Shown here piece after piece: positions 1 to 53,107 of a DNA stretch of 53,107 bases. Origin of the DNA: a virus. Lineage: Duplodnaviria; Caudoviricetes. Made by a program: the position numbers and the translations under genes. The DNA is taken from IMG/VR virus record IMGVR_UViG_3300024246_000006, positions 1 through 53,107 of that record. One strand, written 5' to 3'. Under the pieces are notes generated by a model. The model ran no database searches. It worked only from the letters and a program-made list of their open reading frames with translations, and was not told where the DNA came from. Positions within the stretch are counted from its first letter, which is position 1, and every line of letters begins with the position of its first letter.

Positions 1-12
1 GCGCGCAGTGCT
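1..12. other. cosN cohesive-end 12-mer (left copy)
   Basis: GCGCGCAGTGCT at 1-12 is identical to 53096-53107. It is flanked by CGCG on both sides when circularised and lies next to the small terminase gene. Confidence 0.85.
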
Positions 13-34
13 CGCGGGTGGTAAAGGGCCAGGA

Positions 35-41
35 AGGACCC
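35..41 (-). promoter_or_regulatory. cosQ-like packaging termination site
   Basis: Minus strand reads GGGTCCT (identical to lambda cosQ), 22 nt before the 12-mer. Confidence 0.75.
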
Positions 42-84
42 AAGCTACTACACGCACATGACTATGCGTTGCCTTACTCCACGA

Positions 85-765
85 TCAACGAGAGGTGGCC
101 ATTGCCTTGGCCAGTGCGCGGCCGAACTCCGCGTCCCAGTGCATCGACACGATGCGCTGCGCCTGCGCTCCCCAACCCAGGTGCTGCTTCACGGGTATCG
201 CATCACCGAAGCGAATGACGAGCTTAAGCTTCCCCGTCGTATTGCTCAGCTTGCTGATGCGAGAGCGACCTCGCCTCGCTGTCTTGGCTCGACGGAAAGG
301 CCGCTGCCATACACCGTTCACCAGCTTGCCGTCCTTGGTCTTCACCGTACCCACAAAGACATCAGGGCGCCCCTTCAGGCTCGCGAGCTTGCGCCGTGGG
401 ATGTTGCCGTACTGATCGAGCGCTACGCCCTTCGGGTTCAACCAGGTGTTGCCAGCGCCGATCAGTTTGTGCGTGCCGCCCCTCTCGAAGGGCTCAAGAT
501 ACGCAGCAGCAATGTCCCTCACGTAGACGATCGCTTCGGGATCGGCCTTCGTCGCCGGCTTGATGCCGATCGAGTTCAGCGTAAAGGGCGTCGCCGTGGG
601 AAAGACCGACTTCAGATTGTCGACCTCGCCGGCCTTCACCAGCTTCGCCACGGCGTTGATGGCCTGCGCCGTGGCGAAAGGCACCTGCTGATACGCCAAC
701 TGCGCGAGCCGACGCGAAACCTCTTTCACATTCGAGCGGACCGAGATGGATAGATCATCGGCCAT
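85..765 (-). CDS. phage late protein (possible tail-completion/neck protein)
   Basis: Start taken at MADDLSISVRSNV, downstream of the pR'/tR'-like signals; basic protein; first gene of the late transcript. Confidence 0.6.
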   Translation of the reverse strand: MADDLSISVRSNVKEVSRRLAQLAYQQVPFATAQAINAVAKLVKAGEVDNLKSVFPTATPFTLNSIGIKPATKADPEAIVYVRDIAAAYLEPFERGGTHKLIGAGNTWLNPKGVALDQYGNIPRRKLASLKGRPDVFVGTVKTKDGKLVNGVWQRPFRRAKTARRGRSRISKLSNTTGKLKLVIRFGDAIPVKQHLGWGAQAQRIVSMHWDAEFGRALAKAMATSR

Positions 766-792
766 CAGCTCGCGCCCCGGCGCATGCACAAC

Positions 793-827
793 AAAAAACC
801 CGAGGCAGGCAAATCTGCTCTCGGGTT
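793..827 (-). terminator. intrinsic terminator (tR'-like)
   Basis: AACCCGAG...CTCGGGTT stem followed by a U-tract on the minus strand, just downstream of the late promoter. Confidence 0.75.
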
Positions 828-854
828 CAGTGACACAACTTCTAGCGTGCCCGA

Positions 855-884
855 ATTGTGCGTTTTTCTTTTCCTTGATGTCAA
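855..884 (-). promoter_or_regulatory. late promoter (pR'-like)
   Basis: TTGACA-N18-CACAAT on the minus strand at the end of the Q-like gene. Confidence 0.65.
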
Positions 885-1306
885 GCCCCCACAGCAACTT
901 TTTTTGCAACCGGTTCGGACCAGGCATCGATCGTGAGGCCAGCAGCCATCGCGTTCAATGAATCCATGATGCATACGTGCGCATCATGGAGCTTGTAGTA
1001 AAGCGTCTTCGTGCTGCCGATCCCCAGATCACGCATTTTCTGCTGGATGGTCCCGCGACCGGCATAGTAGACCTCGACCGTTTGTTTCAATACCGGATGA
1101 AGAGCACACACCGCGCGATCGGTCGCGACGCACTCGATGTCTTGCACCGGTACGTAAGGCGGTGGCGCACCGGGCCGATACCAGCCGGCATCCTGATCGG
1201 CGCCAATGCTTCGGTAAGCAGGGTATGGACTCTGGCTTCCGCCCTGGTAGGCGAACAACTTCCACCGCGCCCAGCTCATCAATCGATTATCGATGTGTTG
1301 AATCAT
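881..1306 (-). CDS. antitermination protein Q-like late regulator
   Basis: IDNRLMSWARW N-terminus and C-terminal HTH-like segment (QQKMRDLGIGSTKTLYYKL); lies directly before a promoter-terminator pair. Confidence 0.7.
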   Translation of the reverse strand: MIQHIDNRLMSWARWKLFAYQGGSQSPYPAYRSIGADQDAGWYRPGAPPPYVPVQDIECVATDRAVCALHPVLKQTVEVYYAGRGTIQQKMRDLGIGSTKTLYYKLHDAHVCIMDSLNAMAAGLTIDAWSEPVAKKVAVGA

Positions 1307-1320
1307 CTTTTCTCCCGGCA

Positions 1321-1591
1321 GCCCGTAACACCCTCAGCACAGCTCGTAACAGCCTTTTTCTTTTTCCATTCCATCCGTTGATGAGGGTGTTACGGGCGGT
1401 GAGGGGTAAACGGCGAATCCGCGTGCACGCACGCGCGCCTGTCCGCGTGCGCACGCACGCAGGCACGCGCGCTCGCATACGCGCACATGCGCAATAGCCC
1501 GTAACACCCGTAACACCCTCATCAAACCTATGTTCCAACAGGCGTTATTACTGTTACGGGCTGTGCTGCGGGCTCGGGGTAGCCCGTAACA
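1321..1591. repeat. putative replication origin with iterons
   Basis: Seven C(C/T)CGTAACA copies in both orientations (1322, 1343, 1388rc, 1498, 1507, 1552rc, 1583); 19-bp perfect inverted repeat 1378-1396/1507-1525; directly downstream of the primase/helicase. Confidence 0.7.
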
Positions 1592-1661
1592 GCCCGCACC
1601 CCATGAAGCGCGCGCGAGCGCTTCGCGACCGGTGCCGCGACGCACCGATGGACCCAAACGA

Positions 1662-4301
1662 TCAAGCCTCACGGCTCACCCCACAATAAAGCTGTGCCGC
1701 TTTCGCGAACTTCATCACGGCATCATCGAGCCATTGCTGCTCGGCCTTCTGCCGCTCGAGCGCATCGGTCAGCTCGCTCGCGAACGGTTCTCCCATCAGG
1801 TACACGCGGCGCTGCTTTCGAATATCGCTACGCGACCAGCCGGCGGACGTGCACTCGGGAACGAACACCCTGGGCTGCACGCGCCTCACGCCGTTCATCG
1901 ACATGAATTCTGGCGAGAAGAAATTCGACTGCAGCGGCATCTTTACGCTGTGGCGCCGGCACCAGGAGAGATAACACCGGAAGAGATCATCGAAGAGCGC
2001 CGGGCCATAGGGCAGATCGAGCAAGCCGGCGTGCAGCTCCTCCCAGAAGAGCTGCGGGGACTTCATACCGATTTCAATGAGCTCACGCTTTGCCTCAGTG
2101 GCCAGCGGTTTCGTGTGTTCATGGAAATCACCGAGCTCGAGATCGAGCAGGTACTTATACAACGCGGCCGACCCGCCCGCGGCGATCTCGGCCGAGACCG
2201 CGCGGTAATAGGCTTCATCGCGCGGCGGCGGCGTGCGCACCATCATGTAGCGCCGATCGTCGATGTTCAACTTGATCGGCTGCAGCTCGTTGGAAAAGAA
2301 CACCGCATTGACGTGGTTGTCCTCCTCACGCGCATCACGCTGCTTGCGGTTGATCGTGATGCGCGATTCCGTGATCAGGTGGCGCAGGTAGCCGCTGATA
2401 TGGCCCATCTCCTGGCGCGTCACTACCTCGTTCGCGATGATGAAGAGCTTCGCGGAGAGCCAGATGTTGAATTTGTCCTCCAGCTCACGCTGGGTGATAT
2501 AGCCGCTATGCTGGCCGTAGATCTCGCGCACCGAACCGAAGAAAAGATTCTTGCCCGTGCCTTCCTTGCCAGCGAAGATGAGCGCGGTCTGCATTTTCGC
2601 GCCCAGGTGCTGCAGCGGATAGGCGAGCCATTTCAGCACCCACTCGGTGACCGGCGTTTGCTCCTGATCGGCTTCGCCGCACAGGTACTGGAGAAGGCCA
2701 AGCTGCTTTTCGCATGAGCCCTCGGTCGAAGGCGTGAGCGGCAATCCGCGAAAGAGGTTAAGGTGCGGCCCTTTCGACTTGCCGGCGGGATCGAACACCA
2801 CGTTGGGCAGGTCGACATCGCGGCGCTTCGCGCTCGCCAACCACATGCCGACCCAGTCCGCGCCGAACTTGTAGCGCATCGCCGTGATCTGCACGATGTC
2901 GCCAAGCTGATGGTCATAGGCGGTATCGGTCGGATAGATATAGGTGAAGCGATTGACCAGGTGCCAGAAGCGCTCCCACTGCGGCTCGTCCGGGCCGTGA
3001 CCGCCGCCGCGATCTCCACCGCGGCCCTTGCGTTTGTCCTTGGCGCCAGCCTTGCTGACCGGCGAGGGTTCGCCCTTGTGACCCGCGAGCGCCATCTCGA
3101 TGGCATCCGCGATCTGCCGCTCGACGGCAGCCAGGCCATCGGCAGCGTGCAGATCGTTGAAGTCGGTGAACTTGGGCAGCTCCGGATTCGCATGAATCTC
3201 GCGTGCCTTGAACACAGGCCAGCACACGCGCGCCGGCTGCACCGCTCGCGCGGCTTCGTTCGCACAGGTGCGCCCGGCGTTCTTGATGACGAACGTATGC
3301 GGTTTATCGAGCGGGCCAGAAGGGTTTGGAGCGAAGACCGCGCCAGTCATGAGCTGCACGCCGTCATCATCGCCGTGCCATTCAGCGCCGACCTTGATCG
3401 CTCCGCCCTTGCCTGCGAACTCGGTGATCGCCTCGGTGACGCGGTAGAGCGCATCGGGCACGTCGAACTCGTTTCGTAGCCGCTTGCTCAACTGCGCCTC
3501 GAGGTACGCGTCATCGTCGGCGCAGAAGAGAAACGGCGAATGCGGATAAAGCTTGCGCAGGATCGCGGCGACAGCGGCGAGGTTGCCCGCGTCGAACGCG
3601 ACGTATACAGGACGCGATCGTCCCGTCGCCTGGCGAATCGATAGACCGGTGGCGACGCCCTCCACGATGATGAGGAGATCGCCATCCTTCGGACTGCGGC
3701 CAAGACGACAGGCCGAGCCGACCTTCATCATGCCCTTGTTGAAGAGCTTGACCCCGTCCGGTGCGATCTTCTGCAGCCCGACCAGGCGCCGCGGCGCATC
3801 CTCCTCCGCGCTTTTCTCCTGCTCCTCGGTGACGTCGTAGCGCACCATCGGCACGAGCAGCGTGCCATCGGCAGCGAAGCGCAAGCCTTTGTCGGGCTCG
3901 ACGCCCTTCCTTTGCAGATAAGGCGATTCGCCCGTCGCGCGGCCGTTGTGATATTGATCGCGCGCGCGGTTGGCTGCGAATCTCGCGCGCTCCGCGCGCT
4001 TCGCCTCCTCGCGCTGCTCGAGCTCGGCCTGGGAGCGCTTAAGCCGCTCGGCTTCGACGGCATCCATGCCCTCGTAGTCAGTATCGACCTTGATGGCGCC
4101 GGCATCGTTGCCGCGCCAGATGCCGAACGTGCCGCTGATGTAGCGCCGGCCGGTGCGCCCGACGAATTCGTGGAGCTTGTACCAGGCCTTGCTCTTCTTG
4201 CCGAAGCGATGGAACTTGCCGTCAGGGATCGGGTGACCGGCCGGCAGTGGCGGCATGTCCGCCGCCATCATCTGGCTCACTACCTGGTCCAGGGTGGCCA
4301 T
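1662..4301 (-). CDS. DNA primase/helicase (Toprim plus SF3/D5-like helicase)
   Basis: Toprim motifs IVEGVATG, AFDAGNL, ADDD and TDFNDL; Walker A GKEGTGKN; helicase motifs IIANE and FFSN. Confidence 0.9.
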   Translation of the reverse strand: MATLDQVVSQMMAADMPPLPAGHPIPDGKFHRFGKKSKAWYKLHEFVGRTGRRYISGTFGIWRGNDAGAIKVDTDYEGMDAVEAERLKRSQAELEQREEAKRAERARFAANRARDQYHNGRATGESPYLQRKGVEPDKGLRFAADGTLLVPMVRYDVTEEQEKSAEEDAPRRLVGLQKIAPDGVKLFNKGMMKVGSACRLGRSPKDGDLLIIVEGVATGLSIRQATGRSRPVYVAFDAGNLAAVAAILRKLYPHSPFLFCADDDAYLEAQLSKRLRNEFDVPDALYRVTEAITEFAGKGGAIKVGAEWHGDDDGVQLMTGAVFAPNPSGPLDKPHTFVIKNAGRTCANEAARAVQPARVCWPVFKAREIHANPELPKFTDFNDLHAADGLAAVERQIADAIEMALAGHKGEPSPVSKAGAKDKRKGRGGDRGGGHGPDEPQWERFWHLVNRFTYIYPTDTAYDHQLGDIVQITAMRYKFGADWVGMWLASAKRRDVDLPNVVFDPAGKSKGPHLNLFRGLPLTPSTEGSCEKQLGLLQYLCGEADQEQTPVTEWVLKWLAYPLQHLGAKMQTALIFAGKEGTGKNLFFGSVREIYGQHSGYITQRELEDKFNIWLSAKLFIIANEVVTRQEMGHISGYLRHLITESRITINRKQRDAREEDNHVNAVFFSNELQPIKLNIDDRRYMMVRTPPPRDEAYYRAVSAEIAAGGSAALYKYLLDLELGDFHEHTKPLATEAKRELIEIGMKSPQLFWEELHAGLLDLPYGPALFDDLFRCYLSWCRRHSVKMPLQSNFFSPEFMSMNGVRRVQPRVFVPECTSAGWSRSDIRKQRRVYLMGEPFASELTDALERQKAEQQWLDDAVMKFAKAAQLYCGVSREA

Positions 4302-4304
4302 CGG

Positions 4305-4550
4305 TCAGGTCGATGGCGCGAGTTGCAACACTGGTTTGACGCCCGGATCACCGGATGGCGCATCGATCTCGATCGTTTCGCCGTCTTTCCACCACGGCTC
4401 GAGGTCACGCGGCTTGGCGGCGATCGATGCGATCGGAATCGCGAACAGGCATTCGAAGCCATTGGGGAAAACATCAGAGCGGTGCCCTCGATTTACGTAG
4501 CGCACGATCGCATGATCAGGCCAGGCGGCCCGCGCCTCGTCGAAGGTCAT
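4305..4550 (-). CDS. hypothetical phage protein
   Basis: Tightly packed in the early operon. Confidence 0.55.
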   Translation of the reverse strand: MTFDEARAAWPDHAIVRYVNRGHRSDVFPNGFECLFAIPIASIAAKPRDLEPWWKDGETIEIDAPSGDPGVKPVLQLAPST

Positions 4551-4777
4551 GGCTCGAAGGGATCGATCAGTTCAAGCTGCGGGTTGAGATCGAGCGCATC
4601 CATGCGCAGGCGCTTCACCGCGGCGCGAAACGACGTATGCATGGATACGCGCTGGCTCCAGTTGCCAACGGTCACGGCGTAGGTTGACAGTGCGCCGTAC
4701 ACGGGACAGAAGTCGAAGGCGACACGCTGCCTGCGCAGCGATTCGAAGAATTCTTCGATGCGGTGCGTGTCGCTCAT
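4547..4777 (-). CDS. hypothetical phage protein
   Basis: 4-nt overlaps with both neighbours. Confidence 0.55.
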   Translation of the reverse strand: MSDTHRIEEFFESLRRQRVAFDFCPVYGALSTYAVTVGNWSQRVSMHTSFRAAVKRLRMDALDLNPQLELIDPFEP

Positions 4778-5124
4778 TTACGCCGCCCCGCGAGGCGATA
4801 GGTCTTGTGCCAGGCCTTGCCGCTCGCTTTGACTGCGCCGGTATGCACGAGCTGCGACAGGTTGGTCGGGATGCGCTTGGCTGGCCAGGCGGGGAGCGCC
4901 GCGCGGATCTCCTGCAAACCCATGCCGGCATCGCCGGCACGCTTCAATACCGCGATGATGGCGGCGCCGATGCCCCTGGCATGCCCCCCCCCAGTGCCGG
5001 CGTTATCTTCGGGCTTGGGCGGCGAGCGCTCGATGTGCATGACCGGCGCGATGCGATGCTGCGCGAGTTGCTCCTCTAGCTCGGCGATACGCAGCAGGTG
5101 CGGCCCGAGGTACTGGCCGCTCAT
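4774..5124 (-). CDS. hypothetical protein, possible winged-helix C-terminus
   Basis: Start MSGQYL overlaps the upstream stop; IIAVLKRAGDAGMGLQEI...LSQLVHTGAV resembles a wHTH. Confidence 0.5.
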   Translation of the reverse strand: MSGQYLGPHLLRIAELEEQLAQHRIAPVMHIERSPPKPEDNAGTGGGHARGIGAAIIAVLKRAGDAGMGLQEIRAALPAWPAKRIPTNLSQLVHTGAVKASGKAWHKTYRLAGRRK

Positions 5125-5321
5125 GATGCGCACTCCTCTTTCTCGGATTCCGGCGCGCCCTCTGGCGCGGTGAGCTCGAGCGGCACCGGCTTGCCGGTGG
5201 TCGCGGCGATCATGTGGTGATACCAAAGCTCCCTTAACTTCATTGTTTTTCTCGGATCGTTTATCGCGGCTATTTTTGCCGCCAGTGCCTGCGCAATTTC
5301 GAAATCGCGCGGGCTCTTCAT
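5121..5321 (-). CDS. hypothetical phage protein
   Basis: Operon packing. Confidence 0.5.
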   Translation of the reverse strand: MKSPRDFEIAQALAAKIAAINDPRKTMKLRELWYHHMIAATTGKPVPLELTAPEGAPESEKEECAS

Positions 5322-5519
5322 CTAACTTTTTATCCTCGCTCGAATAGCGGCCTCGGCATCGCGCAACTCCGCGCGCGCCATGCGCTCCACAGACGGCGAG
5401 CGGGCCACGATCAGTTCCATGCGAAGGCGCACCAGCTTGCGCCGCTCATCGGCGTCGGCCTCGCGCGCGAGATCGGGATCGAGCGGAGGCAACTTTTCTT
5501 TGGCGGCGCTGGCGCTCAT
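5322..5519 (-). CDS. hypothetical phage protein
   Basis: Operon packing, ATGA overlap. Confidence 0.5.
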   Translation of the reverse strand: MSASAAKEKLPPLDPDLAREADADERRKLVRLRMELIVARSPSVERMARAELRDAEAAIRARIKS

Positions 5520-5920
5520 CGCACGGCCTGCAATGGAGTTTGCGTGAGGCGCTCGATGCGCTCGACCATGCGGCGCTGCTCGGCGACGGAATTGATGAAC
5601 TGCCGCTGCAGCGTCACCAGCTCGTCGTGCGGCTCGATCGGCTTGCTCGGCTCATAGCCAAGTTCGCAGTCGATCCAGTGCTTCGCCGCGTGATAGCCGG
5701 CATCGCGCGCCAGGCGCAGCAGCCGGAAGATCTGTTGTGGCGAGAAGCGCTCGCGCTTTTCAGGGTTGAGACAATCGCGCACCCACTGGCTGCAGGCCTC
5801 GGGTCGGTGCGCGAGATCGGGGCGGAGCATGGAGCCGATTTTCTTCGGACCGCCGAGCGCGGTGACCACGCCCACCATGGCGTCGTCGATGTCTTCGAAG
5901 AGAGCTAAATCGTTTTGCAT
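5516..5920 (-). CDS. CII-like phage regulatory protein
   Basis: Lies after cro; ALGGPKKIG...DCLNPEKRERFS motif and a C-terminal coiled coil. Confidence 0.6.
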   Translation of the reverse strand: MQNDLALFEDIDDAMVGVVTALGGPKKIGSMLRPDLAHRPEACSQWVRDCLNPEKRERFSPQQIFRLLRLARDAGYHAAKHWIDCELGYEPSKPIEPHDELVTLQRQFINSVAEQRRMVERIERLTQTPLQAVR

Positions 5921-6031
5921 AATTGTCTTGTCCCTGAATGTCCCTTTTTTGGTACCCCGTCAGGGACAGCCAGGGACAGCCTTTCTCCGGGCAAAAAAAT
6001 ATACTGGCGTCATGGGCGCCAGCTTTCGAAT

Positions 6032-6062
6032 AAAAAAGCCGCGGGGCCGATGGACCCGCGGC
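6032..6062 (-). terminator. intrinsic terminator (tR1-like)
   Basis: GCCGCGGG...CCCGCGGC stem followed by T6 on the minus strand, upstream of the cII-like gene. Confidence 0.65.
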
Positions 6063-6168
6063 GGAGGTCGCACCAAAGGAGGAGGAGATGGCGCGAAGAA
6101 AAGGGAGAGGCTCACCGCCATGCTAGACTTTGATCGCGAGAACATTGTCATCACAGACGGGAGCCCCT

Positions 6169-6444
6169 ATGGAATCGAATCCGGCAGATGTGTTCGTTGG
6201 CCGTATGATCGTCATCGAATATCTTCTTTCAGAGCTTCTGTTTCGCTCCATTGCAGCCAATCCAGACAGGAAGCGGCTCGCAGAAGTGCAGCGTCGCCAT
6301 TTGGATCGGCGATTGCGCTACCGGCTGGAGGTACCGGGAGTGACGGCCACGGGCGGCGATCCCCTCGCTGTTCAGAAAGCCGCACTCGATCACCTGGATC
6401 ACATACTGAAGCAATCGGAAGCGCTGATCGCAGAGATGGATTGA
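6169..6444 (+). CDS. hypothetical protein (counter-oriented, immunity region)
   Basis: GGGAG RBS before ATG; amphipathic-helix-like sequence. Confidence 0.5.
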   Translation: MESNPADVFVGRMIVIEYLLSELLFRSIAANPDRKRLAEVQRRHLDRRLRYRLEVPGVTATGGDPLAVQKAALDHLDHILKQSEALIAEMD

Positions 6445-6496
6445 GCGGGGTCACGCCGCGGCCTCCCGCCGTATTACCCACTGAAAGGAAAATCCC

Positions 6497-6736
6497 ATGA
6501 CACCGATCGAAGGCGATCTATTCATCTCACTGGCGGCTATCGAGGCTGTCATCAACGCCATGTTGCTTGCCCACCCGAATCCCAATGCCGTTTTGCAGCA
6601 ATTGCCGCGATGCGAAGACACTGCCATAGCAGCCTTGCGCGAGAAAAAATTCCCTGAGTTCGGGTTGAAGCGGATTCAGGAGTTGATCGCCGTATTTCGC
6701 GCCAAGCTTGATCAAGCGCCGCGCGAGCTTCACTGA
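6497..6736 (+). CDS. hypothetical protein (counter-oriented, immunity region)
   Basis: AAGGA RBS; protein-like composition. Confidence 0.5.
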   Translation: MTPIEGDLFISLAAIEAVINAMLLAHPNPNAVLQQLPRCEDTAIAALREKKFPEFGLKRIQELIAVFRAKLDQAPRELH

Positions 6737-6848
6737 ACGAGATATCGGCCAGATTGCCAGGGACACCCTTGGCGCAGACCGTGTTAGTGACGCGCCGATC
6801 TCCCATCTCGATGGTCTTGGTTACGGTGATGTCCAGCGCTTCGCTCAT
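6552..6848 (-). CDS. hypothetical protein downstream of cro
   Basis: ATGA overlap with the cro stop; its 3' half overlaps 6497..6736 in antisense. Confidence 0.4.
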   Translation of the reverse strand: MSEALDITVTKTIEMGDRRVTNTVCAKGVPGNLADISFSEARAALDQAWREIRRSTPESASTRTQGIFSRARLLWQCLRIAAIAAKRHWDSGGQATWR

Positions 6849-7087
6849 GCCGCGGCCTCCTGCGATCGCAACCGATCGTCTTGGACATACCGCTCGGGAT
6901 ACAGAATTTGCAACTCGTTAATCATCGCCTCGCCAAAGAATTTGACTATGGCTGCCGCATTTTCTGGAGTTGTGCGAGCGCCGTTCTCTATTCGGCTCAA
7001 GGTGCCCTGATCAATACCGGTGCCCTGCTCCACCTGTTTTTGGGTGAACCCGCGGCGCACTCGAAGCTTTTTCAGTGGTGTTTCCAT
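6845..7087 (-). CDS. Cro-like XRE HTH regulator
   Basis: LKKLRVRRGFTQKQVEQGTGIDQGTLSRIENG HTH; divergent from the repressor. Confidence 0.85.
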   Translation of the reverse strand: METPLKKLRVRRGFTQKQVEQGTGIDQGTLSRIENGARTTPENAAAIVKFFGEAMINELQILYPERYVQDDRLRSQEAAA

Positions 7088-7098
7088 AATTAGCGCAG

Positions 7099-7150
7099 AT
7101 TATGTGTGTGATGGATATTCATTGTCAACATCTTTATGCGTGCCGAGCAT
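7099..7150 (-). promoter_or_regulatory. pR-like promoter with operator-like sites
   Basis: TTGACA-N18-CATAAT on the minus strand (7128-7099); ATGCG-N5-AGCAT at 7136-7150 resembles the operators at 8518 and 8543. Confidence 0.6.
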
Positions 7151-7185
7151 TGGCCAAGCGACCGACGCCGTTTACCCTTACCGTC

Positions 7186-7626
7186 ATGGACTACGAACAA
7201 TTCATGCGCGCACTCGGCAAACGTATCAAGGCATTACGTGAAGCGAAGGAGTTGACTCAAATTCAGGTTTCGGCTGATTCCGGGCTGGATCAAGCCAGTA
7301 TCTCTCGCGTTGAAAATGGCGAGCAGGGACTAGATTCTAGGGCGCTCGTTGGACTAGCCAACGCATTGAATGTGCCGGTATCAGACCTTACCGCTGTGGA
7401 AAATACGCTGCCCGCTAACGATACGTCGGCGATCGAAGGGTTCACTGTTTGGAAGAGTTGGAGCGCACTCCCTGAGGAGACGCGCATTGCGCTCCGCCAA
7501 ATTGTTCGATTGGCTCTTAGGGCAAAAAGTGACCCGGAGGTAGCAAAGCACATCCGGCCGGCGCCGAAAATCAAAAAAAAAGGGCGAAAGCGGTCAACGA
7601 AACCCAGGAGATCAATGGTGCCATGA
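7186..7626 (+). CDS. CI-like repressor (XRE HTH, no S24 peptidase domain)
   Basis: LGKRIKALREAKELTQIQVS...QASISRVENG HTH; divergent from cro. Confidence 0.85.
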   Translation: MDYEQFMRALGKRIKALREAKELTQIQVSADSGLDQASISRVENGEQGLDSRALVGLANALNVPVSDLTAVENTLPANDTSAIEGFTVWKSWSALPEETRIALRQIVRLALRAKSDPEVAKHIRPAPKIKKKGRKRSTKPRRSMVP

Positions 7627-7910
7627 ACCTCAAACCGCAGGAGGAAATCCTCGTCGAACTATTCCGGCAACTCGCCCCCGAGCAACGCCGCGAACTGCTT
7701 AAAGGTCTACGCGCCCTAGTGGACGCGAATCGCCTCTCGCAGAAGAAAATGAAACGCCCGCTCGACGTTGTTGGCAATGCGCGCATCGAGCAGCGATTCG
7801 GCCTGCCCCCAGCGCCGGGCAAGAAGAAACCAAAGAAGAAGAGAACGCAGCGATCCGCGCCGCCACGACCGCCCGGCACGCCGCTCGATGATGCCCTCGG
7901 CACAGATTAG
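7623..7910 (+). CDS. small protein co-transcribed with the repressor
   Basis: ATGA overlap; EEILVELFRQLAPEQRRELL resembles XRE C-terminal helices. Confidence 0.65.
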   Translation: MNLKPQEEILVELFRQLAPEQRRELLKGLRALVDANRLSQKKMKRPLDVVGNARIEQRFGLPPAPGKKKPKKKRTQRSAPPRPPGTPLDDALGTD

Positions 7911-8118
7911 CCATTGTCCGAAATGCAGTAAGCCGCCGACGACTTCCGCCGCCGTCGACGAGCGCACGATGTACCGGTGCGCGCCATGCGGCACGCAATG
8001 GTATGGAGCGCGCGGTACTCACGGCGTCGGTCTGCAACGGCTACTCGACGATATTGCGGAGCAGGTCGCAGGTAATGCTCGCCGATCTGCTCCAATACTG
8101 GCCGCGCGACATCTTTGA
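7888..8118 (+). CDS. possible zinc-ribbon protein
   Basis: CPKC and CAPC motifs. Confidence 0.35.
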   Translation: MMPSAQISHCPKCSKPPTTSAAVDERTMYRCAPCGTQWYGARGTHGVGLQRLLDDIAEQVAGNARRSAPILAARHL

Positions 8119-8165
8119 TGACTACGCCGGCAAGTGGTGCCGCTCGCACGGATTCGGCTATGCGG

Positions 8166-8477
8166 TCAGCACTCCCGTATCACCTTATCCCGAGGCAACC
8201 TCAATATCCCAACGTCGACGCCAGGCAGTTGCGGAAGCTGAGAAAGGTCGGGCTCGGTTTCACCTTCTACGACGATGATCGCCGCGCGCCAGATCCACCC
8301 CTGGCGCAGAAAGAAATTCTTCATTTCGCCGTTCTCCCAGTTGGCCTCCACCGCATACAGCTTTAAATATTCATCCACGATCGGCTGATACTGCCGCTTG
8401 GCCGGATCGATGATCCGGTGCGGCGGATCGATTTCAGTTCTTAGCTCTCCAAACTCCGCGAAGGTCATTCGTAACAT
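8166..8477 (-). CDS. hypothetical protein (counter-oriented)
   Basis: GGAGG RBS upstream; lower GC than neighbours. Confidence 0.45.
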   Translation of the reverse strand: MLRMTFAEFGELRTEIDPPHRIIDPAKRQYQPIVDEYLKLYAVEANWENGEMKNFFLRQGWIWRAAIIVVEGETEPDLSQLPQLPGVDVGILRLPRDKVIREC

Positions 8478-8517
8478 TTTTTCATCCTCCAGAGGGTAAG
8501 AATGCTAGCACATAAAA

Positions 8518-8557
8518 ATGTGCTTGACACATATCTTGAGCTATGTGTATAACGCAT
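8518..8557 (+). promoter_or_regulatory. pL-like promoter overlapped by two operator palindromes
   Basis: TTGACA (8524)-N18-TATAAC (8548); ATGTG-N5-CACAT at 8518-8532 and ATGTG-N5-CGCAT at 8543-8557. Confidence 0.75.
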
Positions 8558-8577
8558 ACTTCAGGGAGGGCAAGAAG

Positions 8578-8796
8578 ATGGTTACAGCAGCAGGCGAAGC
8601 GCGGATCACCCAGCGCGACGCGTTCTACAAAGTCCAGGATGCCAACACAGGGCTGTATCTCAGGCTCTGCCGTCCGCCGGTAACACTCACTGACTCCAAG
8701 CGCTGCACCTGGTTCACCACGCGCGAACAGGCTGAGGCTTGCGTCTCCGCGATTCTCGGCGCCGCGGCGGTCGACATCGTCAGGTGCGACGCATGA
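8578..8796 (+). CDS. hypothetical early protein
   Basis: GGGAGG RBS; first gene after the pL-like promoter. Confidence 0.6.
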   Translation: MVTAAGEARITQRDAFYKVQDANTGLYLRLCRPPVTLTDSKRCTWFTTREQAEACVSAILGAAAVDIVRCDA

Positions 8797-8993
8797 AGAC
8801 CGTGCTGACCGGCAACGCCATCAAGGCCTATCGCGTCAAGGGCGGCGCAATCGTCAGAGTGATTCGCGGAGACCGCATTCGCCGCTACCGGGTGAGCGGG
8901 CGCCGCTTCGTCGCCGTGCGCAAACGGTTCCTCGGCTGGGGCGGCTACTTCGGCACGTCAACCATCGACATCCATGAATGGAGATGCGAATGA
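8793..8993 (+). CDS. hypothetical early protein
   Basis: ATGA overlap. Confidence 0.55.
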   Translation: MKTVLTGNAIKAYRVKGGAIVRVIRGDRIRRYRVSGRRFVAVRKRFLGWGGYFGTSTIDIHEWRCE

Positions 8994-9220
8994 CGAACGA
9001 GGAACGCGAGCGCATCGACGCGCGAAACGGCATCACGCCGACCCATCGCGACCTGCTCGATGCGTCGATGGAAATCGGCGGCGTCTGCGAAATGGCATGC
9101 TGGGCATCATCGGCGGTCGCGGCGCTCATCGACAGCACCGGCAAAAAAGTCGATGATTTGACGGTCGGCGAGTTGCGCAAGCTGCTCGACGATGATGCCA
9201 GGGATCGGAGCCGGCGATGA
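8990..9220 (+). CDS. hypothetical early protein
   Basis: ATGA overlap, GGAG RBS. Confidence 0.55.
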   Translation: MTNEERERIDARNGITPTHRDLLDASMEIGGVCEMACWASSAVAALIDSTGKKVDDLTVGELRKLLDDDARDRSRR

Positions 9221-9472
9221 CCCGCGCGCGCAGCTCCAAGGTCATCCGCAACGTCCCGGTTCGGTCGCGCCGGCGCGAAGAAGCCTGCCACTCATCGCTC
9301 GGACACAGGCGTCATCACCAGTGTGCTCGAGCGCGCCCTCACCCAGGGCAACATCGATTCGCGCCAGGTGCTCGCGGAAATGAAAGGTGCGCTATCGCTC
9401 AGGCATCCCGCGCTTGCCCGTGACATCGACCGCGTGCTCGAGATCACGCTCAAGCAGGACCTGCAGCGATGA
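9217..9472 (+). pseudogene. hypothetical gene with apparent frameshift
   Basis: ATG 9217 overlaps the upstream stop, but the protein-like frame ending at TGA 9472 (overlapping the next ATG) is offset by +1. Confidence 0.35.
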
Positions 9473-9732
9473 CCCACATGCAAACGGACCGCCAGCGCCT
9501 GCTCGATGCGATTCGCGTAGCCGTCACCGACCCCGCGCTCAAGACCACACGCTCACGCGTGATGGAGCTGATCGGCCTCATCAATGCATTCGATCCCGCG
9601 CTCGCCACCGCGATCTCCACGCTCGTGATCGGCACCGAAGACGCGGACAAGCTGCCGGCGCTATGGCCGAACGTGAACCAGGTCGGCGACTACGAACGCC
9701 GCGCCGCATACACCGAGGAGCCAGCGAAATGA
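9469..9732 (+). CDS. hypothetical early protein
   Basis: Operon packing. Confidence 0.6.
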   Translation: MTHMQTDRQRLLDAIRVAVTDPALKTTRSRVMELIGLINAFDPALATAISTLVIGTEDADKLPALWPNVNQVGDYERRAAYTEEPAK

Positions 9733-9974
9733 TCACCGGCCTGGTCTACGCAGCGATCGTGCTCGCCGCAGCGGCGCTCTTCTTCTGGTGTTGCCATCGG
9801 ATCAGGCAAGCCGGAAGCCTCACACGCCGGGCGCTCGAATCGCTCGGCGAGCTCGGCGCCGACGCCTACCCAAGCCCGACCAGCGGCGAGATCTGCCCGG
9901 TCTGCACACGCGGACCGTTCTCAGCACCGTGCACATTCGAAAAATGCCCACGCCAAGCCAGGGAGAAATCATGA
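9729..9974 (+). CDS. hypothetical membrane-anchored protein with Cys cluster
   Basis: N-terminal TM segment; CPVC...C...C. Confidence 0.55.
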   Translation: MITGLVYAAIVLAAAALFFWCCHRIRQAGSLTRRALESLGELGADAYPSPTSGEICPVCTRGPFSAPCTFEKCPRQAREKS

Positions 9975-10288
9975 CCGTGACTTATCGCTCGGAGCCGGAA
10001 ATCCACGCCCGTATGCGCATCGCCATCGGCAGCTTAGCGCTCCTCGCACTCGTCACACTGCTCGCCATCATGCAGCACCGCGACGAGCAGGCCCGCATCG
10101 AGGAAGAGGCGCGCCGCATCGCCAGCATGAAGCGCGCCGCATGCAAGCCGGCGCGTGAAGGCGAGCGCCTGCATCAATTCGTCGACACCGAAGCCGACTG
10201 GCAACCAGCCAAACGCTACTGCATCTATGTGCGCAGCATCGCCGGCATCCGCCCCCAGGTGCGCACCGAACTCGCTTCATCGAATTAG
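9971..10288 (+). CDS. hypothetical membrane-anchored protein
   Basis: TM segment IAIGSLALLALVTLLAIM; ATGA overlap. Confidence 0.55.
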   Translation: MTVTYRSEPEIHARMRIAIGSLALLALVTLLAIMQHRDEQARIEEEARRIASMKRAACKPAREGERLHQFVDTEADWQPAKRYCIYVRSIAGIRPQVRTELASSN

Positions 10289-10300
10289 GAGACTTCCCCA

Positions 10301-11002
10301 ATGTTCGCAGAGTTGAAGGCGCTTGCCGCCAAAGGCCCTATCGCAATGATGATCATCGCGGAGGGCGAGGAGCTACGCGTCACGGTGACGCAGAAAGCCA
10401 AGAAGCCGCTCTCGGTATCGGTGAGCGGCAGCCCGGAAGATCTCGATCGCGAGCTGATCGGCGCGATCACGGCCGACACCGCAGCGCCGAGCGCATCGGT
10501 GGTCGAGCAAGTGCGCACGCAGCTCTCCGCTCAGCCTGCCGAGAAGAAAGGCAACACCACGCCCGCGGCCACCGCATCGACCAAAACCGCCAAAGCGAAG
10601 ACCACGAAGCCCAAACGCGCGGCGAAGGCACCGCCGGCACCGAAGAAACCTGCCGCCAAGAAAGCACCCGCGGCGAAGAAGGCGGTCACCACTCCGCGCG
10701 CGAGCCTGCCGGGTAAGCCCGAGTGCCTCGCTGATCTCAAGGCCGCACTCGCCAAGCACGGCGACAAGCTGAACCGCGAGACCTTCATCGCCGAAGCGCC
10801 CACCGGCCGGCGCTTCGAAAAGCTGTGGAGCGGCTGGAAGGCGTTCATCGCCGCCGGCGCCAAGGTAGCCGCGGCACCGACAGAACCGGCCGCACCGGCA
10901 GCCGCTGCCAGCACGCCTGCCGACACCAAGACGCTGCCGCTCTTCGACAGCGCATCGGCGCCGGCACCGGTAGCACCAGCCGCCGCGGCGATCATCGAGT
11001 AG
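10301..11002 (+). CDS. PRTRC system protein E-like
   Basis: N-terminal MFAEL...PLSVSVSGSPEDLDREL domain, Ala/Lys/Pro-rich linker, C-terminal TLPLF; first gene of the cassette. Confidence 0.75.
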   Translation: MFAELKALAAKGPIAMMIIAEGEELRVTVTQKAKKPLSVSVSGSPEDLDRELIGAITADTAAPSASVVEQVRTQLSAQPAEKKGNTTPAATASTKTAKAKTTKPKRAAKAPPAPKKPAAKKAPAAKKAVTTPRASLPGKPECLADLKAALAKHGDKLNRETFIAEAPTGRRFEKLWSGWKAFIAAGAKVAAAPTEPAAPAAAASTPADTKTLPLFDSASAPAPVAPAAAAIIE

Positions 11003-11008
11003 ACCGCC

Positions 11009-11419
11009 ATGTCCCTCAAAGTCGAAAAAGCCACGCGCGAGTTCCGCTACAACAACATCCCGCTCGCCGATCCGGGCATCGCCATGAGCGCGGAGGAAGT
11101 GCGCACGTTCTACGCGAACGTCTACCCCGAGATCGTCAACGCCGAGATAGACGGCCCCGAGGCGAAAGGCGCGAAGCAGGTCTACACGTTCCGGCGCGCG
11201 GTCGGGACGAAGGGCGGCGACGTTGTCCCGCTCCATCGTGAAGAACCGGCACCCGCCGCCGGATCTCCCGGCTGGCCAATGCTGTGCGCCCGATTCAATA
11301 CGACGCCAGCAGAACTGCATGACCGCGTGCGCCCGCTCTTTCTCTGGATGTACGAGCAAGGCATCAACGAACTCACGATCACGCGTACCGGATCGAAAGC
11401 GATGGTGAGCGTCAAGTGA
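11009..11419 (+). CDS. PRTRC system protein C (ubiquitin-like) with C-terminal extension
   Basis: REFRYN-LADP-EEVRTFYANVYPEIVNAEIDGP-YTFRRAVGTKG core, followed by 67 extra residues. Confidence 0.85.
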   Translation: MSLKVEKATREFRYNNIPLADPGIAMSAEEVRTFYANVYPEIVNAEIDGPEAKGAKQVYTFRRAVGTKGGDVVPLHREEPAPAAGSPGWPMLCARFNTTPAELHDRVRPLFLWMYEQGINELTITRTGSKAMVSVK

Positions 11420-11622
11420 AAACCGACTTGCGCGCGCACCTGCAGGCGCACATCGCCGGCGAGGTAGCCAAGCCCCGCGGCAATGCACTGACGCAAGCCG
11501 ACGTCAAGAAGGCCCGCGCGTTCTCCCGCGCATGCGCTGCGCTCCATCACGCCGCTTGGTTCCACAACGGCGATGATGGCCGCATCAGCGCGCCGCCGAA
11601 ACACTTGCCCCCACTGCCATGA
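11416..11622 (+). CDS. hypothetical protein within the PRTRC cassette
   Basis: GTGA and ATGA overlaps on both sides. Confidence 0.55.
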   Translation: MKTDLRAHLQAHIAGEVAKPRGNALTQADVKKARAFSRACAALHHAAWFHNGDDGRISAPPKHLPPLP

Positions 11623-12641
11623 TGCTCGAGCTCGCCAACCTCGGCCGCGTGCCGAGGTACTACACGCTTCACCGCGAATCGGTGGCAGCCGCGCGCACCG
11701 CGATGGCGCTGCTTGATATCGGCGCACTGCCGGAGAACGCGCCGATCACCGCGCCCGTCGAGCTCGTGAAGCTTGGCCTCAAGAAATGGATCGAGCGCCA
11801 TACCGAGAAGCTCCACTCATTTCGTTTCCAATTGGGCTACACCGAGCACCAATTCGAGGAGTACGGCAATCAGCAAACGCCTATCGCCCAAAGCGACGTC
11901 GTCACGATCTCGATCAGCCACGCTTGCGCAGGCCAGTTCCTGATCGGGGACAAAACACAGCGCGCCGAGCGCATGATCCGCGGCCTGGGCGAGACAGCGC
12001 TCTATTGGCTCGGGCAATGCTTCCGGAATCTGACGCCGGTCATCACGCCCGAGATAACGCTCGACTTCGCGCGCTGGAATTACTGGAAAGGCGAAGAGGA
12101 CGAGACAGCCACCCTCGCGGATGCCAGCATGAACGGCGACGGCCCCTTCGAGATCCTCACCCGCGCGCAGTTCGACAAAATGATTCCGCGCTGGGCATCG
12201 AGTCCGCGCCCGCGCATCAATCAGGATCGGCTTCGCCAGCTCGCCAACCCGCGCCGGCGCATGCTAACCGGCGAGCTTGCCCGCGCGCTGGTGACGCTCA
12301 TCAATGCGCTCGGCAAAAACCGCAAGCGCATCAGTTCCGGCCAGATCGAGGAAGAAAAGCCCGCAGCCGACCCGTTGATCGTGCTGCGCTGGAGCATGAA
12401 AGACCCGACCGCGCAGATCATGGACGACTTCTACGAAGATCTATGGCAAACCGGCGAGGAGGCGCATCACTTCGCAGCGCTCGAATTCAATACCAAAGCC
12501 AAGGGCTACGCCAATATGCTCCGCGAATTTCTGCGCGGCACCGAGGCGCTCTTCGAGATCCTGAGCGCCATGCTCGGCGTGGTTCGCGTGCTGAACTCCT
12601 CGAAGACGATCGCGGACCGCTACGCGGTCGGGGACTTCTGA
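11619..12641 (+). CDS. PRTRC system protein F-like
   Basis: Position between C and B; GLGETALYWL...YWKGEEDE...IPRWA...QIMDD pattern. Confidence 0.7.
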   Translation: MMLELANLGRVPRYYTLHRESVAAARTAMALLDIGALPENAPITAPVELVKLGLKKWIERHTEKLHSFRFQLGYTEHQFEEYGNQQTPIAQSDVVTISISHACAGQFLIGDKTQRAERMIRGLGETALYWLGQCFRNLTPVITPEITLDFARWNYWKGEEDETATLADASMNGDGPFEILTRAQFDKMIPRWASSPRPRINQDRLRQLANPRRRMLTGELARALVTLINALGKNRKRISSGQIEEEKPAADPLIVLRWSMKDPTAQIMDDFYEDLWQTGEEAHHFAALEFNTKAKGYANMLREFLRGTEALFEILSAMLGVVRVLNSSKTIADRYAVGDF

Positions 12642-12642
12642 C

Positions 12643-13437
12643 ATGGCGCACGTCAAGCTGCAGATCCGCTCTGCCGGCGAAGAACGCTACCGCCTCGAGC
12701 GCGCCATCCTGATCTACGAATCGAATTTTCATGCGAGCGGCGTGCCCAACGGCCACGAGCCCTACGCGACGCTGCACAACATCGTGCGCGGCAAGGGTGG
12801 ACCGCAGCTCGCCCCAGGCGTGCCCGCAACGGCCGAGGCCTGCGCGGCGTTCGCCCAGGCGATGCAGGATCACGCGGCGTTCGCCGGATTCATCTCGCCG
12901 AACATCCTATATGTCGGTCCGCGATTGACGGCCTGGTGGCGAGCGCCGGCGCCGGCTCGAGTATGGTTCAAGGTCGAAGAAGCGCGCGAAGAGAAAACAC
13001 CAGCCTCCCAGCGCATCGGCGAGAGGAGCGCGATCACGCCGCAGCCGGGATTGATCTTCGCTTGCGCGGATTCCGAGTGGCATGTCTTCGCGGTGAAAGG
13101 CGCCGATCGCCCGGGCCCGGCAACGCAGATCTGGCGCGCACCCTACTTCAACGTATGGGAACTCGGCCATATCTGCGAGGGCAACATCGAGCGCCCGAAA
13201 CGCGTATCGAGCGACACGATCGATCGCTTCGAGCGCGCGTTCTTCGACTCGCGCTTCACACACCCGAACGCGCACAAGGGCCTCGTCAACTTCAAAGGCG
13301 GCTCGCACGCGTTCTGGCGCGCCATGCTCGATCAGCGCTGGAAACATTTCCCGGAGCGCTGCCTGGTGCGTGAAGGCGCGCACACGCTGGAGTCACTCGT
13401 GAAGACCCTGCAGGAGACGCGCCACCGTGCCCGCTAA
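12643..13437 (+). CDS. PRTRC system protein B (prokaryotic E2-like)
   Basis: APYFNVWELGHICEGN (candidate catalytic Cys) and FFDSRFTHPN. Confidence 0.85.
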   Translation: MAHVKLQIRSAGEERYRLERAILIYESNFHASGVPNGHEPYATLHNIVRGKGGPQLAPGVPATAEACAAFAQAMQDHAAFAGFISPNILYVGPRLTAWWRAPAPARVWFKVEEAREEKTPASQRIGERSAITPQPGLIFACADSEWHVFAVKGADRPGPATQIWRAPYFNVWELGHICEGNIERPKRVSSDTIDRFERAFFDSRFTHPNAHKGLVNFKGGSHAFWRAMLDQRWKHFPERCLVREGAHTLESLVKTLQETRHRAR

Positions 13438-14050
13438 GACCGATGCCCGCGATACGCTGCTGCAGCAGACCTGCCCGACGGTGATGGCGCCGAAGTTCGG
13501 CGCGTTCGCCCCGCTCATGGAAAACGGCCATCGCTTTCTGGTGGCATCGAGCGGACTGTGGCTGGAACTGCGCCGGCCGTGGTTCTATCTGCGCTATCCG
13601 GTCTGTGAAGAGCCGCGCGTGGCGCTGCCCTACGGCGAGATCGAAATCGAGACCGCGTTCGCCTTCGACCTTGATACCGATGCCGCGCCGTTGTTGGCTC
13701 GATTCGTGGAGGAAGCGCGCGACGCACTCCCGGCCGAGCACGCGGCCTGGATCATCTGGAACGACGTAACGCGCGCGCTCGAGTACCGTCCGTGCATCGC
13801 GATCGCGGCCGGCGCCGGCGGCATCGAGTATCACCGTCCGAAGCTGGAAGAACACGAGAGCCTGGCGATCGATGTGCATTCGCACGGCGGGATCGAAGCG
13901 TTTTTCTCGAACACCGACGATGAAGACGACCTCGGCGAAGTGAAGATCGCGGTGGTGTTCGGCAAGCTCGATGGGCCTGACTTCGCGATGACGAAGCGCA
14001 TCTGCGCGCTGGGGCTTTTCCTGGAAGACGAGGAGATGCCCGCGCCATGA
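13427..14050 (+). CDS. PRTRC system protein A (JAB/JAMM metalloprotease)
   Basis: E...HSH-x7-S-x2-D motif (PAEHAAW; DVHSHGGIEAFFSNTD). Confidence 0.9.
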   Translation: MPAKTDARDTLLQQTCPTVMAPKFGAFAPLMENGHRFLVASSGLWLELRRPWFYLRYPVCEEPRVALPYGEIEIETAFAFDLDTDAAPLLARFVEEARDALPAEHAAWIIWNDVTRALEYRPCIAIAAGAGGIEYHRPKLEEHESLAIDVHSHGGIEAFFSNTDDEDDLGEVKIAVVFGKLDGPDFAMTKRICALGLFLEDEEMPAP

Positions 14051-14850
14051 TCCATAAGCTGCGCCTCGATCGCTATGACGAGCGCCTGAGAGTGCGGCTC
14101 GTGGGCTGTGGCGGCAACGGCTCGCAGATGCTGACCGGGCTCGCGCGTCTGCATAAGGCGCTGGTTGCACTCGGCCAACGCGGACTTTATGTCATCGCCA
14201 ACGATCCGGACACGGTATCGCCGGCGAACATCGGTAGGCAGCTTTTCTCACCGGGCGACGTCGGCCGCAACAAGGCCGTGGTGCTGGTGCACCGCTTGAA
14301 TTCGTTCTTCGGGCTCGACTGGAATGCCGAGCCCTTCGCGTTCAAGTTCACCGACAAGACGGCTGACATCCTGGTGAGCTGCGTCGATTCGCGCAAGTCG
14401 CGCGCATCGATCGACGATGCATTGACCCGCCGCGGCATGTTCAACAACAACCGCCCGGGCCCCGAGTATTGGCTCGACCTGGGAAATCGCGCCGCCGACG
14501 GCCAGATGGTGCTCGGCCAGCCGGCGCAGAACAAGCGCTGGGCGGCGGACAAGACGCGGCTGCCGACAGTCGCGGAGTTGTTTCCGGAGATCGTGGATAC
14601 ACACCACAAAGAAGATACCGCGCCGAGCTGCTCGCTCGCCGAGGCGCTGCAAAAGCAGGAGCTCTTCGTTAACCAGGCGGTCGTCACCCAGGCGCTCGCA
14701 CTGCTCTGGCAGGTCCTGCGCCACGGCGAGACCGACTGGCACGGCGCATTCGTGAATTGCAAGTCCGGCCGCGTCATACCGCTGCCGGTGGATCCCGCAG
14801 CATGGCAACGGCTGCGGGAAGGTCAACAACAGAAGAAGGGAAAATGGTAA
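14047..14850 (+). CDS. PRTRC ThiF-family E1-like adenylyltransferase
   Basis: VGCGGNG nucleotide-binding loop, DPDTVSPANIGRQ, SCVD, LDLGN and PSCSLAEAL (candidate catalytic Cys). Confidence 0.9.
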   Translation: MIHKLRLDRYDERLRVRLVGCGGNGSQMLTGLARLHKALVALGQRGLYVIANDPDTVSPANIGRQLFSPGDVGRNKAVVLVHRLNSFFGLDWNAEPFAFKFTDKTADILVSCVDSRKSRASIDDALTRRGMFNNNRPGPEYWLDLGNRAADGQMVLGQPAQNKRWAADKTRLPTVAELFPEIVDTHHKEDTAPSCSLAEALQKQELFVNQAVVTQALALLWQVLRHGETDWHGAFVNCKSGRVIPLPVDPAAWQRLREGQQQKKGKW

Positions 14851-15143
14851 TGGAAAACCAGCACACACTGATCAGCGGCTATCGCGATCTGACGAAACCG
14901 GAGATCGATGCCATCAACGAGGTGAAGAAACTCGCGGAGAGCTGCGGTGCGCTCATCGGTGCATTCGAAGGCCTGGCGCAATGCAAGGCGGCTGATTCGT
15001 CATTGCCCTATGCGCAGATCGTGAACGCATACGGTCTCTCGCAGCGGCTCCCCGATCCGCGCTGGCTTGCGCTCGCGAAGACCGATCTGCAGCGCGGATT
15101 GATGGCGCTCACGCGCGCCATAGCGAAACCGGACGGGTTCTGA
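14850..15143 (+). CDS. acb2: Acb2-like anti-CBASS cyclic-oligonucleotide sponge
   Basis: MENQHTLISGYRDLTKPEIDAINEVK...RWLALAKTDLQRGLMALTRAIAKPDGF matches the Acb2 signature; TAATG overlap with ThiF. Confidence 0.85.
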   Translation: MENQHTLISGYRDLTKPEIDAINEVKKLAESCGALIGAFEGLAQCKAADSSLPYAQIVNAYGLSQRLPDPRWLALAKTDLQRGLMALTRAIAKPDGF

Positions 15144-15146
15144 TCC

Positions 15147-15653
15147 GTGACGCTGGTCGCATTCACCGTCGACGAAGCCAACGCGTTGAACGCCTCGCAC
15201 CGGTTCAATTGCGGACCTGCAGCGCTTTGCGCTGTGACGGGTCTGCGACCGATCGAGGCGCTTGCCGTCATTCCGCATTTCGCGGAGCGCGGCTATACCA
15301 ATCCGAAAATGATGGCGGCGGCGCTCACGGCGATCGGTGCGTCGTGGCGGCGTACGTGGGAATGCAGCGACGCAATTAAGCCAGAGCACCCGCAATTTCC
15401 TGAGTTTGGATTGGTCCGCGTTCAATGGGATGGCCCTTGGTGCAAGCCAGGCGTACCGGCCGTCGCGCGTTACTTTCATTCCCATTGGATTGCCGTCGAC
15501 GACGCACGAATCTTCGACATCAACTGCCTGTGCGTCGGCGGCTGGGTGCCGTGGCTCGAATGGGATACGCAAGTCGTGCCGTGGCTCCTCAAGGACACCA
15601 AAGCATCCGGTAATTGGTGGCCGACGAAATGTTGGGATGTCGCACGGCCATGA
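15147..15653 (+). CDS. putative papain-like (C39-like) cysteine peptidase
   Basis: NCGPAAL, HWIAV and IFD give Cys-His-Asp in papain-like order. Confidence 0.5.
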   Translation: MTLVAFTVDEANALNASHRFNCGPAALCAVTGLRPIEALAVIPHFAERGYTNPKMMAAALTAIGASWRRTWECSDAIKPEHPQFPEFGLVRVQWDGPWCKPGVPAVARYFHSHWIAVDDARIFDINCLCVGGWVPWLEWDTQVVPWLLKDTKASGNWWPTKCWDVARP

Positions 15654-15937
15654 CCGCGCTCTCCATCTTCGGCGCGACCTTCGTCCTGGTGCTGGCGCTC
15701 GGCCTGCAGAGCCTGAACGTCAACCGCGGTCACTATGCAGCGGCGTTTCTCACGAGTCTCGCGATCAGCTCCGCGCAGCTCGCCATCCTCAAGATCGTGC
15801 CGGCAGCCGAAGCGCCGGTTGATTACCTCGCTTTCATGTCCGGCGGTCCGCTTGGCATCGTCTGCGCGATGTACCTGCACCCGTTGATCGTCCGGCGTTT
15901 GTTCAATCGCAGCACCAACAAGGAGTCAAGTTCATGA
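15650..15937 (+). CDS. small multi-pass membrane protein
   Basis: Three hydrophobic segments; ATGA overlaps. Confidence 0.65.
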   Translation: MTALSIFGATFVLVLALGLQSLNVNRGHYAAAFLTSLAISSAQLAILKIVPAAEAPVDYLAFMSGGPLGIVCAMYLHPLIVRRLFNRSTNKESSS

Positions 15938-16548
15938 ACGAGGCTGTTGCAACACACGTCATCCCAACCGCGCCAGGCACGCCGTTCGCCGGCGGTTTCT
16001 ACGTCGGCCGCATCCGCGTGCTCGACGATGTTTGCGCGCTCATTCTCGCGCCGAAATTCGAAGGCGAACGCGCGCCGGGGATCTGGAACAAGCGCAGCAC
16101 CAATCTCGAAGCAGCCATGAGCTTCTTCGATGGCGAGGCCAATACGTGCGCCATGGCTGGCACCGGCAGCGAGTTGGCCGCCTGGGCGCTCGCGCTTTCG
16201 ATCGGCGGCTTCACCGATTGGCACATCCCGAGCCGCGACGAGCTCGAGCTTTGCTACCGCAACTTGAAGCCCGGCACCGAAACGAACTATTGCTTCCGCG
16301 GCGACAATCCCTCGAGCGTGCCCGTCGGCCATTCGTATCTCCGCGATGCGCCCGCTCAGTGCCAGATCGAAGCATTCCGCGCCGGCGGCGCCGAGGCGTT
16401 CGAAGAAGAATACTACTGGTCATCCACGCAGTACGCCGGCCTCGCCGGCTGTGCCTGGGCGCAGGCTTTCGACGACGGCAGCCAGGACCTCTACCTCAAG
16501 GGCCTCGAGTTCAGGGCCCGAGCTGTCCGCAGATTGATCATTCGCTGA
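15934..16548 (+). CDS. DGR target 1 (DUF1566/CLec-like)
   Basis: GFTDWHIPSRDEL, YWSST and RARAVRR motifs; C-terminal VR1. Confidence 0.9.
   Translation: MNEAVATHVIPTAPGTPFAGGFYVGRIRVLDDVCALILAPKFEGERAPGIWNKRSTNLEAAMSFFDGEANTCAMAGTGSELAAWALALSIGGFTDWHIPSRDELELCYRNLKPGTETNYCFRGDNPSSVPVGHSYLRDAPAQCQIEAFRAGGAEAFEEEYYWSSTQYAGLAGCAWAQAFDDGSQDLYLKGLEFRARAVRRLIIR
16426..16534 (+). repeat. DGR variable repeat VR1
   Basis: 109-nt ungapped match to TR; 18 mismatches at TR adenines and 1 non-A mismatch near the 3' end. Confidence 0.95.
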
Positions 16549-16584
16549 TTCAGTCATTCACCCATTTTTCGCGGAGCGATTTTT

Positions 16585-17082
16585 ATGAACAATGATTTGA
16601 CTGCCCAGCACCTAGCGCAGGAAGTGACCGTCACGCTTCCGCTTGGCGTGGTACTGCGCATCGCCGATCAATCGATCCCGGCCACTTTGGTTTCGGCATC
16701 GGCATTGATCCTGTCCCGGTTCGACGATCTGCCGGCGATCGGCGCCGAGTACGGAGGCGGCATGTTCGCCGGCATCACCGTTCACGAGAACGCGCCGGCA
16801 GCGCTCGTTCTGCTGCCCGGCTCGCGCGAGAACGTCATCTGGAGCGATGCCAAGCAGTGGGCCGGCGAGCAAGGCGGCGAGCTGCCATCGCGTTTTGATC
16901 AGCTTGCGCTCTTCAAGAACCTGAAGCGCGAATTCGCCGGCGAGTGGTATTGGAGCGGCGAACAGTCCGCCGGCACCGCCTACTATGCCTGGGCGCAGGG
17001 TTTCCACTACGGCGACCAGCTCTACTACCGCAAGGACCTCAAGGTCAGGGCCCGAGCTGTCCGCAGATTGGTGATTCGGTAA
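16585..17082 (+). CDS. DGR target 2 (DUF1566/CLec-like)
   Basis: LPSR, YWSG and RARAVRR motifs; C-terminal VR2. Confidence 0.9.
   Translation: MNNDLTAQHLAQEVTVTLPLGVVLRIADQSIPATLVSASALILSRFDDLPAIGAEYGGGMFAGITVHENAPAALVLLPGSRENVIWSDAKQWAGEQGGELPSRFDQLALFKNLKREFAGEWYWSGEQSAGTAYYAWAQGFHYGDQLYYRKDLKVRARAVRRLVIR
16963..17068 (+). repeat. DGR variable repeat VR2
   Basis: 106-nt ungapped match to TR; 14 mismatches at TR adenines and 3 non-A mismatches. Confidence 0.95.
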
Positions 17083-17116
17083 TTCAACCATTCGATCATT
17101 GAAGGGAGTTTTTTTC

Positions 17117-17554
17117 ATGGCCAAGAAATCGACCAAACGTCCAGCAGCAAAACGCGGAGCGCCTGTCTCGCGCGCGCGTAAACCCGCCGCGCCGGCGAAG
17201 GTGCCCAAGATCGGCGCCAAGTACCAGGGCGGCATCTACGCCGGCCTGACGCTCCATGACAACAAGCCGATGGCGCTCATCCTGCTGCCTGGCGAGCGCG
17301 AGAACATCACCTGGGATGATGCCGTAAAGTGGGCCGCAAAATACAAAGGCAAACTGCCATCGCGCGTCGATCAGCTCGTGCTCCGCGAGAATGTCAAAGC
17401 ACAATTCAAGGACGCGACCTATTGGTCGGGAGCTCAGTACGCCGGCAACGACGCCTATGCCTGGGCGCAGCATTTCAACTACGGCACCCAGAACACCTAC
17501 CACAAGGACGACGAGTTCAGGGCCCGAGCCGTCCGCAGATTGCCCATTGAGTAA
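17117..17554 (+). CDS. DGR target 3 (DUF1566/CLec-like, basic N-terminal tail)
   Basis: GGGAG RBS; paralogous to target 2; C-terminal VR3. Confidence 0.9.
   Translation: MAKKSTKRPAAKRGAPVSRARKPAAPAKVPKIGAKYQGGIYAGLTLHDNKPMALILLPGERENITWDDAVKWAAKYKGKLPSRVDQLVLRENVKAQFKDATYWSGAQYAGNDAYAWAQHFNYGTQNTYHKDDEFRARAVRRLPIE
17435..17540 (+). repeat. DGR variable repeat VR3
   Basis: 106-nt ungapped match to TR; 7 mismatches, all at TR adenines. Confidence 0.95.
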
Positions 17555-17581
17555 TTCGCTCATTCGATAATTTCCATCAGC

Positions 17582-17959
17582 ATGGCTCTTCACACTGATT
17601 TGCCCATCTACAAAGTCGGCTACGACCTGCTCGGCGTAGCCGTCGACTCGATCAAGGACATGCCGCGCGACGTCAAGCAGGCGCTCGGCTCCAAGATCCG
17701 CGACGAGTGCATCGACTCGATGCTGCTGATCCGCAAAGCCAATATCGCCGCCGACAAGGAGCCGCACCTTTTGTCCTTGCTCGAGCGGCTGGAGGTTGTG
17801 GAGCTGCTGGTCCGCGTCTCGCGCGACAAACGCTTCATTACCACCAAGCGCTACGCGGCCGTTATCGAGCTGACGCAACGGATCGGAAAACAGGCGAACG
17901 GCTGGCGCAATCAACAACGCCTGCTGCACCCTCGTCAAGGCGAGGATGCCCGTGCGTGA
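17582..17959 (+). CDS. avd: DGR accessory variability determinant (four-helix bundle)
   Basis: LPIYK...MPRDVKQALG...IGKQANGW; lies between the targets and TR/RT. Confidence 0.85.
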   Translation: MALHTDLPIYKVGYDLLGVAVDSIKDMPRDVKQALGSKIRDECIDSMLLIRKANIAADKEPHLLSLLERLEVVELLVRVSRDKRFITTKRYAAVIELTQRIGKQANGWRNQQRLLHPRQGEDARA

Positions 17960-19355
17960 TCATCAATCTGGTCGTGCCGCTGGCCCGCTGTTCGGGGCCA
18001 CCGCCATGCGCGCAACGGATACCTCCGGCCAGCTCGATCTCTTTGGCGGCCGGGACGCGTCCGGCGCAGTTTCCCCGCCGATCGAGGCCGGTCCGGATCT
18101 TCGGCGGGGCGATGTAGATAGCACGATAGGACGCAGTACGCCGGCAACGACGACTATGCCTGGGCGCAGAATTTCAACAACGGCAACCAGAACAACTACC
18201 ACAAGGACAACAAGTTCAGGGCCCGAGCCGTCCGCAGATGGATCTGCCAGTCACCACCATGCTGATTTTTCTTTCGCGGAGTTAGTCGCCGCCTACTTCG
18301 ATTGCCGGCGCACCAAGAGAAACTCCGCCAACGCGCTCGCCTTCGAGCAGGATCTCGAGCGCAATCTCACCGAGCTCTTCGAGGAGCTGGCCGCGCGATC
18401 GTACAAGCCCGGCCGCGCAATCTGCTTCGTCATCACCAGGCCCAAGCCGCGCGAAGTGTGGGCCGCGCAATCCCGCGATCGTGTCGTGCATCATCTGCTC
18501 TACAACCGGATCGCGGCACGCTTCGAGAACGCGTTCATCGCCGATAGCTGCGCCTGTATTCCGGGCCGGGGCACGCTCTATGCAGCGCGCCGGCTCGAGG
18601 CGAAGATCAGGAGCCATACCGAAAACTGGTCGCGCCACGCCTTCTATCTGAAATGCGATCTCGCCAATTTCTTCGTCAGCATCGACAAGCGCATCCTGAG
18701 CGTCCAGCTCGCCGCGCGCGTCACGGAGCCCTTCTGGTCATGGTTGACCGACGTCGTGCTGTTCCACGATCCGCGCGTCGACGTCCGGATGCACGCAACG
18801 CCGGCACTGCTCGCCCTGGTCCCGGCGCATAAGCGGCTTGCCAATCAGCCCGCGCACCTGGGCCTGCCGATCGGCAACCTGTCATCGCAATTCTTCGCCA
18901 ACGTCTATCTCGATGCGCTGGATCAGCATGTCAAGCACCGGCTGCGCGCACGGCACTACGTGCGCTATGTCGATGATTTCATCCTGCTCCACGATTCACC
19001 GCAATGGCTGAACGGGGCGCTCAGTGACATCAGGGAATTTCTGCCGCGCGAGCTCGGCGTTCGATTGAATGAAAGCAAGACGGTCCTGCAGCCGATCGAT
19101 CGCGGCGTCGATTTTGTCGGCCATGTGATCAAGCCGTGGCGCCGGTCGATCCGGCTGCGCACCGTGCGATCGGCGTTCAATCGCCTCGCCGGCATGGCGC
19201 AGGAGCACGTCTACGAGTCCGCGAATAGCTACTTCGGCATGCTGCGCCAGGCGCCGGCGAGCCACCACGAACGGGCGCAGTTCGCGAATCTGCTTCGCCG
19301 GCGTGGACAGGTCGTCGATCGCGCGTTCACCAAGACGTTTCGGAGAATCGCATGA
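17946..19355 (+). CDS. DGR reverse transcriptase (start uncertain)
   Basis: PKPREVWAA, RDRVVHH, LKCDLANFF, GLPIGNLSSQFFANVYL, YVRYVDD and GVDFVG motifs. Confidence 0.95.
   Translation: MPVRDHQSGRAAGPLFGATAMRATDTSGQLDLFGGRDASGAVSPPIEAGPDLRRGDVDSTIGRSTPATTTMPGRRISTTATRTTTTRTTSSGPEPSADGSASHHHADFSFAELVAAYFDCRRTKRNSANALAFEQDLERNLTELFEELAARSYKPGRAICFVITRPKPREVWAAQSRDRVVHHLLYNRIAARFENAFIADSCACIPGRGTLYAARRLEAKIRSHTENWSRHAFYLKCDLANFFVSIDKRILSVQLAARVTEPFWSWLTDVVLFHDPRVDVRMHATPALLALVPAHKRLANQPAHLGLPIGNLSSQFFANVYLDALDQHVKHRLRARHYVRYVDDFILLHDSPQWLNGALSDIREFLPRELGVRLNESKTVLQPIDRGVDFVGHVIKPWRRSIRLRTVRSAFNRLAGMAQEHVYESANSYFGMLRQAPASHHERAQFANLLRRRGQVVDRAFTKTFRRIA
18131..18239 (+). ncRNA. DGR template repeat (TR)
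   Basis: Adenine-rich master copy (7 AAC plus 1 AAT codon in the target frame) between avd and the RT core. Confidence 0.95.
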
Positions 19356-19816
19356 TCCTTGCGGACGTGATGCGTATCTACGACGGCTCAAGCGGCGACG
19401 ACACCAAGGCGCTGTACGCGCGCCTCGAGCAGCTCGGCCCAAACGGGCAGATCGCGCTCAATCTGTTCCGCGCGCAGAAGAACTCCGCGCGCGCCAAGGT
19501 ATATCGCGGAGGCGGCTACCGCGGGAAAGCCTATGACCGCAAGCAATGGGCGATCGACAATCTGGCCGCAATTCTCACCCAGCATGCCGAAGCGTGCGCG
19601 ATCCGTTGGGGCTGGGGAATCGACGACGCTCAGGAATATCACCGAGTCGTTCTTTACATTGATCTGCCGATCGGTCAGGTCAGTTTTCACACAGCGATGC
19701 GCGGCGCCGGACCGGACTACCCGGGTGAATGGGATGGCATCCCCAACGCGTCGATCGGCCGCATCTGCAGTTGGTGCGCACGCCTGCTGTCAGCACAAGC
19801 GGAGGTCCAACCATGA
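19352..19816 (+). CDS. hypothetical phage protein
   Basis: ATGA overlap with the RT. Confidence 0.7.
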   Translation: MILADVMRIYDGSSGDDTKALYARLEQLGPNGQIALNLFRAQKNSARAKVYRGGGYRGKAYDRKQWAIDNLAAILTQHAEACAIRWGWGIDDAQEYHRVVLYIDLPIGQVSFHTAMRGAGPDYPGEWDGIPNASIGRICSWCARLLSAQAEVQP

Positions 19817-19998
19817 AATCCCTCGGCCAGAAAATCACCCAGCTCCAAGGCCTCGTCGGCACCAAAGACGTGACCGAGTGGCAGAGCAACTTCATTGCCA
19901 GCATCGGCCGGCAAAGCGATGGCGGCGCCGATACACAGCGGCTCACCGAGCGCCAGGTCAAGATCATCGAAGAAATCTGGGCAATACACTTCGCGTGA
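19813..19998 (+). CDS. hypothetical phage protein
   Basis: GGAGG RBS, ATGA overlap. Confidence 0.6.
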   Translation: MKSLGQKITQLQGLVGTKDVTEWQSNFIASIGRQSDGGADTQRLTERQVKIIEEIWAIHFA

Positions 19999-20119
19999 AC
20001 TCGCCCTCCCTTCTCCTGCGCATGATCGCGAGACGGATCGCAGCCGATCTCACTGCCGAATTCGCGGGGCATGACATCGAGGTACAATCCCCCGCGGCCG
20101 ACCACCGAAGAGGCGCCCA

Positions 20120-21742
20120 TTGCGCGCAGCAAGCTACGCCCGTTATTCCACTGACAAGCAGCGCGAAACCTCCGTCGAAGACCAGCACCGCCTGAACCGG
20201 CAGTACGCTGCGCGGGAAGGCTGGCAGCTCGTCGCCGAATATTCGGATCGGGAGATCAAGGGCTCCACGCCTGTTGCACTTCGCGCCGGCGGCAAGATGC
20301 TGCTTGCCGACGTCCTGGCCGGGCGCATCGACGTGCTGCTGATCGAGTGCCTCGATCGGCTCTCGCGCGATTCCGTCGAGCAGGAGCAGGTAGTGCGCCG
20401 CTGCGAGCGCAGGGGCTTGCGCATCATCGGCATCGCGGACCACTACGATTCCACCGCCGCCGGCCGGAAGATGACCCGCAAGTTCCGCGGCATCATCAAC
20501 GAGATCTACCTGGACGATCTGCGCGCCAAAGTGCATCGTGGACTGTCCGGCCAGATCGAGCGCGGCTTCTACGCGGGAGGGCTCGCCTACGGCTATCGAT
20601 CCATGCCGGTCGACGTCGACGCGCAGGGCAACGCGCGCGGCCACCGGCTGGAAATCGTGGAGAGTGAAGCCGCGATCGTGCGCGAGATCTTCGCGCGTTT
20701 CGCCAGCGGCGAGAGCTGCCAGCGTATCGCCGCGGCATTGAACGCTCGAGGAGCGAGCGGACCGCGCGGCGGGACCTGGTCGGTCTCCGCGATTTATGGC
20801 ACTCCGCGCAAGGGCACCGGCATTCTCAACAATGAACTCTATACCGGGCGCTATGTATGGAATCGCTCGCAGTGGGTGACCGACCCTGACACCGGGCGCC
20901 GGCAGCGGCTCGAGCGGCCGAGAGCGGAGTGGATGATTGATGAGCGCGCCGAGCTCGCGATCGTCGAGCCGGCGTTATGGGAAAGGGCGAAAGCCGCCCA
21001 GGTGGCCAGGAGCGTTCCGGAGGGCAAACGCAGCAAGGGACGCGCACCCAGCACGTTGCTGGGCGGCCTGATGCGCTGCGGGCTATGCGGCGGGGCGCTG
21101 ATAGCGGTCAATGCCAGGGCATACGGCTGCGGAGCGCGCAAGGATCGCGGGCCGCATGTGTGCGCCGGGTTGCTGGTGCGCCGGGACCTGCTCGAGGATC
21201 GGGTGATCGAAGCGGTGACGGGCCTGCTCTTAGAGCCGCGCTGGCTCGCCGAGCTGCAGGCGATGATAGCGGAGGAGCTTGCCGAATCGAAGCGGGAGGC
21301 CAAGATCGGCGAGGGAGATCGCCGGCGCCGGCGCGGTGAGATCGAGCAGGAAATCGCCAACCTGGTCGACGCCCTGGCCAAGGTCGGCTACTCCGAGGCG
21401 GTCCACCAGCGCCTGGTCACCCTGGAAGCCGAATTGGAGCGCCTACAGCGTGCCGGCTCTGGCAAGGCGCGCATAGTGGTCACCGACCTCGCCGCGCGCT
21501 ACAAGCGGGAAATTGACGCCTTGGCGGTCCTATTACGCTCGGACGTACAAAACGCGCGCCCGGCGCTGCAGGAAGTGCTCGGAGAGGCCAGGTTGACGCC
21601 CGCAACCCCTGACAAAGGGTTCTGGGCCGAGATCGCCCTGCGAGCCGACCGGCTGCTCATTGCCGCAGCCGGCGACGCGTATCTAGGCGGTGGTAGCGGG
21701 GGTCCGCTTTCGACTCCAGCTATCAGGGTTCGAATTATCTGA
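20120..21742 (+). CDS. large serine recombinase (integrase)
   Basis: YARYSTDKQ catalytic Ser, DRLSR, recombinase domain (YGY, ILNNELYTG), Zn ribbon CGLCG...C...C and coiled coil. Confidence 0.92.
   Translation: MRAASYARYSTDKQRETSVEDQHRLNRQYAAREGWQLVAEYSDREIKGSTPVALRAGGKMLLADVLAGRIDVLLIECLDRLSRDSVEQEQVVRRCERRGLRIIGIADHYDSTAAGRKMTRKFRGIINEIYLDDLRAKVHRGLSGQIERGFYAGGLAYGYRSMPVDVDAQGNARGHRLEIVESEAAIVREIFARFASGESCQRIAAALNARGASGPRGGTWSVSAIYGTPRKGTGILNNELYTGRYVWNRSQWVTDPDTGRRQRLERPRAEWMIDERAELAIVEPALWERAKAAQVARSVPEGKRSKGRAPSTLLGGLMRCGLCGGALIAVNARAYGCGARKDRGPHVCAGLLVRRDLLEDRVIEAVTGLLLEPRWLAELQAMIAEELAESKREAKIGEGDRRRRRGEIEQEIANLVDALAKVGYSEAVHQRLVTLEAELERLQRAGSGKARIVVTDLAARYKREIDALAVLLRSDVQNARPALQEVLGEARLTPATPDKGFWAEIALRADRLLIAAAGDAYLGGGSGGPLSTPAIRVRII
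21691..21702. other. candidate attP core inside the integrase 3' end
   Basis: TGGTAGCGGGGG is the reverse complement of CCCCCGCTACCA, a tRNA-Met-like 3' end. Confidence 0.55.
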
Positions 21743-21849
21743 TTTACCGCAGAAGAATTCAATCGTTGGTTGACTTCCCCCGCCCGTCTGGCTCTCGCCT
21801 TCGGCTCGCCCGTCCCCTTCGGGGACCGGCCGCCAGTCGGGCGGGAGAA

Positions 21850-21876
21850 GGGCCGCGACCTAACGGTCGCGGCCCC
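21850..21876. terminator. hairpin between converging operons
   Basis: GGGCCGCGACC-TAAC-GGTCGCGGCCC perfect stem. Confidence 0.55.
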
Positions 21877-21880
21877 GCTT

Positions 21881-22015
21881 TCAAACCAACAACACCCCGA
21901 CAATAAACCCCAATACGAAACCGATCAGCAGCCCGGTGCCGAGCGGATGGCCCTTCGCCCAGGCGCTCACCTCTTCTTCAGCGTGCTGCAGTTCCTGCTT
22001 GGTCTGGTCGTCCAT
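21881..22015 (-). CDS. small tail-anchored membrane protein (44 aa)
   Basis: MDDQTKQE...HPLGTGLLIGFVLGFIVGVLLV; AGGAG RBS; below the ORF-track size cutoff. Confidence 0.55.
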   Translation of the reverse strand: MDDQTKQELQHAEEEVSAWAKGHPLGTGLLIGFVLGFIVGVLLV

Positions 22016-22304
22016 CTGAACTCTCCTGGCACTGTTTGACGATACGTTCAACGAATGCAATCAGCCCCTCGTGCTGCTGGCGACACTCGAAATACGCGCC
22101 GAGTGCGTCAGTGTGGTTGACGAGGAGCGTCCCCGCCTTGCCGTCCGGGATCGGAGGCGCCGGCGACTCCGGGCAATGCTGCATCAGGTTTGCTTGCGGC
22201 GGAGGCACCTGACACGACCCCTTTGTTGGCAGCGTTCCACTGCACGACGCCAGAATCAGGCAGGCACACAACAGCGTACTGAGTCTGCTTTTCGATGATT
22301 TCAC
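21978..22304 (-). CDS. o-spanin (Rz1-like lipoprotein)
   Basis: Lipobox LILASC, Pro-rich, C...C; overlaps the i-spanin in another frame. Confidence 0.7.
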   Translation of the reverse strand: MKSSKSRLSTLLCACLILASCSGTLPTKGSCQVPPPQANLMQHCPESPAPPIPDGKAGTLLVNHTDALGAYFECRQQHEGLIAFVERIVKQCQESSDGRPDQAGTAAR

Positions 22305-22560
22305 GCTGTACCTCGTTATTGATCGTCTTGTTCACTACACGAATCTTGCCAACCGCGGTCTGCGTGTCGCCGGCGATCTTCGCCGTGTCGGCCGAGACAC
22401 TCTTCAATCCCTGCACGTCGCTTTGCAGCGCCGCGATTGCCGTGTCTTTCCACTTGTCCTGGACCTTCACCTCGCCATAGCGCTCGGCCTTGTACGCGGT
22501 CGTGGCATTGCTCGCGATCAGCAACACCAGGAAGATCAGAAGCATCGTCGGGCTCGGCAT
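22108..22560 (-). CDS. i-spanin (Rz-like)
   Basis: N-terminal TM segment, coiled coil, VCLPDSGVVQWNAAN. Confidence 0.7.
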   Translation of the reverse strand: MPSPTMLLIFLVLLIASNATTAYKAERYGEVKVQDKWKDTAIAALQSDVQGLKSVSADTAKIAGDTQTAVGKIRVVNKTINNEVQREIIEKQTQYAVVCLPDSGVVQWNAANKGVVSGASAASKPDAALPGVAGASDPGRQGGDAPRQPH

Positions 22561-22562
22561 CG

Positions 22563-23045
22563 TTATGTCCCCACCCTGATGTCGGTGCCGTCCCAAACGA
22601 ATTCGCCGCACGCTCCGACCGGGCGATGCATCTGGCATCCGCAGCAGTAAGTCGCCCCGTAGAAGCCCGGATCGCGCGCGTAGGTTTCGGCGAGCGCTTG
22701 CCCCATAGTTGTGAGCGTCCCGCAGCCGCCAAGACGGTGATGCTTGCCGGCGCGCTCGATTTCCCCGATATCCTTCGCCTTGGTCCACGAGCTGCAGGCG
22801 CCATCGTGCCCCGGCAAGCCAACGCACAGCCATGGCTGCGTGGGATCATCGCCCATGCCCTGGCGCACCTTGCCGCAAACGCTTCGCCCGACGTGCACGT
22901 AGCTGTGCCGCACCGGGCGCACGAAGCCTTTTGCGCGCTCCGCATCGCTCAGCACCAGGTAGGTATCGTGCTGCGGCACGGGGGTTTCGTCCGGCGGTCC
23001 GCGTTTCACTCCCGGATGGCCGGGATCGTCTGTAACGCCAGTCAT
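22563..23045 (-). CDS. Cys-rich hypothetical phage protein
   Basis: GCG...YCCGC motifs; lies within the lysis region. Confidence 0.6.
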   Translation of the reverse strand: MTGVTDDPGHPGVKRGPPDETPVPQHDTYLVLSDAERAKGFVRPVRHSYVHVGRSVCGKVRQGMGDDPTQPWLCVGLPGHDGACSSWTKAKDIGEIERAGKHHRLGGCGTLTTMGQALAETYARDPGFYGATYCCGCQMHRPVGACGEFVWDGTDIRVGT

Positions 23046-23257
23046 GATTTCTTCCTGATTTCGAAATGGAACACGCCGGCCTCATCGATCCTGAAGGCGA
23101 AGAGGTCCTGCCCGGTGTCGTCGACCTCGGCTACTGGAATAGATACTTTGCCGCCGAGCCGCTTCAGGAAAACGATCAGCAACTGGTCCTTCAGATCGTC
23201 GAGCACCGCGGCATGCTCTGGTGAATTCGGGCGCGCGAGATCGATTCCCTTGCCCAT
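23042..23257 (-). CDS. hypothetical protein
   Basis: Start MGKGIDL overlaps the upstream stop. Confidence 0.55.
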   Translation of the reverse strand: MGKGIDLARPNSPEHAAVLDDLKDQLLIVFLKRLGGKVSIPVAEVDDTGQDLFAFRIDEAGVFHFEIRKKS

Positions 23258-23703
23258 CACGCCACCTTCTCCGCGCTCTTGATCTCGATCTCCAGCTCTT
23301 CGCCATTCAGCGCCGACTCGAACTCCGTCATCGCGGTGCGGCTCGCGATGAGGGCGCGCTGTGAAATGCCGGATCGGTTCACGAGCTGGCCGGTACCGGT
23401 GCCAAGCGCAATGCAACCGAGCAGGTCCGCGCTCCAGCCAAGCATCACGTCGCCGGCGAAATTCGCCGGATGAATCTCCACCGCCTGGCGATCGGGCACG
23501 TCCTGCAGGTGATAGACGTTGCGCTGGAAATGTTCTGACCATTCCAACCGGGCCGCGTACAGGCCCTCGGGGATGCACGAGATCTTGGTCCGGTTCTCGC
23601 GCCACGGAAGTTCCAGCGAATGCCAGTGCGCTCCGTTCTCGAGCACGAGCAGACCGAAGGTGCCCTGATCGCCGGAATCGACGCGCGTCAATGTCGCTTT
23701 CAT
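23257..23703 (-). CDS. DUF5675-like putative endolysin
   Basis: GTFG, LELPW, SCIPEGLY, IHPAN and GCI motifs; lies between holin-like genes and spanins. Confidence 0.75.
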   Translation of the reverse strand: MKATLTRVDSGDQGTFGLLVLENGAHWHSLELPWRENRTKISCIPEGLYAARLEWSEHFQRNVYHLQDVPDRQAVEIHPANFAGDVMLGWSADLLGCIALGTGTGQLVNRSGISQRALIASRTAMTEFESALNGEELEIEIKSAEKVA

Positions 23704-23978
23704 GGTTGCTTCGCCTCCGGTTTGCCGCTCTGCCCCATTTTCATCGTGATCGCCTTCTTGACGACGTCCGGTGCGATCAGCAAGAGCGACAGCACCACTG
23801 CCGCCTCGATATGCTCGATGACGACCGCAGGCATCACCCAGCACCAATGCGCGACCAACGCGTAGCCGACGTTGGCCCAGAACTTCGCATGCTGCACTTC
23901 GCCGTTTCGGTACATGAGCAGATCGTTGATCGCGCGACGCAGATGCTGGTGACGCTTCTCGTCGTGCGGTCCTGTCAC
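23700..23978 (-). CDS. putative holin
   Basis: Two hydrophobic segments; upstream of the putative lysin. Confidence 0.5.
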   Translation of the reverse strand: MTGPHDEKRHQHLRRAINDLLMYRNGEVQHAKFWANVGYALVAHWCWVMPAVVIEHIEAAVVLSLLLIAPDVVKKAITMKMGQSGKPEAKQP

Positions 23979-24307
23979 GGCGTGCGCTCCTGCTTCAGAA
24001 TGCGGTCGCGCAGACTCGGCGGCATCGCGAGCTTCATACGCGCGCGCTCCTCCGGCGAGAGAGAGAGGACATAGATCATCTCCTCGAGCGCGTGCTCAAA
24101 GTGCTCCTGGTTCGATGCCACGGTCGCCGCGCCCTTCACGATGACCTCGGCGCGCACCGCGGCCTTCTGATCGTGCATGTAGAGCGCGAGCATCACCACC
24201 GCGGCGAGCACCAGCATGAGCGTTGCGCATACCGTTTGCGTGCCGCCCGCCTTTAACCAAACGCCGAAGCTGCGCATCTCGAGCTGTTCAGGAGTTGGTT
24301 CGCCCAT
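23975..24307 (-). CDS. single-TM membrane protein (holin/antiholin-like)
   Basis: TM segment followed by a coiled coil. Confidence 0.45.
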   Translation of the reverse strand: MGEPTPEQLEMRSFGVWLKAGGTQTVCATLMLVLAAVVMLALYMHDQKAAVRAEVIVKGAATVASNQEHFEHALEEMIYVLSLSPEERARMKLAMPPSLRDRILKQERTP

Positions 24308-24399
24308 GCCCCGTGCCCCCCTTGTTTATTTAGGGAACTATATACTTGACTCCATCGTGATTTAGGCGCATGATAGCGCCATACATCAGGGAGTCGGTC

Positions 24400-25332
24400 A
24401 TGCAAGACAACGTCACCATCAGCACCTTCCAGCTTTTCCAGTTGTACCCGGACGCCGAAGCTGGCCGGAAATACCTCGAAGCCGTGCTGTGGCCGAAGGG
24501 CGCGCGTTGCCCGGTGTGCGGCCTGACCGAGCGAGTCACGCCACGCACAGGGAAGGGCAAAGAGGGTTTCTACAAGTGCAACCAGTGCGCCGAGGATTTC
24601 ACCGTGCGCACCGGAACGATTTTCGAACGCTCGCACGTTCCGCTGCACAAATGGATTTACGCGATGTACCTGATGGTGACTGCACGCAAGGGCGTCTCGT
24701 CGCTGCAACTGTCCAAGGAAATCGGCATTACGCAGAAGTCTGCGTGGTTCGTTCTTCAGCGGCTTCGCGAAGCGTGCGGCAACGATCCGAGCGTGCTTAT
24801 CGGTATCGTCGAAATCGACGAGACGTATATCGGCGGAAAGGAAAAGAACAAACACGCGAGCAAGAAACTGCATGCGGGTCGTGGCGCTGTCGGCAAGACT
24901 GCCGTACTCGGCATGCGTCAACGCGGTGGCCGCACAATCGCCGCTCCAGTTGCCAACACTGATGCCAGCACGTTGCGCGCCGAAATCACGAACAACATCA
25001 TTCCTGGATCGACGATCTACACGGACGACCACGGCGGCTATCGCAATATGAACGATGCCGGCTACACACACGAAGCCGTAAATCACAGCGGCGGCGAGTA
25101 TGTGCGCGGCAACGCGAGCACGAACGGCATCGAATCCGTGTGGGCCGTGCTCAAGCGCGGCATCAACGGCGTCTATCACCAAGTCAGCCCGAAGCACTTG
25201 AGCCGGTACGTTGACGAGTTCACCTTCCGCCTGAACGATGGCAACGTGAAGCGCCACACGCTCGACCGTCTGGATAGTTTCGTCAAGGCGACTCAAGGTC
25301 GCGGCATCACGTACAAACAGCTTATCCAGTGA
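24400..25332 (+). CDS. IS1595-family transposase
   Basis: CPVC...CNQC Zn ribbon, HTH, VEIDETYIGG, IYTDD and TNGIESVW. Confidence 0.95.
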   Translation: MQDNVTISTFQLFQLYPDAEAGRKYLEAVLWPKGARCPVCGLTERVTPRTGKGKEGFYKCNQCAEDFTVRTGTIFERSHVPLHKWIYAMYLMVTARKGVSSLQLSKEIGITQKSAWFVLQRLREACGNDPSVLIGIVEIDETYIGGKEKNKHASKKLHAGRGAVGKTAVLGMRQRGGRTIAAPVANTDASTLRAEITNNIIPGSTIYTDDHGGYRNMNDAGYTHEAVNHSGGEYVRGNASTNGIESVWAVLKRGINGVYHQVSPKHLSRYVDEFTFRLNDGNVKRHTLDRLDSFVKATQGRGITYKQLIQ

Positions 25333-25469
25333 GCAAGTCACCGCATCACCCGAAGCTACCGAAGGAGTTCCACCGAATGGTGGAAACCGTGCTGGCGTAC
25401 AAGCCGAAGCCGAAGAGCAAGCCGGCGAAGAAGCGCGCGCGGCGGGCGAAGAAAATCGCAAGGCCATAG
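25329..25469 (+). CDS. small basic protein following the transposase
   Basis: GTGA overlap; VLAYKPKPKSKPAKKRARR. Confidence 0.55.
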   Translation: MSKSPHHPKLPKEFHRMVETVLAYKPKPKSKPAKKRARRAKKIARP

Positions 25470-26438
25470 ATGCGTTTCCTTGCTCTCGTCCTTGCGCTAT
25501 TTGTTGGCGTTGCATCATCACAGGACACACCACAGCCAAAGCGCGAACGCACAGTTACCCAGCGAGCAGAGGACAAGCGCGGAACCGAGAACGCGCCTCT
25601 TGTGATCAAGGGCGATATAACCACCAAGACTGCCGAAAAAACCGAAGAGGATAGACACGCCGAGATAGAAAAAGCGGATACCGATGCTTGGATAATGAGA
25701 TTTACTGGGCTGGCCGCATTGTTCACTATGTTGCTTGTAGTCGTTACAGGGGTTCTCGCTTGGTTCACCTATGGATTGTGGAGCGCGACCGTGGCGCTCG
25801 CCCGCGACGCCAAGGCGACTAGCGACAGACAGGCGCGAGATGTGCAAGAGTCCCTGACGGTCTCCAGACAATCCGCTGATGCAGCCAAAGCCGCAGCAGA
25901 GGCTGCGCAGGCGCAAGCACAGCTTGCTGATAACGATCTCCGACGGTCGCATCGACCTTGGATTGCGGTAACCAGCCTGAAGACATGCGGCCCGCTTGTT
26001 TTCGACGATCACGGATTCCGTGCCTGCGTTGACATTACGGTAAAAAACGGCGGCTCCTCTCCGGCAATAGGAACCACAATTCTTACTGAGATAAAAATTT
26101 CTGAATTCCCCGGAAATCCTTTGGAACAGGTTATGCAAATACATCCCCAAACAGCCATGAACTTGAGCAGCATAACCGGAGCGTTGTTGCTGCCCAACGC
26201 GGAGACAACGTGGGATCAGCGCGAAATACAAACCGTCCTCAACGTCAATTACGTCCCTAGAGCGGACGGACTGTCGGTTTGGTTGGGTGGATTTGTTGCC
26301 TACCGAGATGAATTCAACCTTCCTCACGCGACAAGCTTCTTGTTCAGATGGGTAACTCCTGAAAAGGGCGCTATAAAAGACAAGGGAGATATTCTTGGAG
26401 CCTTTCAAGACGCCGGAGTTGGAAGCGACGCCCGCTGA
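25470..26438 (+). CDS. IS passenger: exported or membrane-anchored hypothetical protein
   Basis: Signal peptide, TM segment, coiled coil and RPWI...KNGGSSPA beta domain; lower GC. Confidence 0.7.
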   Translation: MRFLALVLALFVGVASSQDTPQPKRERTVTQRAEDKRGTENAPLVIKGDITTKTAEKTEEDRHAEIEKADTDAWIMRFTGLAALFTMLLVVVTGVLAWFTYGLWSATVALARDAKATSDRQARDVQESLTVSRQSADAAKAAAEAAQAQAQLADNDLRRSHRPWIAVTSLKTCGPLVFDDHGFRACVDITVKNGGSSPAIGTTILTEIKISEFPGNPLEQVMQIHPQTAMNLSSITGALLLPNAETTWDQREIQTVLNVNYVPRADGLSVWLGGFVAYRDEFNLPHATSFLFRWVTPEKGAIKDKGDILGAFQDAGVGSDAR

Positions 26439-26583
26439 CGGAAGTAGAGCAAGGCACAACAACAATAACGAAAGCATGTTGGCAAACATGCGAGCGGCGC
26501 GCGATTTTGCAAGAGCGAAACACCGGCCTGTCGCTCGGAATTTTGGGCGTAGTGGTGTCGTGGAGTCAAGTATATAGTTCCCT

Positions 26584-26826
26584 TTATTTATGCCTGTTGG
26601 CATCTGCGATCGCCTTGAGCGCAGCGATTTCATTCCACGCATCATGCACGCGTCCGCGCAATCCCCTGACTTCCTTATCCATCTGCCGATGCCGCTCATC
26701 ATCGAGTTCCTTGTGCGCGGCGAACCCGGCTTTGAGAAGCCACAGGATCAACCCGAACAGCACGTTCACGATTCCGAACGCACTGCCAAGCGCCCACAAC
26801 AGGAAGTCTGCGAGATGACCGTTCAC
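26584..26826 (-). CDS. small TM plus coiled-coil protein (holin-like)
   Basis: GTG start 2 nt after the upstream stop; its stop codon lies in the TSD. Confidence 0.55.
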   Translation of the reverse strand: MNGHLADFLLWALGSAFGIVNVLFGLILWLLKAGFAAHKELDDERHRQMDKEVRGLRGRVHDAWNEIAALKAIADANRHK

Positions 26827-26827
26827 A

Positions 26828-27118
26828 TCACGCTTCCCGCGCCGCCTTTGCCGCAAGCAACGCGGCAGTCGCTGCGATGTAGGTATCGAGGAGAGCGGGA
26901 TCGAGCGTCGGCTCGCGCTGATCGATCCCATGCCGACTAGAATGCCCTTCGCCTGGCTGATAAATCTCCGCCGTCGCATCGCCCGACAAACCAGGATAGG
27001 CCGTCAGCGAACAGCTCGCGCAATCGGTTTGAAAATGCGCGACGGTGTCGATATAGAGGTTCGCGCCGGACTCCACGATGACGAAACCATCCGGGGTATG
27101 CTGAAAACGCGTTGTCAT
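26828..27118 (-). CDS. hypothetical protein, possible tail fibre chaperone
   Basis: Follows the tail fibre gene. Confidence 0.5.
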   Translation of the reverse strand: MTTRFQHTPDGFVIVESGANLYIDTVAHFQTDCASCSLTAYPGLSGDATAEIYQPGEGHSSRHGIDQREPTLDPALLDTYIAATAALLAAKAAREA

Positions 27119-27128
27119 GTTCGTCGCC

Positions 27129-27962
27129 TTAGAGCTTGATCATGGCGTTGAGAAACGAGGTCGGCTGCATTACGTTCGCCGCCGCCGCTGAGCCCGCATT
27201 GCTGACGGTAAGTCCAGTGGCGGCCGTATCCGTGTTTGGCGTTGACAAAGTGGAACCGGTTACCGGATTGTTGGTGCCGCCAGTCTGCGTCGTGACAAAA
27301 TTCCCGGCGCCGCCGTCAATGCTATGAACGTGTCCGGGATCGCTTACCCCGTGGCCGTGCACCGCCATCTCGGAGGATGTCTGCACGTGGGCTTCTTCAC
27401 CGAGATTTTGGCCAAGCGCGCGCGAGGTGAGCCCCGATCCAGCGCCGCCGATCGCAAGCGCCCGACCAAGCATCTTGGTCAACGCGATCTTCTTATGCGC
27501 CGCCCAGTCGGCCGCGGCGCTCGCACCACGACCGCCGGTCACTGGCGCCCAGGTGTCGCTCACGTTGGTGTAGATCAGCGTGAACAAGGCCTGCGCGTTG
27601 GAGTTCGCGTACGTCGCCCCGGAAGATGCATCGCCGATCGTGCCATCGTTGCACATGATCCAGCCGGAATCGGCGGCGGTCTTGAGGGTGAGCTTCACAT
27701 CGCCCGTGCTCCAGCCAATCGCGGAGCTGATCAACGCCAGGACCGCATCGCGCACCTGGGTCAGCGTGCCGAACGCCGGTGTGAGGCCCGCAGCGATCAC
27801 GAGCTGGTAGAGCTCCTCCGTGATCATGTGGAACCAGTACGGACCAGGCTTGGTCGCCGGCGTGGCGCTTCCCGGATCTCCCGCGGTCGGATAGCCAGCG
27901 GACGGGCTGCCTGGTGCTGAAGGCGGCGATCCGGCTGCGCCTGATTCGTATTTACGATCCAT
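27129..27962 (-). CDS. short tail fibre with collar-like domain
   Basis: WFHMITEEL Mu-S-like N-terminus; TGDVKLT...GWIMCNDG; QPTSFLNAMIKL. Confidence 0.75.
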   Translation of the reverse strand: MDRKYESGAAGSPPSAPGSPSAGYPTAGDPGSATPATKPGPYWFHMITEELYQLVIAAGLTPAFGTLTQVRDAVLALISSAIGWSTGDVKLTLKTAADSGWIMCNDGTIGDASSGATYANSNAQALFTLIYTNVSDTWAPVTGGRGASAAADWAAHKKIALTKMLGRALAIGGAGSGLTSRALGQNLGEEAHVQTSSEMAVHGHGVSDPGHVHSIDGGAGNFVTTQTGGTNNPVTGSTLSTPNTDTAATGLTVSNAGSAAAANVMQPTSFLNAMIKL

Positions 27963-27971
27963 GGTCTCTCC

Positions 27972-28562
27972 CTACGAATACGCGAAAATGACAATCGATT
28001 GCGCCGGCGCGTAACGCTTGATCTCGCACTCGAGCACGGCGTTGCTCCAGGCCGCGAGCGCGTCGCCCACGCCGCTCTCGACATCGAAAAAGATCACCGT
28101 GTTGAGCGGTGCATTGACCTGCCACGCATGCGCCCAGTCCGTTCCATAAATCGAGTCGTCGACGTCATCCACGACGCTAAACGGCTTGAACTGCGTGATC
28201 GTGATCGTGAAGCCGAGCGCCGCGGCGAACGCGATGAAATACGCGACCGACTGACCACCGCCGGCGATGAAGCGCGCGAGTACCTGCGCACGACGCTGCG
28301 CGATCGTCGGTTGATCGCCGGCACACGGATCCGGCAGGCCAAGCGTCTCCTCCCACTCCGGCAGCAGGTTGAACGTGCTCGCCGGGAACGCGTCGACCAG
28401 GAGATCATTGGCCGCACCGTTGCTCCGCGCAAAGCTCGGGCTGAAGCTCCCCAGCACCTGGAACTGCACCGAGTCGGCTTCCTTGGGCCAGACCCGGCCG
28501 CGCGGCAAAAGCGCTGCCAGCGCCGCGGAGTAGTCCGCAGCGGTGTAAATCGGCGCCGCCAT
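27972..28562 (-). CDS. baseplate protein, Mu gp48/DUF2313-like
   Basis: LLPRGRVW, LLPEWEETLGLPD and LECEIKRYAPA. Confidence 0.85.
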   Translation of the reverse strand: MAAPIYTAADYSAALAALLPRGRVWPKEADSVQFQVLGSFSPSFARSNGAANDLLVDAFPASTFNLLPEWEETLGLPDPCAGDQPTIAQRRAQVLARFIAGGGQSVAYFIAFAAALGFTITITQFKPFSVVDDVDDSIYGTDWAHAWQVNAPLNTVIFFDVESGVGDALAAWSNAVLECEIKRYAPAQSIVIFAYS

Positions 28563-28564
28563 AA

Positions 28565-29737
28565 TTACGTGTAGGTGACCGTGCCGCGGATCGGAATGGC
28601 GCCCGTGCCGCTCGTGATGTTGCTGCTCGGGCTCGTGATCACAAAGCCAGCCGTGCCTGCGATCGCGGCGATCGCGGACTCGATCGAGGAAAGATCGACC
28701 GGGCCGAACGCAAGGCCCGTCTGCGGATCGATCGCACCGCCTGGTGCGCCCTCGCGTACGAACACGTCATCGATCGCCGCAGCGATCGCCGCCTTCGTAT
28801 CGCTCGACGCGCCGGAGATCCCGTTGATCGTGAAGTTCACCGTGTTCGCCGTGGGCGCCACCGCGTACACGAGCGCAGTCACCGGCTGCAGCGCAAAGAT
28901 ATGGTTCGCCACCGCGAGCTGATCACCGGTGGCGGCGCTATCGCGCGTCTCCGCAGCCGCCACGCCGTCGGTGCCTTGCGGGAAGCCGTTATGCACCGCT
29001 TCGGCAACGTCGAACATCATGCGCACGATCACCGTGCCGGCACCCAGGCCGTGCGGCGTCACCCAGGCGCGCGTCACACCAGGTACCGCGAGCGCCCATT
29101 CGACGTAGTCCTCTGCGTCACCTCCCTGGGGCGGCGCCTGGTACGCGAGCAGCATGCGGTTACGCAAGCTCGCATCGGTTTCGACATCGGCGCCGCCGGT
29201 GAGCGCCGAGGATGTAGCGCTCGAGCTCACGCCGGGAATCGCGGTGCCGAGCGTCAGAACAGTCCCCGAATCCGCGTTACCAGACGCGCCTCCTCCGCCT
29301 GGATTTGTGATCGGATCAACCGGAGGTAGCACCGCCGTGATTGCTGCGGAGATCGTCCCGCCGCCGCCGATGGTCGCATCGGCATTGGTCTTGTACTGGT
29401 ACCCATCGCCGCGGGAAAGCAGCGTGCTCGCTGGAATGAGCGTGCCGCTGGTACCGGTAAAAGTAACTGATCCGGTCGCGGTGGACGCCGCGTTGCGCGT
29501 AATGCCCTTGAGCGCCGCCCAGCCCTCGAGGAACTCTTCAGTCGCAGTGTACGGGACCGCTTGGAGAGCAATGAAGTCAAGGTACCCGTAGTGCAAATGC
29601 GCGAGGCCGGCAAGAGATTTCCCCAGAATGGCGACGTTGGAAAAGCGCAGCAGCCCATCGGCGCCGGGGATCGCGGCGTTGATGTCCGCGGCGACCTGGC
29701 CGCGGAGCTGCGAGAGTGTGGGGCGCTGAAAGGGCAT
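28565..29737 (-). CDS. baseplate J / Mu gp47-like
   Basis: GGADVETDASLR...PQGGDAEDYVEWALAVPGVTRAWV. Confidence 0.9.
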   Translation of the reverse strand: MPFQRPTLSQLRGQVAADINAAIPGADGLLRFSNVAILGKSLAGLAHLHYGYLDFIALQAVPYTATEEFLEGWAALKGITRNAASTATGSVTFTGTSGTLIPASTLLSRGDGYQYKTNADATIGGGGTISAAITAVLPPVDPITNPGGGGASGNADSGTVLTLGTAIPGVSSSATSSALTGGADVETDASLRNRMLLAYQAPPQGGDAEDYVEWALAVPGVTRAWVTPHGLGAGTVIVRMMFDVAEAVHNGFPQGTDGVAAAETRDSAATGDQLAVANHIFALQPVTALVYAVAPTANTVNFTINGISGASSDTKAAIAAAIDDVFVREGAPGGAIDPQTGLAFGPVDLSSIESAIAAIAGTAGFVITSPSSNITSGTGAIPIRGTVTYT

Positions 29738-29738
29738 A

Positions 29739-30185
29739 TCAGTTCACCTGGTTCCAAGCCCAGCCGAAACGCATGGTCTCGGTGGCGCCGTCACGTTTTT
29801 TCAGAGCAACCTGCACGCCCAGCATGTTCGGTATCACAATCTGCGTTGCAATTTCGATGCCGACCGCAACGCCGTCATCGAGCATCCACTGCAGCGACTC
29901 CGCGATATAGTCACGCGCGCGCGCAGCCACTTCCTCGGTCAGCTTCGAGCGATCAAGGAGCCACAGCCGCGACACGAGCGGCTTGTCGTCGCCGGCGTTG
30001 CCCCACCAGCCGCGCCGGTCGGTCGTCCCGTCCGGGATCACATCGTCCGCGTGCGCCTCGCCATCGGTGAAGATGCTGATCAGCACCGCGGTGGCGAGAT
30101 CGTTACCGGTGGCGAGCTGCGCGCCGGCAAGCAGCCAATCCCCGCGCGAATTGGCGACATCCCAAACGGTCGCGATATCGCTCAT
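29739..30185 (-). CDS. Mu gp46-like baseplate protein
   Basis: AVLISIFTD, RGWWG and SRLWLL. Confidence 0.9.
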   Translation of the reverse strand: MSDIATVWDVANSRGDWLLAGAQLATGNDLATAVLISIFTDGEAHADDVIPDGTTDRRGWWGNAGDDKPLVSRLWLLDRSKLTEEVAARARDYIAESLQWMLDDGVAVGIEIATQIVIPNMLGVQVALKKRDGATETMRFGWAWNQVN

Positions 30186-30706
30186 GGAATCTCAGGTGGC
30201 GCGTGGTTGTGATGCGGTTTCGCGACGTCATTGTCCTGCCAGGTCTCCACGCCCGAGCCATCCCATTTTTGCCCCTGGCCATTCACGTCGAACTTGAAAG
30301 TTGTCGACGCATGCAGATCGATCACGGGCGCCTCGAAGCGAATCGAAATCGGGCTGTGCACCACGATCCCATTCGGCGTCAGGCGCACGTACTGACCGAA
30401 GTTGTCGTACACGATCGCCTCGCCTGCCGCGAGATTGCGCGGCCTCGAGGGCTGGTGATTCGTCGCGATGATGATCGCTTCACTGCGCTCACCGCCGATA
30501 AAGACAACCACGGCATCGGAGCCAACCGGTGGCATCGATGAAAAACCGAACTCCGCGATTCGCGGCGTATTGTCGCGGACCTCCAGCGCGTTCAATTGCA
30601 TCTGCAATTGCTGCGCATCGCCGGAATCGTCACCGGCACGAATACGGACGCGCCCGATCATCCAGAGAATTCGGCGCCGCGCCCATTCCATGAATGCACC
30701 GCTCAC
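30182..30706 (-). CDS. baseplate spike, Mu gp45/gpV-like
   Basis: FGFSSMPP, GEAIVYD and C-terminal HxH. Confidence 0.85.
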   Translation of the reverse strand: MSGAFMEWARRRILWMIGRVRIRAGDDSGDAQQLQMQLNALEVRDNTPRIAEFGFSSMPPVGSDAVVVFIGGERSEAIIIATNHQPSRPRNLAAGEAIVYDNFGQYVRLTPNGIVVHSPISIRFEAPVIDLHASTTFKFDVNGQGQKWDGSGVETWQDNDVAKPHHNHAPPEIP

Positions 30707-31788
30707 TGAGGCGCACCGACGGGCTTGATTTCAGCGATCGCTATTGGCGGCCGCAGCGGCTCGGGGAGAAAACCCTCCCGAGGCATCACGATCAACTCCG
30801 CGTGCGTTCCTTTGTCATCGCGTCCGTAGTCCACTTCAGCAATGAGCCATGTCACGCGCCCGACCTTGAGATTCGGCAACTCCAAAGGCACCAACCAATT
30901 TGGTTGCCAGAGCTTGCCATCGCGATCGCGCCAGGAGTCGACACGAACGCGCACAGCATGACCACGTCCAGATCGCGCTGCCGCATCCCAATAGGCTCGG
31001 CGTTGCGCTATATCCGCGCCACCAGTGCCAGGCTCACTGACGATGATCCGGCGTCTTAATCTCAAAACCTCCGGATCGCGCGCTATGGAGATGATGTTGG
31101 CCTCCTCATCGCTTACTTCCTTGTAAGGAGCAATCGACATCCGAATGGCCAAGTATTCGGAATAGCGTTGATCGATCGCCCAGATATAAGTCCCTTCTTC
31201 GACGTTTGATCCCTCAACAACGCCGCTCGCATGCGTTTCGACGCCAACATCGGAAATCAGCAAATCACCGGTCGGCAGCTCGTAAACGAGCTTGGCCTGG
31301 TAACGCGCGACCTTTTCGATTATGTCGAATGTGCTCTCGCCGAGGTTCAGGTTGAATTGCTCGACGATAGTACCGGGATCGTTGGCCGCGATCGCGCGAA
31401 TGCCATACGGTTCGCAGAGCTTTTGCGCCATGCCCAGCAGCGTCGAATTGCTGATCTGGCCACCCGGCCAGATGGCGGCGCAATCCACCAGATCCTGACA
31501 TTTCCCGCGACCGATCACGCGGATGCTGTGCTCTCCGGCAGCGTAGTGCGGGATTACCCGATCGATATAGCCCGTTGTGACTATATCCTCACCAAGGCGC
31601 ACTTCGCAGATGTCGCCCGGCTCCACGGTCAACTGATCGGCCTCGCCGGGCGTTAACTCCGTCATCTCAATCTCGAAGTCGCTCGGCATACGCTCGATGC
31701 TTCGACTCACGCGAATATTGGTCCAGCCTGAAAAAGCGCGGAGGCTGTCCACACTTCGGCCGGCAATCAGCGTAAGATCGTCTTGCAT
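30703..31788 (-). CDS. baseplate hub, Mu gp44/P-like
   Basis: GWTNIRVSRSIE, DLVDC and LWQPN. Confidence 0.85.
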   Translation of the reverse strand: MQDDLTLIAGRSVDSLRAFSGWTNIRVSRSIERMPSDFEIEMTELTPGEADQLTVEPGDICEVRLGEDIVTTGYIDRVIPHYAAGEHSIRVIGRGKCQDLVDCAAIWPGGQISNSTLLGMAQKLCEPYGIRAIAANDPGTIVEQFNLNLGESTFDIIEKVARYQAKLVYELPTGDLLISDVGVETHASGVVEGSNVEEGTYIWAIDQRYSEYLAIRMSIAPYKEVSDEEANIISIARDPEVLRLRRRIIVSEPGTGGADIAQRRAYWDAAARSGRGHAVRVRVDSWRDRDGKLWQPNWLVPLELPNLKVGRVTWLIAEVDYGRDDKGTHAELIVMPREGFLPEPLRPPIAIAEIKPVGAPQ

Positions 31789-31803
31789 GCTTGGGAGTCC
31801 GAC

Positions 31804-32031
31804 ATGATCAAGATTTTCATTCTGACGGCCATTGGATACGCGCCGGGAGACGTTGCATATTTTTACCAAAAGGCCGACTGTGAGGCCTTCGGAATTCAAT
31901 ACGTTCAGGAGCGCTCAGCAACCGCGAGAGGCCGCCCTTTCAACGTCTATTGCTATCCCGCCGAAGTCGATGCCAAGCTCGCCAAGCTCGTGCGTGGCAC
32001 CCCAGCCTCACTCAAGAAGACAGCGCCCTGA
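31804..32031 (+). CDS. small counter-oriented hypothetical protein
   Basis: GGGAG RBS; fills the gap between two tail genes. Confidence 0.45.
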   Translation: MIKIFILTAIGYAPGDVAYFYQKADCEAFGIQYVQERSATARGRPFNVYCYPAEVDAKLAKLVRGTPASLKKTAP

Positions 32032-32575
32032 AGCTCGCCGGCATAAACGCCGGATGCCGCGGATTGCCCTGCGCCACCAGATCGTCTGAACGCCCCGGGT
32101 CCTGATACAACCGCTGCGCCAGCGACAATGCCGGCGTCACACTCCGCGTCGACACCGTCTGCACCGCAGCCAAGTTCGCACCGCGTGCAGCCAGGTCCGC
32201 AACCACCGCCTGGCGCAACTCGCGCAGCGCCTGGTAGCTCGCATCCTCACCCTGATCGCCGGCAATCGTGATCTCGGCATCGAGCAAATCCGCGATGCGA
32301 TCACGCACCGCGATTGCATCGTCGTACGAACTCGGCTGATAAAGCGAGCTCGCCCGCGCCAAGGCGATCACCGCCGAGCGCCGGAACAAATCCCCGCACG
32401 CACCCTGCATCGTCGCCTGCGCAATCCCGATCGCGGAGCTCGTCGTCATCGCACGCGGCGTGAAGTCGGCGAGCTGCTCGAGCAGGTCAAGCGCATCCGC
32501 AGGATTCACCGTCGCACCCAGGAGCGCCGCGGCGATCGCCTGCGCGGCGGCCGCTACATCGTCCGGCGCACTCAT
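32012..32575 (-). CDS. DNA circularisation protein, C-terminal part
   Basis: PALSLAQRLYQDPGR...NPRHPAFMP (Mu gpN-like C-terminus). Confidence 0.8.
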   Translation of the reverse strand: MSAPDDVAAAAQAIAAALLGATVNPADALDLLEQLADFTPRAMTTSSAIGIAQATMQGACGDLFRRSAVIALARASSLYQPSSYDDAIAVRDRIADLLDAEITIAGDQGEDASYQALRELRQAVVADLAARGANLAAVQTVSTRSVTPALSLAQRLYQDPGRSDDLVAQGNPRHPAFMPASFRALSS

Positions 32576-33594
32576 AGTGAAAGCCCTGCAACGTTCGCAT
32601 TCAGCACACCGATCGCCGCGCCCATGTTCGAACGCACCTGCGCGCCCTGCGCCAGGATGCTCGGCACCACCGAAGTTATATCGATCTGACTCGCCGCCGA
32701 GCGCGCGAGCCCGGCAATCTGCGACATATCGATCGAGGGCAATCCGACACCGCTAAGCGCCCCAGTCACCGCGCTGCTCACGCCAGACGCGAGCGAACCG
32801 ATTCCTCCGAGGCTCACCCCCGCCGACAACGGCCCGGCCAGCCCAGCGGCCCCTATCGCGGCGAAGCGGCCCAAATTACCGGGAAGCATCCCCAGCAGGT
32901 TCTTCGCGTTGGTTGCATTGCTGATCAGGCGCTCGGCAAACCGGCCCCAGGTGCCCGCAGTGCTGATCGCCATGCTCACTACCGCCGCGCCCTGCTTCAA
33001 GGCGCCCAATGCGCTCGATACAAAGTCGCCTTTCGCCGCCACATCAGCAGCCGCAGCCGCGGCCAGGATCGCATTGCCGGTCGATACGGTGATCGAAGGG
33101 AAAAGCTTCTGCCCAGACTCGATGAACGTGAACGAGATCTCGAAGTAGCGCCCGGCGTCCCAGCGTTCCACGCATTGGAAGCCGCCCTCGGCCAAGCTCA
33201 CCGTCAAACGCCCCAGCGTCGGGTGCACCAGGATCGCCGGCCCGGCCAGCTCGGCAGCATCCACCATGCGCGCGCGCTGGTTCAGCACCGCACCGCCGCC
33301 ATAGATCGAGGAGTTCTCGACCAGGAACCCGGCCATGTTGATGCGCCGCGTCGAGCGCCCAAGATCCTCCACCCACGGAATATCGCGATACGGATACTCG
33401 TGCACCGCGACGCGCCGGCCGAAGCGCGCCTCGCCGGTCAGAACCGCGAAAGGCACTCCGCGAAAAGACGCGCGCTGCAACTGAGCGAACCACGGCGCCG
33501 CCGGCGCCGCGCCGAATGGCCCGAGAAGATGGCCGAGCGTGCCGTTGACGAGCTGGCCGACGTTCTGGACCTGCTGGATGATATCGCCGCTCAC
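32572..33594 (-). CDS. DNA circularisation protein, N-terminal part
   Basis: ASFRGVPF, GRRVAVHEYPYRD, EDLGR and LVHPTLG. Confidence 0.85.
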   Translation of the reverse strand: MSGDIIQQVQNVGQLVNGTLGHLLGPFGAAPAAPWFAQLQRASFRGVPFAVLTGEARFGRRVAVHEYPYRDIPWVEDLGRSTRRINMAGFLVENSSIYGGGAVLNQRARMVDAAELAGPAILVHPTLGRLTVSLAEGGFQCVERWDAGRYFEISFTFIESGQKLFPSITVSTGNAILAAAAAADVAAKGDFVSSALGALKQGAAVVSMAISTAGTWGRFAERLISNATNAKNLLGMLPGNLGRFAAIGAAGLAGPLSAGVSLGGIGSLASGVSSAVTGALSGVGLPSIDMSQIAGLARSAASQIDITSVVPSILAQGAQVRSNMGAAIGVLNANVAGLSL

Positions 33595-35177
33595 GACGTT
33601 TCTTCAGCGAGCCTGTTGTTGAGCCGGATCTTGGCGCCGGACTCGCGCCCGTCATTGAGCACCCGCGCGCGCGTGCCGGCCGGCGCACCGGTAATCGATA
33701 CTTCGACCTCCACCTTTTGCCGCTGCGCGACCGCCTGGTCGACCAGCGCACCGTAGGGATTGCGCCCGTTCTCGTGCATGATCATCGCATTGACCAACGA
33801 GCTCATCATCTTCGGATCGTTCAAATCGAGCGGCGCGTTGGGCGCGACGTTGCCCATGCGCTTGCTCACGTCCGCGATGTACGCGGCCGTGTTGTTCTCG
33901 CTCGATGGCGCATAGGTGCTGATGATGCCGCCCAGCGTGTTGATGCCGCGCTTGTTGTAGAGCCCTAGCTGCTTCACCATCGCGCCGACCCCCTCAGCAG
34001 GCGTGGCGAACTGCGCATAGCCGCCCACGACCGGCGTATTGCCCCACTTCCTCAGATTGCCTGGGTTGTTGTTGCGTATACCGCGCGTAGCGAATGCTTC
34101 GCCGAGCTTCGCCCCGGCCTCCATGCCGCGCGCGATGATGTTCGGCGGCGAGAACGCGCTCACCGCATCGACGACGGGTTTGTATTTCTCCTTCTTGTCA
34201 GCCGCCCATTTCGTGAGATCGCGCACGCCGATCACGATCTCTTTCACCGCGACGGCGAATTCCTTGGCCTCGGAAAGCGCGCCCTTGAAGTCGAACTCCT
34301 TGAGCCACTTTCCGATCGTCTCCGCCATCTTCGGCGTGTTCTCGTGCAGCCATTTCGTGGACTCCACCACGAAGGCCCGGATCACCGGGATCAGCTCATT
34401 GCCGATCGCATCACGGGCTTCCAGCACATTGAGCTTGAGCTCTTCGAACTTCTCCGCGAATTTCTCCGCGCGATCGAGCGCCGCCTGCGACATGATCGGC
34501 GAGCGCTTTTCCAGCTCCTGAATGCCCTTGCTCCCCTTGCGCAACATCGGCAGCAGATGCTCGACGCCGAACTGCTGCGCGATCAGGCGCTGCACGTACG
34601 GGTTCTTCATGCTCGCGATTGCATCCGCGATGTCGTAGAGCCCGCGCACCGCGTCGGGCGTGCCGTCCGCGGTCTTGTGGATCTCGATGTTGAGTTTTCG
34701 CATCAGGAGCACGGCCTGCTCGTTGCGGCCGAAGAGCGCATCCTCCATCGTCTTACCGACCGATTCGAGCCCGGCATCTAGAGACTCGGCCTCGATGCCG
34801 GTCAAGCGCGCCGCTCCGCGCAATCCCATCAGCCGCGCGCCGCCGATACCGATGTTGGCAGCCGCGTAGTTGACCGTGCGCCCGAGATTCATCCATTCGC
34901 GCGCGAATTCGAAGAGGAGACCGCCGCCGGCCGCGGCGACGGCGGCAACTTTCTTTCCTACCGACCAGACATGCTCGCCGGTCCATTTCGCGGCGCGCCC
35001 AACCGCCATGATGCCGCGCACCGGCAGCATCTTGCCGATCTCGCGGCCCATCATCTGCAATGAGCGGCCGATCTGCATCGGCCCGCGCAGCATCTGCGAG
35101 GTGGCGTTGTTGATGCCTTTGATCGTCTTGGTGTAGCGGTCGACCGCGGAGATCGTGATCTTGAAGGTGGTGTTCAT
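33591..35177 (-). CDS. tape measure protein with C-terminal lysozyme-like domain
   Basis: Helical N-terminal region; RGIRNNNPGNLR...YAPSSENNTAAY...HENG. Confidence 0.8.
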   Translation of the reverse strand: MNTTFKITISAVDRYTKTIKGINNATSQMLRGPMQIGRSLQMMGREIGKMLPVRGIMAVGRAAKWTGEHVWSVGKKVAAVAAAGGGLLFEFAREWMNLGRTVNYAAANIGIGGARLMGLRGAARLTGIEAESLDAGLESVGKTMEDALFGRNEQAVLLMRKLNIEIHKTADGTPDAVRGLYDIADAIASMKNPYVQRLIAQQFGVEHLLPMLRKGSKGIQELEKRSPIMSQAALDRAEKFAEKFEELKLNVLEARDAIGNELIPVIRAFVVESTKWLHENTPKMAETIGKWLKEFDFKGALSEAKEFAVAVKEIVIGVRDLTKWAADKKEKYKPVVDAVSAFSPPNIIARGMEAGAKLGEAFATRGIRNNNPGNLRKWGNTPVVGGYAQFATPAEGVGAMVKQLGLYNKRGINTLGGIISTYAPSSENNTAAYIADVSKRMGNVAPNAPLDLNDPKMMSSLVNAMIMHENGRNPYGALVDQAVAQRQKVEVEVSITGAPAGTRARVLNDGRESGAKIRLNNRLAEETS

Positions 35178-35568
35178 TTCGATTCCATCATCCGATGCGC
35201 CTGCTCAAACCACCATTCGATCTCGGGCCAGGTCAACTCCCAGGCGTCGCGCGGCCCCCAGCGATAGAACCGGGTCAGATCGGCTATTCGATCGCGCCAA
35301 TCGGCTGGGAGGCGCGATCGAAAGACGCGAAAAAACTGTCCGCCTCCTTCAGCTCCGTCTGCGGGATCTTCTCGCAGACGCTGCGCGGTACCGCGGCGAT
35401 CAGCGAGATCAGCGTGATGATCGTGCCGACGCTGGTGTCGCTCCGCGCGGCCTTCTCGAGCTCGCCGGCGGTCGGCTCGCGCAGCGCGAACTCCGCGAAC
35501 GCGAGCGCCTTCTCGCCGGCGCCGAGAACGATCGGATCGCGAAGCTTCAATACATTGCCTTCCAACAT
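35174..35568 (-). CDS. tail assembly chaperone with programmed -1 frameshift extension
   Basis: ORF 35284..35568; slippery T TTT TTC at 35335-35329; -1 frame reads IADLTRFYRWGPRDAWELTWPEIEWW to TGA 35174 (P2 E/E'-like). Confidence 0.8.
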
Positions 35569-35575
35569 TTGCCTT

Positions 35576-35950
35576 CTACTCCTCGGTTACCGCGCCGGCG
35601 AAGCCTTCCCAGCGCATTTCGATCGTGGCGTCTTCGGACTTCGCGGCCGGGCTCTCCACCGCCCACATGTTGCGCCCGACAACCGTCTTGCCATTCGCGA
35701 GCTCGCAAATGATCGTGACGTTGGTCATCGCGTTGAGAGACGCCACGCTCAAACCGCCGGAATCCCGCAGCGTGCCGGCGATGTGCGAGGGCTGCGGCTT
35801 TTCGCTGTAGCCGTGCACGCCATCCATGCCCGTCAAGGTCTCGCGCGCAACCTGCACGGGGCTGTATTCGAACGCCCCCGCCAGCATGTAGCTCCGGCCA
35901 TCGACGCGCAGATTCGCGGTCCCGGCCAGCCTGTTCGTGGTATCGGCCAT
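35576..35950 (-). CDS. tail tube protein (Mu-like)
   Basis: RETLTGMDGVHGYSE and ELANGK; follows the sheath gene. Confidence 0.9.
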   Translation of the reverse strand: MADTTNRLAGTANLRVDGRSYMLAGAFEYSPVQVARETLTGMDGVHGYSEKPQPSHIAGTLRDSGGLSVASLNAMTNVTIICELANGKTVVGRNMWAVESPAAKSEDATIEMRWEGFAGAVTEE

Positions 35951-35988
35951 TTCAAGAACTCCTCAGAATGGGAAAAACGCTCCGCGAT

Positions 35989-37479
35989 TTATTGCAGCCG
36001 GAACTGCATCAGCAGCGCGAAGATGCGCAACTGCTGGATCAGCACCGCCGGGTACAGCACGTCCACTCGGCTCGGATTGCTCGCGTTGATCTCCACGATC
36101 AGCCCCTCGGCGAACACGTCGGATTGCTGCACGAACCCGCGGTACTCGAGATCGCGGTACATCGCGATGAGATCTGCCCGGATCGTGTTGGGCGTGACGA
36201 TGTTCGATCCCGGCGCGAACCGCGTGCCGTTCGCCGCGAGCTTCACGCGCGCGTATTTGGTCGTCACCATGGTGGCGAGCGCGCGCAGCACGAACATCAG
36301 CAGGAACATCGGCTCGACTTCGAGGTAGCTGTTGTCGGGCTGGCTGAAGCTGTTCTGCTGGTAGGTCGTGATCAGGTTCTGGATGTGAACCTGGCCGGAC
36401 GCATCCACCGTATAGGTCGAGATGCCGTCGAAGAGCAGCGTGTTCTGCGCGGAAAGCGCAAAGCGCGAAGTGAGTGGCGGCGCCAGCACGTCCTGCAGCA
36501 CCACGGTCTGAAGCGGCACGCCGGGATCCGCGCGCACGCTGATCGCCACCTGCGCCGCGATCGCCGCGGCCCACTTCCAGTTCGGCGTGGGCGAATCGTT
36601 GAACCCCATGATGCTCGCATGCTGGTCGTTCCTGCCCGTGCCGGCGGTAGCGAGCGCGGAAGTCGTGCCGCGCAATGCCGTGACGCAATGCCCGTAGACC
36701 TGCACGTCCCAGCTCCAGCGCCCGCTCACGTCGTTCAGGAAATCGCGCAGCGCGTTGAGCGACGTGGTGTCGGTGTACGGCATCGCGATGAAATCGAACG
36801 GCTGATCCATCAAATTCGCGAGCGCGGTGGTCAGGGTCGGGTTCGTCGTACCGCCCGACATCGCCGTGATCGTGATCGCAAGCCCCGTCGGGAAGATCTC
36901 ACCACCAGGCGTGCCCAAGTAGTTCGCGCGGACATCAATGTCGTTGCTGGCTGCGCCCTTGTTCTTCGCGGTCAGGTTGACCTTGTGGTTGACGCTGCCA
37001 TCCACCGCCGCGGTGACCGCCAGATCGTTCACGGCGTTGATCGCAGCAGCGAGTGCGGTTGCGAGCTGCGCAGCAGTCTGCGTCGTGGCAACGCCCATCG
37101 TCACGCGAATGCCGCCGATGTAGAGATACAGCGTCCCGGCCGCAGTGGCCACCGCGGTAAAATCAATGCTGCCACCCGCGGCAACCGCGGCGCCATCATC
37201 GGCAAGCGGCAAGCCCCAGACCTCGCCGAAGTTGTCGTTCTGCCGGTACGCGAATGCCATCTGCGCGAGCATCGAGCCCTGGCCGAACTGCGACTTCGCA
37301 TCGGCCACGCTCTGGATCATGCTCGGCACGTTGGCGCTCGCCGAACCCCCGGACGTAAGTTGACCGATCAGCAGCGCGCGCTGGTTGATCGCGGCGGTAT
37401 TCGCATGGCTCGGATCGACTTCGGCGAAGAAGAGCGGCACCCGCAGATTGGCGGGAATCTGTTTGAACGGGATCGTCAT
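35989..37479 (-). CDS. tail sheath protein (Mu gpL-like)
   Basis: IPANLRVPLFFAE, FGQGSML, LLFDGIST and QLRIFA. Confidence 0.92.
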   Translation of the reverse strand: MTIPFKQIPANLRVPLFFAEVDPSHANTAAINQRALLIGQLTSGGSASANVPSMIQSVADAKSQFGQGSMLAQMAFAYRQNDNFGEVWGLPLADDGAAVAAGGSIDFTAVATAAGTLYLYIGGIRVTMGVATTQTAAQLATALAAAINAVNDLAVTAAVDGSVNHKVNLTAKNKGAASNDIDVRANYLGTPGGEIFPTGLAITITAMSGGTTNPTLTTALANLMDQPFDFIAMPYTDTTSLNALRDFLNDVSGRWSWDVQVYGHCVTALRGTTSALATAGTGRNDQHASIMGFNDSPTPNWKWAAAIAAQVAISVRADPGVPLQTVVLQDVLAPPLTSRFALSAQNTLLFDGISTYTVDASGQVHIQNLITTYQQNSFSQPDNSYLEVEPMFLLMFVLRALATMVTTKYARVKLAANGTRFAPGSNIVTPNTIRADLIAMYRDLEYRGFVQQSDVFAEGLIVEINASNPSRVDVLYPAVLIQQLRIFALLMQFRLQ

Positions 37480-37664
37480 TCTTGCGGCCTCCGGTCAGGT
37501 TGAATTTCGGGCGCATCGCACTTCACGATGTCGCCATCGCGAAGCAGCCGCGCGTAGTGCAGATCGGTGTCGGACACGGGCATGCCTTCCGTGGGCATGA
37601 CCTGCTTGCTCACCGGATCGCGGACCACCAGGCCCGGGATCTCAGGATTCGGTTTCACGTACAT
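37476..37664 (-). CDS. DUF2635-like protein
   Basis: MYVKP...VRDP...RLLRDGDI; precedes the sheath gene. Confidence 0.8.
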   Translation of the reverse strand: MYVKPNPEIPGLVVRDPVSKQVMPTEGMPVSDTDLHYARLLRDGDIVKCDAPEIQPDRRPQE

Positions 37665-37668
37665 CGCA

Positions 37669-38229
37669 TCACTCCGATAGATTCGTCATGTCGATGGCCG
37701 GGCGGGTCACATTCGGCGGCTCGACGATCGTGACCGTCACGCGATCGAGCGGCACACGTTCGATCGGTGCAAAATTCTCGGGACCCTCGTAGTATTCCAG
37801 CCCGATCTCCATCACCAGCTCGCCGACGTGCTCTTCGCCCTCGGCATTCGGTGCCATACGCGAACGGATGAACGCGAACTGCTGAATCCGCCGCGTGATG
37901 TCGTAATCGTTGATGATCGTCGTCCGCAAATCGCGCTTGAACTTTTCCAAAGCCGCAAGCACGTTCGCTGCACCGGCATCGCGATTCACCGCTGGCATCT
38001 GCACTCGCGCGGTAAGCTGCAATGTCGCCGTAGTGGTGAACTGCGGAACATTGCGTCCGAGAGACTGACTGTCTTCATTCGGCACCGCGGCGAAGATCAC
38101 GGGATAAAGCCCGTCCCACGTCGACCAGTCGCGCGGAGAGAAAACGTTGCGCCCGGCGTCGGTCGCGTTCTTCAGCTTCTCGACAGCAAGATCGCGGAGA
38201 AACGCCGCGTCGACTATCTCGCCCATCAC
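37669..38229 (-). CDS. putative tail terminator
   Basis: Size and position; TDAGRNVFSPR. Confidence 0.6.
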   Translation of the reverse strand: MMGEIVDAAFLRDLAVEKLKNATDAGRNVFSPRDWSTWDGLYPVIFAAVPNEDSQSLGRNVPQFTTTATLQLTARVQMPAVNRDAGAANVLAALEKFKRDLRTTIINDYDITRRIQQFAFIRSRMAPNAEGEEHVGELVMEIGLEYYEGPENFAPIERVPLDRVTVTIVEPPNVTRPAIDMTNLSE

Positions 38230-38558
38230 CCGCTCACCCGGTTCAACTTAAGCTTGATCCAGCCGTGGCTGTCCGGATTCGGATCGCGCACCACGAAGGT
38301 CTTGTTGACCCGCTTTACGAAGATGCGATCGCCCTGCACCGGCGGATTCGGAAACTGCGCCGCACGCACGCCGGCAACCGGCTCCGTGGTGTTGAAGCCA
38401 GAACTATCATCGAGCAACCGCAGATCGCGGTACTGCGCATCGAATACGAGATCGACCGGGAACGAGCCGCCGGCAGCCGGCATGTAGGTGGCGGGCTCAT
38501 CCTCCCCGAACACCTTCATGCACGGCGCAAGGACGTGCTTGTCCCAGTCGATTGCCAC
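38226..38558 (-). CDS. head-tail joining protein
   Basis: GTG start; PVQGDRI...PDSHGWIKLKL; follows the capsid gene. Confidence 0.7.
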   Translation of the reverse strand: MAIDWDKHVLAPCMKVFGEDEPATYMPAAGGSFPVDLVFDAQYRDLRLLDDSSGFNTTEPVAGVRAAQFPNPPVQGDRIFVKRVNKTFVVRDPNPDSHGWIKLKLNRVSG

Positions 38559-38569
38559 GGGGCGCAGAC

Positions 38570-39607
38570 CTATGCGCCAATCTTGCCCGACAGCAGAACT
38601 TCCGGACGGGTGCAGATGTGCAGCGGGTAGCTGTACACCTCCATCTTCCACCAGGCGCGGCGATCACGATCGAAGATCGGGATCACATAGATCGGCTTGC
38701 CCGGGGTGTTGACCCACTCGAACGATTCGCCAGGCGCATAGGCCACCTTGAAGACTCCCGGCGCGCCGACGGGGAAGAATTTCACCTTATCGGTGTTGAC
38801 CGCGATCGTGCTCGCATCGTCCGAGCCGCGATAGTTGAGCCAGTTGATGCCGGCGAAGTTGAAGACATCGAACGCCGCGCCCTGGCTGTTGCCCCGCAGA
38901 TCGGCCGCTGCGCTCCAGTTGAGGAACGTGCGGATCACGTCCGTGTGATTGACGAAGGCATCGTAGAAGTTGTCGCCGCACAAGGCGTACACCTTCGTGG
39001 TCGGCAGGAACGCCCCTTGCGACTTGCGCGCCATCGTGCGCGTGATCGCGTTGCAGATCGGCCGCAGCGAGTTGGCGACCTGAGCCGCGAGGTTGAAGCC
39101 GACCTCGGCCGCCTGCGTGATGCCGAACTCGTCGAACCAGTTGAACTTGACGCTGCTGTCGGCGTCGAGGCAAAGGCCCTGAACCGCCGCGAGTCGCTGG
39201 AATTCCCACGTGTACTCGATGTTGCTCGTGAGCCCCGTGGGACCGTTCAGCCGGCGCGCAACCTCCGCTTCGACCTGCATCAGCTCGGACTCGGTCCCGA
39301 ACGCGCGGATGTTCTGCAGCTCGTTCGCATAGATCGTATCCGAGTGCATCAGGCGCGGGACATCGAAATAGCGCGCGCTCCTCTTTTCGGTCGTGCGCTG
39401 GGTTCCCTCTTCTCCGCGATCGGAGAACGGAATCAGCACGAGCTTGCCCTGGCGCTGCTCGACGGCGAGCGCCGTGGTGCGGATCGGATCGGGCTCGAAG
39501 ATGTTGAGATCGCCCAAGCCGGTGGGATTGTACGGATTGCGCTCGACCGCCGTAGTGAGCTGCACGGTGCTGAACGGGTCCTGATGAAATACGTCTAGGC
39601 TGGCCAT
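38570..39607 (-). CDS. major capsid protein (lambda gpE-like)
   Basis: IEYTWEFQRLAAVQG and SYPLHICTRP; follows the decoration gene. Confidence 0.9.
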   Translation of the reverse strand: MASLDVFHQDPFSTVQLTTAVERNPYNPTGLGDLNIFEPDPIRTTALAVEQRQGKLVLIPFSDRGEEGTQRTTEKRSARYFDVPRLMHSDTIYANELQNIRAFGTESELMQVEAEVARRLNGPTGLTSNIEYTWEFQRLAAVQGLCLDADSSVKFNWFDEFGITQAAEVGFNLAAQVANSLRPICNAITRTMARKSQGAFLPTTKVYALCGDNFYDAFVNHTDVIRTFLNWSAAADLRGNSQGAAFDVFNFAGINWLNYRGSDDASTIAVNTDKVKFFPVGAPGVFKVAYAPGESFEWVNTPGKPIYVIPIFDRDRRAWWKMEVYSYPLHICTRPEVLLSGKIGA

Positions 39608-39656
39608 CGAAAGGCTCCCTTCAAAAATGAAGCCGCCCGAGGGCGGCAGAACAAAA

Positions 39657-39686
39657 ACAAAAAGGCCGCCCGAGAGAGAGCGGCCC
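39657..39686 (-). terminator. intrinsic terminator-like hairpin before the capsid gene
   Basis: GGCCGC...GCGGCC followed by a T-run on the minus strand; a second hairpin GCCGCCC/GGGCGGC lies nearby. Confidence 0.5.
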
Positions 39687-39709
39687 TCCGCGTTTTTTTG
39701 AGAATGAAA

Positions 39710-40648
39710 CTATCGAGCGATGATGCCCAGCGTCGCGAGCGTCGCAAGGCCGGCCGTGATCGCCGCTGCCGTATAGGACGAATCCCAGATCAGCTCGGAC
39801 GCATTCACCTCGCAGCTACGCACCACGGCCGCGGCAGACTTGTCCGCGAGAATCGCATCGGTCGTGCCGAACAGGATCCCGGCCGGCGTCTGAGATCCGT
39901 CGACGGCAGTGGCCACGCTCGTGAGCCATTTGCCCGCGCCGGCAGAAACCGTGACCGAGAACTGGTCACCCGATACGAAGTCCGTGGACCCATCGGCAAT
40001 CGTGAAGCTCAAACCGCCCCCATTGAAAGCGGTACCCACGACGCCATGGCCAACCTCCTGGCCGGCGGGATCCGTCACCAGGAAGGTACCCAGGTTGGTC
40101 GCCGGCTCGACGAAGGACACGTCGTATACCCCGAGCTTCGGCGCATAACCGGTCGTCGTGACAGCGCTGCTCGTCCCGTTGCCCGTATTGCTCCCGCCGG
40201 CAGCGGCCGTCGCAGTGGGTTTTCCCAAAGCAGCAACTGTCGTAATCGCGAACGTATCGCCCGCCACGAACGCCGTGCCGCCCGCAGTGATCGTGAATCC
40301 GATCCCTAGCGCGCTGAATGCCACACCGGTCGATCCCGTCGCGCTCGCGCCATTCGGCGCAACGACGTTGAAAGTGGTCGCCGCAGTGAAGGTCAGCGTA
40401 TAAACGCCGATCTGCGTCGGCACCGTCACCAGCGTAACCGCGCCGAATACGCCGTTGCCGGTATTGGTGCCGAGCGCTGCCGCCACCGCGCTCGCGCCGG
40501 TCGTCTGCTTGCCGAGCACGGTGCCGGCCAATACTTTTGCCGAACCGGTCAGGGTGATTTTGTCGCGCGAACGATGGCCGTTCGCTTCGGAAACCAGGAA
40601 GCCGCCGTCCTGGAAGGCTTCATTGATGGGAGTTTGCGTCGCAGCCAT
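39710..40648 (-). CDS. head decoration protein with duplicated insert
   Basis: FLVSEANGHRSRD, AGTVLG, DGSQTPAGIL and LGIIAR; two internal NTGNG...GDxF repeats. Confidence 0.8.
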   Translation of the reverse strand: MAATQTPINEAFQDGGFLVSEANGHRSRDKITLTGSAKVLAGTVLGKQTTGASAVAAALGTNTGNGVFGAVTLVTVPTQIGVYTLTFTAATTFNVVAPNGASATGSTGVAFSALGIGFTITAGGTAFVAGDTFAITTVAALGKPTATAAAGGSNTGNGTSSAVTTTGYAPKLGVYDVSFVEPATNLGTFLVTDPAGQEVGHGVVGTAFNGGGLSFTIADGSTDFVSGDQFSVTVSAGAGKWLTSVATAVDGSQTPAGILFGTTDAILADKSAAAVVRSCEVNASELIWDSSYTAAAITAGLATLATLGIIAR

Positions 40649-40729
40649 GTCCGTAGTCCTTTATCGAGATGAAAATTGATCCTGCACAGAAAAATTACGC
40701 CGCCACCCCACTTTCGCGGAGGAGGCGGG

Positions 40730-41359
40730 TTACTTTTCTCCCCGCACATGCTTCATGTGCTTGTCCCAGCGCGATTCGATTGCCTTCGATGAGCTCGCGG
40801 CGAGATCGCCGCCGGCGCCGAGATCCGGATTGCGCGCCGAACGGCCGTTGTCATTGCTCGCCGCGGGCGTTTCGCGGAGCACCGCGATGGCTTCCTGCCG
40901 CGTCATCGTGGTATTGAACGCGAGATTCGCCGCCAGGACCGGGTTGCGTGCGGCATGCCGGCACGCGAAGATCGCGGCGCATCGGGCACGCTCACGGCGG
41001 CGCGCCGAGGCAGCTTCGCTCTTGCCGCGCATTTCCTCATCGTCATCTTCGGCAGCGGCATCCGTGTCCTTCTTGTCCTTCTCGGGATCGTCTTCATCCG
41101 CGGCCTTCATGCGCTTCGCGTAGTCTTCATCGGACTCGCCGTCGCGCTGCTTCTTGTCGTCATCGGCCGCGGCGTTCTTGCTGTCGCCGTTTTCGCGATC
41201 CTGATCCTTCTTGTCCGGATCGTCTTCCGCGCTCGTTTTGTTTTTCTTGTCGGGATCGTCTTCATCCGCGGCTTGCGCAGACGGACGCCCCAAGCCCAAA
41301 CCCGCCAGATGTGCGAACGAAAGCGCGCTCGCCACGCGGGAGCGTAGTGTTTGAGACAT
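40730..41359 (-). CDS. putative capsid scaffolding protein
   Basis: Acidic EDDPDKK repeats and RRRERARCAAI; lies between protease and decoration genes. Confidence 0.6.
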   Translation of the reverse strand: MSQTLRSRVASALSFAHLAGLGLGRPSAQAADEDDPDKKNKTSAEDDPDKKDQDRENGDSKNAAADDDKKQRDGESDEDYAKRMKAADEDDPEKDKKDTDAAAEDDDEEMRGKSEAASARRRERARCAAIFACRHAARNPVLAANLAFNTTMTRQEAIAVLRETPAASNDNGRSARNPDLGAGGDLAASSSKAIESRWDKHMKHVRGEK

Positions 41360-41387
41360 GGAAAAATCTCCTGAATGATTGAACGCT

Positions 41388-42263
41388 TCAGCCCAGCTCG
41401 GCGAGCAGGGAGCCAAACGCTTCGTCGGGCGCCATGACAGCGTCCGCAAAGCCTATCTCGACGCCGGCGGCGCCAAGAAAAGTCGTTGCCTGCGTATCGC
41501 GGACTTTCTTCGCCGCGAGATCGAGGTTGCGCGCCACCGTCTCCACGAAGAGCTCGCCCATCGTGTCGACGTCGCCCTGGAACCGCTCGAGCGCTTCTTT
41601 CGAAAGCGGAAAAAACTCACTGCCATCCGCCTTGCGCGCGCCGTACTGGATCAGGCTTACCGTGATGCCCTCTTTCTCCAGCGCCTTCGACCAGTCCACA
41701 TGCATGCAGATCACGCCGACGCTGCCGGTACCGCCCGTTCGCGGCACGACGATGCGATCGGCAGCGCTGGCGATCGCAAAGGCGCCTGAATAAGCGCATT
41801 CGGTGAGAATCGCCCAGATCGGCTTCCTCCCGCGCGCTTTATAGATCGCATCGACCAGGTCGAAACACCCAGCGACCTCGCCACCAGGGCTGTCGATGTC
41901 CAGCACGATGGCCCGCGCGGCTTCATCCTCGAGCGCCATGCTCATATTCGCGCGGATGCCGTTGTACCCCGTCATCCCGCTGTAGGGGCGCAGGCTGCCG
42001 AGCTTCTGCACCAACGTGCCGCAGATCGGAATCACCGCCACGCCGGACACGAGGTCATAGCCAGCCCTCGGATTGCTCGCGGCCGCGTTCTCATCGCTTT
42101 GATCAAACGCCATCGGACGAAGCGCGGCCTCTTCGCCATCGGGCCGAAAAAGCCGCGCGATGCCGAACCGATCGGCGAGCGCCGCCATGACGATTTCGGC
42201 CTTCTGCGGCGTGATCGCGAGCGGCACATTGAATAGACGCTGTGCGAGATGTTCGTAGCGCAT
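41388..42263 (-). CDS. S49-family prohead protease (lambda gpC-like)
   Basis: LDIDSPGGEV, AYSGAFAIAS and GSVGV. Confidence 0.9.
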   Translation of the reverse strand: MRYEHLAQRLFNVPLAITPQKAEIVMAALADRFGIARLFRPDGEEAALRPMAFDQSDENAAASNPRAGYDLVSGVAVIPICGTLVQKLGSLRPYSGMTGYNGIRANMSMALEDEAARAIVLDIDSPGGEVAGCFDLVDAIYKARGRKPIWAILTECAYSGAFAIASAADRIVVPRTGGTGSVGVICMHVDWSKALEKEGITVSLIQYGARKADGSEFFPLSKEALERFQGDVDTMGELFVETVARNLDLAAKKVRDTQATTFLGAAGVEIGFADAVMAPDEAFGSLLAELG

Positions 42264-43906
42264 CACTGAGCCTCCGGCGGCACGTCGGTGCGCGTCGCCA
42301 TTTCCCTGCCGCCCCAGTCGGGCAGCGGGATGCCGTGATCCTGAAACGCCTTGATCTCGAGCGCGCGTTGATCGACGTCTTCTTCCCAGTCGCGCCCCTG
42401 CTCCGCGCTTTCTTGCTTGAGCGTGGAGAGCGCCGCATCGATACCGAGAATCGCGCCCTGCTTTTCCTTGACGGGATCGATCCACCCGCGCCCGGGCCCA
42501 AGCCATGCGCACCGCGTATACGCGGTCGCCGCTTCGATGAAATCGGGCGCGTCATCCGGCAGCGGCACTTCCCCGTTCTCGAAAATCTCGCGCAACCAGG
42601 CCGCGTACATCGGCGTCGCGAAGCCCGTGGCAAATTCACTGCGCCGGCGAGTCATGGTTTTCCAGCTCTCGAGCAACGCCGCGCGCGCGGACGAATAATT
42701 CGTCTGCCACCATTTCTGCGATACCTGCTCGCGCGCCATCCCGGTGGCTGCCGCGAAAGTGCCCAGCATCTCCTCCGCGAACATCTCGAACTGATCGTGC
42801 GGATGCGCGGAGGAAACTGCCTTGATCTCCTCGCCGGGAGCCAGCGTCGGCACGCGAGCGCCCGCGAACATCGCCGGACGATCCTTTGCCCAATCAGCGC
42901 GCAGATCCTGGTAGAAGCCGAGTTCCTTGCCCCCGGTCTCAAGCGCTTCTTCAATCATCGCCTGGTCGTAAGGGCTCGTGACATAGGTGCCGAGACTCGC
43001 CGCGATCACCGCGGCCTGCAGCTCGACACCGTAATAACGCGCCAGCATCTTCATGTGCGCCAATACCGGCGTGAAAATGCCGATCCCGCGATTCTGGCCG
43101 GCGCGGTCGATCTCGAAATCATGGATCACGCGCCGCCAGCCATCCGGATCCTCACGCTCGATGCGCTCCCACTCCATGCTCTCGATGGAGTTGTACCAGT
43201 CGTTCTGATGCGCCTTGCGAATGTGATACGCGATCGGCACGCCATCGTCATCGATCTCGACGCCACCGCGCATGTACTTGCTGTCCACCATCTGATATGG
43301 GTTCGACAACCGGTCCGGATCCACGACGAGAAACGAAGTCGCGTAGCTCGCCGCACCACGCCGCACGCGCTCAGGCTTCCAGTACGCGACGGCAAGCGCA
43401 TCGCCGTCGACAAGCTTGTGACGCAAGGCAAGACGGAGCTGCTGGCCGACGGTCAGCTTGCGCGATACGTCGTTGTACCTGCCGATATCCTCCGCAAAAC
43501 CGCGCCAGAGCGCTTCAACCGTGCGGCGGAATTCGTCCGCCCATTGCGCATCGAACCCGGTTGAGAATACCGACAGCGCGCGATAGTCCGGATTGGCCTG
43601 CAGCCGCAAACCCGCCCCGACACTGTTGTCGAGGATGCGCATAACACCGCCGGCCGCCCAGCCATCGTTGCGCGCCAAGTCGCGATTGCGCGCGACCATG
43701 CGATCGCGGAATTGATTGATCTCCGCGTCAGGCGAACGAATCCACGGCAACCACGCGCCCATCTCCGTGGTTTGCCAGTTCGCCGCGTCATAGGGAAACA
43801 CGCTTGGCGCATATCCATCCATCGACGCGGAGGCGCGTCGCCCGCGCGGCGCAGCAGGCGCCATTGGACGCCCGCGAGCATCCAGCAAGGTGACCTGGTC
43901 GACCAT
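42263..43906 (-). CDS. portal protein, lambda family
   Basis: RDLARND, GVEIDDDG, NYSSARA and WIDPVKE. Confidence 0.92.
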   Translation of the reverse strand: MVDQVTLLDARGRPMAPAAPRGRRASASMDGYAPSVFPYDAANWQTTEMGAWLPWIRSPDAEINQFRDRMVARNRDLARNDGWAAGGVMRILDNSVGAGLRLQANPDYRALSVFSTGFDAQWADEFRRTVEALWRGFAEDIGRYNDVSRKLTVGQQLRLALRHKLVDGDALAVAYWKPERVRRGAASYATSFLVVDPDRLSNPYQMVDSKYMRGGVEIDDDGVPIAYHIRKAHQNDWYNSIESMEWERIEREDPDGWRRVIHDFEIDRAGQNRGIGIFTPVLAHMKMLARYYGVELQAAVIAASLGTYVTSPYDQAMIEEALETGGKELGFYQDLRADWAKDRPAMFAGARVPTLAPGEEIKAVSSAHPHDQFEMFAEEMLGTFAAATGMAREQVSQKWWQTNYSSARAALLESWKTMTRRRSEFATGFATPMYAAWLREIFENGEVPLPDDAPDFIEAATAYTRCAWLGPGRGWIDPVKEKQGAILGIDAALSTLKQESAEQGRDWEEDVDQRALEIKAFQDHGIPLPDWGGREMATRTDVPPEAQ

Positions 43907-44172
43907 CAGAACACCGGACGAATGGCGTGGCGCGGCCGCTCGATGATCCCGAGCTGGGCCTGCAATTGTTTGATCAGCATCACCAGGTCGCCAAGATTCG
44001 CCTTCGTGTACGTCACGGATTTCGCGCCATCGCCTTGCGTGTAGCTGAACGTCTCTCCGCGCGAGCCCATGCACAGTTCGGTATATGCTTGCTGCGCGTT
44101 CGTGAGCATCGTCTGCAAGGTGCCGGTATCCATGCCGGCAAAAATGCTCTTGTTAGGATCGTAGCGTTTCAT
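43906..44172 (-). CDS. gpW-like head completion protein
   Basis: SVTYTKANLGDL...LQAQLG; precedes the portal gene. Confidence 0.85.
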   Translation of the reverse strand: MKRYDPNKSIFAGMDTGTLQTMLTNAQQAYTELCMGSRGETFSYTQGDGAKSVTYTKANLGDLVMLIKQLQAQLGIIERPRHAIRPVF

Positions 44173-45353
44173 CGCGGAATCCTGTCGATCAATAGAATCT
44201 GCACCACGGCGTCAGCCTCATCCTGTCCCGCATCGAATCGCGCGCGTACCGAGCACAGCATGTTCGGCACCTCATAGCCCATATCATCGCGACCGGCGGG
44301 AATCGCGCCGCCGCCGATCCGCACTTGAATCACCTGGTGCGCCGGACCAATGGACCCATCGCGGTACTCGACGTCGGCGTCGTTGATCGAGACCGAGCCA
44401 AACGTAAGCGCGGAGCCCTCCTGGTCGCACGAAAAGACCGGCGTCTCCAGAATCACCGCGCCCGGGAAAAGCATTCCGCCACAGTTCAAATCGTAGAGCC
44501 ACGACTCGCCGGTACGCTTTTCCAGAAACGCCGGCGCGCAACTCTTCGTATCGAGCGTGAACACTCGGCGGTTGCCCGCAACGAACTGCGGCACACCCGA
44601 TACGACTGTACCGACGCCGGTAATGACCCAATTGCCCTGCGACAGGCTGCCGCTACCGATGACCGGCACGAAAGATACGATTCCAGAACCTGATAGCGCC
44701 GCAGCGCCCTGGCGCAAGTCTCCGATGCCGGCAATGAGACCCGGGCGCGAGACGACACCCAGGCCTGAGAGCCTCGCCACGCCCTGCAGCAGGTTGCTCG
44801 ATGCGCGCGTGCGGTGTCCGAGCACACCAGCGCCGCTGATGATGCGGAAAACGCCCTGCGGCAGCGTGCCAGTGCCTATCTCAATCCCGAACGGCGTGAC
44901 GCGCCCGGTCCCCGATAGCCCGAACCCGCCTTGAGCGAGCGAGATCGGCGAGCCGAGATTCACTTCACCGCGCTTGCCGACGACGTTCGTCAGCATGAAG
45001 GCAGACTGCTTGAACGATGCCTGCCCGACGCCGCTTTCGTGTCCCGCCTGCGTGATGCTGCCCGTGCCAGAGAGCGTTGCCGCGCCCTGCGTTACTGATC
45101 CAGATACGCGCTTGTGTCCTAGCTTCGCGTTGGCCGCCGCGAGCGTGAATACAGACTGCGAAAGCGATGCTGATGTAGAGCGGTGCCCGAGCTTCGCGCT
45201 TGATGCGCTTAGCGTCGCCGCACCCTGCGTCAACGCGCCGGTGCCGCTCTCTTTTCCGGCGGCATCGAGAAAGAAGCCGTCGAATCCCGCTAGTACCGTG
45301 CGCGCCGGTCCCTTCGAGATGAAGAAGCCGCCGTCGGTGAGAACGAGGCGCAT
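44169..45353 (-). CDS. repeat-containing putative virion fibre/adaptor protein
   Basis: Repeated LxQGxxxLSGxG units followed by a C-terminal globular domain. Confidence 0.55.
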   Translation of the reverse strand: MRLVLTDGGFFISKGPARTVLAGFDGFFLDAAGKESGTGALTQGAATLSASSAKLGHRSTSASLSQSVFTLAAANAKLGHKRVSGSVTQGAATLSGTGSITQAGHESGVGQASFKQSAFMLTNVVGKRGEVNLGSPISLAQGGFGLSGTGRVTPFGIEIGTGTLPQGVFRIISGAGVLGHRTRASSNLLQGVARLSGLGVVSRPGLIAGIGDLRQGAAALSGSGIVSFVPVIGSGSLSQGNWVITGVGTVVSGVPQFVAGNRRVFTLDTKSCAPAFLEKRTGESWLYDLNCGGMLFPGAVILETPVFSCDQEGSALTFGSVSINDADVEYRDGSIGPAHQVIQVRIGGGAIPAGRDDMGYEVPNMLCSVRARFDAGQDEADAVVQILLIDRIPR

Positions 45354-46739
45354 CTAAACCTGCTTCACATACGGGTCGACCCAGATCTCGGCATTCGCCC
45401 CGGAGTTATCGAACGCGAGCACGCCCCAGATCGACACCGGACCGCTCTGATCGCCAGATGGCGTCACGTCGGCTTGGCTCACCACCGGCGTGCTCAGCCC
45501 AGACCAACTGCTGCCGCTATCTGCAGTCCACGTCGTTCCGGTGTTGAGCGGGCCTTGATCTGCCGCCTGGCTCGTCATCACCTTGCCCCAGACTTCGCCA
45601 GTGCGCACGAACTCGGCTTCGATCCAGAACTGCGCATCGGTCAGGCGCGTCTGTCCGCTGCGCTGGGCGACGAAGGTGCGCAGGCTAGTGTTGTTCGTGT
45701 CCCACCAGTCGTCCGCGATCTTGAAGCGGAACGTGTTGCCGTTGGCGATATTGCTCGACGCGTTCGCCGTGACCTTGCAGGAAAACGCCGTAGTGCCGTC
45801 CGAGGCTCCACCAGTTCGATTGACGCTGGTATCCGTGATCACGGTACCGGCGGCGCGGATCTCCATGTTGAAGAAGCTCGCCGTGGAGCCGCTCGGCCCG
45901 CAACCGCGCACCGAAATCTCGGAGCCGCGATCGCCGACCGCAATGCCGAAACGTGACGGGGTGAGCGCGATATCCGACTTGCACTTCTCGAATCTGATGA
46001 ACGTCGCCGGCGCGCCCGTCACGTCGATCCACTTCCCGGTAATGTCGCTCATGTCGACGTCGCGAATGTCGAGCAGCGAGTTCGCCTGGATCGTGCTCGG
46101 CACATTGAACGCGGCCGTCGGTTGCGTCGTCGTGTGCACGACCGAGCCGCCGCGCCAATCCAAGCGCGTACACCCGTTGATGCTGATCAGCGAGCCGGCG
46201 TTGTTGCAAAGAATGACGTCCACTTCTCTCAGCGTCATCCGCCCCGACATGCCGGAGGCCCCGGTCGCCGCCCCGAGCACAAGCGTCTTCGCCGTGGTCG
46301 CGACCAACGTAAACTTGCAGTGCGAATACTTCTGCACTTCGTCGACCGCGCTGCCCAGCGTGATCGTGTTGTTCGCTTGAACCTTGAATCCCCATAGATT
46401 GATGTTGCCGGGGATATTGATCGTAGCCGTGCTGCCGAAAGTTTCCAACGCGGTAGGCGAACCGACGATCGTGCTCGCGGCCGGCGTGTGCGCTACCGTG
46501 TAGCTGCTGCTCGCCGCAGAATCGTCTACGACAACGGCATCAACAGGCAGGCCGGTGCCCGTCGGAATCGCCCAGGTCGTGTTGCTGTTCTGAGACCCAG
46601 GGTTATGCGAGTGCGCGATGTACACCAGGTCGCCGGCCGCGAGCACCGCGGCGAGCGCGTTCATCGTCGTGAACGCGTTGGGCCAGTCGGCGCCCGTGCC
46701 ACCGCCGGCCGCGCCCGAGAAGAGATACCGGATTGTCAT
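45354..46739 (-). CDS. beta-rich putative virion/fibre protein
   Basis: GTGADWPNAFTT...AGDLVY N-terminus; Gly/Thr/Ser-rich. Confidence 0.55.
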   Translation of the reverse strand: MTIRYLFSGAAGGGTGADWPNAFTTMNALAAVLAAGDLVYIAHSHNPGSQNSNTTWAIPTGTGLPVDAVVVDDSAASSSYTVAHTPAASTIVGSPTALETFGSTATINIPGNINLWGFKVQANNTITLGSAVDEVQKYSHCKFTLVATTAKTLVLGAATGASGMSGRMTLREVDVILCNNAGSLISINGCTRLDWRGGSVVHTTTQPTAAFNVPSTIQANSLLDIRDVDMSDITGKWIDVTGAPATFIRFEKCKSDIALTPSRFGIAVGDRGSEISVRGCGPSGSTASFFNMEIRAAGTVITDTSVNRTGGASDGTTAFSCKVTANASSNIANGNTFRFKIADDWWDTNNTSLRTFVAQRSGQTRLTDAQFWIEAEFVRTGEVWGKVMTSQAADQGPLNTGTTWTADSGSSWSGLSTPVVSQADVTPSGDQSGPVSIWGVLAFDNSGANAEIWVDPYVKQV

Positions 46740-46921
46740 CCCGCCCGCCCCTCATCGTGAGCACGCTGCCGCGCCGCTACATGCCGGATCATCGCCTCGC
46801 GCTGCATGAACATCTGCGCGGCCGCCAGCGCCGCCTGTCTCACCAGCTCATCCTGGTCGAGGAGATAAACCGGCGAATGCTGCAGCTGCCCACACTCGCG
46901 ATCCCACGGCGATGTGCTCAT
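46736..46921 (-). CDS. small hypothetical protein
   Basis: ATGA overlaps on both sides. Confidence 0.45.
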   Translation of the reverse strand: MSTSPWDRECGQLQHSPVYLLDQDELVRQAALAAAQMFMQREAMIRHVAARQRAHDEGRAG

Positions 46922-48285
46922 CGCTTGAACCACACAGGCAAAGTGATCGGCGTACCATCCTCGCCACCGACCGCTATGATCGGCGCGTTCACAGCAACCG
47001 GCGGCGGCGGATTCGAGCACCACTCCGGTTGGTTCTGGTCGTAGCGCACCGCGCCGATGTTGCCGGCGTAGGAGTTGTTCGCCATCCACACGCGCGAGCG
47101 CTCGATCCAGAAGCTCGGCGTACCTGGATCGCTGTGACAAGTCCCGAACGCATACGGCACTTTGTTCGGCACAGTTCCGTAGTGACCCACGGCGTAGCTC
47201 GGCGACTTCAACGCGCGCACCGTGTTCGGTCGAAGTTCGGTGAACTTGTTACCGGACACGAAATGATGGAATAGCCCGGCGTTCGCTACCGACGGCGGGT
47301 TAGGCAGAGCGTCCGAAACACCCGCGTTGACGATCGACGCCCAGAACGCCGCATCGAGAAACTGCCCGGAGCCGTACACCGGTCGATCGCAACCGGTGGA
47401 GTCCTGCCGGTTAGTGAAATAGATGATCTCGCGGTTCGGGGAATAGGCGTTGAAGGTGTTATCACGCACCACCGAGTTGCCGCAGGACATGATGTCCACC
47501 AACTCGGAACCGTAGAATCTCGGGTCACCATCCAGGTTCGTGTCGAACCGGTTGCCAGCGACATAGTTGAACTCCGAAGTCGATTTGTAGCAGTGACTTC
47601 CCCGCATGTCGTGGCAACGATTGTCGACGAAGTACGATGCCGTCGTTCCCTTTCCGGCAGTTCCGGTCCCGGTCTGGTTGTTCGCCGTATTGCGGTGCCA
47701 ATAGACACCGTGCATCGTGTTGCCTTGGCCGAGATGATCGAGTTCGTTCCCGCATACCCGACGCTCGCGGGACTGATCGCCGTAAGCATCACCGTCCATC
47801 AGGCCGTTACCGGCCGCTCCATGAAAGTGATTGTTGACGACCGTTACCGATGCGTAGTTCGCTCCGTTGAAAACGCCGGAGTAGTTCATGACTTCGATGT
47901 TCTTGATCTCGAAACGCTGCGGGCTCGGCGCGTAAGGCGATGCGATCGTTCCGCTGTACCATCCAGCGGAGAAGAACACCGGTTGCGGAGCGGAAAGCGA
48001 GCAAGAGAAAGTCGGCCTGTTGCCAGATGCGTCGAGCACGCCGACGAGGGCGATGTTCTTCTTGCTCGCCGCGGTGACGTAGTTCAAAGCATCGCAGTTC
48101 GCATAGCTCCCGAATGGAACCTCGATGACGCCACCGGTTGAGGGCAAAGCCGCGACCGCCGCCTTGAACGAGCCCGCTTTCGCATAGTTGATCTTCGGCG
48201 TGGCTGCGTCGTAGATGTCCGGGCAATAGTCTGTCGTCTGCCCGAAGGCCGACAGTGAAAGCAGAAAAAGCAACAAGCACTTCAT
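46918..48285 (-). CDS. signal-peptide protein with right-handed beta-helix character
   Basis: MKCLLLFLLSLSAFG; Asn-ladder repeats NNHFH, GNELD, DNRCH, GNRFD and DNTFN. Confidence 0.6.
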   Translation of the reverse strand: MKCLLLFLLSLSAFGQTTDYCPDIYDAATPKINYAKAGSFKAAVAALPSTGGVIEVPFGSYANCDALNYVTAASKKNIALVGVLDASGNRPTFSCSLSAPQPVFFSAGWYSGTIASPYAPSPQRFEIKNIEVMNYSGVFNGANYASVTVVNNHFHGAAGNGLMDGDAYGDQSRERRVCGNELDHLGQGNTMHGVYWHRNTANNQTGTGTAGKGTTASYFVDNRCHDMRGSHCYKSTSEFNYVAGNRFDTNLDGDPRFYGSELVDIMSCGNSVVRDNTFNAYSPNREIIYFTNRQDSTGCDRPVYGSGQFLDAAFWASIVNAGVSDALPNPPSVANAGLFHHFVSGNKFTELRPNTVRALKSPSYAVGHYGTVPNKVPYAFGTCHSDPGTPSFWIERSRVWMANNSYAGNIGAVRYDQNQPEWCSNPPPPVAVNAPIIAVGGEDGTPITLPVWFKR

Positions 48286-49565
48286 AGATGAATCCTCGTC
48301 GACTTGATCGCATACACCGGCTGGTCATATGCGCCCGAGTACAGGAAGACCTTCAGCGTCGGATGGAAGAAGAAACGCCCCCAGTCCGGCGACTTGAAGT
48401 TGCCGTTGATCGTTCCGGTGAACGTCTCCGTGATCACGTTCCACGGCGTCGCCGAAATGTTCGCGCCCGGCGTGATCCAGTAGATCGTGCTGAGCTGGGT
48501 CAGGCCATCAACCGAAAACACGTACAGGAAAAAATCCCCGAGCTCAGGCACAAACCCAACGGAGAACCCCGCCTGCCCCGCGCTCGTGGGCCACGACGTA
48601 TATGGCTGCGTCAGCGGCTGCGCCACCCACTTGGGCGGTGACTGGTTCAGATCGCAGACGAAAAGCCCCGTGTTCTGGAACGCGAGAATCCAGTTCTTCG
48701 CCGCGTAAAACGCAGTGGTGATTCCCCCGCTCAGAAGCGCGGAGGAAACCGCCAGGTTGATCTTCGACCAGCTCGGATTGTTCGTATTCGGCAACTGCGC
48801 GATGTACGTATCGCTCGGCCCCATGGTGAGCACGCGATTGCCCACCGTGTCGAACAACCCCGACATGTTCGTGCCGATATTGTTGTGCGTGATCGGCATG
48901 AACGAATTCAGCGGGAAGCGCTGCCACGGCGCTCCCGCAGCAAAGTCGTACAGGTGACCCGCCGGCGCCCACCAGGGCGACTGATAGCCCAATGCGGTTT
49001 GCGCCGGCATGAAGAACGCACCCTTCGCGCCAACGATGCCGCCGAACGAGCCCGGCGGCATCATCACCTGGATGTCATAGCAGTGCGCAGAAACCGGCGA
49101 GCCGTTCGTGGCCGGCGTCTCGATCGGCAGAAAATCCGCCCACGTCGGATCGCTGTTCTGCAGCGGCACGCCCAACGTGCCGTCAAAGGATTTGAACGGA
49201 TCGGTTAGCGCCAACCAGACCAGCGTATCGACCTCCCAGTTGAGGATCTGATTGCCCTGGTACGACAGATGCCCGCCACCCCAATTGAAGAGCGCACCGA
49301 GGCGCCCCCAGTAGGGATTGAAGCGACCACCGCCCGCACCCACGCCTTGCCACATCATTCTCATGCCGCCCGAGCCGCCCGGTTTGTCCCAGGTCTGCAC
49401 TCGGTTCGGATCCGGGTCGAGATTCTTCGGCAGGTTGAGCGAAACCGCGGAGGACGTGCCCGGCTGCAGGTTCGTCACCCAGGCGGGTATGCCGCCAACG
49501 TTGCCCGAACCGACGAGCGTCGGCGCGCCCTGTGCAAGCAACGTGCGCGGGCGGATGATTCGCAT
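48282..49565 (-). CDS. putative beta-propeller protein
   Basis: WGGGHLSYQGN, repeated D...W blade ends, WGRFFF. Confidence 0.5.
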   Translation of the reverse strand: MRIIRPRTLLAQGAPTLVGSGNVGGIPAWVTNLQPGTSSAVSLNLPKNLDPDPNRVQTWDKPGGSGGMRMMWQGVGAGGGRFNPYWGRLGALFNWGGGHLSYQGNQILNWEVDTLVWLALTDPFKSFDGTLGVPLQNSDPTWADFLPIETPATNGSPVSAHCYDIQVMMPPGSFGGIVGAKGAFFMPAQTALGYQSPWWAPAGHLYDFAAGAPWQRFPLNSFMPITHNNIGTNMSGLFDTVGNRVLTMGPSDTYIAQLPNTNNPSWSKINLAVSSALLSGGITTAFYAAKNWILAFQNTGLFVCDLNQSPPKWVAQPLTQPYTSWPTSAGQAGFSVGFVPELGDFFLYVFSVDGLTQLSTIYWITPGANISATPWNVITETFTGTINGNFKSPDWGRFFFHPTLKVFLYSGAYDQPVYAIKSTRIHL

Positions 49566-49588
49566 GTGGGAGCTGTACTGCCTTACGC

Positions 49589-50170
49589 TTACGGCATGCC
49601 GGTATAGGTAAGCCCGGTGATCGTCACCGTGTCGCCCGAGTTGATGGTCGTGCCGGACAGATTGATGTCGCTGCCGGATGTTCCAACCGTGCAGTTGAAA
49701 ACTTCCTCGTGTCCGGTGGCGATCCCGCCGGTGCTCCCCAACGTGCCGAGCGACGCGGAGCAGGTCGCGACGTTGCCCGAGACCGAATTCACCGTCACCG
49801 TTTGCACAGTGAAGCCGGTGCCTCCTGTCACTTGCAGCGAGCGGCCAACATCGAGCGAGGAGAACGGGTGCGCAGCCGAAGTGCACTTCGTGTTCGTGGT
49901 CGCATCGATCACCAGATCCGTGTAGGAGATCGTATCCTGGAAGCTCGCCTTCGTGACCGGATTGGCCTGGCCTGCCGCATTGCTGTCCGCCGTCGGATCC
50001 GTGACGGAGCACGCGCCCGAAACCGCTGCGGGGCCGAATGGATTGGCGAGCGGCAGCGTCGAGGCGACAAGGCCGGCGGCTGTTTGCAACTGCATGCGCC
50101 CCGCGGCCAACAGCGCGACCACCGCATTGACTGATGCGTTACGAGCGAACGTCGCATGGGTCAAAGACAT
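49589..50170 (-). CDS. putative virion structural protein
   Basis: Thr/Gly-rich; VGTSGSDINL...GDTVTIT C-terminus. Confidence 0.55.
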   Translation of the reverse strand: MSLTHATFARNASVNAVVALLAAGRMQLQTAAGLVASTLPLANPFGPAAVSGACSVTDPTADSNAAGQANPVTKASFQDTISYTDLVIDATTNTKCTSAAHPFSSLDVGRSLQVTGGTGFTVQTVTVNSVSGNVATCSASLGTLGSTGGIATGHEEVFNCTVGTSGSDINLSGTTINSGDTVTITGLTYTGMP

Positions 50171-50198
50171 TTTCCCATCTCCTTTTCAGAACGGAAAT

Positions 50199-50441
50199 TT
50201 ATGCAAGGGACGTGGCGATCTCGCCGCGCCAACGAACTACACCTTTCGAACGGATCTGCGAAGCCTCCGCTGGGTCAGCGGTGAAAACGTGCGCGGCGAG
50301 CGCCTCCAGAAAATCGGCAGCGCTCTCGGCGTCGAGCGGAGCGCGGAATCCATACGTATCGAGCGCACGCTGCGCGAGCAATTGCCGGTCCTTACCGCGG
50401 ACCTCAATCGTTCCGCGAAGCGAATGCGCCTGTGTTTCCAT
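50199..50441 (-). CDS. hypothetical protein
   Basis: ATG 5 nt after the terL stop. Confidence 0.5.
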   Translation of the reverse strand: METQAHSLRGTIEVRGKDRQLLAQRALDTYGFRAPLDAESAADFLEALAAHVFTADPAEASQIRSKGVVRWRGEIATSLA

Positions 50442-50445
50442 TCCG

Positions 50446-52503
50446 TCACGCCAGGCGCGACACCAGAGGTGACGCACCTCTGCGTTTGTTGACCATCGGC
50501 GCCGGGACGCTCGGAGCTGCAACCGGCGCTTCAGGTTGAGGCGCGACCGGTTCCGTGACGACATCATCGGCCTGGGCAAGCATCACTTGCCCCATCAGGT
50601 CCGGCTGCCGGAGCTTTTGCTCGCGCGCAGCCCATTGAGCTTCTGTCATCAAGTTCACCTTCGTGCGCCGTGAGGCGTGAATCGCGTACACCTCGCAATC
50701 GAGCGCCTCGTTGCGCTGGCCGGACTTCACCTGCCAGTAGAGCTTGTTGCGCTGCTTGCCTTTCATCGGCGCCTTGACCTCGGCCGTGACCTGGCCGAAG
50801 TAGTCACCGCGGATTCCGCGGTACCAGTGCATGCGACCCGGCCCGTTGCCGGTGATCACGCGATCGCCGAGCTTCTCGCACAGGCGAAGCCGGCCGCCGT
50901 GCTCACCGAAACCAATCAGCAGATCCTTCGCTTTCTCCGTACCGACGAGATACACGTGCAGACCGTACTTCGCTGCCTTGGTCGGCTTGCGTCCCGGATC
51001 GACTGCGCGCGGATGCGCGAAAATCTCGCCGACGTCGCGGCCCTTCACCGGCATCACTCCGCGCCGGCGATGCTTGCGGCAGAACCAGTACACCGCGTCC
51101 GACGTATTGCCGTCGCCGGAATCGATCGAGGCCGCCTCGACGAAGAGCTCCGCACCGCTCGCATGAGCGTATGGCCGAAACAGGAACGTCTCGAGCTCCG
51201 TCCAAATCGGATCATTGTGGTCCACGGTGTTGCCGTGGATCTCGCCCCAGTACACGCGCCACGACTCTTCGCCGCGGCCCCACGCGACCACCAGGATCGC
51301 GATGCGGTCCGGTTGCACATCTGCCGACAGCGTCAACAGCAGCCCGCCCCACGGCACGGTCAGCTCCGCGTAATCTTCCGCGCGCCCTTCCAGCTCCTCG
51401 GCCTTCGGCGCGGGCGACTTGTACTTGAACGGCAGACCGAGCTGGTTGTTGTAGAACTCGATCAGTCCGCGAATGTCGCCCGCGGCTTCGCGATGCTTCG
51501 CCTCAAGATACTTCTCTACCAGGCGCGGCAGCGCTGCACCTGGCGCGCTGCTCATCAGATCGCTGATGTATGCGCCGGCAAGTCCTGTGAATGGCGCCGT
51601 CGCCACGAACCTACCCGCCCGGGAGTTGCGCGCGCGCTCTGCGTCCGTCCATTCGCCGCCGCAGTGCGGGCAGACCATATACGCGGAGTCTGGATCGAAT
51701 TTGCCGTATACCGGGTGGCTTCGACCTGGCGCTTCCTTGTAGCGCACGAGATCCCACGCCGAACCATCAAGCACCACTTCGCCGCCGCAGTGATGGCACG
51801 GCGCGTACCATTTGCGCTTGTCGGTGAGATCCATCTCCGCCTCGATCGCGGAGAGCTCGGACAGCGTCGGCGATCCTCCAATCACCGAGAACGTGTCGAA
51901 ATACTGTTTCAAGCGCTCGAGCAGCAGCTTCACCGTGCTGCCCTGGCCGCGCACGTCCTGCTCGCATTCGTCCGGCTCTTCGACGAAGCAATAACGAGCG
52001 GAGTCCGACTTCACTTCGTCCGCGGAATGCGAATGCACGAAACTCAACCAGCCGCCGGGAAAAAGCTTGAAGGTCTGCGTTATCCCCGCGGTGCGCGAGG
52101 TGAGCGGCAGCTTCTCCGCGAGCGGCGGTGTTTCCCGTACCATCGGCTCGAAGCGCGTCAGATTGAAGCGCTGCGCCTTCTTCTCCTTCGGGAAGAGCGC
52201 GATGATCGGCGCCGGCATCATGTCGATGATGTAGCCCATCAACGTCGCGACCGTCTCCGACCAGCCGGCCTGCGAGCTCTTCATGCAGCGGATGCCGCGC
52301 ACACCGGTCTCGAAGAACATGTCGATGATTTCCCGCATGTGCGGGAACATCGCCCACGACCAGGCGCCTGCAGATTCCGCCGTCATCGCAGCGAGTCGGC
52401 GAAACTTCACGGCCCATACCGACGGCAATTCTTTCTTGGGCGGGACGAATCTAGCCCATGCCCTACGCACGGCCTCCTGAAGTGTTTGGCTGGTTGTCAT
52501 CAC
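50446..52503 (-). CDS. terL: terminase large subunit (lambda gpA family)
   Basis: KSSQAGWSE, GSPT, CHHC/CPHC, ADVQ, IDSG and RNEALDCEVYA. Confidence 0.95.
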   Translation of the reverse strand: MMTTSQTLQEAVRRAWARFVPPKKELPSVWAVKFRRLAAMTAESAGAWSWAMFPHMREIIDMFFETGVRGIRCMKSSQAGWSETVATLMGYIIDMMPAPIIALFPKEKKAQRFNLTRFEPMVRETPPLAEKLPLTSRTAGITQTFKLFPGGWLSFVHSHSADEVKSDSARYCFVEEPDECEQDVRGQGSTVKLLLERLKQYFDTFSVIGGSPTLSELSAIEAEMDLTDKRKWYAPCHHCGGEVVLDGSAWDLVRYKEAPGRSHPVYGKFDPDSAYMVCPHCGGEWTDAERARNSRAGRFVATAPFTGLAGAYISDLMSSAPGAALPRLVEKYLEAKHREAAGDIRGLIEFYNNQLGLPFKYKSPAPKAEELEGRAEDYAELTVPWGGLLLTLSADVQPDRIAILVVAWGRGEESWRVYWGEIHGNTVDHNDPIWTELETFLFRPYAHASGAELFVEAASIDSGDGNTSDAVYWFCRKHRRRGVMPVKGRDVGEIFAHPRAVDPGRKPTKAAKYGLHVYLVGTEKAKDLLIGFGEHGGRLRLCEKLGDRVITGNGPGRMHWYRGIRGDYFGQVTAEVKAPMKGKQRNKLYWQVKSGQRNEALDCEVYAIHASRRTKVNLMTEAQWAAREQKLRQPDLMGQVMLAQADDVVTEPVAPQPEAPVAAPSVPAPMVNKRRGASPLVSRLA

Positions 52504-53029
52504 CTGCGATCCTCCGCAGGACGGCGCTCGCTTCGTTCGCGGCCATCGCTCCGAAAAGTTCGTCGACCTCGCCCTGCATGCGCTCGCCGTCGACGCCGAG
52601 CTTCGTCAGAAATGCGGCGTCTTCGTTTTTGAGAACCTGGCGCTTTGCCTCGCGTCCAGGCGTAGCCTCAAGAATATCGGCGAGGCGGGAATGCCGGCTC
52701 GCCATGTATGCAGCCGCCGCGAAGACGCGCGAATGCCAGGTCGGTTCGATTTCAGTGACCGGAACCATCACGCCCCTCTCCACGGACAAATCGAGCTCGA
52801 GCTTGTCGCCCTGCAACCTGGCCAAGCGCTCGCGCTGATTTTCCGGCGCAATTTTTTTTATCTCACGCGCGAGCCACCAGGTGATCACCGCTTCGGTGTC
52901 GTACTGATTAGCTTCTCCGCGTTCGCCGATCTTCTGGACCGGCATGCCTTCCTTCTGCCATTCCCAGATCGTCACGTCGGACTTGCCGACGATTTTCGCG
53001 AGCTCGGTCTGGTTGACGATCTTGCCCAT
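52463..53029 (-). CDS. terS: terminase small subunit (Nu1-like)
   Basis: VNQTELAKIVG...WQKEGMP...YDTEAVITW wHTH; adjacent to cos. Confidence 0.92.
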   Translation of the reverse strand: MGKIVNQTELAKIVGKSDVTIWEWQKEGMPVQKIGERGEANQYDTEAVITWWLAREIKKIAPENQRERLARLQGDKLELDLSVERGVMVPVTEIEPTWHSRVFAAAAYMASRHSRLADILEATPGREAKRQVLKNEDAAFLTKLGVDGERMQGEVDELFGAMAANEASAVLRRIAGDDNQPNTSGGRA

Positions 53030-53095
53030 CGATCAAGCTCAGTGACGTGACCAGTTAACCGAGCGCGCGACCCGTGTATCTGAGAACGCATCGCG

Positions 53096-53107
53096 GCGCG
53101 CAGTGCT
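53096..53107. other. cosN cohesive-end 12-mer (right copy)
   Basis: Identical to 1-12. Confidence 0.85.

What the first reader, a model, noticed from the sequence alone, without database searches (positions are those of the whole stretch)
10301..19355. Candidate phage counter-defence system: Ubl conjugation cassette, Acb2 and DGR-diversified binding proteins in one early operon
Seen: one co-oriented, mostly overlap-coupled run of genes downstream of the pL-like promoter. The order is PRTRC E, Ubl C, small ORF, F, E2-like B, JAB A, E1-like ThiF, Acb2, Cys-peptidase-like, membrane protein, three VR-bearing DUF1566-like proteins, avd, TR, RT. Known: E1/E2/JAB/Ubl chemistry is used by CBASS Cap2/Cap3 and Bil defence systems, Acb2 is an anti-CBASS sponge, and DGRs hypermutate CLec-fold ligand-binding surfaces. 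Inference: the phage may carry its own protein-tagging machinery, with the hypervariable cytoplasmic proteins acting as evolvable substrate selectors (E3-like) or as parallel anti-defence binders. I know of no description of this combination.
Basis: partly seen in the sequence, partly recalled or inferred. Interest (0 to 1): 0.92.

Follow-up and report, generated by a model that had tools for sequence, protein, structure and literature searches.

The report
Mosaic phage accessory operon, not system
A soil phage carries a ubiquitin-like tagging cassette, an anti-CBASS sponge and a hypermutating retroelement side by side, but related phages swap these as separate modules, so they are not one new system.

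Summary
Window 10301-19355 is one co-oriented, tightly packed gene run: PRTRC E-C-(68 aa)-F-B(E2)-A(JAB)-ThiF(E1), Acb2, a papain-like Cys peptidase, a small membrane protein, three Lcl_C/DUF1566 targets with variable repeats, avd, TR and RT. A serine recombinase follows. The window is a complete 53-kb phage record.

- Of 80 PRTRC-bearing viral loci, 5 carry this DGR (a sixth is cut at a target gene) and 2 carry Acb2.
- Of 57 nearest-RT loci with at least 5 kb upstream, 1 carries PRTRC.
- Of 80 bacterial PRTRC loci, 1 carries the DGR and none carries Acb2.
- In 21 phages with closely related integrases, the counts are 13 neither, 4 PRTRC only, 3 DGR only, 1 both.
- On the RT tree, PRTRC-linked DGRs sit in four places.

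Both modules habitually occupy the slot between a cI-like repressor and the integrase, which explains why they are neighbours. Each module is a member of a known kind:
- the PRTRC cassette is annotated in Ralstonia phage Dina;
- Acb2 is solved (PDB 8h2j);
- the DGR is the short-DUF1566-target class.

What remains interesting: phage-borne PRTRC is widespread and uncharacterised, and here its E1 gene overlaps acb2.

The parts
7102..7626 (+). HTH repressor-like gene (cI-like) at the head of the co-oriented arm; context only
   Evidence: PHROG transcriptional repressor/regulator families, best E 2.4e-11. In 49 PRTRC viral loci an S24/HTH cI-like gene holds the same upstream position.
10301..11002 (+). 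PRTRC protein E: conserved N-terminal domain followed by a Lys/Ala/Pro-rich tail
   Evidence: TIGR03741 at 32.7 bits, below the 37.95 cut-off. 41% identity over 59 aa to Dina gp07 'PRTRC system protein E'. Similar to an L071 ORF that hits PF19556. No hit.
11009..11419 (+). PRTRC protein C: pro-Ubl. The ubiquitin-like domain (aa 5-69) ends in AVGTKG-G and is followed by a 66-aa C-terminal tail.
   Evidence: TIGR03738 E 4e-27 and Prok_Ub E 2.2e-23. The G-x-K/R-G end is conserved. 66 of 78 viral homologues carry a tail longer than 40 aa.
11416..11622 (+). 68-aa ORF overlapping C and F by 4 nt each; no relatives found
   Evidence: No HMM hit. tblastn found no hit outside the window's own DNA in 80 viral and 80 genome PRTRC loci. 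BgVeeders33 has an unrelated small ORF in the same place.
11619..12641 (+). PRTRC protein F (alpha-helical domain 2)
   Evidence: TIGR03742 E 7.3e-25; PF14456 E 7.9e-8.
12643..13437 (+). PRTRC protein B, E2-like (Prok-E2_D); invariant PYFN...C178
   Evidence: TIGR03737 E 5.9e-64. Invariant columns in 31 homologues include P167, F169, N170 and C178.
13427..14050 (+). PRTRC protein A: DUF2016 + JAB/JAMM peptidase with an intact H-S-H-x7-S-x2-D motif
   Evidence: TIGR03735 E 4.4e-63; PF09436 and PF14464. Motif read from the translation.
14047..14850 (+). PRTRC ThiF-family E1-like adenylating enzyme (G-C-G-G-N-G loop)
   Evidence: TIGR03736 E 1.9e-91. Weak similarity to CBASS E1-E2 models only (E 4e-7).
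14850..15143 (+). Acb2 homologue (97 aa). Its ATG overlaps the ThiF stop by 1 nt.
   Evidence: PF24729 E 1.1e-13. End-to-end match to PDB 8h2j / 8ixz 'p26', E 1.4e-14. Junction.
15147..15653 (+). Papain-like cysteine peptidase of a family with no Pfam match (C22 / H113 / D124 invariant)
   Evidence: 678 representative homologues. Invariant C22, G23, H113, D124, N126 in 38 sequences. AF2 pLDDT 96.7. Z 9.7 to staphopain and 9.0-9.3 to ComA / PCAT1 C39 domains. Absent from the 160 other PRTRC loci examined.
15650..15937 (+). Small membrane protein with three hydrophobic segments
   Evidence: phrog_7045 'holin' E 2.4e-15. Homologues in 3 of 80 PRTRC loci and 8 of 80 RT loci.
15934..16548 (+). DGR target T1 (204 aa, Lcl_C / C-type-lectin-like); VR1 at 16425-16540
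   Evidence: PF07603 at 41 bits, above the cut-off. AF2 pLDDT 83.9. Foldseek best hit is the Legionella Lcl C-terminal domain 8q4e, E 2.6e-4. 18 of 20 TR/VR mismatches fall at TR adenines.
16585..17082 (+). DGR target T2 (165 aa); VR2 at 16959-17074
   Evidence: Lcl_C below cut-off (20.6 bits). 14 of 20 mismatches at TR adenines.
17117..17554 (+). DGR target T3 (145 aa from ATG 17117) with a basic Lys/Ala/Pro-rich N-terminus; VR3 at 17431-17546
   Evidence: Lcl_C below cut-off (28.1 bits). 7 of 9 mismatches at TR adenines.
17582..17959 (+). DGR accessory protein Avd
   Evidence: PF22296 bAvd E 1.5e-12.
18130..18245 (+). DGR template repeat (TR)
17946..19355 (+). DGR reverse transcriptase ORF. 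Conserved RT sequence begins about 18267. Start codon uncertain (17946, or 18156 inside the TR).
   Evidence: RVT_1 E 3.5e-18. 63-69% identity to RTs of five PRTRC-linked loci and 65-72% to 80 other viral loci. Start analysis.
19352..19816 (+). 154-aa ORF overlapping the RT stop by 4 nt; unknown
   Evidence: No hit in Pfam, PHROGs or PADLOC. No tblastn hit in any fetched locus.
20120..21742 (+). Large serine recombinase (integrase) closing the arm
   Evidence: Resolvase, Recombinase and Zn_ribbon_recom domains. 51% identical homologue in the same position in L005.

Best explanation
The 9-kb run is the integrase-proximal accessory arm of the cI-side (early-left-like) transcription unit of a temperate phage of Burkholderiales-type hosts, assembled from soil. 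It is a mosaic of at least four separately inherited cargo modules packed head to tail.

(1) PRTRC cassette (10301-14850), a ubiquitin-like conjugation machine. Inferred steps: the pro-Ubl C is trimmed at its conserved G-T-K-G(-G) by the JAMM peptidase A. It is then adenylated by the ThiF-type E1, passed to Cys178 of the E2-like B, and ligated to unknown targets. F and E act as accessory subunits. The cassette lacks the ParB and D components found in plasmid and ICE versions.

(2) Acb2 (14850-15143), a cyclic-oligonucleotide sponge against CBASS. It is probably translated together with the E1.

(3) A papain-like Cys peptidase and a small membrane protein, function unknown.

(4) A standard DGR of the short-DUF1566-target (CLec) class that rewrites only T1-T3.

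PRTRC and the DGR are neighbours because each habitually sits between the repressor and the integrase, not because they work together.

Shown: gene identities, catalytic motifs, A-specific TR/VR pattern, independent assortment.
Inferred: the order of Ubl chemistry, co-expression, and any counter-defence role beyond Acb2.
For: Identities.

Whole-phage context: terminase, portal, baseplate, tape measure and primase; the record is complete by CheckV.

The same E-C-F-B-A-ThiF order occurs in Ralstonia phage Dina (annotated as PRTRC) and Burkholderia phage BgVeeders33, without a DGR.

80 viral loci with PRTRC_B:
- C in 76, F in 75, A in 75, ThiF in 78.
- This DGR in 5 (L005, L026, L042, L045, L048). 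L078 is cut at a target gene, and L056 has a distant 31%-identity RT.
- Acb2 in 2, at other positions. The peptidase in 0.
- Integrase lies 190-5243 bp after ThiF in 47 loci, and the DGR fills the longest gaps. 5 of 44 loci with at least 3 kb downstream have it.

Reverse direction:
- 499 viral relatives of the RT; the best 80 were examined.
- T-like genes in 73-78 and Avd in 79.
- PRTRC in 1 of 57 loci with at least 5 kb upstream.
- A Tyr integrase follows in 41 loci and a Ser recombinase in 7.

Genomes: 1 of 80 PRTRC loci has this DGR; 0 of 80 have Acb2.

Integrase-anchored sample: 13 neither, 4 PRTRC only, 3 DGR only, 1 both, out of 21.

RT tree: PRTRC-linked DGRs sit in 4 places, and at least 2 changes are forced by supported branches.

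Module swap seen directly:
- L026 and L163 share the DGR (77% nt) and the integrase (92% nt), but not PRTRC.
- L026 and L046 share PRTRC (73% nt) and the integrase (75-79% nt), but not the DGR.

Only three VRs exist in the window, none in PRTRC genes.
Against: The PRTRC-DGR juxtaposition recurs in about four RT lineages. That could also mean repeated selection for linkage.

The integrase-anchored sample is small (21 loci) and overlaps the earlier sets, so a weak enrichment cannot be excluded.

Only 80 of 499 RT relatives, 80 of 81 viral PRTRC relatives and 80 of 279 genome PRTRC relatives were examined.

Detection relied on tblastn with the window's own proteins at E <= 1e-4, which can miss divergent DGRs or Acb2-like sponges.

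Many loci end at contig ends.

Tight coupling of ThiF, acb2, the peptidase, the membrane gene and T1 (overlaps or gaps of -4 to +3 nt) shows co-expression in this phage. That is compatible with cooperation.

A preprint reports a DGR acting on a PRTRC B gene in another phylum.

Expression timing is not known.
Confidence: 0.8

Rival explanations
1. First reader's model. One integrated counter-defence system in which the DGR-diversified T1-T3 are evolvable E3-like substrate selectors, or partners, of the PRTRC Ubl ligase, with Acb2 as part of the same unit.
For: All genes are co-oriented and tightly packed. PRTRC followed by targets, avd and RT recurs in 5 of 80 viral loci, plus L180 among the genome loci, in about 4 RT lineages. 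A preprint reports a DGR diversifying a gene annotated PRTRC B in a Phocaeicola prophage. T3 and E both carry Lys/Ala/Pro-rich segments.
Against: PRTRC lacks the DGR in 39 of 44 viral loci with enough downstream sequence, in 79 of 80 genome loci, and in Dina and BgVeeders33. The DGR clade lacks PRTRC in 56 of 57 loci. All four combinations occur among phages with closely related integrases, at about the counts expected under independence. T1 orthologues from PRTRC-free phages are no more distant than those from PRTRC phages. There is no VR in any PRTRC gene. Acb2 accompanies PRTRC in 2 of 80 viral and 0 of 80 genome loci.
Confidence: 0.04
2. Anti-defence island. The modules are inherited separately but converge in function. 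PRTRC, the Cys peptidase and the DGR-diversified binders each counter host immunity early in infection, alongside Acb2. This overlaps the best explanation on anatomy and differs only on function.
For: Acb2 is a bona fide anti-CBASS family member and overlaps the PRTRC E1 gene. The flanks of PRTRC in 80 phages are hypervariable and mostly of unknown function: 14 Pfam families matched across 47 representative neighbour proteins, all integrase, HNH, HTH, AAA or DUF domains. This is typical of accessory hotspots. The peptidase shares a fold with C39 peptidases, staphopain and Josephin-type deubiquitinases.
Against: No recognised anti-defence family other than Acb2 was found among the neighbours. 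Acb2 is near PRTRC in only 2 of 80 other viral loci. PRTRC proteins match no PADLOC model except a weak E1 similarity. That says nothing about counter-defence. No expression or phenotype data exist.
Confidence: 0.3
3. PRTRC is not a lytic-phase weapon. It is a lysogen-expressed or maintenance module: superinfection exclusion or defence of the lysogen, like lambda rexAB downstream of cI. Alternatively it regulates the element's own replication, partition or integration proteins, as the 'partitioning cassette' label in the literature implies.
For: The cassette lies downstream of, and in the same orientation as, a cI-like repressor in 49 viral loci, and upstream of the integrase in 47. The characterised bacterial Ubl systems (Bil, CBASS Cap2/Cap3) are defences (recalled knowledge). 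PRTRC is common on plasmids and chromosomal elements of Burkholderiales, where it is named after an associated ParB. PMC13366799 (passages read) calls it a putative partitioning cassette in a B. gladioli prophage.
Against: The phage lacks the PRTRC ParB and D proteins. The partition label has no experimental basis, as that paper itself says. The overlap with acb2, a gene useful during infection, argues for early lytic expression in this phage.
Confidence: 0.25

Closest known systems
PRTRC cassette (TIGR03735-03742) as annotated in Ralstonia phage Dina (NC_055026) and present in Burkholderia phage BgVeeders33 and B. gladioli prophage AB2
   Same: Same families and same order (E, C, F, B, A, ThiF), in the same place: co-oriented downstream of an HTH repressor, near a genome or prophage end. 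B is 33-38% identical.
   Different: The window adds a 68-aa ORF between C and F, then Acb2, a peptidase, a membrane protein and a DGR before the integrase. It has no ParB, whereas AB2 is reported to have one (passages read). No member of this family has been tested experimentally. Two searches for 'PRTRC' (45 and 16 papers) listed no functional study.
Acb2 anti-CBASS sponge (PDB 8h2j, 8ixz, deposited as 'p26'; the phage name PaMx33 is recalled)
   Same: End-to-end alignment of 97 aa with the 93-aa chain, E 1.4e-14. Pfam Acb2_Tad1_hairpin is above the cut-off. The Tyr and Lys aligned with positions 11 and 26 of the solved chain are kept. Their role in ligand binding is recalled, not tested.
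   Different: Here its start overlaps the stop of a ThiF-type E1 gene. Ligand spectrum unknown.
DGRs with short DUF1566-only targets (category 'd', CLec2 VR class of Wu et al. 2018, PMC5758913; passages read). The archetype DGR is Bordetella phage BPP-1.
   Same: avd-TR-RT with upstream targets. VR lies at the C-terminus of a C-type-lectin-like domain. Substitutions are adenine-specific. Multiple tandem targets are described for about 15% of DGRs.
   Different: The targets are not tail proteins. The cassette sits beside the integrase, far from the tail genes. The T proteins have no obvious signal peptide by eye, unlike the Legionella lipoprotein LdtA. This layout is common: 499 viral relatives.
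Bacterial Ubl defence systems: Bil, CBASS Cap2/Cap3, 6A-MBL, Bub
   Same: E1-like adenylation, an E2-like Cys enzyme, a JAB peptidase and a beta-grasp Ubl.
   Different: Not members. Only the ThiF domain weakly matches CBASS E1-E2 and 6A-MBL models (E 4e-7 and 3.4e-7). Bub uses Ser/oxyester chemistry and a serine protease (abstract read). PRTRC is carried by the virus, not the host.
Phocaeicola vulgatus prophage in which a DGR diversifies the RBP and a gene annotated PRTRC protein B (bioRxiv 10.64898/2026.10.01.756045; section 10 read)
   Same: A DGR and a PRTRC gene in one prophage.
   Different: There the VR is said to lie in the PRTRC B gene itself. Here no PRTRC gene holds a VR, the targets are separate small proteins, and the host phylum differs. 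I could not check that claim.

Membership tests
PRTRC system (NCBIfam/TIGRFAM set) | Proteins A (JAB), B (E2-like), C (Ubl), F and the ThiF-family E1, each above its curated cut-off | tested here: met
   Scores (cut-offs): A 212.3 (101.8), B 215.6 (131.45), C 94.1 (45.95), F 87.6 (58.4), ThiF 305.8 (144.75).
PRTRC system (NCBIfam/TIGRFAM set) | Protein E | tested here: inconclusive
   TIGR03741 at 32.7 bits, below the 37.95 cut-off. No PF19556 match. 41% identity over 59 aa to Dina's annotated protein E. Same position in the cassette.
PRTRC system (NCBIfam/TIGRFAM set) | Associated ParB-family protein (TIGR03734) and protein D (TIGR03739) | tested here: not met
   No match in the complete 53-kb record at E <= 0.01 and E <= 0.1 respectively. 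Dina's annotated cassette also lists neither. This is therefore a reduced, phage-type form.
PRTRC system (NCBIfam/TIGRFAM set) | Catalytic motifs intact: E2 Cys, JAMM H-x-H...S-x-x-D, E1 Gly-rich loop, Ubl C-terminal Gly | tested here: met
   C178 is invariant in 31 homologues. Motifs were read from the translations. The G-x-K/R-G end was found in 78 of 78 viral and 64 of 73 genome C homologues.
Acb2 | Family HMM above cut-off and full-length similarity to a solved Acb2 | tested here: met
   PF24729 at 51.6 bits (cut-off 27). PDB 8h2j residues 1-93 align to query residues 32-128, E 1.4e-14.
Acb2 | Binds cyclic oligonucleotide signals and blocks CBASS | not testable with these tools
   Needs binding and plating assays.
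Diversity-generating retroelement | RT of the DGR type, an accessory Avd, a TR, and VRs differing from the TR almost only at TR adenines | tested here: met
   Across the three VRs, 39 of 49 mismatches lie at TR adenines. Most of the rest are at the repeat edges.
Diversity-generating retroelement | VR at the C-terminus of a C-type-lectin-fold target | tested here: met
   T1 model has pLDDT 83.9. Best PDB match is the Lcl C-terminal domain 8q4e (E 2.6e-4), then lectin-like folds. Each VR ends 8-14 nt before the stop codon.
Diversity-generating retroelement | Ongoing mutagenic retrohoming (VR heterogeneity in a population) | tested here: inconclusive
   Only assembled contigs of two soil runs were available. 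The second run's contigs are identical across all three VRs. Contigs drop rare variants.
   DGR in 5 of 80 and Acb2 in 2 of 80 PRTRC viral loci. PRTRC in 1 of 57 DGR loci. 1 of 80 and 0 of 80 in genomes. 13/4/3/1 split in 21 integrase-matched phages.
CBASS Cap2/Cap3, Bil or other PADLOC defence Ubl systems | Proteins match the systems' models | tested here: not met
   E, C, F, B and A have no PADLOC hit at E <= 0.001. ThiF has only weak partial hits to CBASS E1-E2 (best E 4e-7 over about 75 aa).
Peptidase C39 / papain-like cysteine peptidases (for 15147-15653) | Papain-like fold with a conserved Cys-His-Asp/Asn triad | tested here: met
   Invariant C22, H113, D124 and N126 in 38 sequences. Z 9.7 (rmsd 3.1, 126 aligned) to staphopain. 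Z 9.0-9.3 to ComA / PCAT1 C39 domains.
Peptidase C39 / papain-like cysteine peptidases (for 15147-15653) | Matches the Pfam Peptidase_C39 model | tested here: not met
   No Pfam, NCBIfam or PHROG hit. Foldseek E-values are only 0.07-1. It is a separate family sharing the fold.

The most novel reading that the evidence does not exclude
Phage-borne PRTRC is a virus-side protein-tagging weapon. It is a reduced (ParB-less) Ubl ligase whose Ubl is made as a pro-protein. It is fixed in the early-left arm of well over 80 Burkholderiales-type temperate phages and is used during infection to tag host immune or phage proteins. In this phage it is co-translated with Acb2. The neighbouring DGR clade (about 500 viral contigs), with small non-structural lectin-fold targets beside the integrase, would then be a second, independent evolvable-binder arm of the same conflict. 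The stronger version, in which the T proteins act as selectors for the ligase, I put at about 0.04.
Probability: 0.25. Interest if true: 0.75.

Novelty: new member of a known kind. Interest (0 to 1): 0.33.

Why it matters
As a 'new combined system' it does not stand. It is a useful negative: tight packing and translational coupling in a phage accessory arm are not evidence of a shared mechanism.

Three points remain of value.
- A ubiquitin-like conjugation cassette with intact catalytic motifs is a common, fixed-position feature of temperate phages of Burkholderiales. It already exists in cultured phages, and nobody has tested what it tags. All characterised bacterial Ubl systems so far are host defences, so a virus-encoded one would be a new side of that conflict.
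- A large DGR clade diversifies small, apparently non-virion lectin-fold proteins next to the integrase. This does not fit the usual 'tail-fibre tropism' account of phage DGRs.
- The 168-aa peptidase defines a sizeable phage-associated papain-like family that no Pfam, NCBIfam or PHROG model matched.

Tried and rejected
- Megablast of the 9-kb region against 50,697 phage records: no match.
- Single-protein search for B in viral contigs: nothing. An alignment was needed.
- Co-fold of B + F + T1 (T1 as partner): score 0.00, mark 0.32, controls not run. No verdict either way.
- Sequencing runs: two soil-metagenome DNA holders and no RNA holder listed. Laid contigs of the second run are identical over VR1-VR3, with one SNP at 15273. 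Because only contigs were available, this says nothing about DGR activity or expression.
- Promoter and terminator scan of 6400-22000: counts at shuffle level (4 vs 3.0; 16 vs 15.4). The 'pL-like promoter' is neither confirmed nor excluded.
- PHROG scans of the small ORFs between 5766 and 10288: no hits.
- Pfam tally of 47 representative neighbours of PRTRC in other phages: only integrase, HNH, HTH, AAA and DUF4224 families, and no known anti-defence family.
- Integrase alignment A4 was too diverse to search with. It was replaced by a closer set, A5.
- Literature: 'Prok-E2' + phage + ubiquitin-like gave 0 papers. Leading-region / anti-defence / ThiF gave no paper holding 'ThiF' among the 15 of 71 listed. 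Roux 2021 (PMC8144416) has no mention of DUF1566, integrase or prophage in its main text. Tentaclins (PMC10743442, abstract read) are a different target type.
- Supplementary tables of Wu 2018 and Roux 2021 could list this DGR clade and its genomic context. I could not see them.

Full report
WHAT IS THERE

The window is a complete virus record of 53,107 bp: linear, CheckV 100%. It carries a terminase, portal, baseplate, tape measure and primase.

On the + strand a HTH repressor-like gene (7102-7626) heads a co-oriented arm that ends in a large serine recombinase (20120-21742).

Five PRTRC proteins score far above NCBIfam's curated cut-offs: C, F, B, A and ThiF. Pfam sees Prok_Ub, alpha-hel2, Prok-E2_D, DUF2016 + Prok-JAB and ThiF.

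Protein E has weaker support:
- It failed the first scans.
- It matches TIGR03741 just under the cut-off (32.7 vs 37.95 bits).
- Its N-terminal 59 aa are 41% identical to the annotated protein E of Ralstonia phage Dina.

The phage has no PRTRC ParB and no protein D.

Catalytic features are intact:
- B has the invariant PYFN...C178.
- A has H-S-H-x7-S-x2-D.
- ThiF has the G-C-G-G-N-G loop (both read).

C is a pro-protein. The Ubl domain ends in AVGTKG-G at residues 64-70 and is followed by 66 further residues.
- The G-x-K/R-G end was found in 78 of 78 viral and 64 of 73 genomic homologues.
- 66 of the 78 viral homologues carry a tail longer than 40 aa, and 11 of the 78 stop at the motif.
- Among the 64 genomic homologues with the motif, 33 stop there and 28 carry a long tail.

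This fits JAB-dependent maturation before adenylation. That order of events is inferred, not shown.

Downstream of the cassette:
- Acb2 is 14850-15143. It aligns end to end with the solved 'p26' chains 8h2j and 8ixz (E 1.4e-14). Its ATG overlaps the ThiF stop by one base.
- 15147-15653 belongs to a family with no Pfam, NCBIfam or PHROG match. The family has 678 representative clusters and invariant Cys22, His113 and Asp124. The model is confident (pLDDT 96.7). It has a papain-like fold: Z 9.7 to staphopain, 9.0-9.3 to the C39 domains of ComA and PCAT1, and about 7 to Josephin-type ubiquitin clippases. Foldseek E-values alone were weak (0.07-1).
- 15650-15937 is a small membrane protein (phrog_7045).

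The DGR is textbook.
- TR is 18130-18245.
- There are three VRs, at the 3' ends of T1, T2 and T3.
- Mismatches lie at TR adenines in 18 of 20, 14 of 20 and 7 of 9 cases.
- Avd and RT are present.
- No other VR exists in the phage, in PRTRC or in tail genes.
- T1 models as a lectin-like fold closest to the Legionella Lcl C-terminal domain.

Junctions are overlaps or gaps of -11 to +6 nt from E to T1. The 'pL-like promoter' could not be tested.

IS IT ONE SYSTEM?

(a) Starting from PRTRC. An alignment of 31 B homologues retrieved 81 viral contigs, of which 80 were kept. The same cassette is in Ralstonia phages Dina and YO105_4 and in Burkholderia phage BgVeeders33. Dina's genes are annotated as PRTRC E, C, F, B, A and ThiF, with no DGR.

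tblastn with the window's proteins on the 80 viral loci gave:
- C in 76, F in 75, A in 75, ThiF in 78.
- This DGR (Avd + RT + target, directly after ThiF) in 5: L005, L026, L042, L045 and L048.
- L078 is cut at a T1-like gene.
- L056 has a distant 31%-identity RT.
- Acb2 in 2 (L007 upstream; L024 on the other strand).
- The peptidase and the 68-aa ORF in none.

An integrase follows ThiF in 47 loci after 190-5243 bp, and the DGR fills the longest gaps. 5 of 44 loci with at least 3 kb downstream have it.

(b) Starting from the RT. There are 499 viral relatives. The best 80 are 65-72% identical, as close as or closer than the PRTRC-linked RTs (63-69%).
- T-like genes are present in 73-78 of the 80, and Avd in 79.
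- PRTRC is present in one, the same contig as L048. That is 1 of 57 loci with at least 5 kb upstream.
- Around these DGRs lie a tyrosine integrase (41 loci) or serine recombinase (7), DUF5131, HNH, methylase, ParB-like and S24-repressor genes.

So this DGR clade, too, lives at the integrase end of the early-left region, usually with one to three small tandem targets.

(c) Bacterial genomes. There are 279 relatives of B. The best 80 are almost all Burkholderiales or other Betaproteobacteria, and some lie on plasmids. One (L180) has this DGR, one has a distant RT, and none has Acb2.

(d) Matched sample. The integrases of the two locus sets belong to one family, up to 96% identical. Anchoring on that integrase gave 30 loci. 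Of the 21 with at least 7 kb upstream, 13 have neither module, 4 have PRTRC only, 3 have the DGR only and 1 has both. The count expected for 'both' under independence is 0.95. This sample overlaps the earlier sets and is small.

(e) RT tree. The PRTRC-linked DGRs fall in four separate places, and at least two changes are forced by well-supported branches.

(f) A direct three-way comparison shows the swap:
- L026 (both modules) shares the DGR (77% nt) and integrase (92% nt) with L163, which has no PRTRC.
- L026 shares PRTRC (73% nt) and integrase (75-79% nt) with L046, which has no DGR.

T1 orthologues from PRTRC-free phages are 48-54% identical to the window's T1. Those from PRTRC-bearing loci are 42-58% identical.

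READING

The arm is a mosaic of separately inherited cargo modules that share one slot, between a cI-like repressor (49 loci) and the integrase. Adjacency follows from position. The flanks of PRTRC are hypervariable and mostly of unknown function.

What the PRTRC cassette does in a phage is open. My estimates:
- About 0.25-0.3: a virus-side tagging function used in infection. The acb2 overlap favours this.
- About 0.25: a lysogen-side exclusion or maintenance role. The position downstream of the repressor and the fact that known Ubl systems are defences favour this.

The 'partitioning cassette' label in print has no experimental basis (PMC13366799, passages read).

KNOWN OR NEW

Each module is a member of a known kind.
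- PRTRC is curated in NCBIfam and Pfam and is annotated in a RefSeq phage.
- Acb2 is solved.
- The DGR belongs to the DUF1566 / CLec2 class with short targets. Multi-target cassettes are described in Wu et al. 2018 (PMC5758913, passages read).
- PRTRC is not a Bil, CBASS or Bub member.
- The nearest thing in print to the 'combination' is a 2026 preprint on a Phocaeicola prophage whose DGR is said to diversify a PRTRC B gene (section read). That is a different arrangement, and I could not verify it.

Two searches for 'PRTRC' listed no functional study.

LIMITS

- Only the best 80 loci of each search were examined.
- Detection used the window's own proteins.
- Many contigs are truncated.
- There are no expression data and no raw reads.
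- The co-fold gave no verdict.
- Supplementary tables of the DGR surveys were closed.

Noticed in passing
window 11009-11419; C homologues in L004-L243: The PRTRC Ubl is mostly a pro-protein in phages. 66 of 78 viral homologues carry a variable tail of more than 40 aa after the conserved G-x-K/R-G end. In bacterial genomes about half (33 of 64) stop at the motif.
   Followed up: partly
L084-L163 (viral contigs); window 15934-19355: A large DGR clade (499 viral relatives of the RT) has one to three small DUF1566 / Lcl_C targets. It sits beside the integrase, not among the tail genes. The targets have no obvious signal peptides. This does not fit the usual tail-fibre account of phage DGRs, and the ligands are unknown.
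   Followed up: partly
window 15147-15653: A 168-aa protein defines a family with no Pfam, NCBIfam or PHROG match. It has 678 representative clusters, a papain-like fold and an invariant Cys-His-Asp. The ESM Atlas neighbours are mostly viral. It is not linked to PRTRC elsewhere.
   Followed up: yes
window 17946-18267; L005, L026, L042, L045, L048: The RT reading frame stays open across the TR back to the end of avd, in the window and in five related loci (ORFs of 454-492 aa). The only canonical in-frame start before the conserved RT sequence in the window is ATG 18156, inside the TR. Either the RT starts within or upstream of the TR, or it uses a non-canonical start.
   Followed up: partly
window 7099-7128, minus strand: A near-consensus sigma-70-like promoter (TTGACA, 18 nt, CATAAT; 11 of 12) points leftward. 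It overlaps the start of the HTH repressor-like gene. This is a plausible divergent pR-like promoter for the replication genes.
   Followed up: no
window 17117-17215 (T3 N-terminus) and 10550-10720 (E): Both T3 and PRTRC E carry Lys/Ala/Pro-rich, histone-H1-like low-complexity segments. I did not check whether this is coincidence or a shared property such as nucleic-acid binding.
   Followed up: no
window 15650-15937; L004, L006, L007 and eight RT loci: A small 3-TM protein matching a PHROG 'holin' family recurs in the early-left arm of related phages, away from the structural genes. It may be something other than the lysis holin.
   Followed up: no
L042 13041-15380: A 779-aa ORF with no Pfam hit lies between the PRTRC ThiF gene and the DGR in one related viral contig.
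   Followed up: no
window 10301-19355 in runs X1 and X2: A second soil-metagenome run holds the region at 0.96 of sampled words. Its contigs are identical over all three VRs, with one SNP at 15273 inside the peptidase gene.
   Followed up: yes

Follow-up and report, generated by a model that had tools for sequence, protein, structure and literature searches.

A diversity-generating retroelement of the RT-15 clade with three small lectin-fold targets in the non-structural operon of a soil myophage

Diversity-generating retroelements (DGRs) of phages are usually read as host-range devices, and the soil myophage record IMGVR_UViG_3300024246_000006 raises the question of what such an element diversifies when its targets lie away from the tail genes. 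The window analysed here is the complete record of 53,107 bp. Its late genes, including those for the sheath, baseplate, tape measure and major head protein, occupy the minus strand, and a tail-fibre-like gene (27129-27962, minus strand) lies among them. The DGR cassette, in contrast, belongs to a non-structural operon on the plus strand, which agrees with the earlier note in placing the targets outside the tail module and on the opposite strand from it. The cassette is intact and consists of three Lcl_C/DUF1566 genes, the accessory variability determinant gene avd, an RT-15 structured RNA, the template repeat (TR) and a reverse transcriptase (RT) gene. It lies 3' of a PRTRC ubiquitin-like cassette and an Acb2/Tad1-like gene, and a serine recombinase gene is located downstream. 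From the PRTRC genes through the Acb2-like gene, the targets, avd and RT to the next ORF, neighbouring genes overlap or are separated by gaps of <40 nt. We put at about even the chance that this intact DGR diversifies three soluble cytoplasmic binders for intracellular phage conflict.

The TR (18134-18239, plus strand) is 106 nt long, contains 34 adenines and matches three variable repeats (VRs) on the same strand without gaps. VR1 (16429-16534) differs from it at 18 adenine sites and 1 other site, VR2 (16963-17068) at 14 and 3, and VR3 (17435-17540) at 7 and 0. These are exactly the mismatch counts reported earlier, although not with the 109-nt TR (18131-18239) to which they had been attached: those limits give 18/1, 15/5 and 8/1, with higher values for VR2 and VR3 because only VR1 matches over 18131-18133. 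The adenines, 34 of the 106 positions, take 39 of the 43 mismatches (binomial P = 1.5e-15). In the frame of the targets, 32 of the 34 fall at codon positions 1 or 2, and seven AAC codons are present. The changed codons in the VRs are non-synonymous in 34 cases vs synonymous in 2, and the theoretical capacity per target is about 1e19 protein variants. When both strands of the 53,107 bp were scanned with A positions left free and up to 20 mismatches tolerated at the 72 non-A positions, only the TR and the three VRs were returned. Scans with either half of the TR revealed no additional copy in the record, and BLAST of the TR against the phage record, a check for remote VRs suggested previously, found the same four places.

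The 3' part of the repeat is set apart from the rest. Its last 26 nt are G+C-rich and carry zero adenine-site changes, with 1-2 non-A differences in VR1 and VR2. The TR and VRs part directly after ...GCAGAT, beyond which a conserved 32-nt flank (repeat family D1; 16535-16566, 17069-17100 and 17541-17572, plus strand) follows VR1, VR2 and VR3 and is absent 3' of the TR. This flank is a candidate target-recognition element. No hairpin after the VRs is better than those in shuffled sequences (z 0.3 to 1.3), unlike the target site of phage BPP-1, which has a post-VR hairpin.

Between the last target and the TR, avd (17582-17959, plus strand) encodes a 125-residue protein that matches Pfam bAvd at 48.4 bits (cut-off 40) and phrog_3206, 'Avd protein of DGR' (E 1.1e-26); its score against NCBIfam DivGenRetAVD, 49.6 bits, is below that model's cut-off of 80. 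The RT-15 structured RNA (Rfam RF03018; 17915-18133, plus strand) scores 150.1 bits vs a gathering score of 82, spans the full model (1-192) and ends exactly at the start of the TR; it was found at the equivalent place in 10/10 related loci scanned. The RT gene (18156-19355, plus strand) matches Pfam RVT_1 at 66.5 bits, and its translation contains IGNLSSQ and YVDD. The motif [I/L]GxxxSQ marks DGR RTs. Although the RT frame is open from 17946, its first in-frame ATG past the RT-15 RNA is that at 18156, inside the TR, and conserved RT sequence begins at approximately 18255, relatives aligning from about residue 1-6 of a query that starts there.

This arrangement resembles the mtd-avd-TR-brt cassette of BPP-1 in its order of target, avd, TR and RT, in its adenine-specific mismatches, in the presence of Avd and in the location of the VR at the C-terminus of a C-type-lectin fold. 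It differs in its RNA: according to the available text of Weinberg 2017, BPP-1 has the Rfam RT-10 structured RNA between TR and RT, whereas in the present element RT-15 precedes the TR, within or immediately downstream of which the RT frame begins. By analogy with the BPP-1 mechanism, RT and Avd would turn a transcript carrying RT-15 and TR into adenine-mutagenised cDNA. This cDNA would then replace the VR of each target, possibly with guidance from two features, the GC-rich and invariant 3' end of the repeat and the conserved flank that follows only the VRs. The weakest step of this scheme is the role of the targets, which would be soluble cytoplasmic binders made together with early or accessory genes. 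They would take part intracellularly in conflicts with the host or with other phages, binding for instance variable host defence proteins, and would not serve as virion receptor-binding proteins.

Comparison of near-identical relatives points to an active clade. In one pair of loci (L032 and L033), the RT, the TR and 300 nt upstream are identical, yet the two differ at 14 adenine and 0 other sites; two further pairs show 15 adenine-site vs 1 other difference (L085 and L086) and 17 vs 2 (L060 and L063). For the copy studied here, no turnover was seen between consensus contigs, those of a second soil sample and study being identical over VR1-VR3; the comparison covers contigs only, from two runs, one of them perhaps the source of the record, and minority variants are invisible in contigs. 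This identity, together with a VR3 that differs from the TR at just 7/34 adenines, would suit a relic whose VR-TR differences stem from past activity and whose diversification has ended. We regard this as very unlikely, since RT, Avd, RT-15, TR and the invariant repeat 3' ends are all intact, free of frameshifts and stops, the RT aligns to its relatives over 364-366 residues at about 70% identity, and the differences between close relatives are adenine-specific. Short, low-depth VR-like contigs were considered as variants of this DGR and rejected; they also carry non-A differences, and we therefore attribute them to other DGRs present in that sample.

The three targets (T1-T3) are paralogous small C-type-lectin-fold proteins with a C-terminal VR. 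In each, the VR ends 14 nt 5' of the stop codon, and the last 35 residues form the variable part. T1 (15934-16548, plus strand; 204 aa) is a single Lcl_C/DUF1566 domain in which VR1 encodes residues 166-200; a 4-nt overlap joins its start to the stop codon of the membrane-protein gene upstream. It passes the Pfam Lcl_C threshold (PF07603, DUF1566; 41 bits, cut-off 34.9) and matches phrog_4245 (E 1.8e-30), with no match in NCBIfam. Its AlphaFold model (pLDDT 95.6) comprises one domain preceded by only ~15 residues and superposes on the C-terminal domain of Legionella Lcl (8q4e, VIA Z 12.6). T2 (16585-17082, plus strand; 165 aa) joins an N-terminal extension of ~55 residues to a minimal Lcl_C-like domain that scores 20.6 bits, under the same Pfam cut-off of 34.9, and is recognized by phrog_4245 (E 1e-07) and by a T1-family profile (E 5e-15). 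T3 (17117-17554, plus strand) has 145 residues from the ATG at 17117 or 151 from a TTG at 17099, so that the target lengths of 145-204 aa given previously are borne out. It too is a minimal Lcl_C-like domain, likewise under that cut-off at 28.1 bits, and it matches the T1-family profile. Its model (pLDDT 92.8) retrieves 8q4e with Foldseek (E 7.7e-06), followed by C-type lectins. The best solved match to the target fold is the Lcl C-terminal domain, then C-type lectins and two variable proteins of DGRs, TvpA (Z 6.3) and TaqVP (Z 5.4). A literature search on HbP1/8Q4E returned only an unrelated human gene.

The Lys/Arg-rich N-terminal tail of T3, about 33 residues long, had been taken together with the other N-termini to indicate different partners. 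This idea is speculation. T1 is one domain with ~15 leading residues, and the T3 tail is modelled at lower confidence: the first 30 residues of the model have pLDDT values of 69-81 and lack secondary structure. The statement that the targets lack signal peptides is upheld for T1-T3 by a hydropathy and lipobox heuristic, which flags the phage's own spanins (including the o-spanin) and membrane proteins as positive controls. In this respect the targets depart from DGRs of category 'd'/CLec2 in Wu et al. 2018 (the Legionella LdtA type, with multi-target cassettes), whose VR overlaps DUF1566, as here, in the text available. LdtA is a surface lipoprotein, whereas T1-T3 have neither the lipobox nor the signal-like N-terminus of the LdtA/TvpA type. 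The absence of a signal peptide excludes only Sec-exported display on the host surface, because tail-fibre proteins lack signal peptides likewise.

BPP-1 diversifies a single target, the tail-fibre tip Mtd (381 aa), whose gene lies with the structural genes; the present phage has three stand-alone targets of 145-204 aa, all in the non-structural operon. The earlier observation, by eye, of no VR in the tail or other late genes is confirmed by the whole-record scan, and the late genes also contain no T1-like domain, none being found elsewhere in the record; a tail receptor-binding target in the structural module, as in BPP-1, is therefore absent from this phage.

The element is a member of an RT-15 clade that is widespread among the temperate phages of Burkholderiales and Pseudomonas. 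Relatives of its RT were found 595 times in IMG/VR and 582 times in prokaryote genomes, and the RT gene is 65-72% identical to those of 80 IMG/VR loci that were kept. TR/VR pairs occur in 75 of the 76 kept loci with room upstream of the RT, the exception being L053. A single TR that serves three targets is nothing unusual in this clade: 100 of 105 loci surveyed have 2-4 small targets (two VRs in 76, three in 23, four in 1), a count that includes identical duplicate records, 8 identical pairs of which were seen. Across the 239 complete clade targets the median length is 180 aa, and signal-like N-termini and lipoboxes are absent (0/239). Upstream neighbours include RecE/RecT/Erf, ParB and SbcC; the commonest named families among 150 downstream ORFs are integrases (10), DNA methyltransferases (7) and HNH nucleases (7). 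The PRTRC genes are found upstream in only 2/80 loci, and a general PRTRC-DGR association was rejected for this reason.

These loci bear on whether the targets are receptor-binding accessories after all, either stand-alone adhesin tips that dock on the tail or fibres, or proteins freed at lysis to bind cell-surface ligands, with the DGR switching host range as in BPP-1. The fold itself invites this interpretation. In other phages, 93-98% of T1 recurs, at 30-56% identity, as the C-terminal portion of much longer proteins. Such longer proteins, of 358-2000 aa, number 497; among the 120 listed, at least 6 have an N-terminal tail-collar-fibre family, and others carry fibre repeats, fn3, Ig or collagen. 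Structurally, the closest proteins form the tips of adhesins or fibres (Lcl; a Bacteroides fimbrial protein, Z 11.6; Bdellovibrio Bd2740, Z 8.7), BFVD also returns long tail-fibre-like proteins, some named as tail fibres, and in phage PMBT3 a T1-like gene follows the lysis genes on the tail-gene strand. Because the T1 domain ends longer proteins, some with a tail-collar-fibre N-terminus, a receptor-binding ancestry has to be reckoned with, and the module may by descent be an extracellular or virion binding tip. As a present function, however, receptor binding appears unlikely. T1, with its few residues before the fold, has no docking domain, and the targets are housed in the non-structural operon in Magia, LPPA56 and Medea1 as well as here. 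No tail family is among the 25 commonest in the 150 downstream ORFs, and of the 25 leading families in the 150 upstream ORFs just one has a structural name, 'virion structural protein' (4/150). The tail, baseplate, sheath and capsid proteins of this phage were found in 0/80 loci within the fetched flanks. A tail sheath is encoded in only 8 of 38 clade records that are >=90% complete, the other 30 being without one, and therefore the same target family rides on different tail types.

A second alternative places the targets in the lysogen, as prophage-expressed cytoplasmic sensors or blockers of superinfecting-phage proteins, with the DGR providing a varied exclusion repertoire across the lysogen population. 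The cassette adjoins the recombinase/integrase end of the prophage, where accessory genes are typically found, and the clade is common as proviruses (24/45 records so classified, besides the matches in prokaryote genomes). DGR-diversified intracellular sensors in bacterial conflict systems are published, as far as the accessible portions of Dore 2024 PNAS and Vallota-Eastman 2020 describe them. Nevertheless, the surroundings of the targets show no conserved effector domain or partner gene, PADLOC assigned no family to the targets or to neighbouring ORFs of unknown function, and the nearest named neighbour, the Acb2/Tad1-like protein, is of the anti-defence type. The targets also look co-transcribed with the long operon and not driven by a promoter of their own, a weak test: in a scan of 8000-22500, promoter sites were no commoner than in shuffles and terminator-like sites numbered 11 vs 12.1. 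We consider a role confined to the lysogen improbable.

An intracellular binding role for the targets is thus a plausible proposal. A bolder and more doubtful extension, which we advance tentatively, is that the RT-15 clade, which occurs in at least several hundred temperate phages, has no host-recognition role at all, and that its 2-4 targets per locus are hypervariable, antibody-like cytoplasmic binders of variable host or rival-phage proteins. On this view, a tail-fibre tip domain would have been domesticated into a phage-encoded adaptive system of counter-defence or exclusion. Should the targets work intracellularly, phages would be using targeted hypermutation in their conflict with the host within the cell; should they turn out to be virion or adsorption factors, they would represent a new way to attach a variable tip to a tail. 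The cultured clade members Magia, LPPA56 and Cruim01 make the intracellular role testable.

Published precedents for the layout are Magia and Quimbyvirus, and this phage adds one more member to its RT-15 clade. The clade itself is large and little discussed, and all its targets are small stand-alone lectin-fold proteins amid recombination, methylase, anti-defence-like and integrase genes. Our literature search found no paper joining phage DGR, C-type lectin, reverse transcriptase and anti-defense, and the Cruim01/Aurca01 paper (PMC11256456) makes no mention of retroelement, reverse transcriptase, DGR, DUF1566 or RT-15. Burkholderia phage Magia (NC_070954), also a myophage, has an RT and avd 67% identical at the DNA level and short 'lectin fold' targets, gp47 and gp57, in its early region, as here. 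Its order runs from RecT, exonuclease, ATPase and regulator through the targets to HNH, excisionase and integrase. The annotated targets are about 120 aa, and gp57 lies ~5.6 kb upstream, whereas those studied here are in tandem; the integrase is a tyrosine integrase, and PRTRC or Acb2-like neighbours are absent from the stretch shown. In the available part of their announcement, its authors remarked on 'relatively short reading frames' (Microbiol Resour Announc 2021, PMC7883833). The Quimbyvirus DGR, as excerpts of Benler et al. 2021 (Microbiome, PMC8008677) describe it, is surrounded by defence and counter-defence genes and is encoded on the strand opposite to the structural genes. One of its two targets is beside tail fibre genes, whereas all three are non-structural here, its host phylum is Bacteroidota, and its RT is unrelated to this one and read through frameshifts. 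Roux et al. 2021, in the text available, separate viral structural targets from 'non-structural or cellular targets', the latter with slower turnover, and describe a clade 3 of mixed viral and cellular elements from Proteobacteria and Bacteroidetes; our guess is that the present element belongs there. Phage Medea1 carries two T1-like genes at the equivalent early position, with no RT annotated.

The diversity-generating retroelement (DGR) described in the earlier note is confirmed. Three target genes (T1, 15934-16548; T2, 16585-17082; T3, 17117-17554) carry the variable repeats VR1 (16429-16534), VR2 (16963-17068), and VR3 (17435-17540), and a repeat search with ungapped comparison places the 106-nt template repeat (TR), which contains 34 adenines, at 18134-18239, all on the plus strand. 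Ungapped comparison with the TR reproduces the mismatch counts reported earlier, namely 18 at adenine sites and 1 elsewhere in VR1, 14 and 3 in VR2, and 7 and 0 in VR3. Adenine positions hold 39 of the 43 mismatches in the three repeats together (binomial P = 1.5e-15). Read in the target frame, the TR contains seven AAC codons and places 32 of its 34 adenines at codon position 1 or 2; the changed codons of VR1-VR3 are non-synonymous in 34 cases and synonymous in 2. A BLAST search of the TR against the phage record, suggested earlier as a check for remote VRs, yields no further VR, in agreement with a scan of both strands of the entire 53,107-nt record that left adenines free and found no fifth TR-like copy.

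The final 26 nt at the 3′ end of the repeat are G+C-rich and show no adenine-site changes between the TR and VR1-VR3, with one to two non-adenine differences in VR1 and VR2. A 32-nt flank is conserved 3′ of every VR and missing 3′ of the TR, and no hairpin 3′ of the VRs beats shuffled sequence. The TR had been delimited at 18131-18239; its right end holds, while the left end at 18131 applies to VR1 only.

The DGR cassette is intact, with avd, an RT-15 RNA, the TR, and the reverse transcriptase (RT) gene following T3 in that order. The avd product (17582-17959) exceeds the Pfam bAvd cut-off and also matches the PHROG family “Avd protein of DGR”. The RNA, a full-length match to Rfam RT-15 on the plus strand (17915-18133), scores 150 bits where the gathering cut-off is 82. 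It abuts the TR start exactly with its 3′ end and occupies the same position in all ten related loci scanned. The RT scores 66.5 bits against Pfam RVT_1 and its translation contains IGNLSSQ and YVDD. Its frame is open from 17946, the first in-frame ATG beyond the RNA motif lies within the TR at 18156, and conserved RT sequence begins at ~18255. In BPP-1, a passage in Weinberg 2017 places an Rfam RT-10 motif between TR and RT. The BPP-1 RNA motif is thus 3′ of the TR, whereas in this DGR and its clade (loci with a related RT and the RT-15 RNA) the motif is 5′ of the TR; here the RT frame also starts inside or immediately past the TR, in contrast to BPP-1. Because of this arrangement, the geometry of cDNA priming in the RT-15 clade may differ from that of BPP-1.

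At least 595 relatives of the RT were confirmed in IMG/VR and at least 582 in prokaryote genomes, the latter mostly Burkholderiales and Pseudomonas among the matches listed; 80 from each set were taken further. VRs were called by our own criteria at 125 loci with an RT at least 58% identical, 105 of which have at least 2.5 kb upstream. These 105 loci, duplicate records included, carry no VR in 2 cases, one in 3, two in 76, three in 23, and four in 1. The window DGR is therefore a typical member of a large clade, and the combination of three targets with one TR, pointed out earlier, is ordinary. The cultured phages Magia and LPPA56 share its layout, and the Magia announcement (PMC7883833) remarks on the “relatively short reading frames” that encode the targets. 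Wu 2018 reports DGRs with several targets as well as short targets made up of DUF1566 alone. A tail sheath is found in only 8 of 38 records that are at least 90% complete, which indicates that the cassette rides on different tail types. Our literature search, with supplementary tables outside its reach, found no paper on the RT-15 clade or on what its targets do.

T1 (204 aa) is a single Lcl_C/DUF1566 domain scoring above the Pfam cut-off, and its structure is predicted with a pLDDT of 95.6. Among solved structures the model comes closest to the C-terminal domain of Legionella Lcl (Z 12.6). A Bacteroides fimbrial protein scores Z 11.6 and Bdellovibrio Bd2740 scores Z 8.7, ahead of C-type lectins and of two DGR variable proteins, TvpA at Z 6.3 and TaqVP at Z 5.4. 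T2 (165 aa) carries an N-terminal extension of about 55 residues, and T3 (145 aa) is modeled as a Lys/Arg-rich tail of ~33 residues, at lower confidence, joined to a minimal domain with the T1 fold. Variability among T1 and 45 aligned orthologues is concentrated at TR-adenine codons, where mean entropy is 2.21 bits, compared with 0.94 at other VR codons and 1.50 in the scaffold. A hydropathy heuristic that flags the phage’s own o-spanin, i-spanin, and membrane proteins finds no signal-like or lipobox N-terminus on T1-T3, in line with the earlier claim that they lack signal peptides. The 239 complete target ORFs of the clade (median 180 aa, range 56-372) likewise include none with either feature.

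The window is a complete virus record (IMG/VR estimated completeness 100%). Genes for the sheath, baseplate, tape measure, and major head protein and a tail-fibre-like gene occupy the minus strand from ~22 to 53 kb, and a primase and a repressor-like gene lie close to the left end. T1-like domains are absent from the late genes, and the placement of the targets in a non-structural operon opposite the tail module stands. Adjoining the tail-fibre-like gene, G+C falls to 0.54-0.58 at 25300-27100; two minus-strand ORFs there (394 and 131 aa) match no PHROG family and may represent an exchanged distal fibre or chaperone module.

The plus-strand block is compact, with overlaps or gaps below 40 nt from the ThiF gene on, and its terminator-like sites are not commoner than in shuffles. 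It carries a PRTRC ubiquitin-like cassette (11009-14850) of five genes, all above NCBIfam cut-offs: Prok_Ub/PRTRC_C, PRTRC_F, E2-like PRTRC_B, JAB-type PRTRC_A, and ThiF-type E1. Of 80 related loci examined, only 2 have this set upstream of the DGR. Next come an Acb2/Tad1 hairpin-domain gene, a 168-aa ORF, a membrane protein gene, and T1-T3, with avd, TR, RT, two small ORFs, and a serine recombinase beyond. The 168-aa ORF (15147-15653, plus strand) and the 154-aa ORF overlapping the RT stop (19352-19816, plus strand) match no Pfam, PHROG, NCBIfam, or PADLOC family; the former has a Cys...His pattern that we take to be reminiscent of papain-like peptidases, and the latter is absent from 80 related loci examined. 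The membrane protein gene (15614-15937, plus strand), whose stop overlaps the T1 start, matches a PHROG named holin (phrog_7045, E 2.4e-15) and lies well away from the lysis genes of the phage (22-24 kb). Related genes turn up close to the DGR in 7 of 80 loci examined and account for 4 of 150 downstream ORFs. The Acb2/Tad1 protein (~14844-15143, plus strand; Pfam PF24729, 51.6 bits, cut-off 27) belongs to a family of anti-CBASS/anti-Thoeris sponges and is encoded ~0.8 kb upstream of T1. No such gene was found in the 80 related loci examined. For Quimbyvirus, Benler 2021 (PMC8008677) reports a non-structural DGR target that sits among defence genes, and a passage in Roux 2021 contrasts structural targets with “non-structural or cellular” ones.

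The non-structural location of the targets is well supported across the clade. The first three ORFs past the RT (51 loci, 150 ORFs) most often belong, among named PHROG families, to integrases (10), DNA methyltransferases (7), and HNH endonucleases (7), followed by ParB-like proteins and dNMP kinase; the 25 commonest families include no tail family. The three ORFs upstream of the targets (50 loci) are mainly RecE-, RecT-, and Erf-like recombination proteins, ParB, and SbcC, and 4 of 150 fall in a family named “virion structural protein”. Pseudomonas phage Medea1 (L167) has two adjacent DUF1566 genes (6271-7579; products of ~204 and ~207 aa), flanked by Erf/YqaJ/SSB genes on one side and by two DNA methyltransferases on the other. 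Its annotation lists neither RT nor Avd, so T1-like genes can occupy the early position without a DGR. From this genomic context, intracellular binding is the best reading of target function, to which we give about even credence; a receptor-binding role and a lysogen-protective role each seem unlikely. Against the intracellular reading, a search for longer homologues found 497 proteins (358-2000 aa) with a domain that spans the greater part of T1. Of the 120 listed, at least 6 have the phage tail-collar-fibre N-terminal family, and fn3, Ig, or collagen is present in others. One longer protein, P0024 (416 aa, bacterial genome), combines a cytoplasmic-type Rv2179c-like 3′-5′ exoribonuclease domain (164.6 bits) with a T1-like domain (50% identity), and may be either a true fusion or an artefact of gene calling. 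Matches to the model in the viral structure database BFVD include long tail-fibre-like proteins as well as small stand-alone ones, among them a protein of Pseudomonas phage D3. On this distribution the module is a general binding tip, and its fold alone does not tell whether it works inside or outside the cell.

Two metagenome runs contain the stretch, both available as consensus contigs rather than reads; in the one that is not the likely source, the contigs are identical to the window over VR1-VR3. Within the clade, 14 locus pairs have RTs at least 95% identical in DNA; 8 are identical throughout, 3 cannot be compared, and 3 are informative. L032 and L033 share the same RT, TR, and 300-nt upstream sequence, and their 14 differences all fall at adenine sites; adenine versus other differences number 15 versus 1 for L085/L086 and 17 versus 2 for L060/L063. 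That the window copy is inactive, a matter separate from function, we consider very unlikely. In sequencing run X1, a 258-nt low-depth contig aligning to 17059-17517 links VR3-like to post-VR2-like sequence through 13 intervening nucleotides of other sequence, and further short contigs contain VR-like sequence with non-adenine differences; these probably come from other phages of that soil sample that carry related DGR cassettes.

Follow-up and report, generated by a model that had tools for sequence, protein, structure and literature searches.

Target signals of diversity-generating retroelements (DGRs) have so far been defined in one phage only, BPP-1. [quoted passage not shown] However, Wu 2018 reports an inverted repeat in only 127 of 372 DGRs, with the BPP-1-type hairpin missing from about two-thirds, and reasons that where IMH and IMH* are the same, recognition must reach downstream. 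The 2026 reconstitution work, in its accessible sections, finds a preference of the cDNA for the sense strand when this serves as lagging-strand template, and a stem-loop that is helpful without being strictly required. The available text of the 2026 PLoS Genet paper presents target finding and VR entry by the mutagenised cDNA as the main open step of DGR biology.

The stretch of DNA analysed here (the window) covers a complete virus record, 53,107 bases long. Positions 15934-19355 on the + strand are a textbook DGR, and since the window is the whole record, the three VR sites described below are all that it has. Three small target genes lie in tandem and are paralogues. The first (15934-16548, 204 aa) has a C-terminal Lcl_C domain with VR1 (41 bits against a cutoff of 34.9; PHROG 4245), while the second (16585-17082, 165 aa) and third (17117-17554, 145 aa) carry VR2 and VR3, with Lcl_C scores of 20.6 and 28.1 bits that fall below the curated cutoff. 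Differences between TR and VR are concentrated at TR adenines: VR1 (16426-16534) is a 114-nt TR match in which 18 of 20 mismatches are at adenines, and VR2 (16963-17068) and VR3 (17435-17540) are 106-nt matches in which the corresponding numbers are 14 of 17 and 7 of 7. Downstream are avd, the accessory variability determinant (17582-17959, 125 aa; Pfam bAvd at 48.4 bits, where the cutoff is 40; 'Avd protein of DGR' in PHROG, family 3206), the template repeat or TR (approximately 18131-18239), and, adjoining the TR, the reverse transcriptase (18261-19355; Pfam RVT_1, 67.4 bits), which contains LPIGNLSSQ and YVDD. An IGxxxSQ motif is typical of DGR RTs. The RT frame is open from 17946 on the + strand, across the whole TR, and the start at 18261 is thus provisional.

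Each VR ends in a way that resembles the BPP-1 IMH. Past the last A-to-N difference, the VRs are identical to the TR from a GC-rich stretch (16515-16534 in VR1) to CGCAGAT; the uninterrupted identity, GGCCCGAGCYGTCCGCAGAT, is present at all three VRs and the TR and ends at 16534, 17068, and 17540 in the VRs and at 18239 in the TR. Beyond it, the pattern ATTN5ATTN5ATTN5ATT has exactly three matches on the two strands of the 53,107 bases, at 16540, 17074, and 17546, compared to 0.01 expected. A three-unit version is found six times, twice at each VR and never on the minus strand, compared to 0.16 expected in total. A preliminary description of this locus had reported four ATT units at 8-nt spacing after each VR, starting 6 nt past the end of TR homology, and both the spacing and the starting point are borne out. 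Its list of four units per VR was accurate as far as it went but incomplete, as a fifth ATT lies 7 nt upstream of each four-unit array, at 16533, 17067, and 17539. This fifth ATT straddles the end of TR homology, and its last T is the first base unlike the TR, so that VR and TR part company with the third base of this ATT, the first of the row. In full, array 1 spans 16533-16567 (ATT at 16533, 16540, 16548, 16556, and 16564, in steps of 7, 8, 8, and 8), array 2 spans 17067-17101 (17067, 17074, 17082, 17090, and 17098), and array 3 spans 17539-17573 (17539, 17546, 17554, 17562, and 17570), all on the + strand. The stop codons are at 16546, 17080, and 17552, so that three of the four units in each four-unit array overlap the stop or lie past it, and the 3' flank of the TR (18240-18300) has no phased ATT pattern; on both points the preliminary description was correct.

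The three arrays have the ATT cores alone in common. Tandem Repeats Finder reported no repeat in 16400-17700, the units being too degenerate for this program. A slipped-strand structure was considered and dropped because units inside one array match in the core only. Additionally, no Rfam 15 covariance model matched over the arrays. No description of phased repeats after VRs was found in the DGR literature, within passages of freely readable papers.

The preliminary description also stated that no GC hairpin follows any VR, and this holds for all three sites by DNA folding and by searches for inverted repeats and terminator-like sites. The DNA of the window VR flanks folds more weakly than shuffled sequence (z of +0.93, +1.12, and +0.54), whereas the same folding applied to BPP-1 as a control recovered its 8-bp GAAA hairpin. 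The flanks have no inverted repeats, no terminator-like sites are near them, and none of the three has a hairpin of the kind specified in the accessible text of Guo 2011. Like the inverted repeat of that study, the array is VR-specific, lies just 3' of the IMH, and is absent after the TR. Unlike it, the array is made of direct phased repeats without self-complementarity.

To place the arrays in a wider context, 160 related loci were fetched by RT similarity (the best 80 from genomes and the best 80 from viral contigs, hence no random sample; 39-73% RT identity). Of 160 sequences examined by a script, 139 (138 related loci and the window) had a TR together with adenine-biased VRs on the + strand; VRs on the other strand, or with less than 70% of their mismatches at adenines, were discarded. 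Dereplication by Hamming distance, which is not a phylogenetic correction, left 205 VR flanks and 106 TR flanks. Among these best-hit loci, at least three of four period-8 slots hold [A/C]TT in 178 of 205 VR flanks, compared to 1 of 106 TR flanks and 37 of 4100 shuffles. Periods of 5-7 and 9-12 are found in at most 3% of VR flanks, autocorrelation peaks at lags 8 (0.456) and 16 (0.387) appear in VR flanks only, and the unit consensus is Y-M-A-T-T-Y-A-R. Anchoring on CCGCAG, which involves no selection for the pattern, was possible in 162 of 205 VRs and 78 of 106 TRs. The anchored VR flanks have ATT at +1, +8, +16, and +24, and the typical relative therefore has four cores where the window has five. 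The two Ts of each anchored core have frequencies of 0.75-0.91 (0.84-1.47 bits), while the spacers hold 0.03-0.5 bits and, like the region past +30, are near-random. The TR profile departs from the VR profile at +3.

The arrays are also largely confined to VR ends. In 1.53 Mb (the 139 VR-bearing sequences, both strands), 224 of 301 three-unit arrays are at VR ends, for a total of 270 VRs, and the remaining 77 include several that are VR arrays read on the minus strand or that belong to VRs cut off at the end of a contig. Most of the 43 unique VR flanks without a strict array have one relaxed slot or one 7- or 9-nt step; two loci (L059 and L078) are truly without an array. Lineages at 39-52% RT identity have the array, and the clade that carries it is a large one of proteobacterial phages and prophages, with Burkholderia phage Magia, Shewanella phage vB_Sb_QDWS, and Pseudomonas phage phPA-G among its cultured members.

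The register of the array is fixed to the VR end and not to the reading frame. Offsets from the first unit to the stop codon vary (-3, -6, -11, -19, and others), and 355 of 561 related units overlap or lie past the stop. Arrays are also present at remote VRs, before the ribosome-binding site of the next gene, and before GC-rich or terminator-like hairpins. Coding and genomic context do not explain the array. The preliminary description had made its proposal depend on conservation of the pattern at homologous VRs, and the pattern is indeed conserved there: it is VR-specific, phase-locked to the VR end, and kept down to 39% RT identity, which together support a cis-acting role. However, the same comparison limits the idea of a hairpin-free signal. 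This wording fits the sites in the window, but of 174 related arrays 55 have a GC hairpin behind them and 119 do not, and the array can thus not be regarded as a substitute for the hairpin. In 39 of 205 related VR flanks, no more than 10 nt separate the last unit from the start of a GC hairpin. Arrays without a hairpin have slightly more units (3.63 compared to 3.46), a difference that is too weak to use (p=0.036, uncorrected).

Phased repeats were also sought in other DGRs (loci L296-L455, L161, and L166-L245, and phage records L246-L295). Faecalibacterium and Bacteroides phage RTs, when used as queries, yielded few usable loci, and the VR finder identified no VR in crAssphage cr55_1 or Streptococcus phage Javan33. 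No ATT array was found in the BPP-1 clade (68 of the best 80 loci with a VR), which has a conserved CTGTGACCACCTGnnnCTTGAnTAA followed by a hairpin. The BPP-1 VR itself has TGA triplets at steps of 8 and 7, where the TR has TGC, ACC, and TGC, and four of the five mismatches between IMH and IMH* in the 21-bp segment hit the first two TGA triplets, 8 nt apart. In 16 diverse DGRs, autocorrelation of the VR flanks peaks at lags 7 (0.371) and 8 (0.365), against 0.277 +/- 0.019 in shuffles. In an ACA2/VHML-like clade, chains of three or more YTG occur in 30 of 37 VR flanks, 1 of 40 TR flanks, and 10 of 740 shuffles. Similarly, in a Saumur-like clade, chains of three or more CTG occur in 18 of 24 VR flanks but in none of the 23 TR flanks or 480 shuffles; the arrays of Saumur-like gut phages are typically four AACTG units, then a hairpin. 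Overall, three other DGR clades carry analogous arrays phased at 7-8 nt with other cores (CTG/TTG, AACTG).

Several smaller observations were made in the same set. The YTG units of ACA2/VHML-like phages stand at 7-nt steps, BalMu-1 and FP_Lagaffe have phased arrays of AATCTG, and Bacteroides phage F4 has GTTWA. A GC hairpin usually comes directly after the VR-specific arrays of the other clades. The possibility that CTG/TTG cores are primase sites was dropped, as the core in the window is ATT; moreover, a primer laid down directly 3' of the VR would make the single-stranded interval shorter, not longer. A figure legend of the 2026 paper, the part of it that bears on this, reports no effect of DnaG alteration.

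Set beside the BPP-1 IMH, the array in the window stands at the VR 3' end, after a GC-rich stretch that is identical in the TR, and the stretch unlike the TR lies past the last A-to-N change. It thus occupies the position where the discriminator between VR and TR must be. The phased TGA triplets that are altered in IMH* give the 21-bp segment a further likeness to it. The two differ in that IMH and IMH* of BPP-1 are unlike at only 5 of 21 bases whereas the VR-specific part in the window has nothing in common with the TR, and in that the array consists of four to five ATT cores with free spacers, mostly past the stop and with no hairpin after it; its function, moreover, is putative. The preliminary description took the ATT units for a cis-acting element different from the IMH. 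The cis-acting part of that proposal survives, on the strength of conservation, but the separation from the IMH does not, given that the array occupies the VR-specific half of the IMH and that the 21-bp IMH segment of BPP-1 itself has phased triplets. The earlier interpretation is therefore partly supported.

On the basis of these sequence comparisons, the phased ATT units are best read as the VR-specific, distal, direction-setting half of the IMH, a recipient mark that is read by a protein, and we give this reading a probability of roughly 60%. TR and VR would be equivalent up to CGCAGAT, and beyond it the four to five ATT cores carried by the VRs alone, at 7-8-nt steps with free spacers, would act in cis to make the VR, and not the TR, the recipient of adenine-mutagenised cDNA. 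The reader would be a protein that binds in a repeated register, probably with no part played by RNA pairing. It may bind the sense strand while this is exposed and dock the 5' end of the cDNA at the 3' boundary of the VR, with the downstream hairpin as an optional add-on. Homing role, binder, and strand state of the array are in this respect what we infer from the pattern. As a guess, the most likely reader would be the element's own Avd-RT particle, because Avd and the RT are the only proteins common to the related cassettes (an avd homologue was present in 142 of 161 sequences searched). Against Avd as the reader, bAvd is reported to bind nucleic acids without sequence preference. The tandem 7-8-bp operator arrays known as MetJ metboxes and omega heptads, which are bound cooperatively by small repressors, are similar in having two to five direct repeats, 7-8-bp steps, and a short conserved core. 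However, no such protein is encoded in the DGR cassette, and the analogy is one of design only.

The alternative that survives best, although it is unlikely, is passive melting, in which an AT-rich patch in 62% GC DNA would keep the VR 3' end open, much like the stem-loop 'wedge', with no sequence-specific reader. It accords with the composition of the units (5-6 of 8 bases A/T, where the window has a GC of 0.57-0.66), with flanks that fold less well than shuffles, and with the 119 of 174 arrays that lack a hairpin. Additionally, the current model, as given in the available text of PMC12875486 and bioRxiv 2025.08.18.670894, needs an unwound target whose sense strand is the lagging-strand template and has the stem-loop prolong the open state. 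However, melting needs no fixed phase or core, whereas the arrays stay in step with the VR end and keep ATT next to spacers that contain G and C. The CTG and AACTG cores of other clades are not AT-rich in the same way.

A device acting at the level of translation is rather improbable. Because a step of 7-8 nt is not a multiple of three, units bearing TAA, TAG, or TGA could close all three frames after the VR, and so guard against frameshifted variants or set termination and re-initiation. Stops in all three frames are in fact found within 40 nt in 87 of 205 VR flanks (42%), against 11.8% of composition-matched shuffles, and 48.1% of flanks have a stop in both non-coding frames, where a null with permuted columns gives 26.1 +/- 3.0%, although these nulls ignore relatedness between the sequences. 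The cores of other clades also often contain TGA or TAA. This enrichment of out-of-frame stops points to some translation-level selection on the flanks. As an account of the array itself it fares less well: a stop triplet of any kind is present in only 242 of 561 units, the two core Ts (0.82-0.87) are better kept than the stop-forming bases (0.36-0.71), and neither the commonest second units (ATTCA and CTTCA) nor the AACTG arrays contain a stop. Moreover, VR1 of the window leaves one frame open, and arrays are also found before terminator-like hairpins with no gene downstream.

Pairing of the array with the spacer RNA that is still linked to the cDNA 5' end, as proposed for the BPP-1 IMH, concerns the same target stretch and the same question of transfer direction, and is very improbable here. 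In its favour, the accessible text of Naorem 2017 reports that the RNA primer pairs more with IMH than with IMH*, and a BPP-1 control gave -21.3 kcal/mol for IMH and -15.6 kcal/mol for IMH*, the same direction as in that study. In contrast, the spacer-RNA duplex energy in the clade of the window is -16.9 for the array and -16.5 for shuffled arrays (mean z of -0.14, n=205), with z below -2 in 7.3% of the 205 flanks. Three other clades are likewise without signal (mean z of -0.70, +0.23, and -0.21), so that complementarity of the kind in the Naorem 2017 model was found neither in the clade of the window nor in these three. No phased AAT is present anywhere in the window, and a single RNA could not pair with all three of its arrays, which have nothing beyond the ATT cores in common.

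It is also hard to credit that the array has no function of its own and was simply inherited with a duplicated module of Lcl_C and VR. The three window genes are paralogues, and of 10 array-bearing targets tested, 9 have Lcl_C at their end, in some cases with a score under the curated cutoff and in proteins that are otherwise very different; because of this association, the array could travel with the Lcl_C module for a reason other than homing. However, the spacers and the downstream sequence are randomised while the cores persist to 39% RT identity, and unrelated clades with other targets have the same array design with other cores. A Rho-utilisation or RNase E site at the array is given low weight, as the array is phased to the VR end and to no RNA feature.

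A more general reading may also be considered, which is decidedly tentative: phased cores of 3-5 nt at 7-8-nt steps could be a general recipient-site code of DGRs and the real content of the 'IMH', with clade-specific cores (ATT; CTG/TTG, AACTG, TGA) co-evolving with a pentameric Avd-RT particle that reads the exposed sense strand. If true, such a code would explain target finding in the roughly two-thirds of DGRs without a hairpin, and would provide a design rule for retargeting DGR-based mutagenesis tools. More immediately, a conserved, VR-specific phased array is a concrete and mutable candidate for the direction-setting signal in this large proteobacterial clade. It suggests a common design across clades, and could help both to predict remote DGR targets and to engineer targets that need no hairpin.

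Additional features of the locus were noted. Directly 5' of the TR is a match to the Rfam RT-15 RNA (RF03018; 17915-18133, + strand; 150.1 bits, gathering score 82, E of 6e-37), the sole match in 15500-19600 at E <= 1. It extends from the 3' end of avd into the first TR bases, and this curated motif, described as 'RT-associated', thus appears to be the 5' portion of the template RNA of the DGR. In the 3' flank of the TR, the motif CCATGCTGATTTTTCTTT lies at 18257-18274 on the + strand and is present in many related TR flanks, and the anchored TR profile shows it between +21 and +34 at approximately 50% consensus. Its ATG is out of the RT frame, and the motif may be part of the spacer RNA, the primer of cDNA synthesis. 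Two public soil-metagenome runs contain the locus as contigs and gave no information on VR or array variants. Two ORFs lie 3' of the RT on the + strand, at 19352-19816 (overlapping the RT stop as ATGA) and 19533-20195; neither has a Pfam or PHROG match or a homologue in the 160 related loci, and ORFs past the RT are thus unique to the window. Further downstream of the DGR, a large serine recombinase with Resolvase, Recombinase, and zinc-ribbon domains is encoded at 20120-21742 on the + strand, and is probably the phage integrase.
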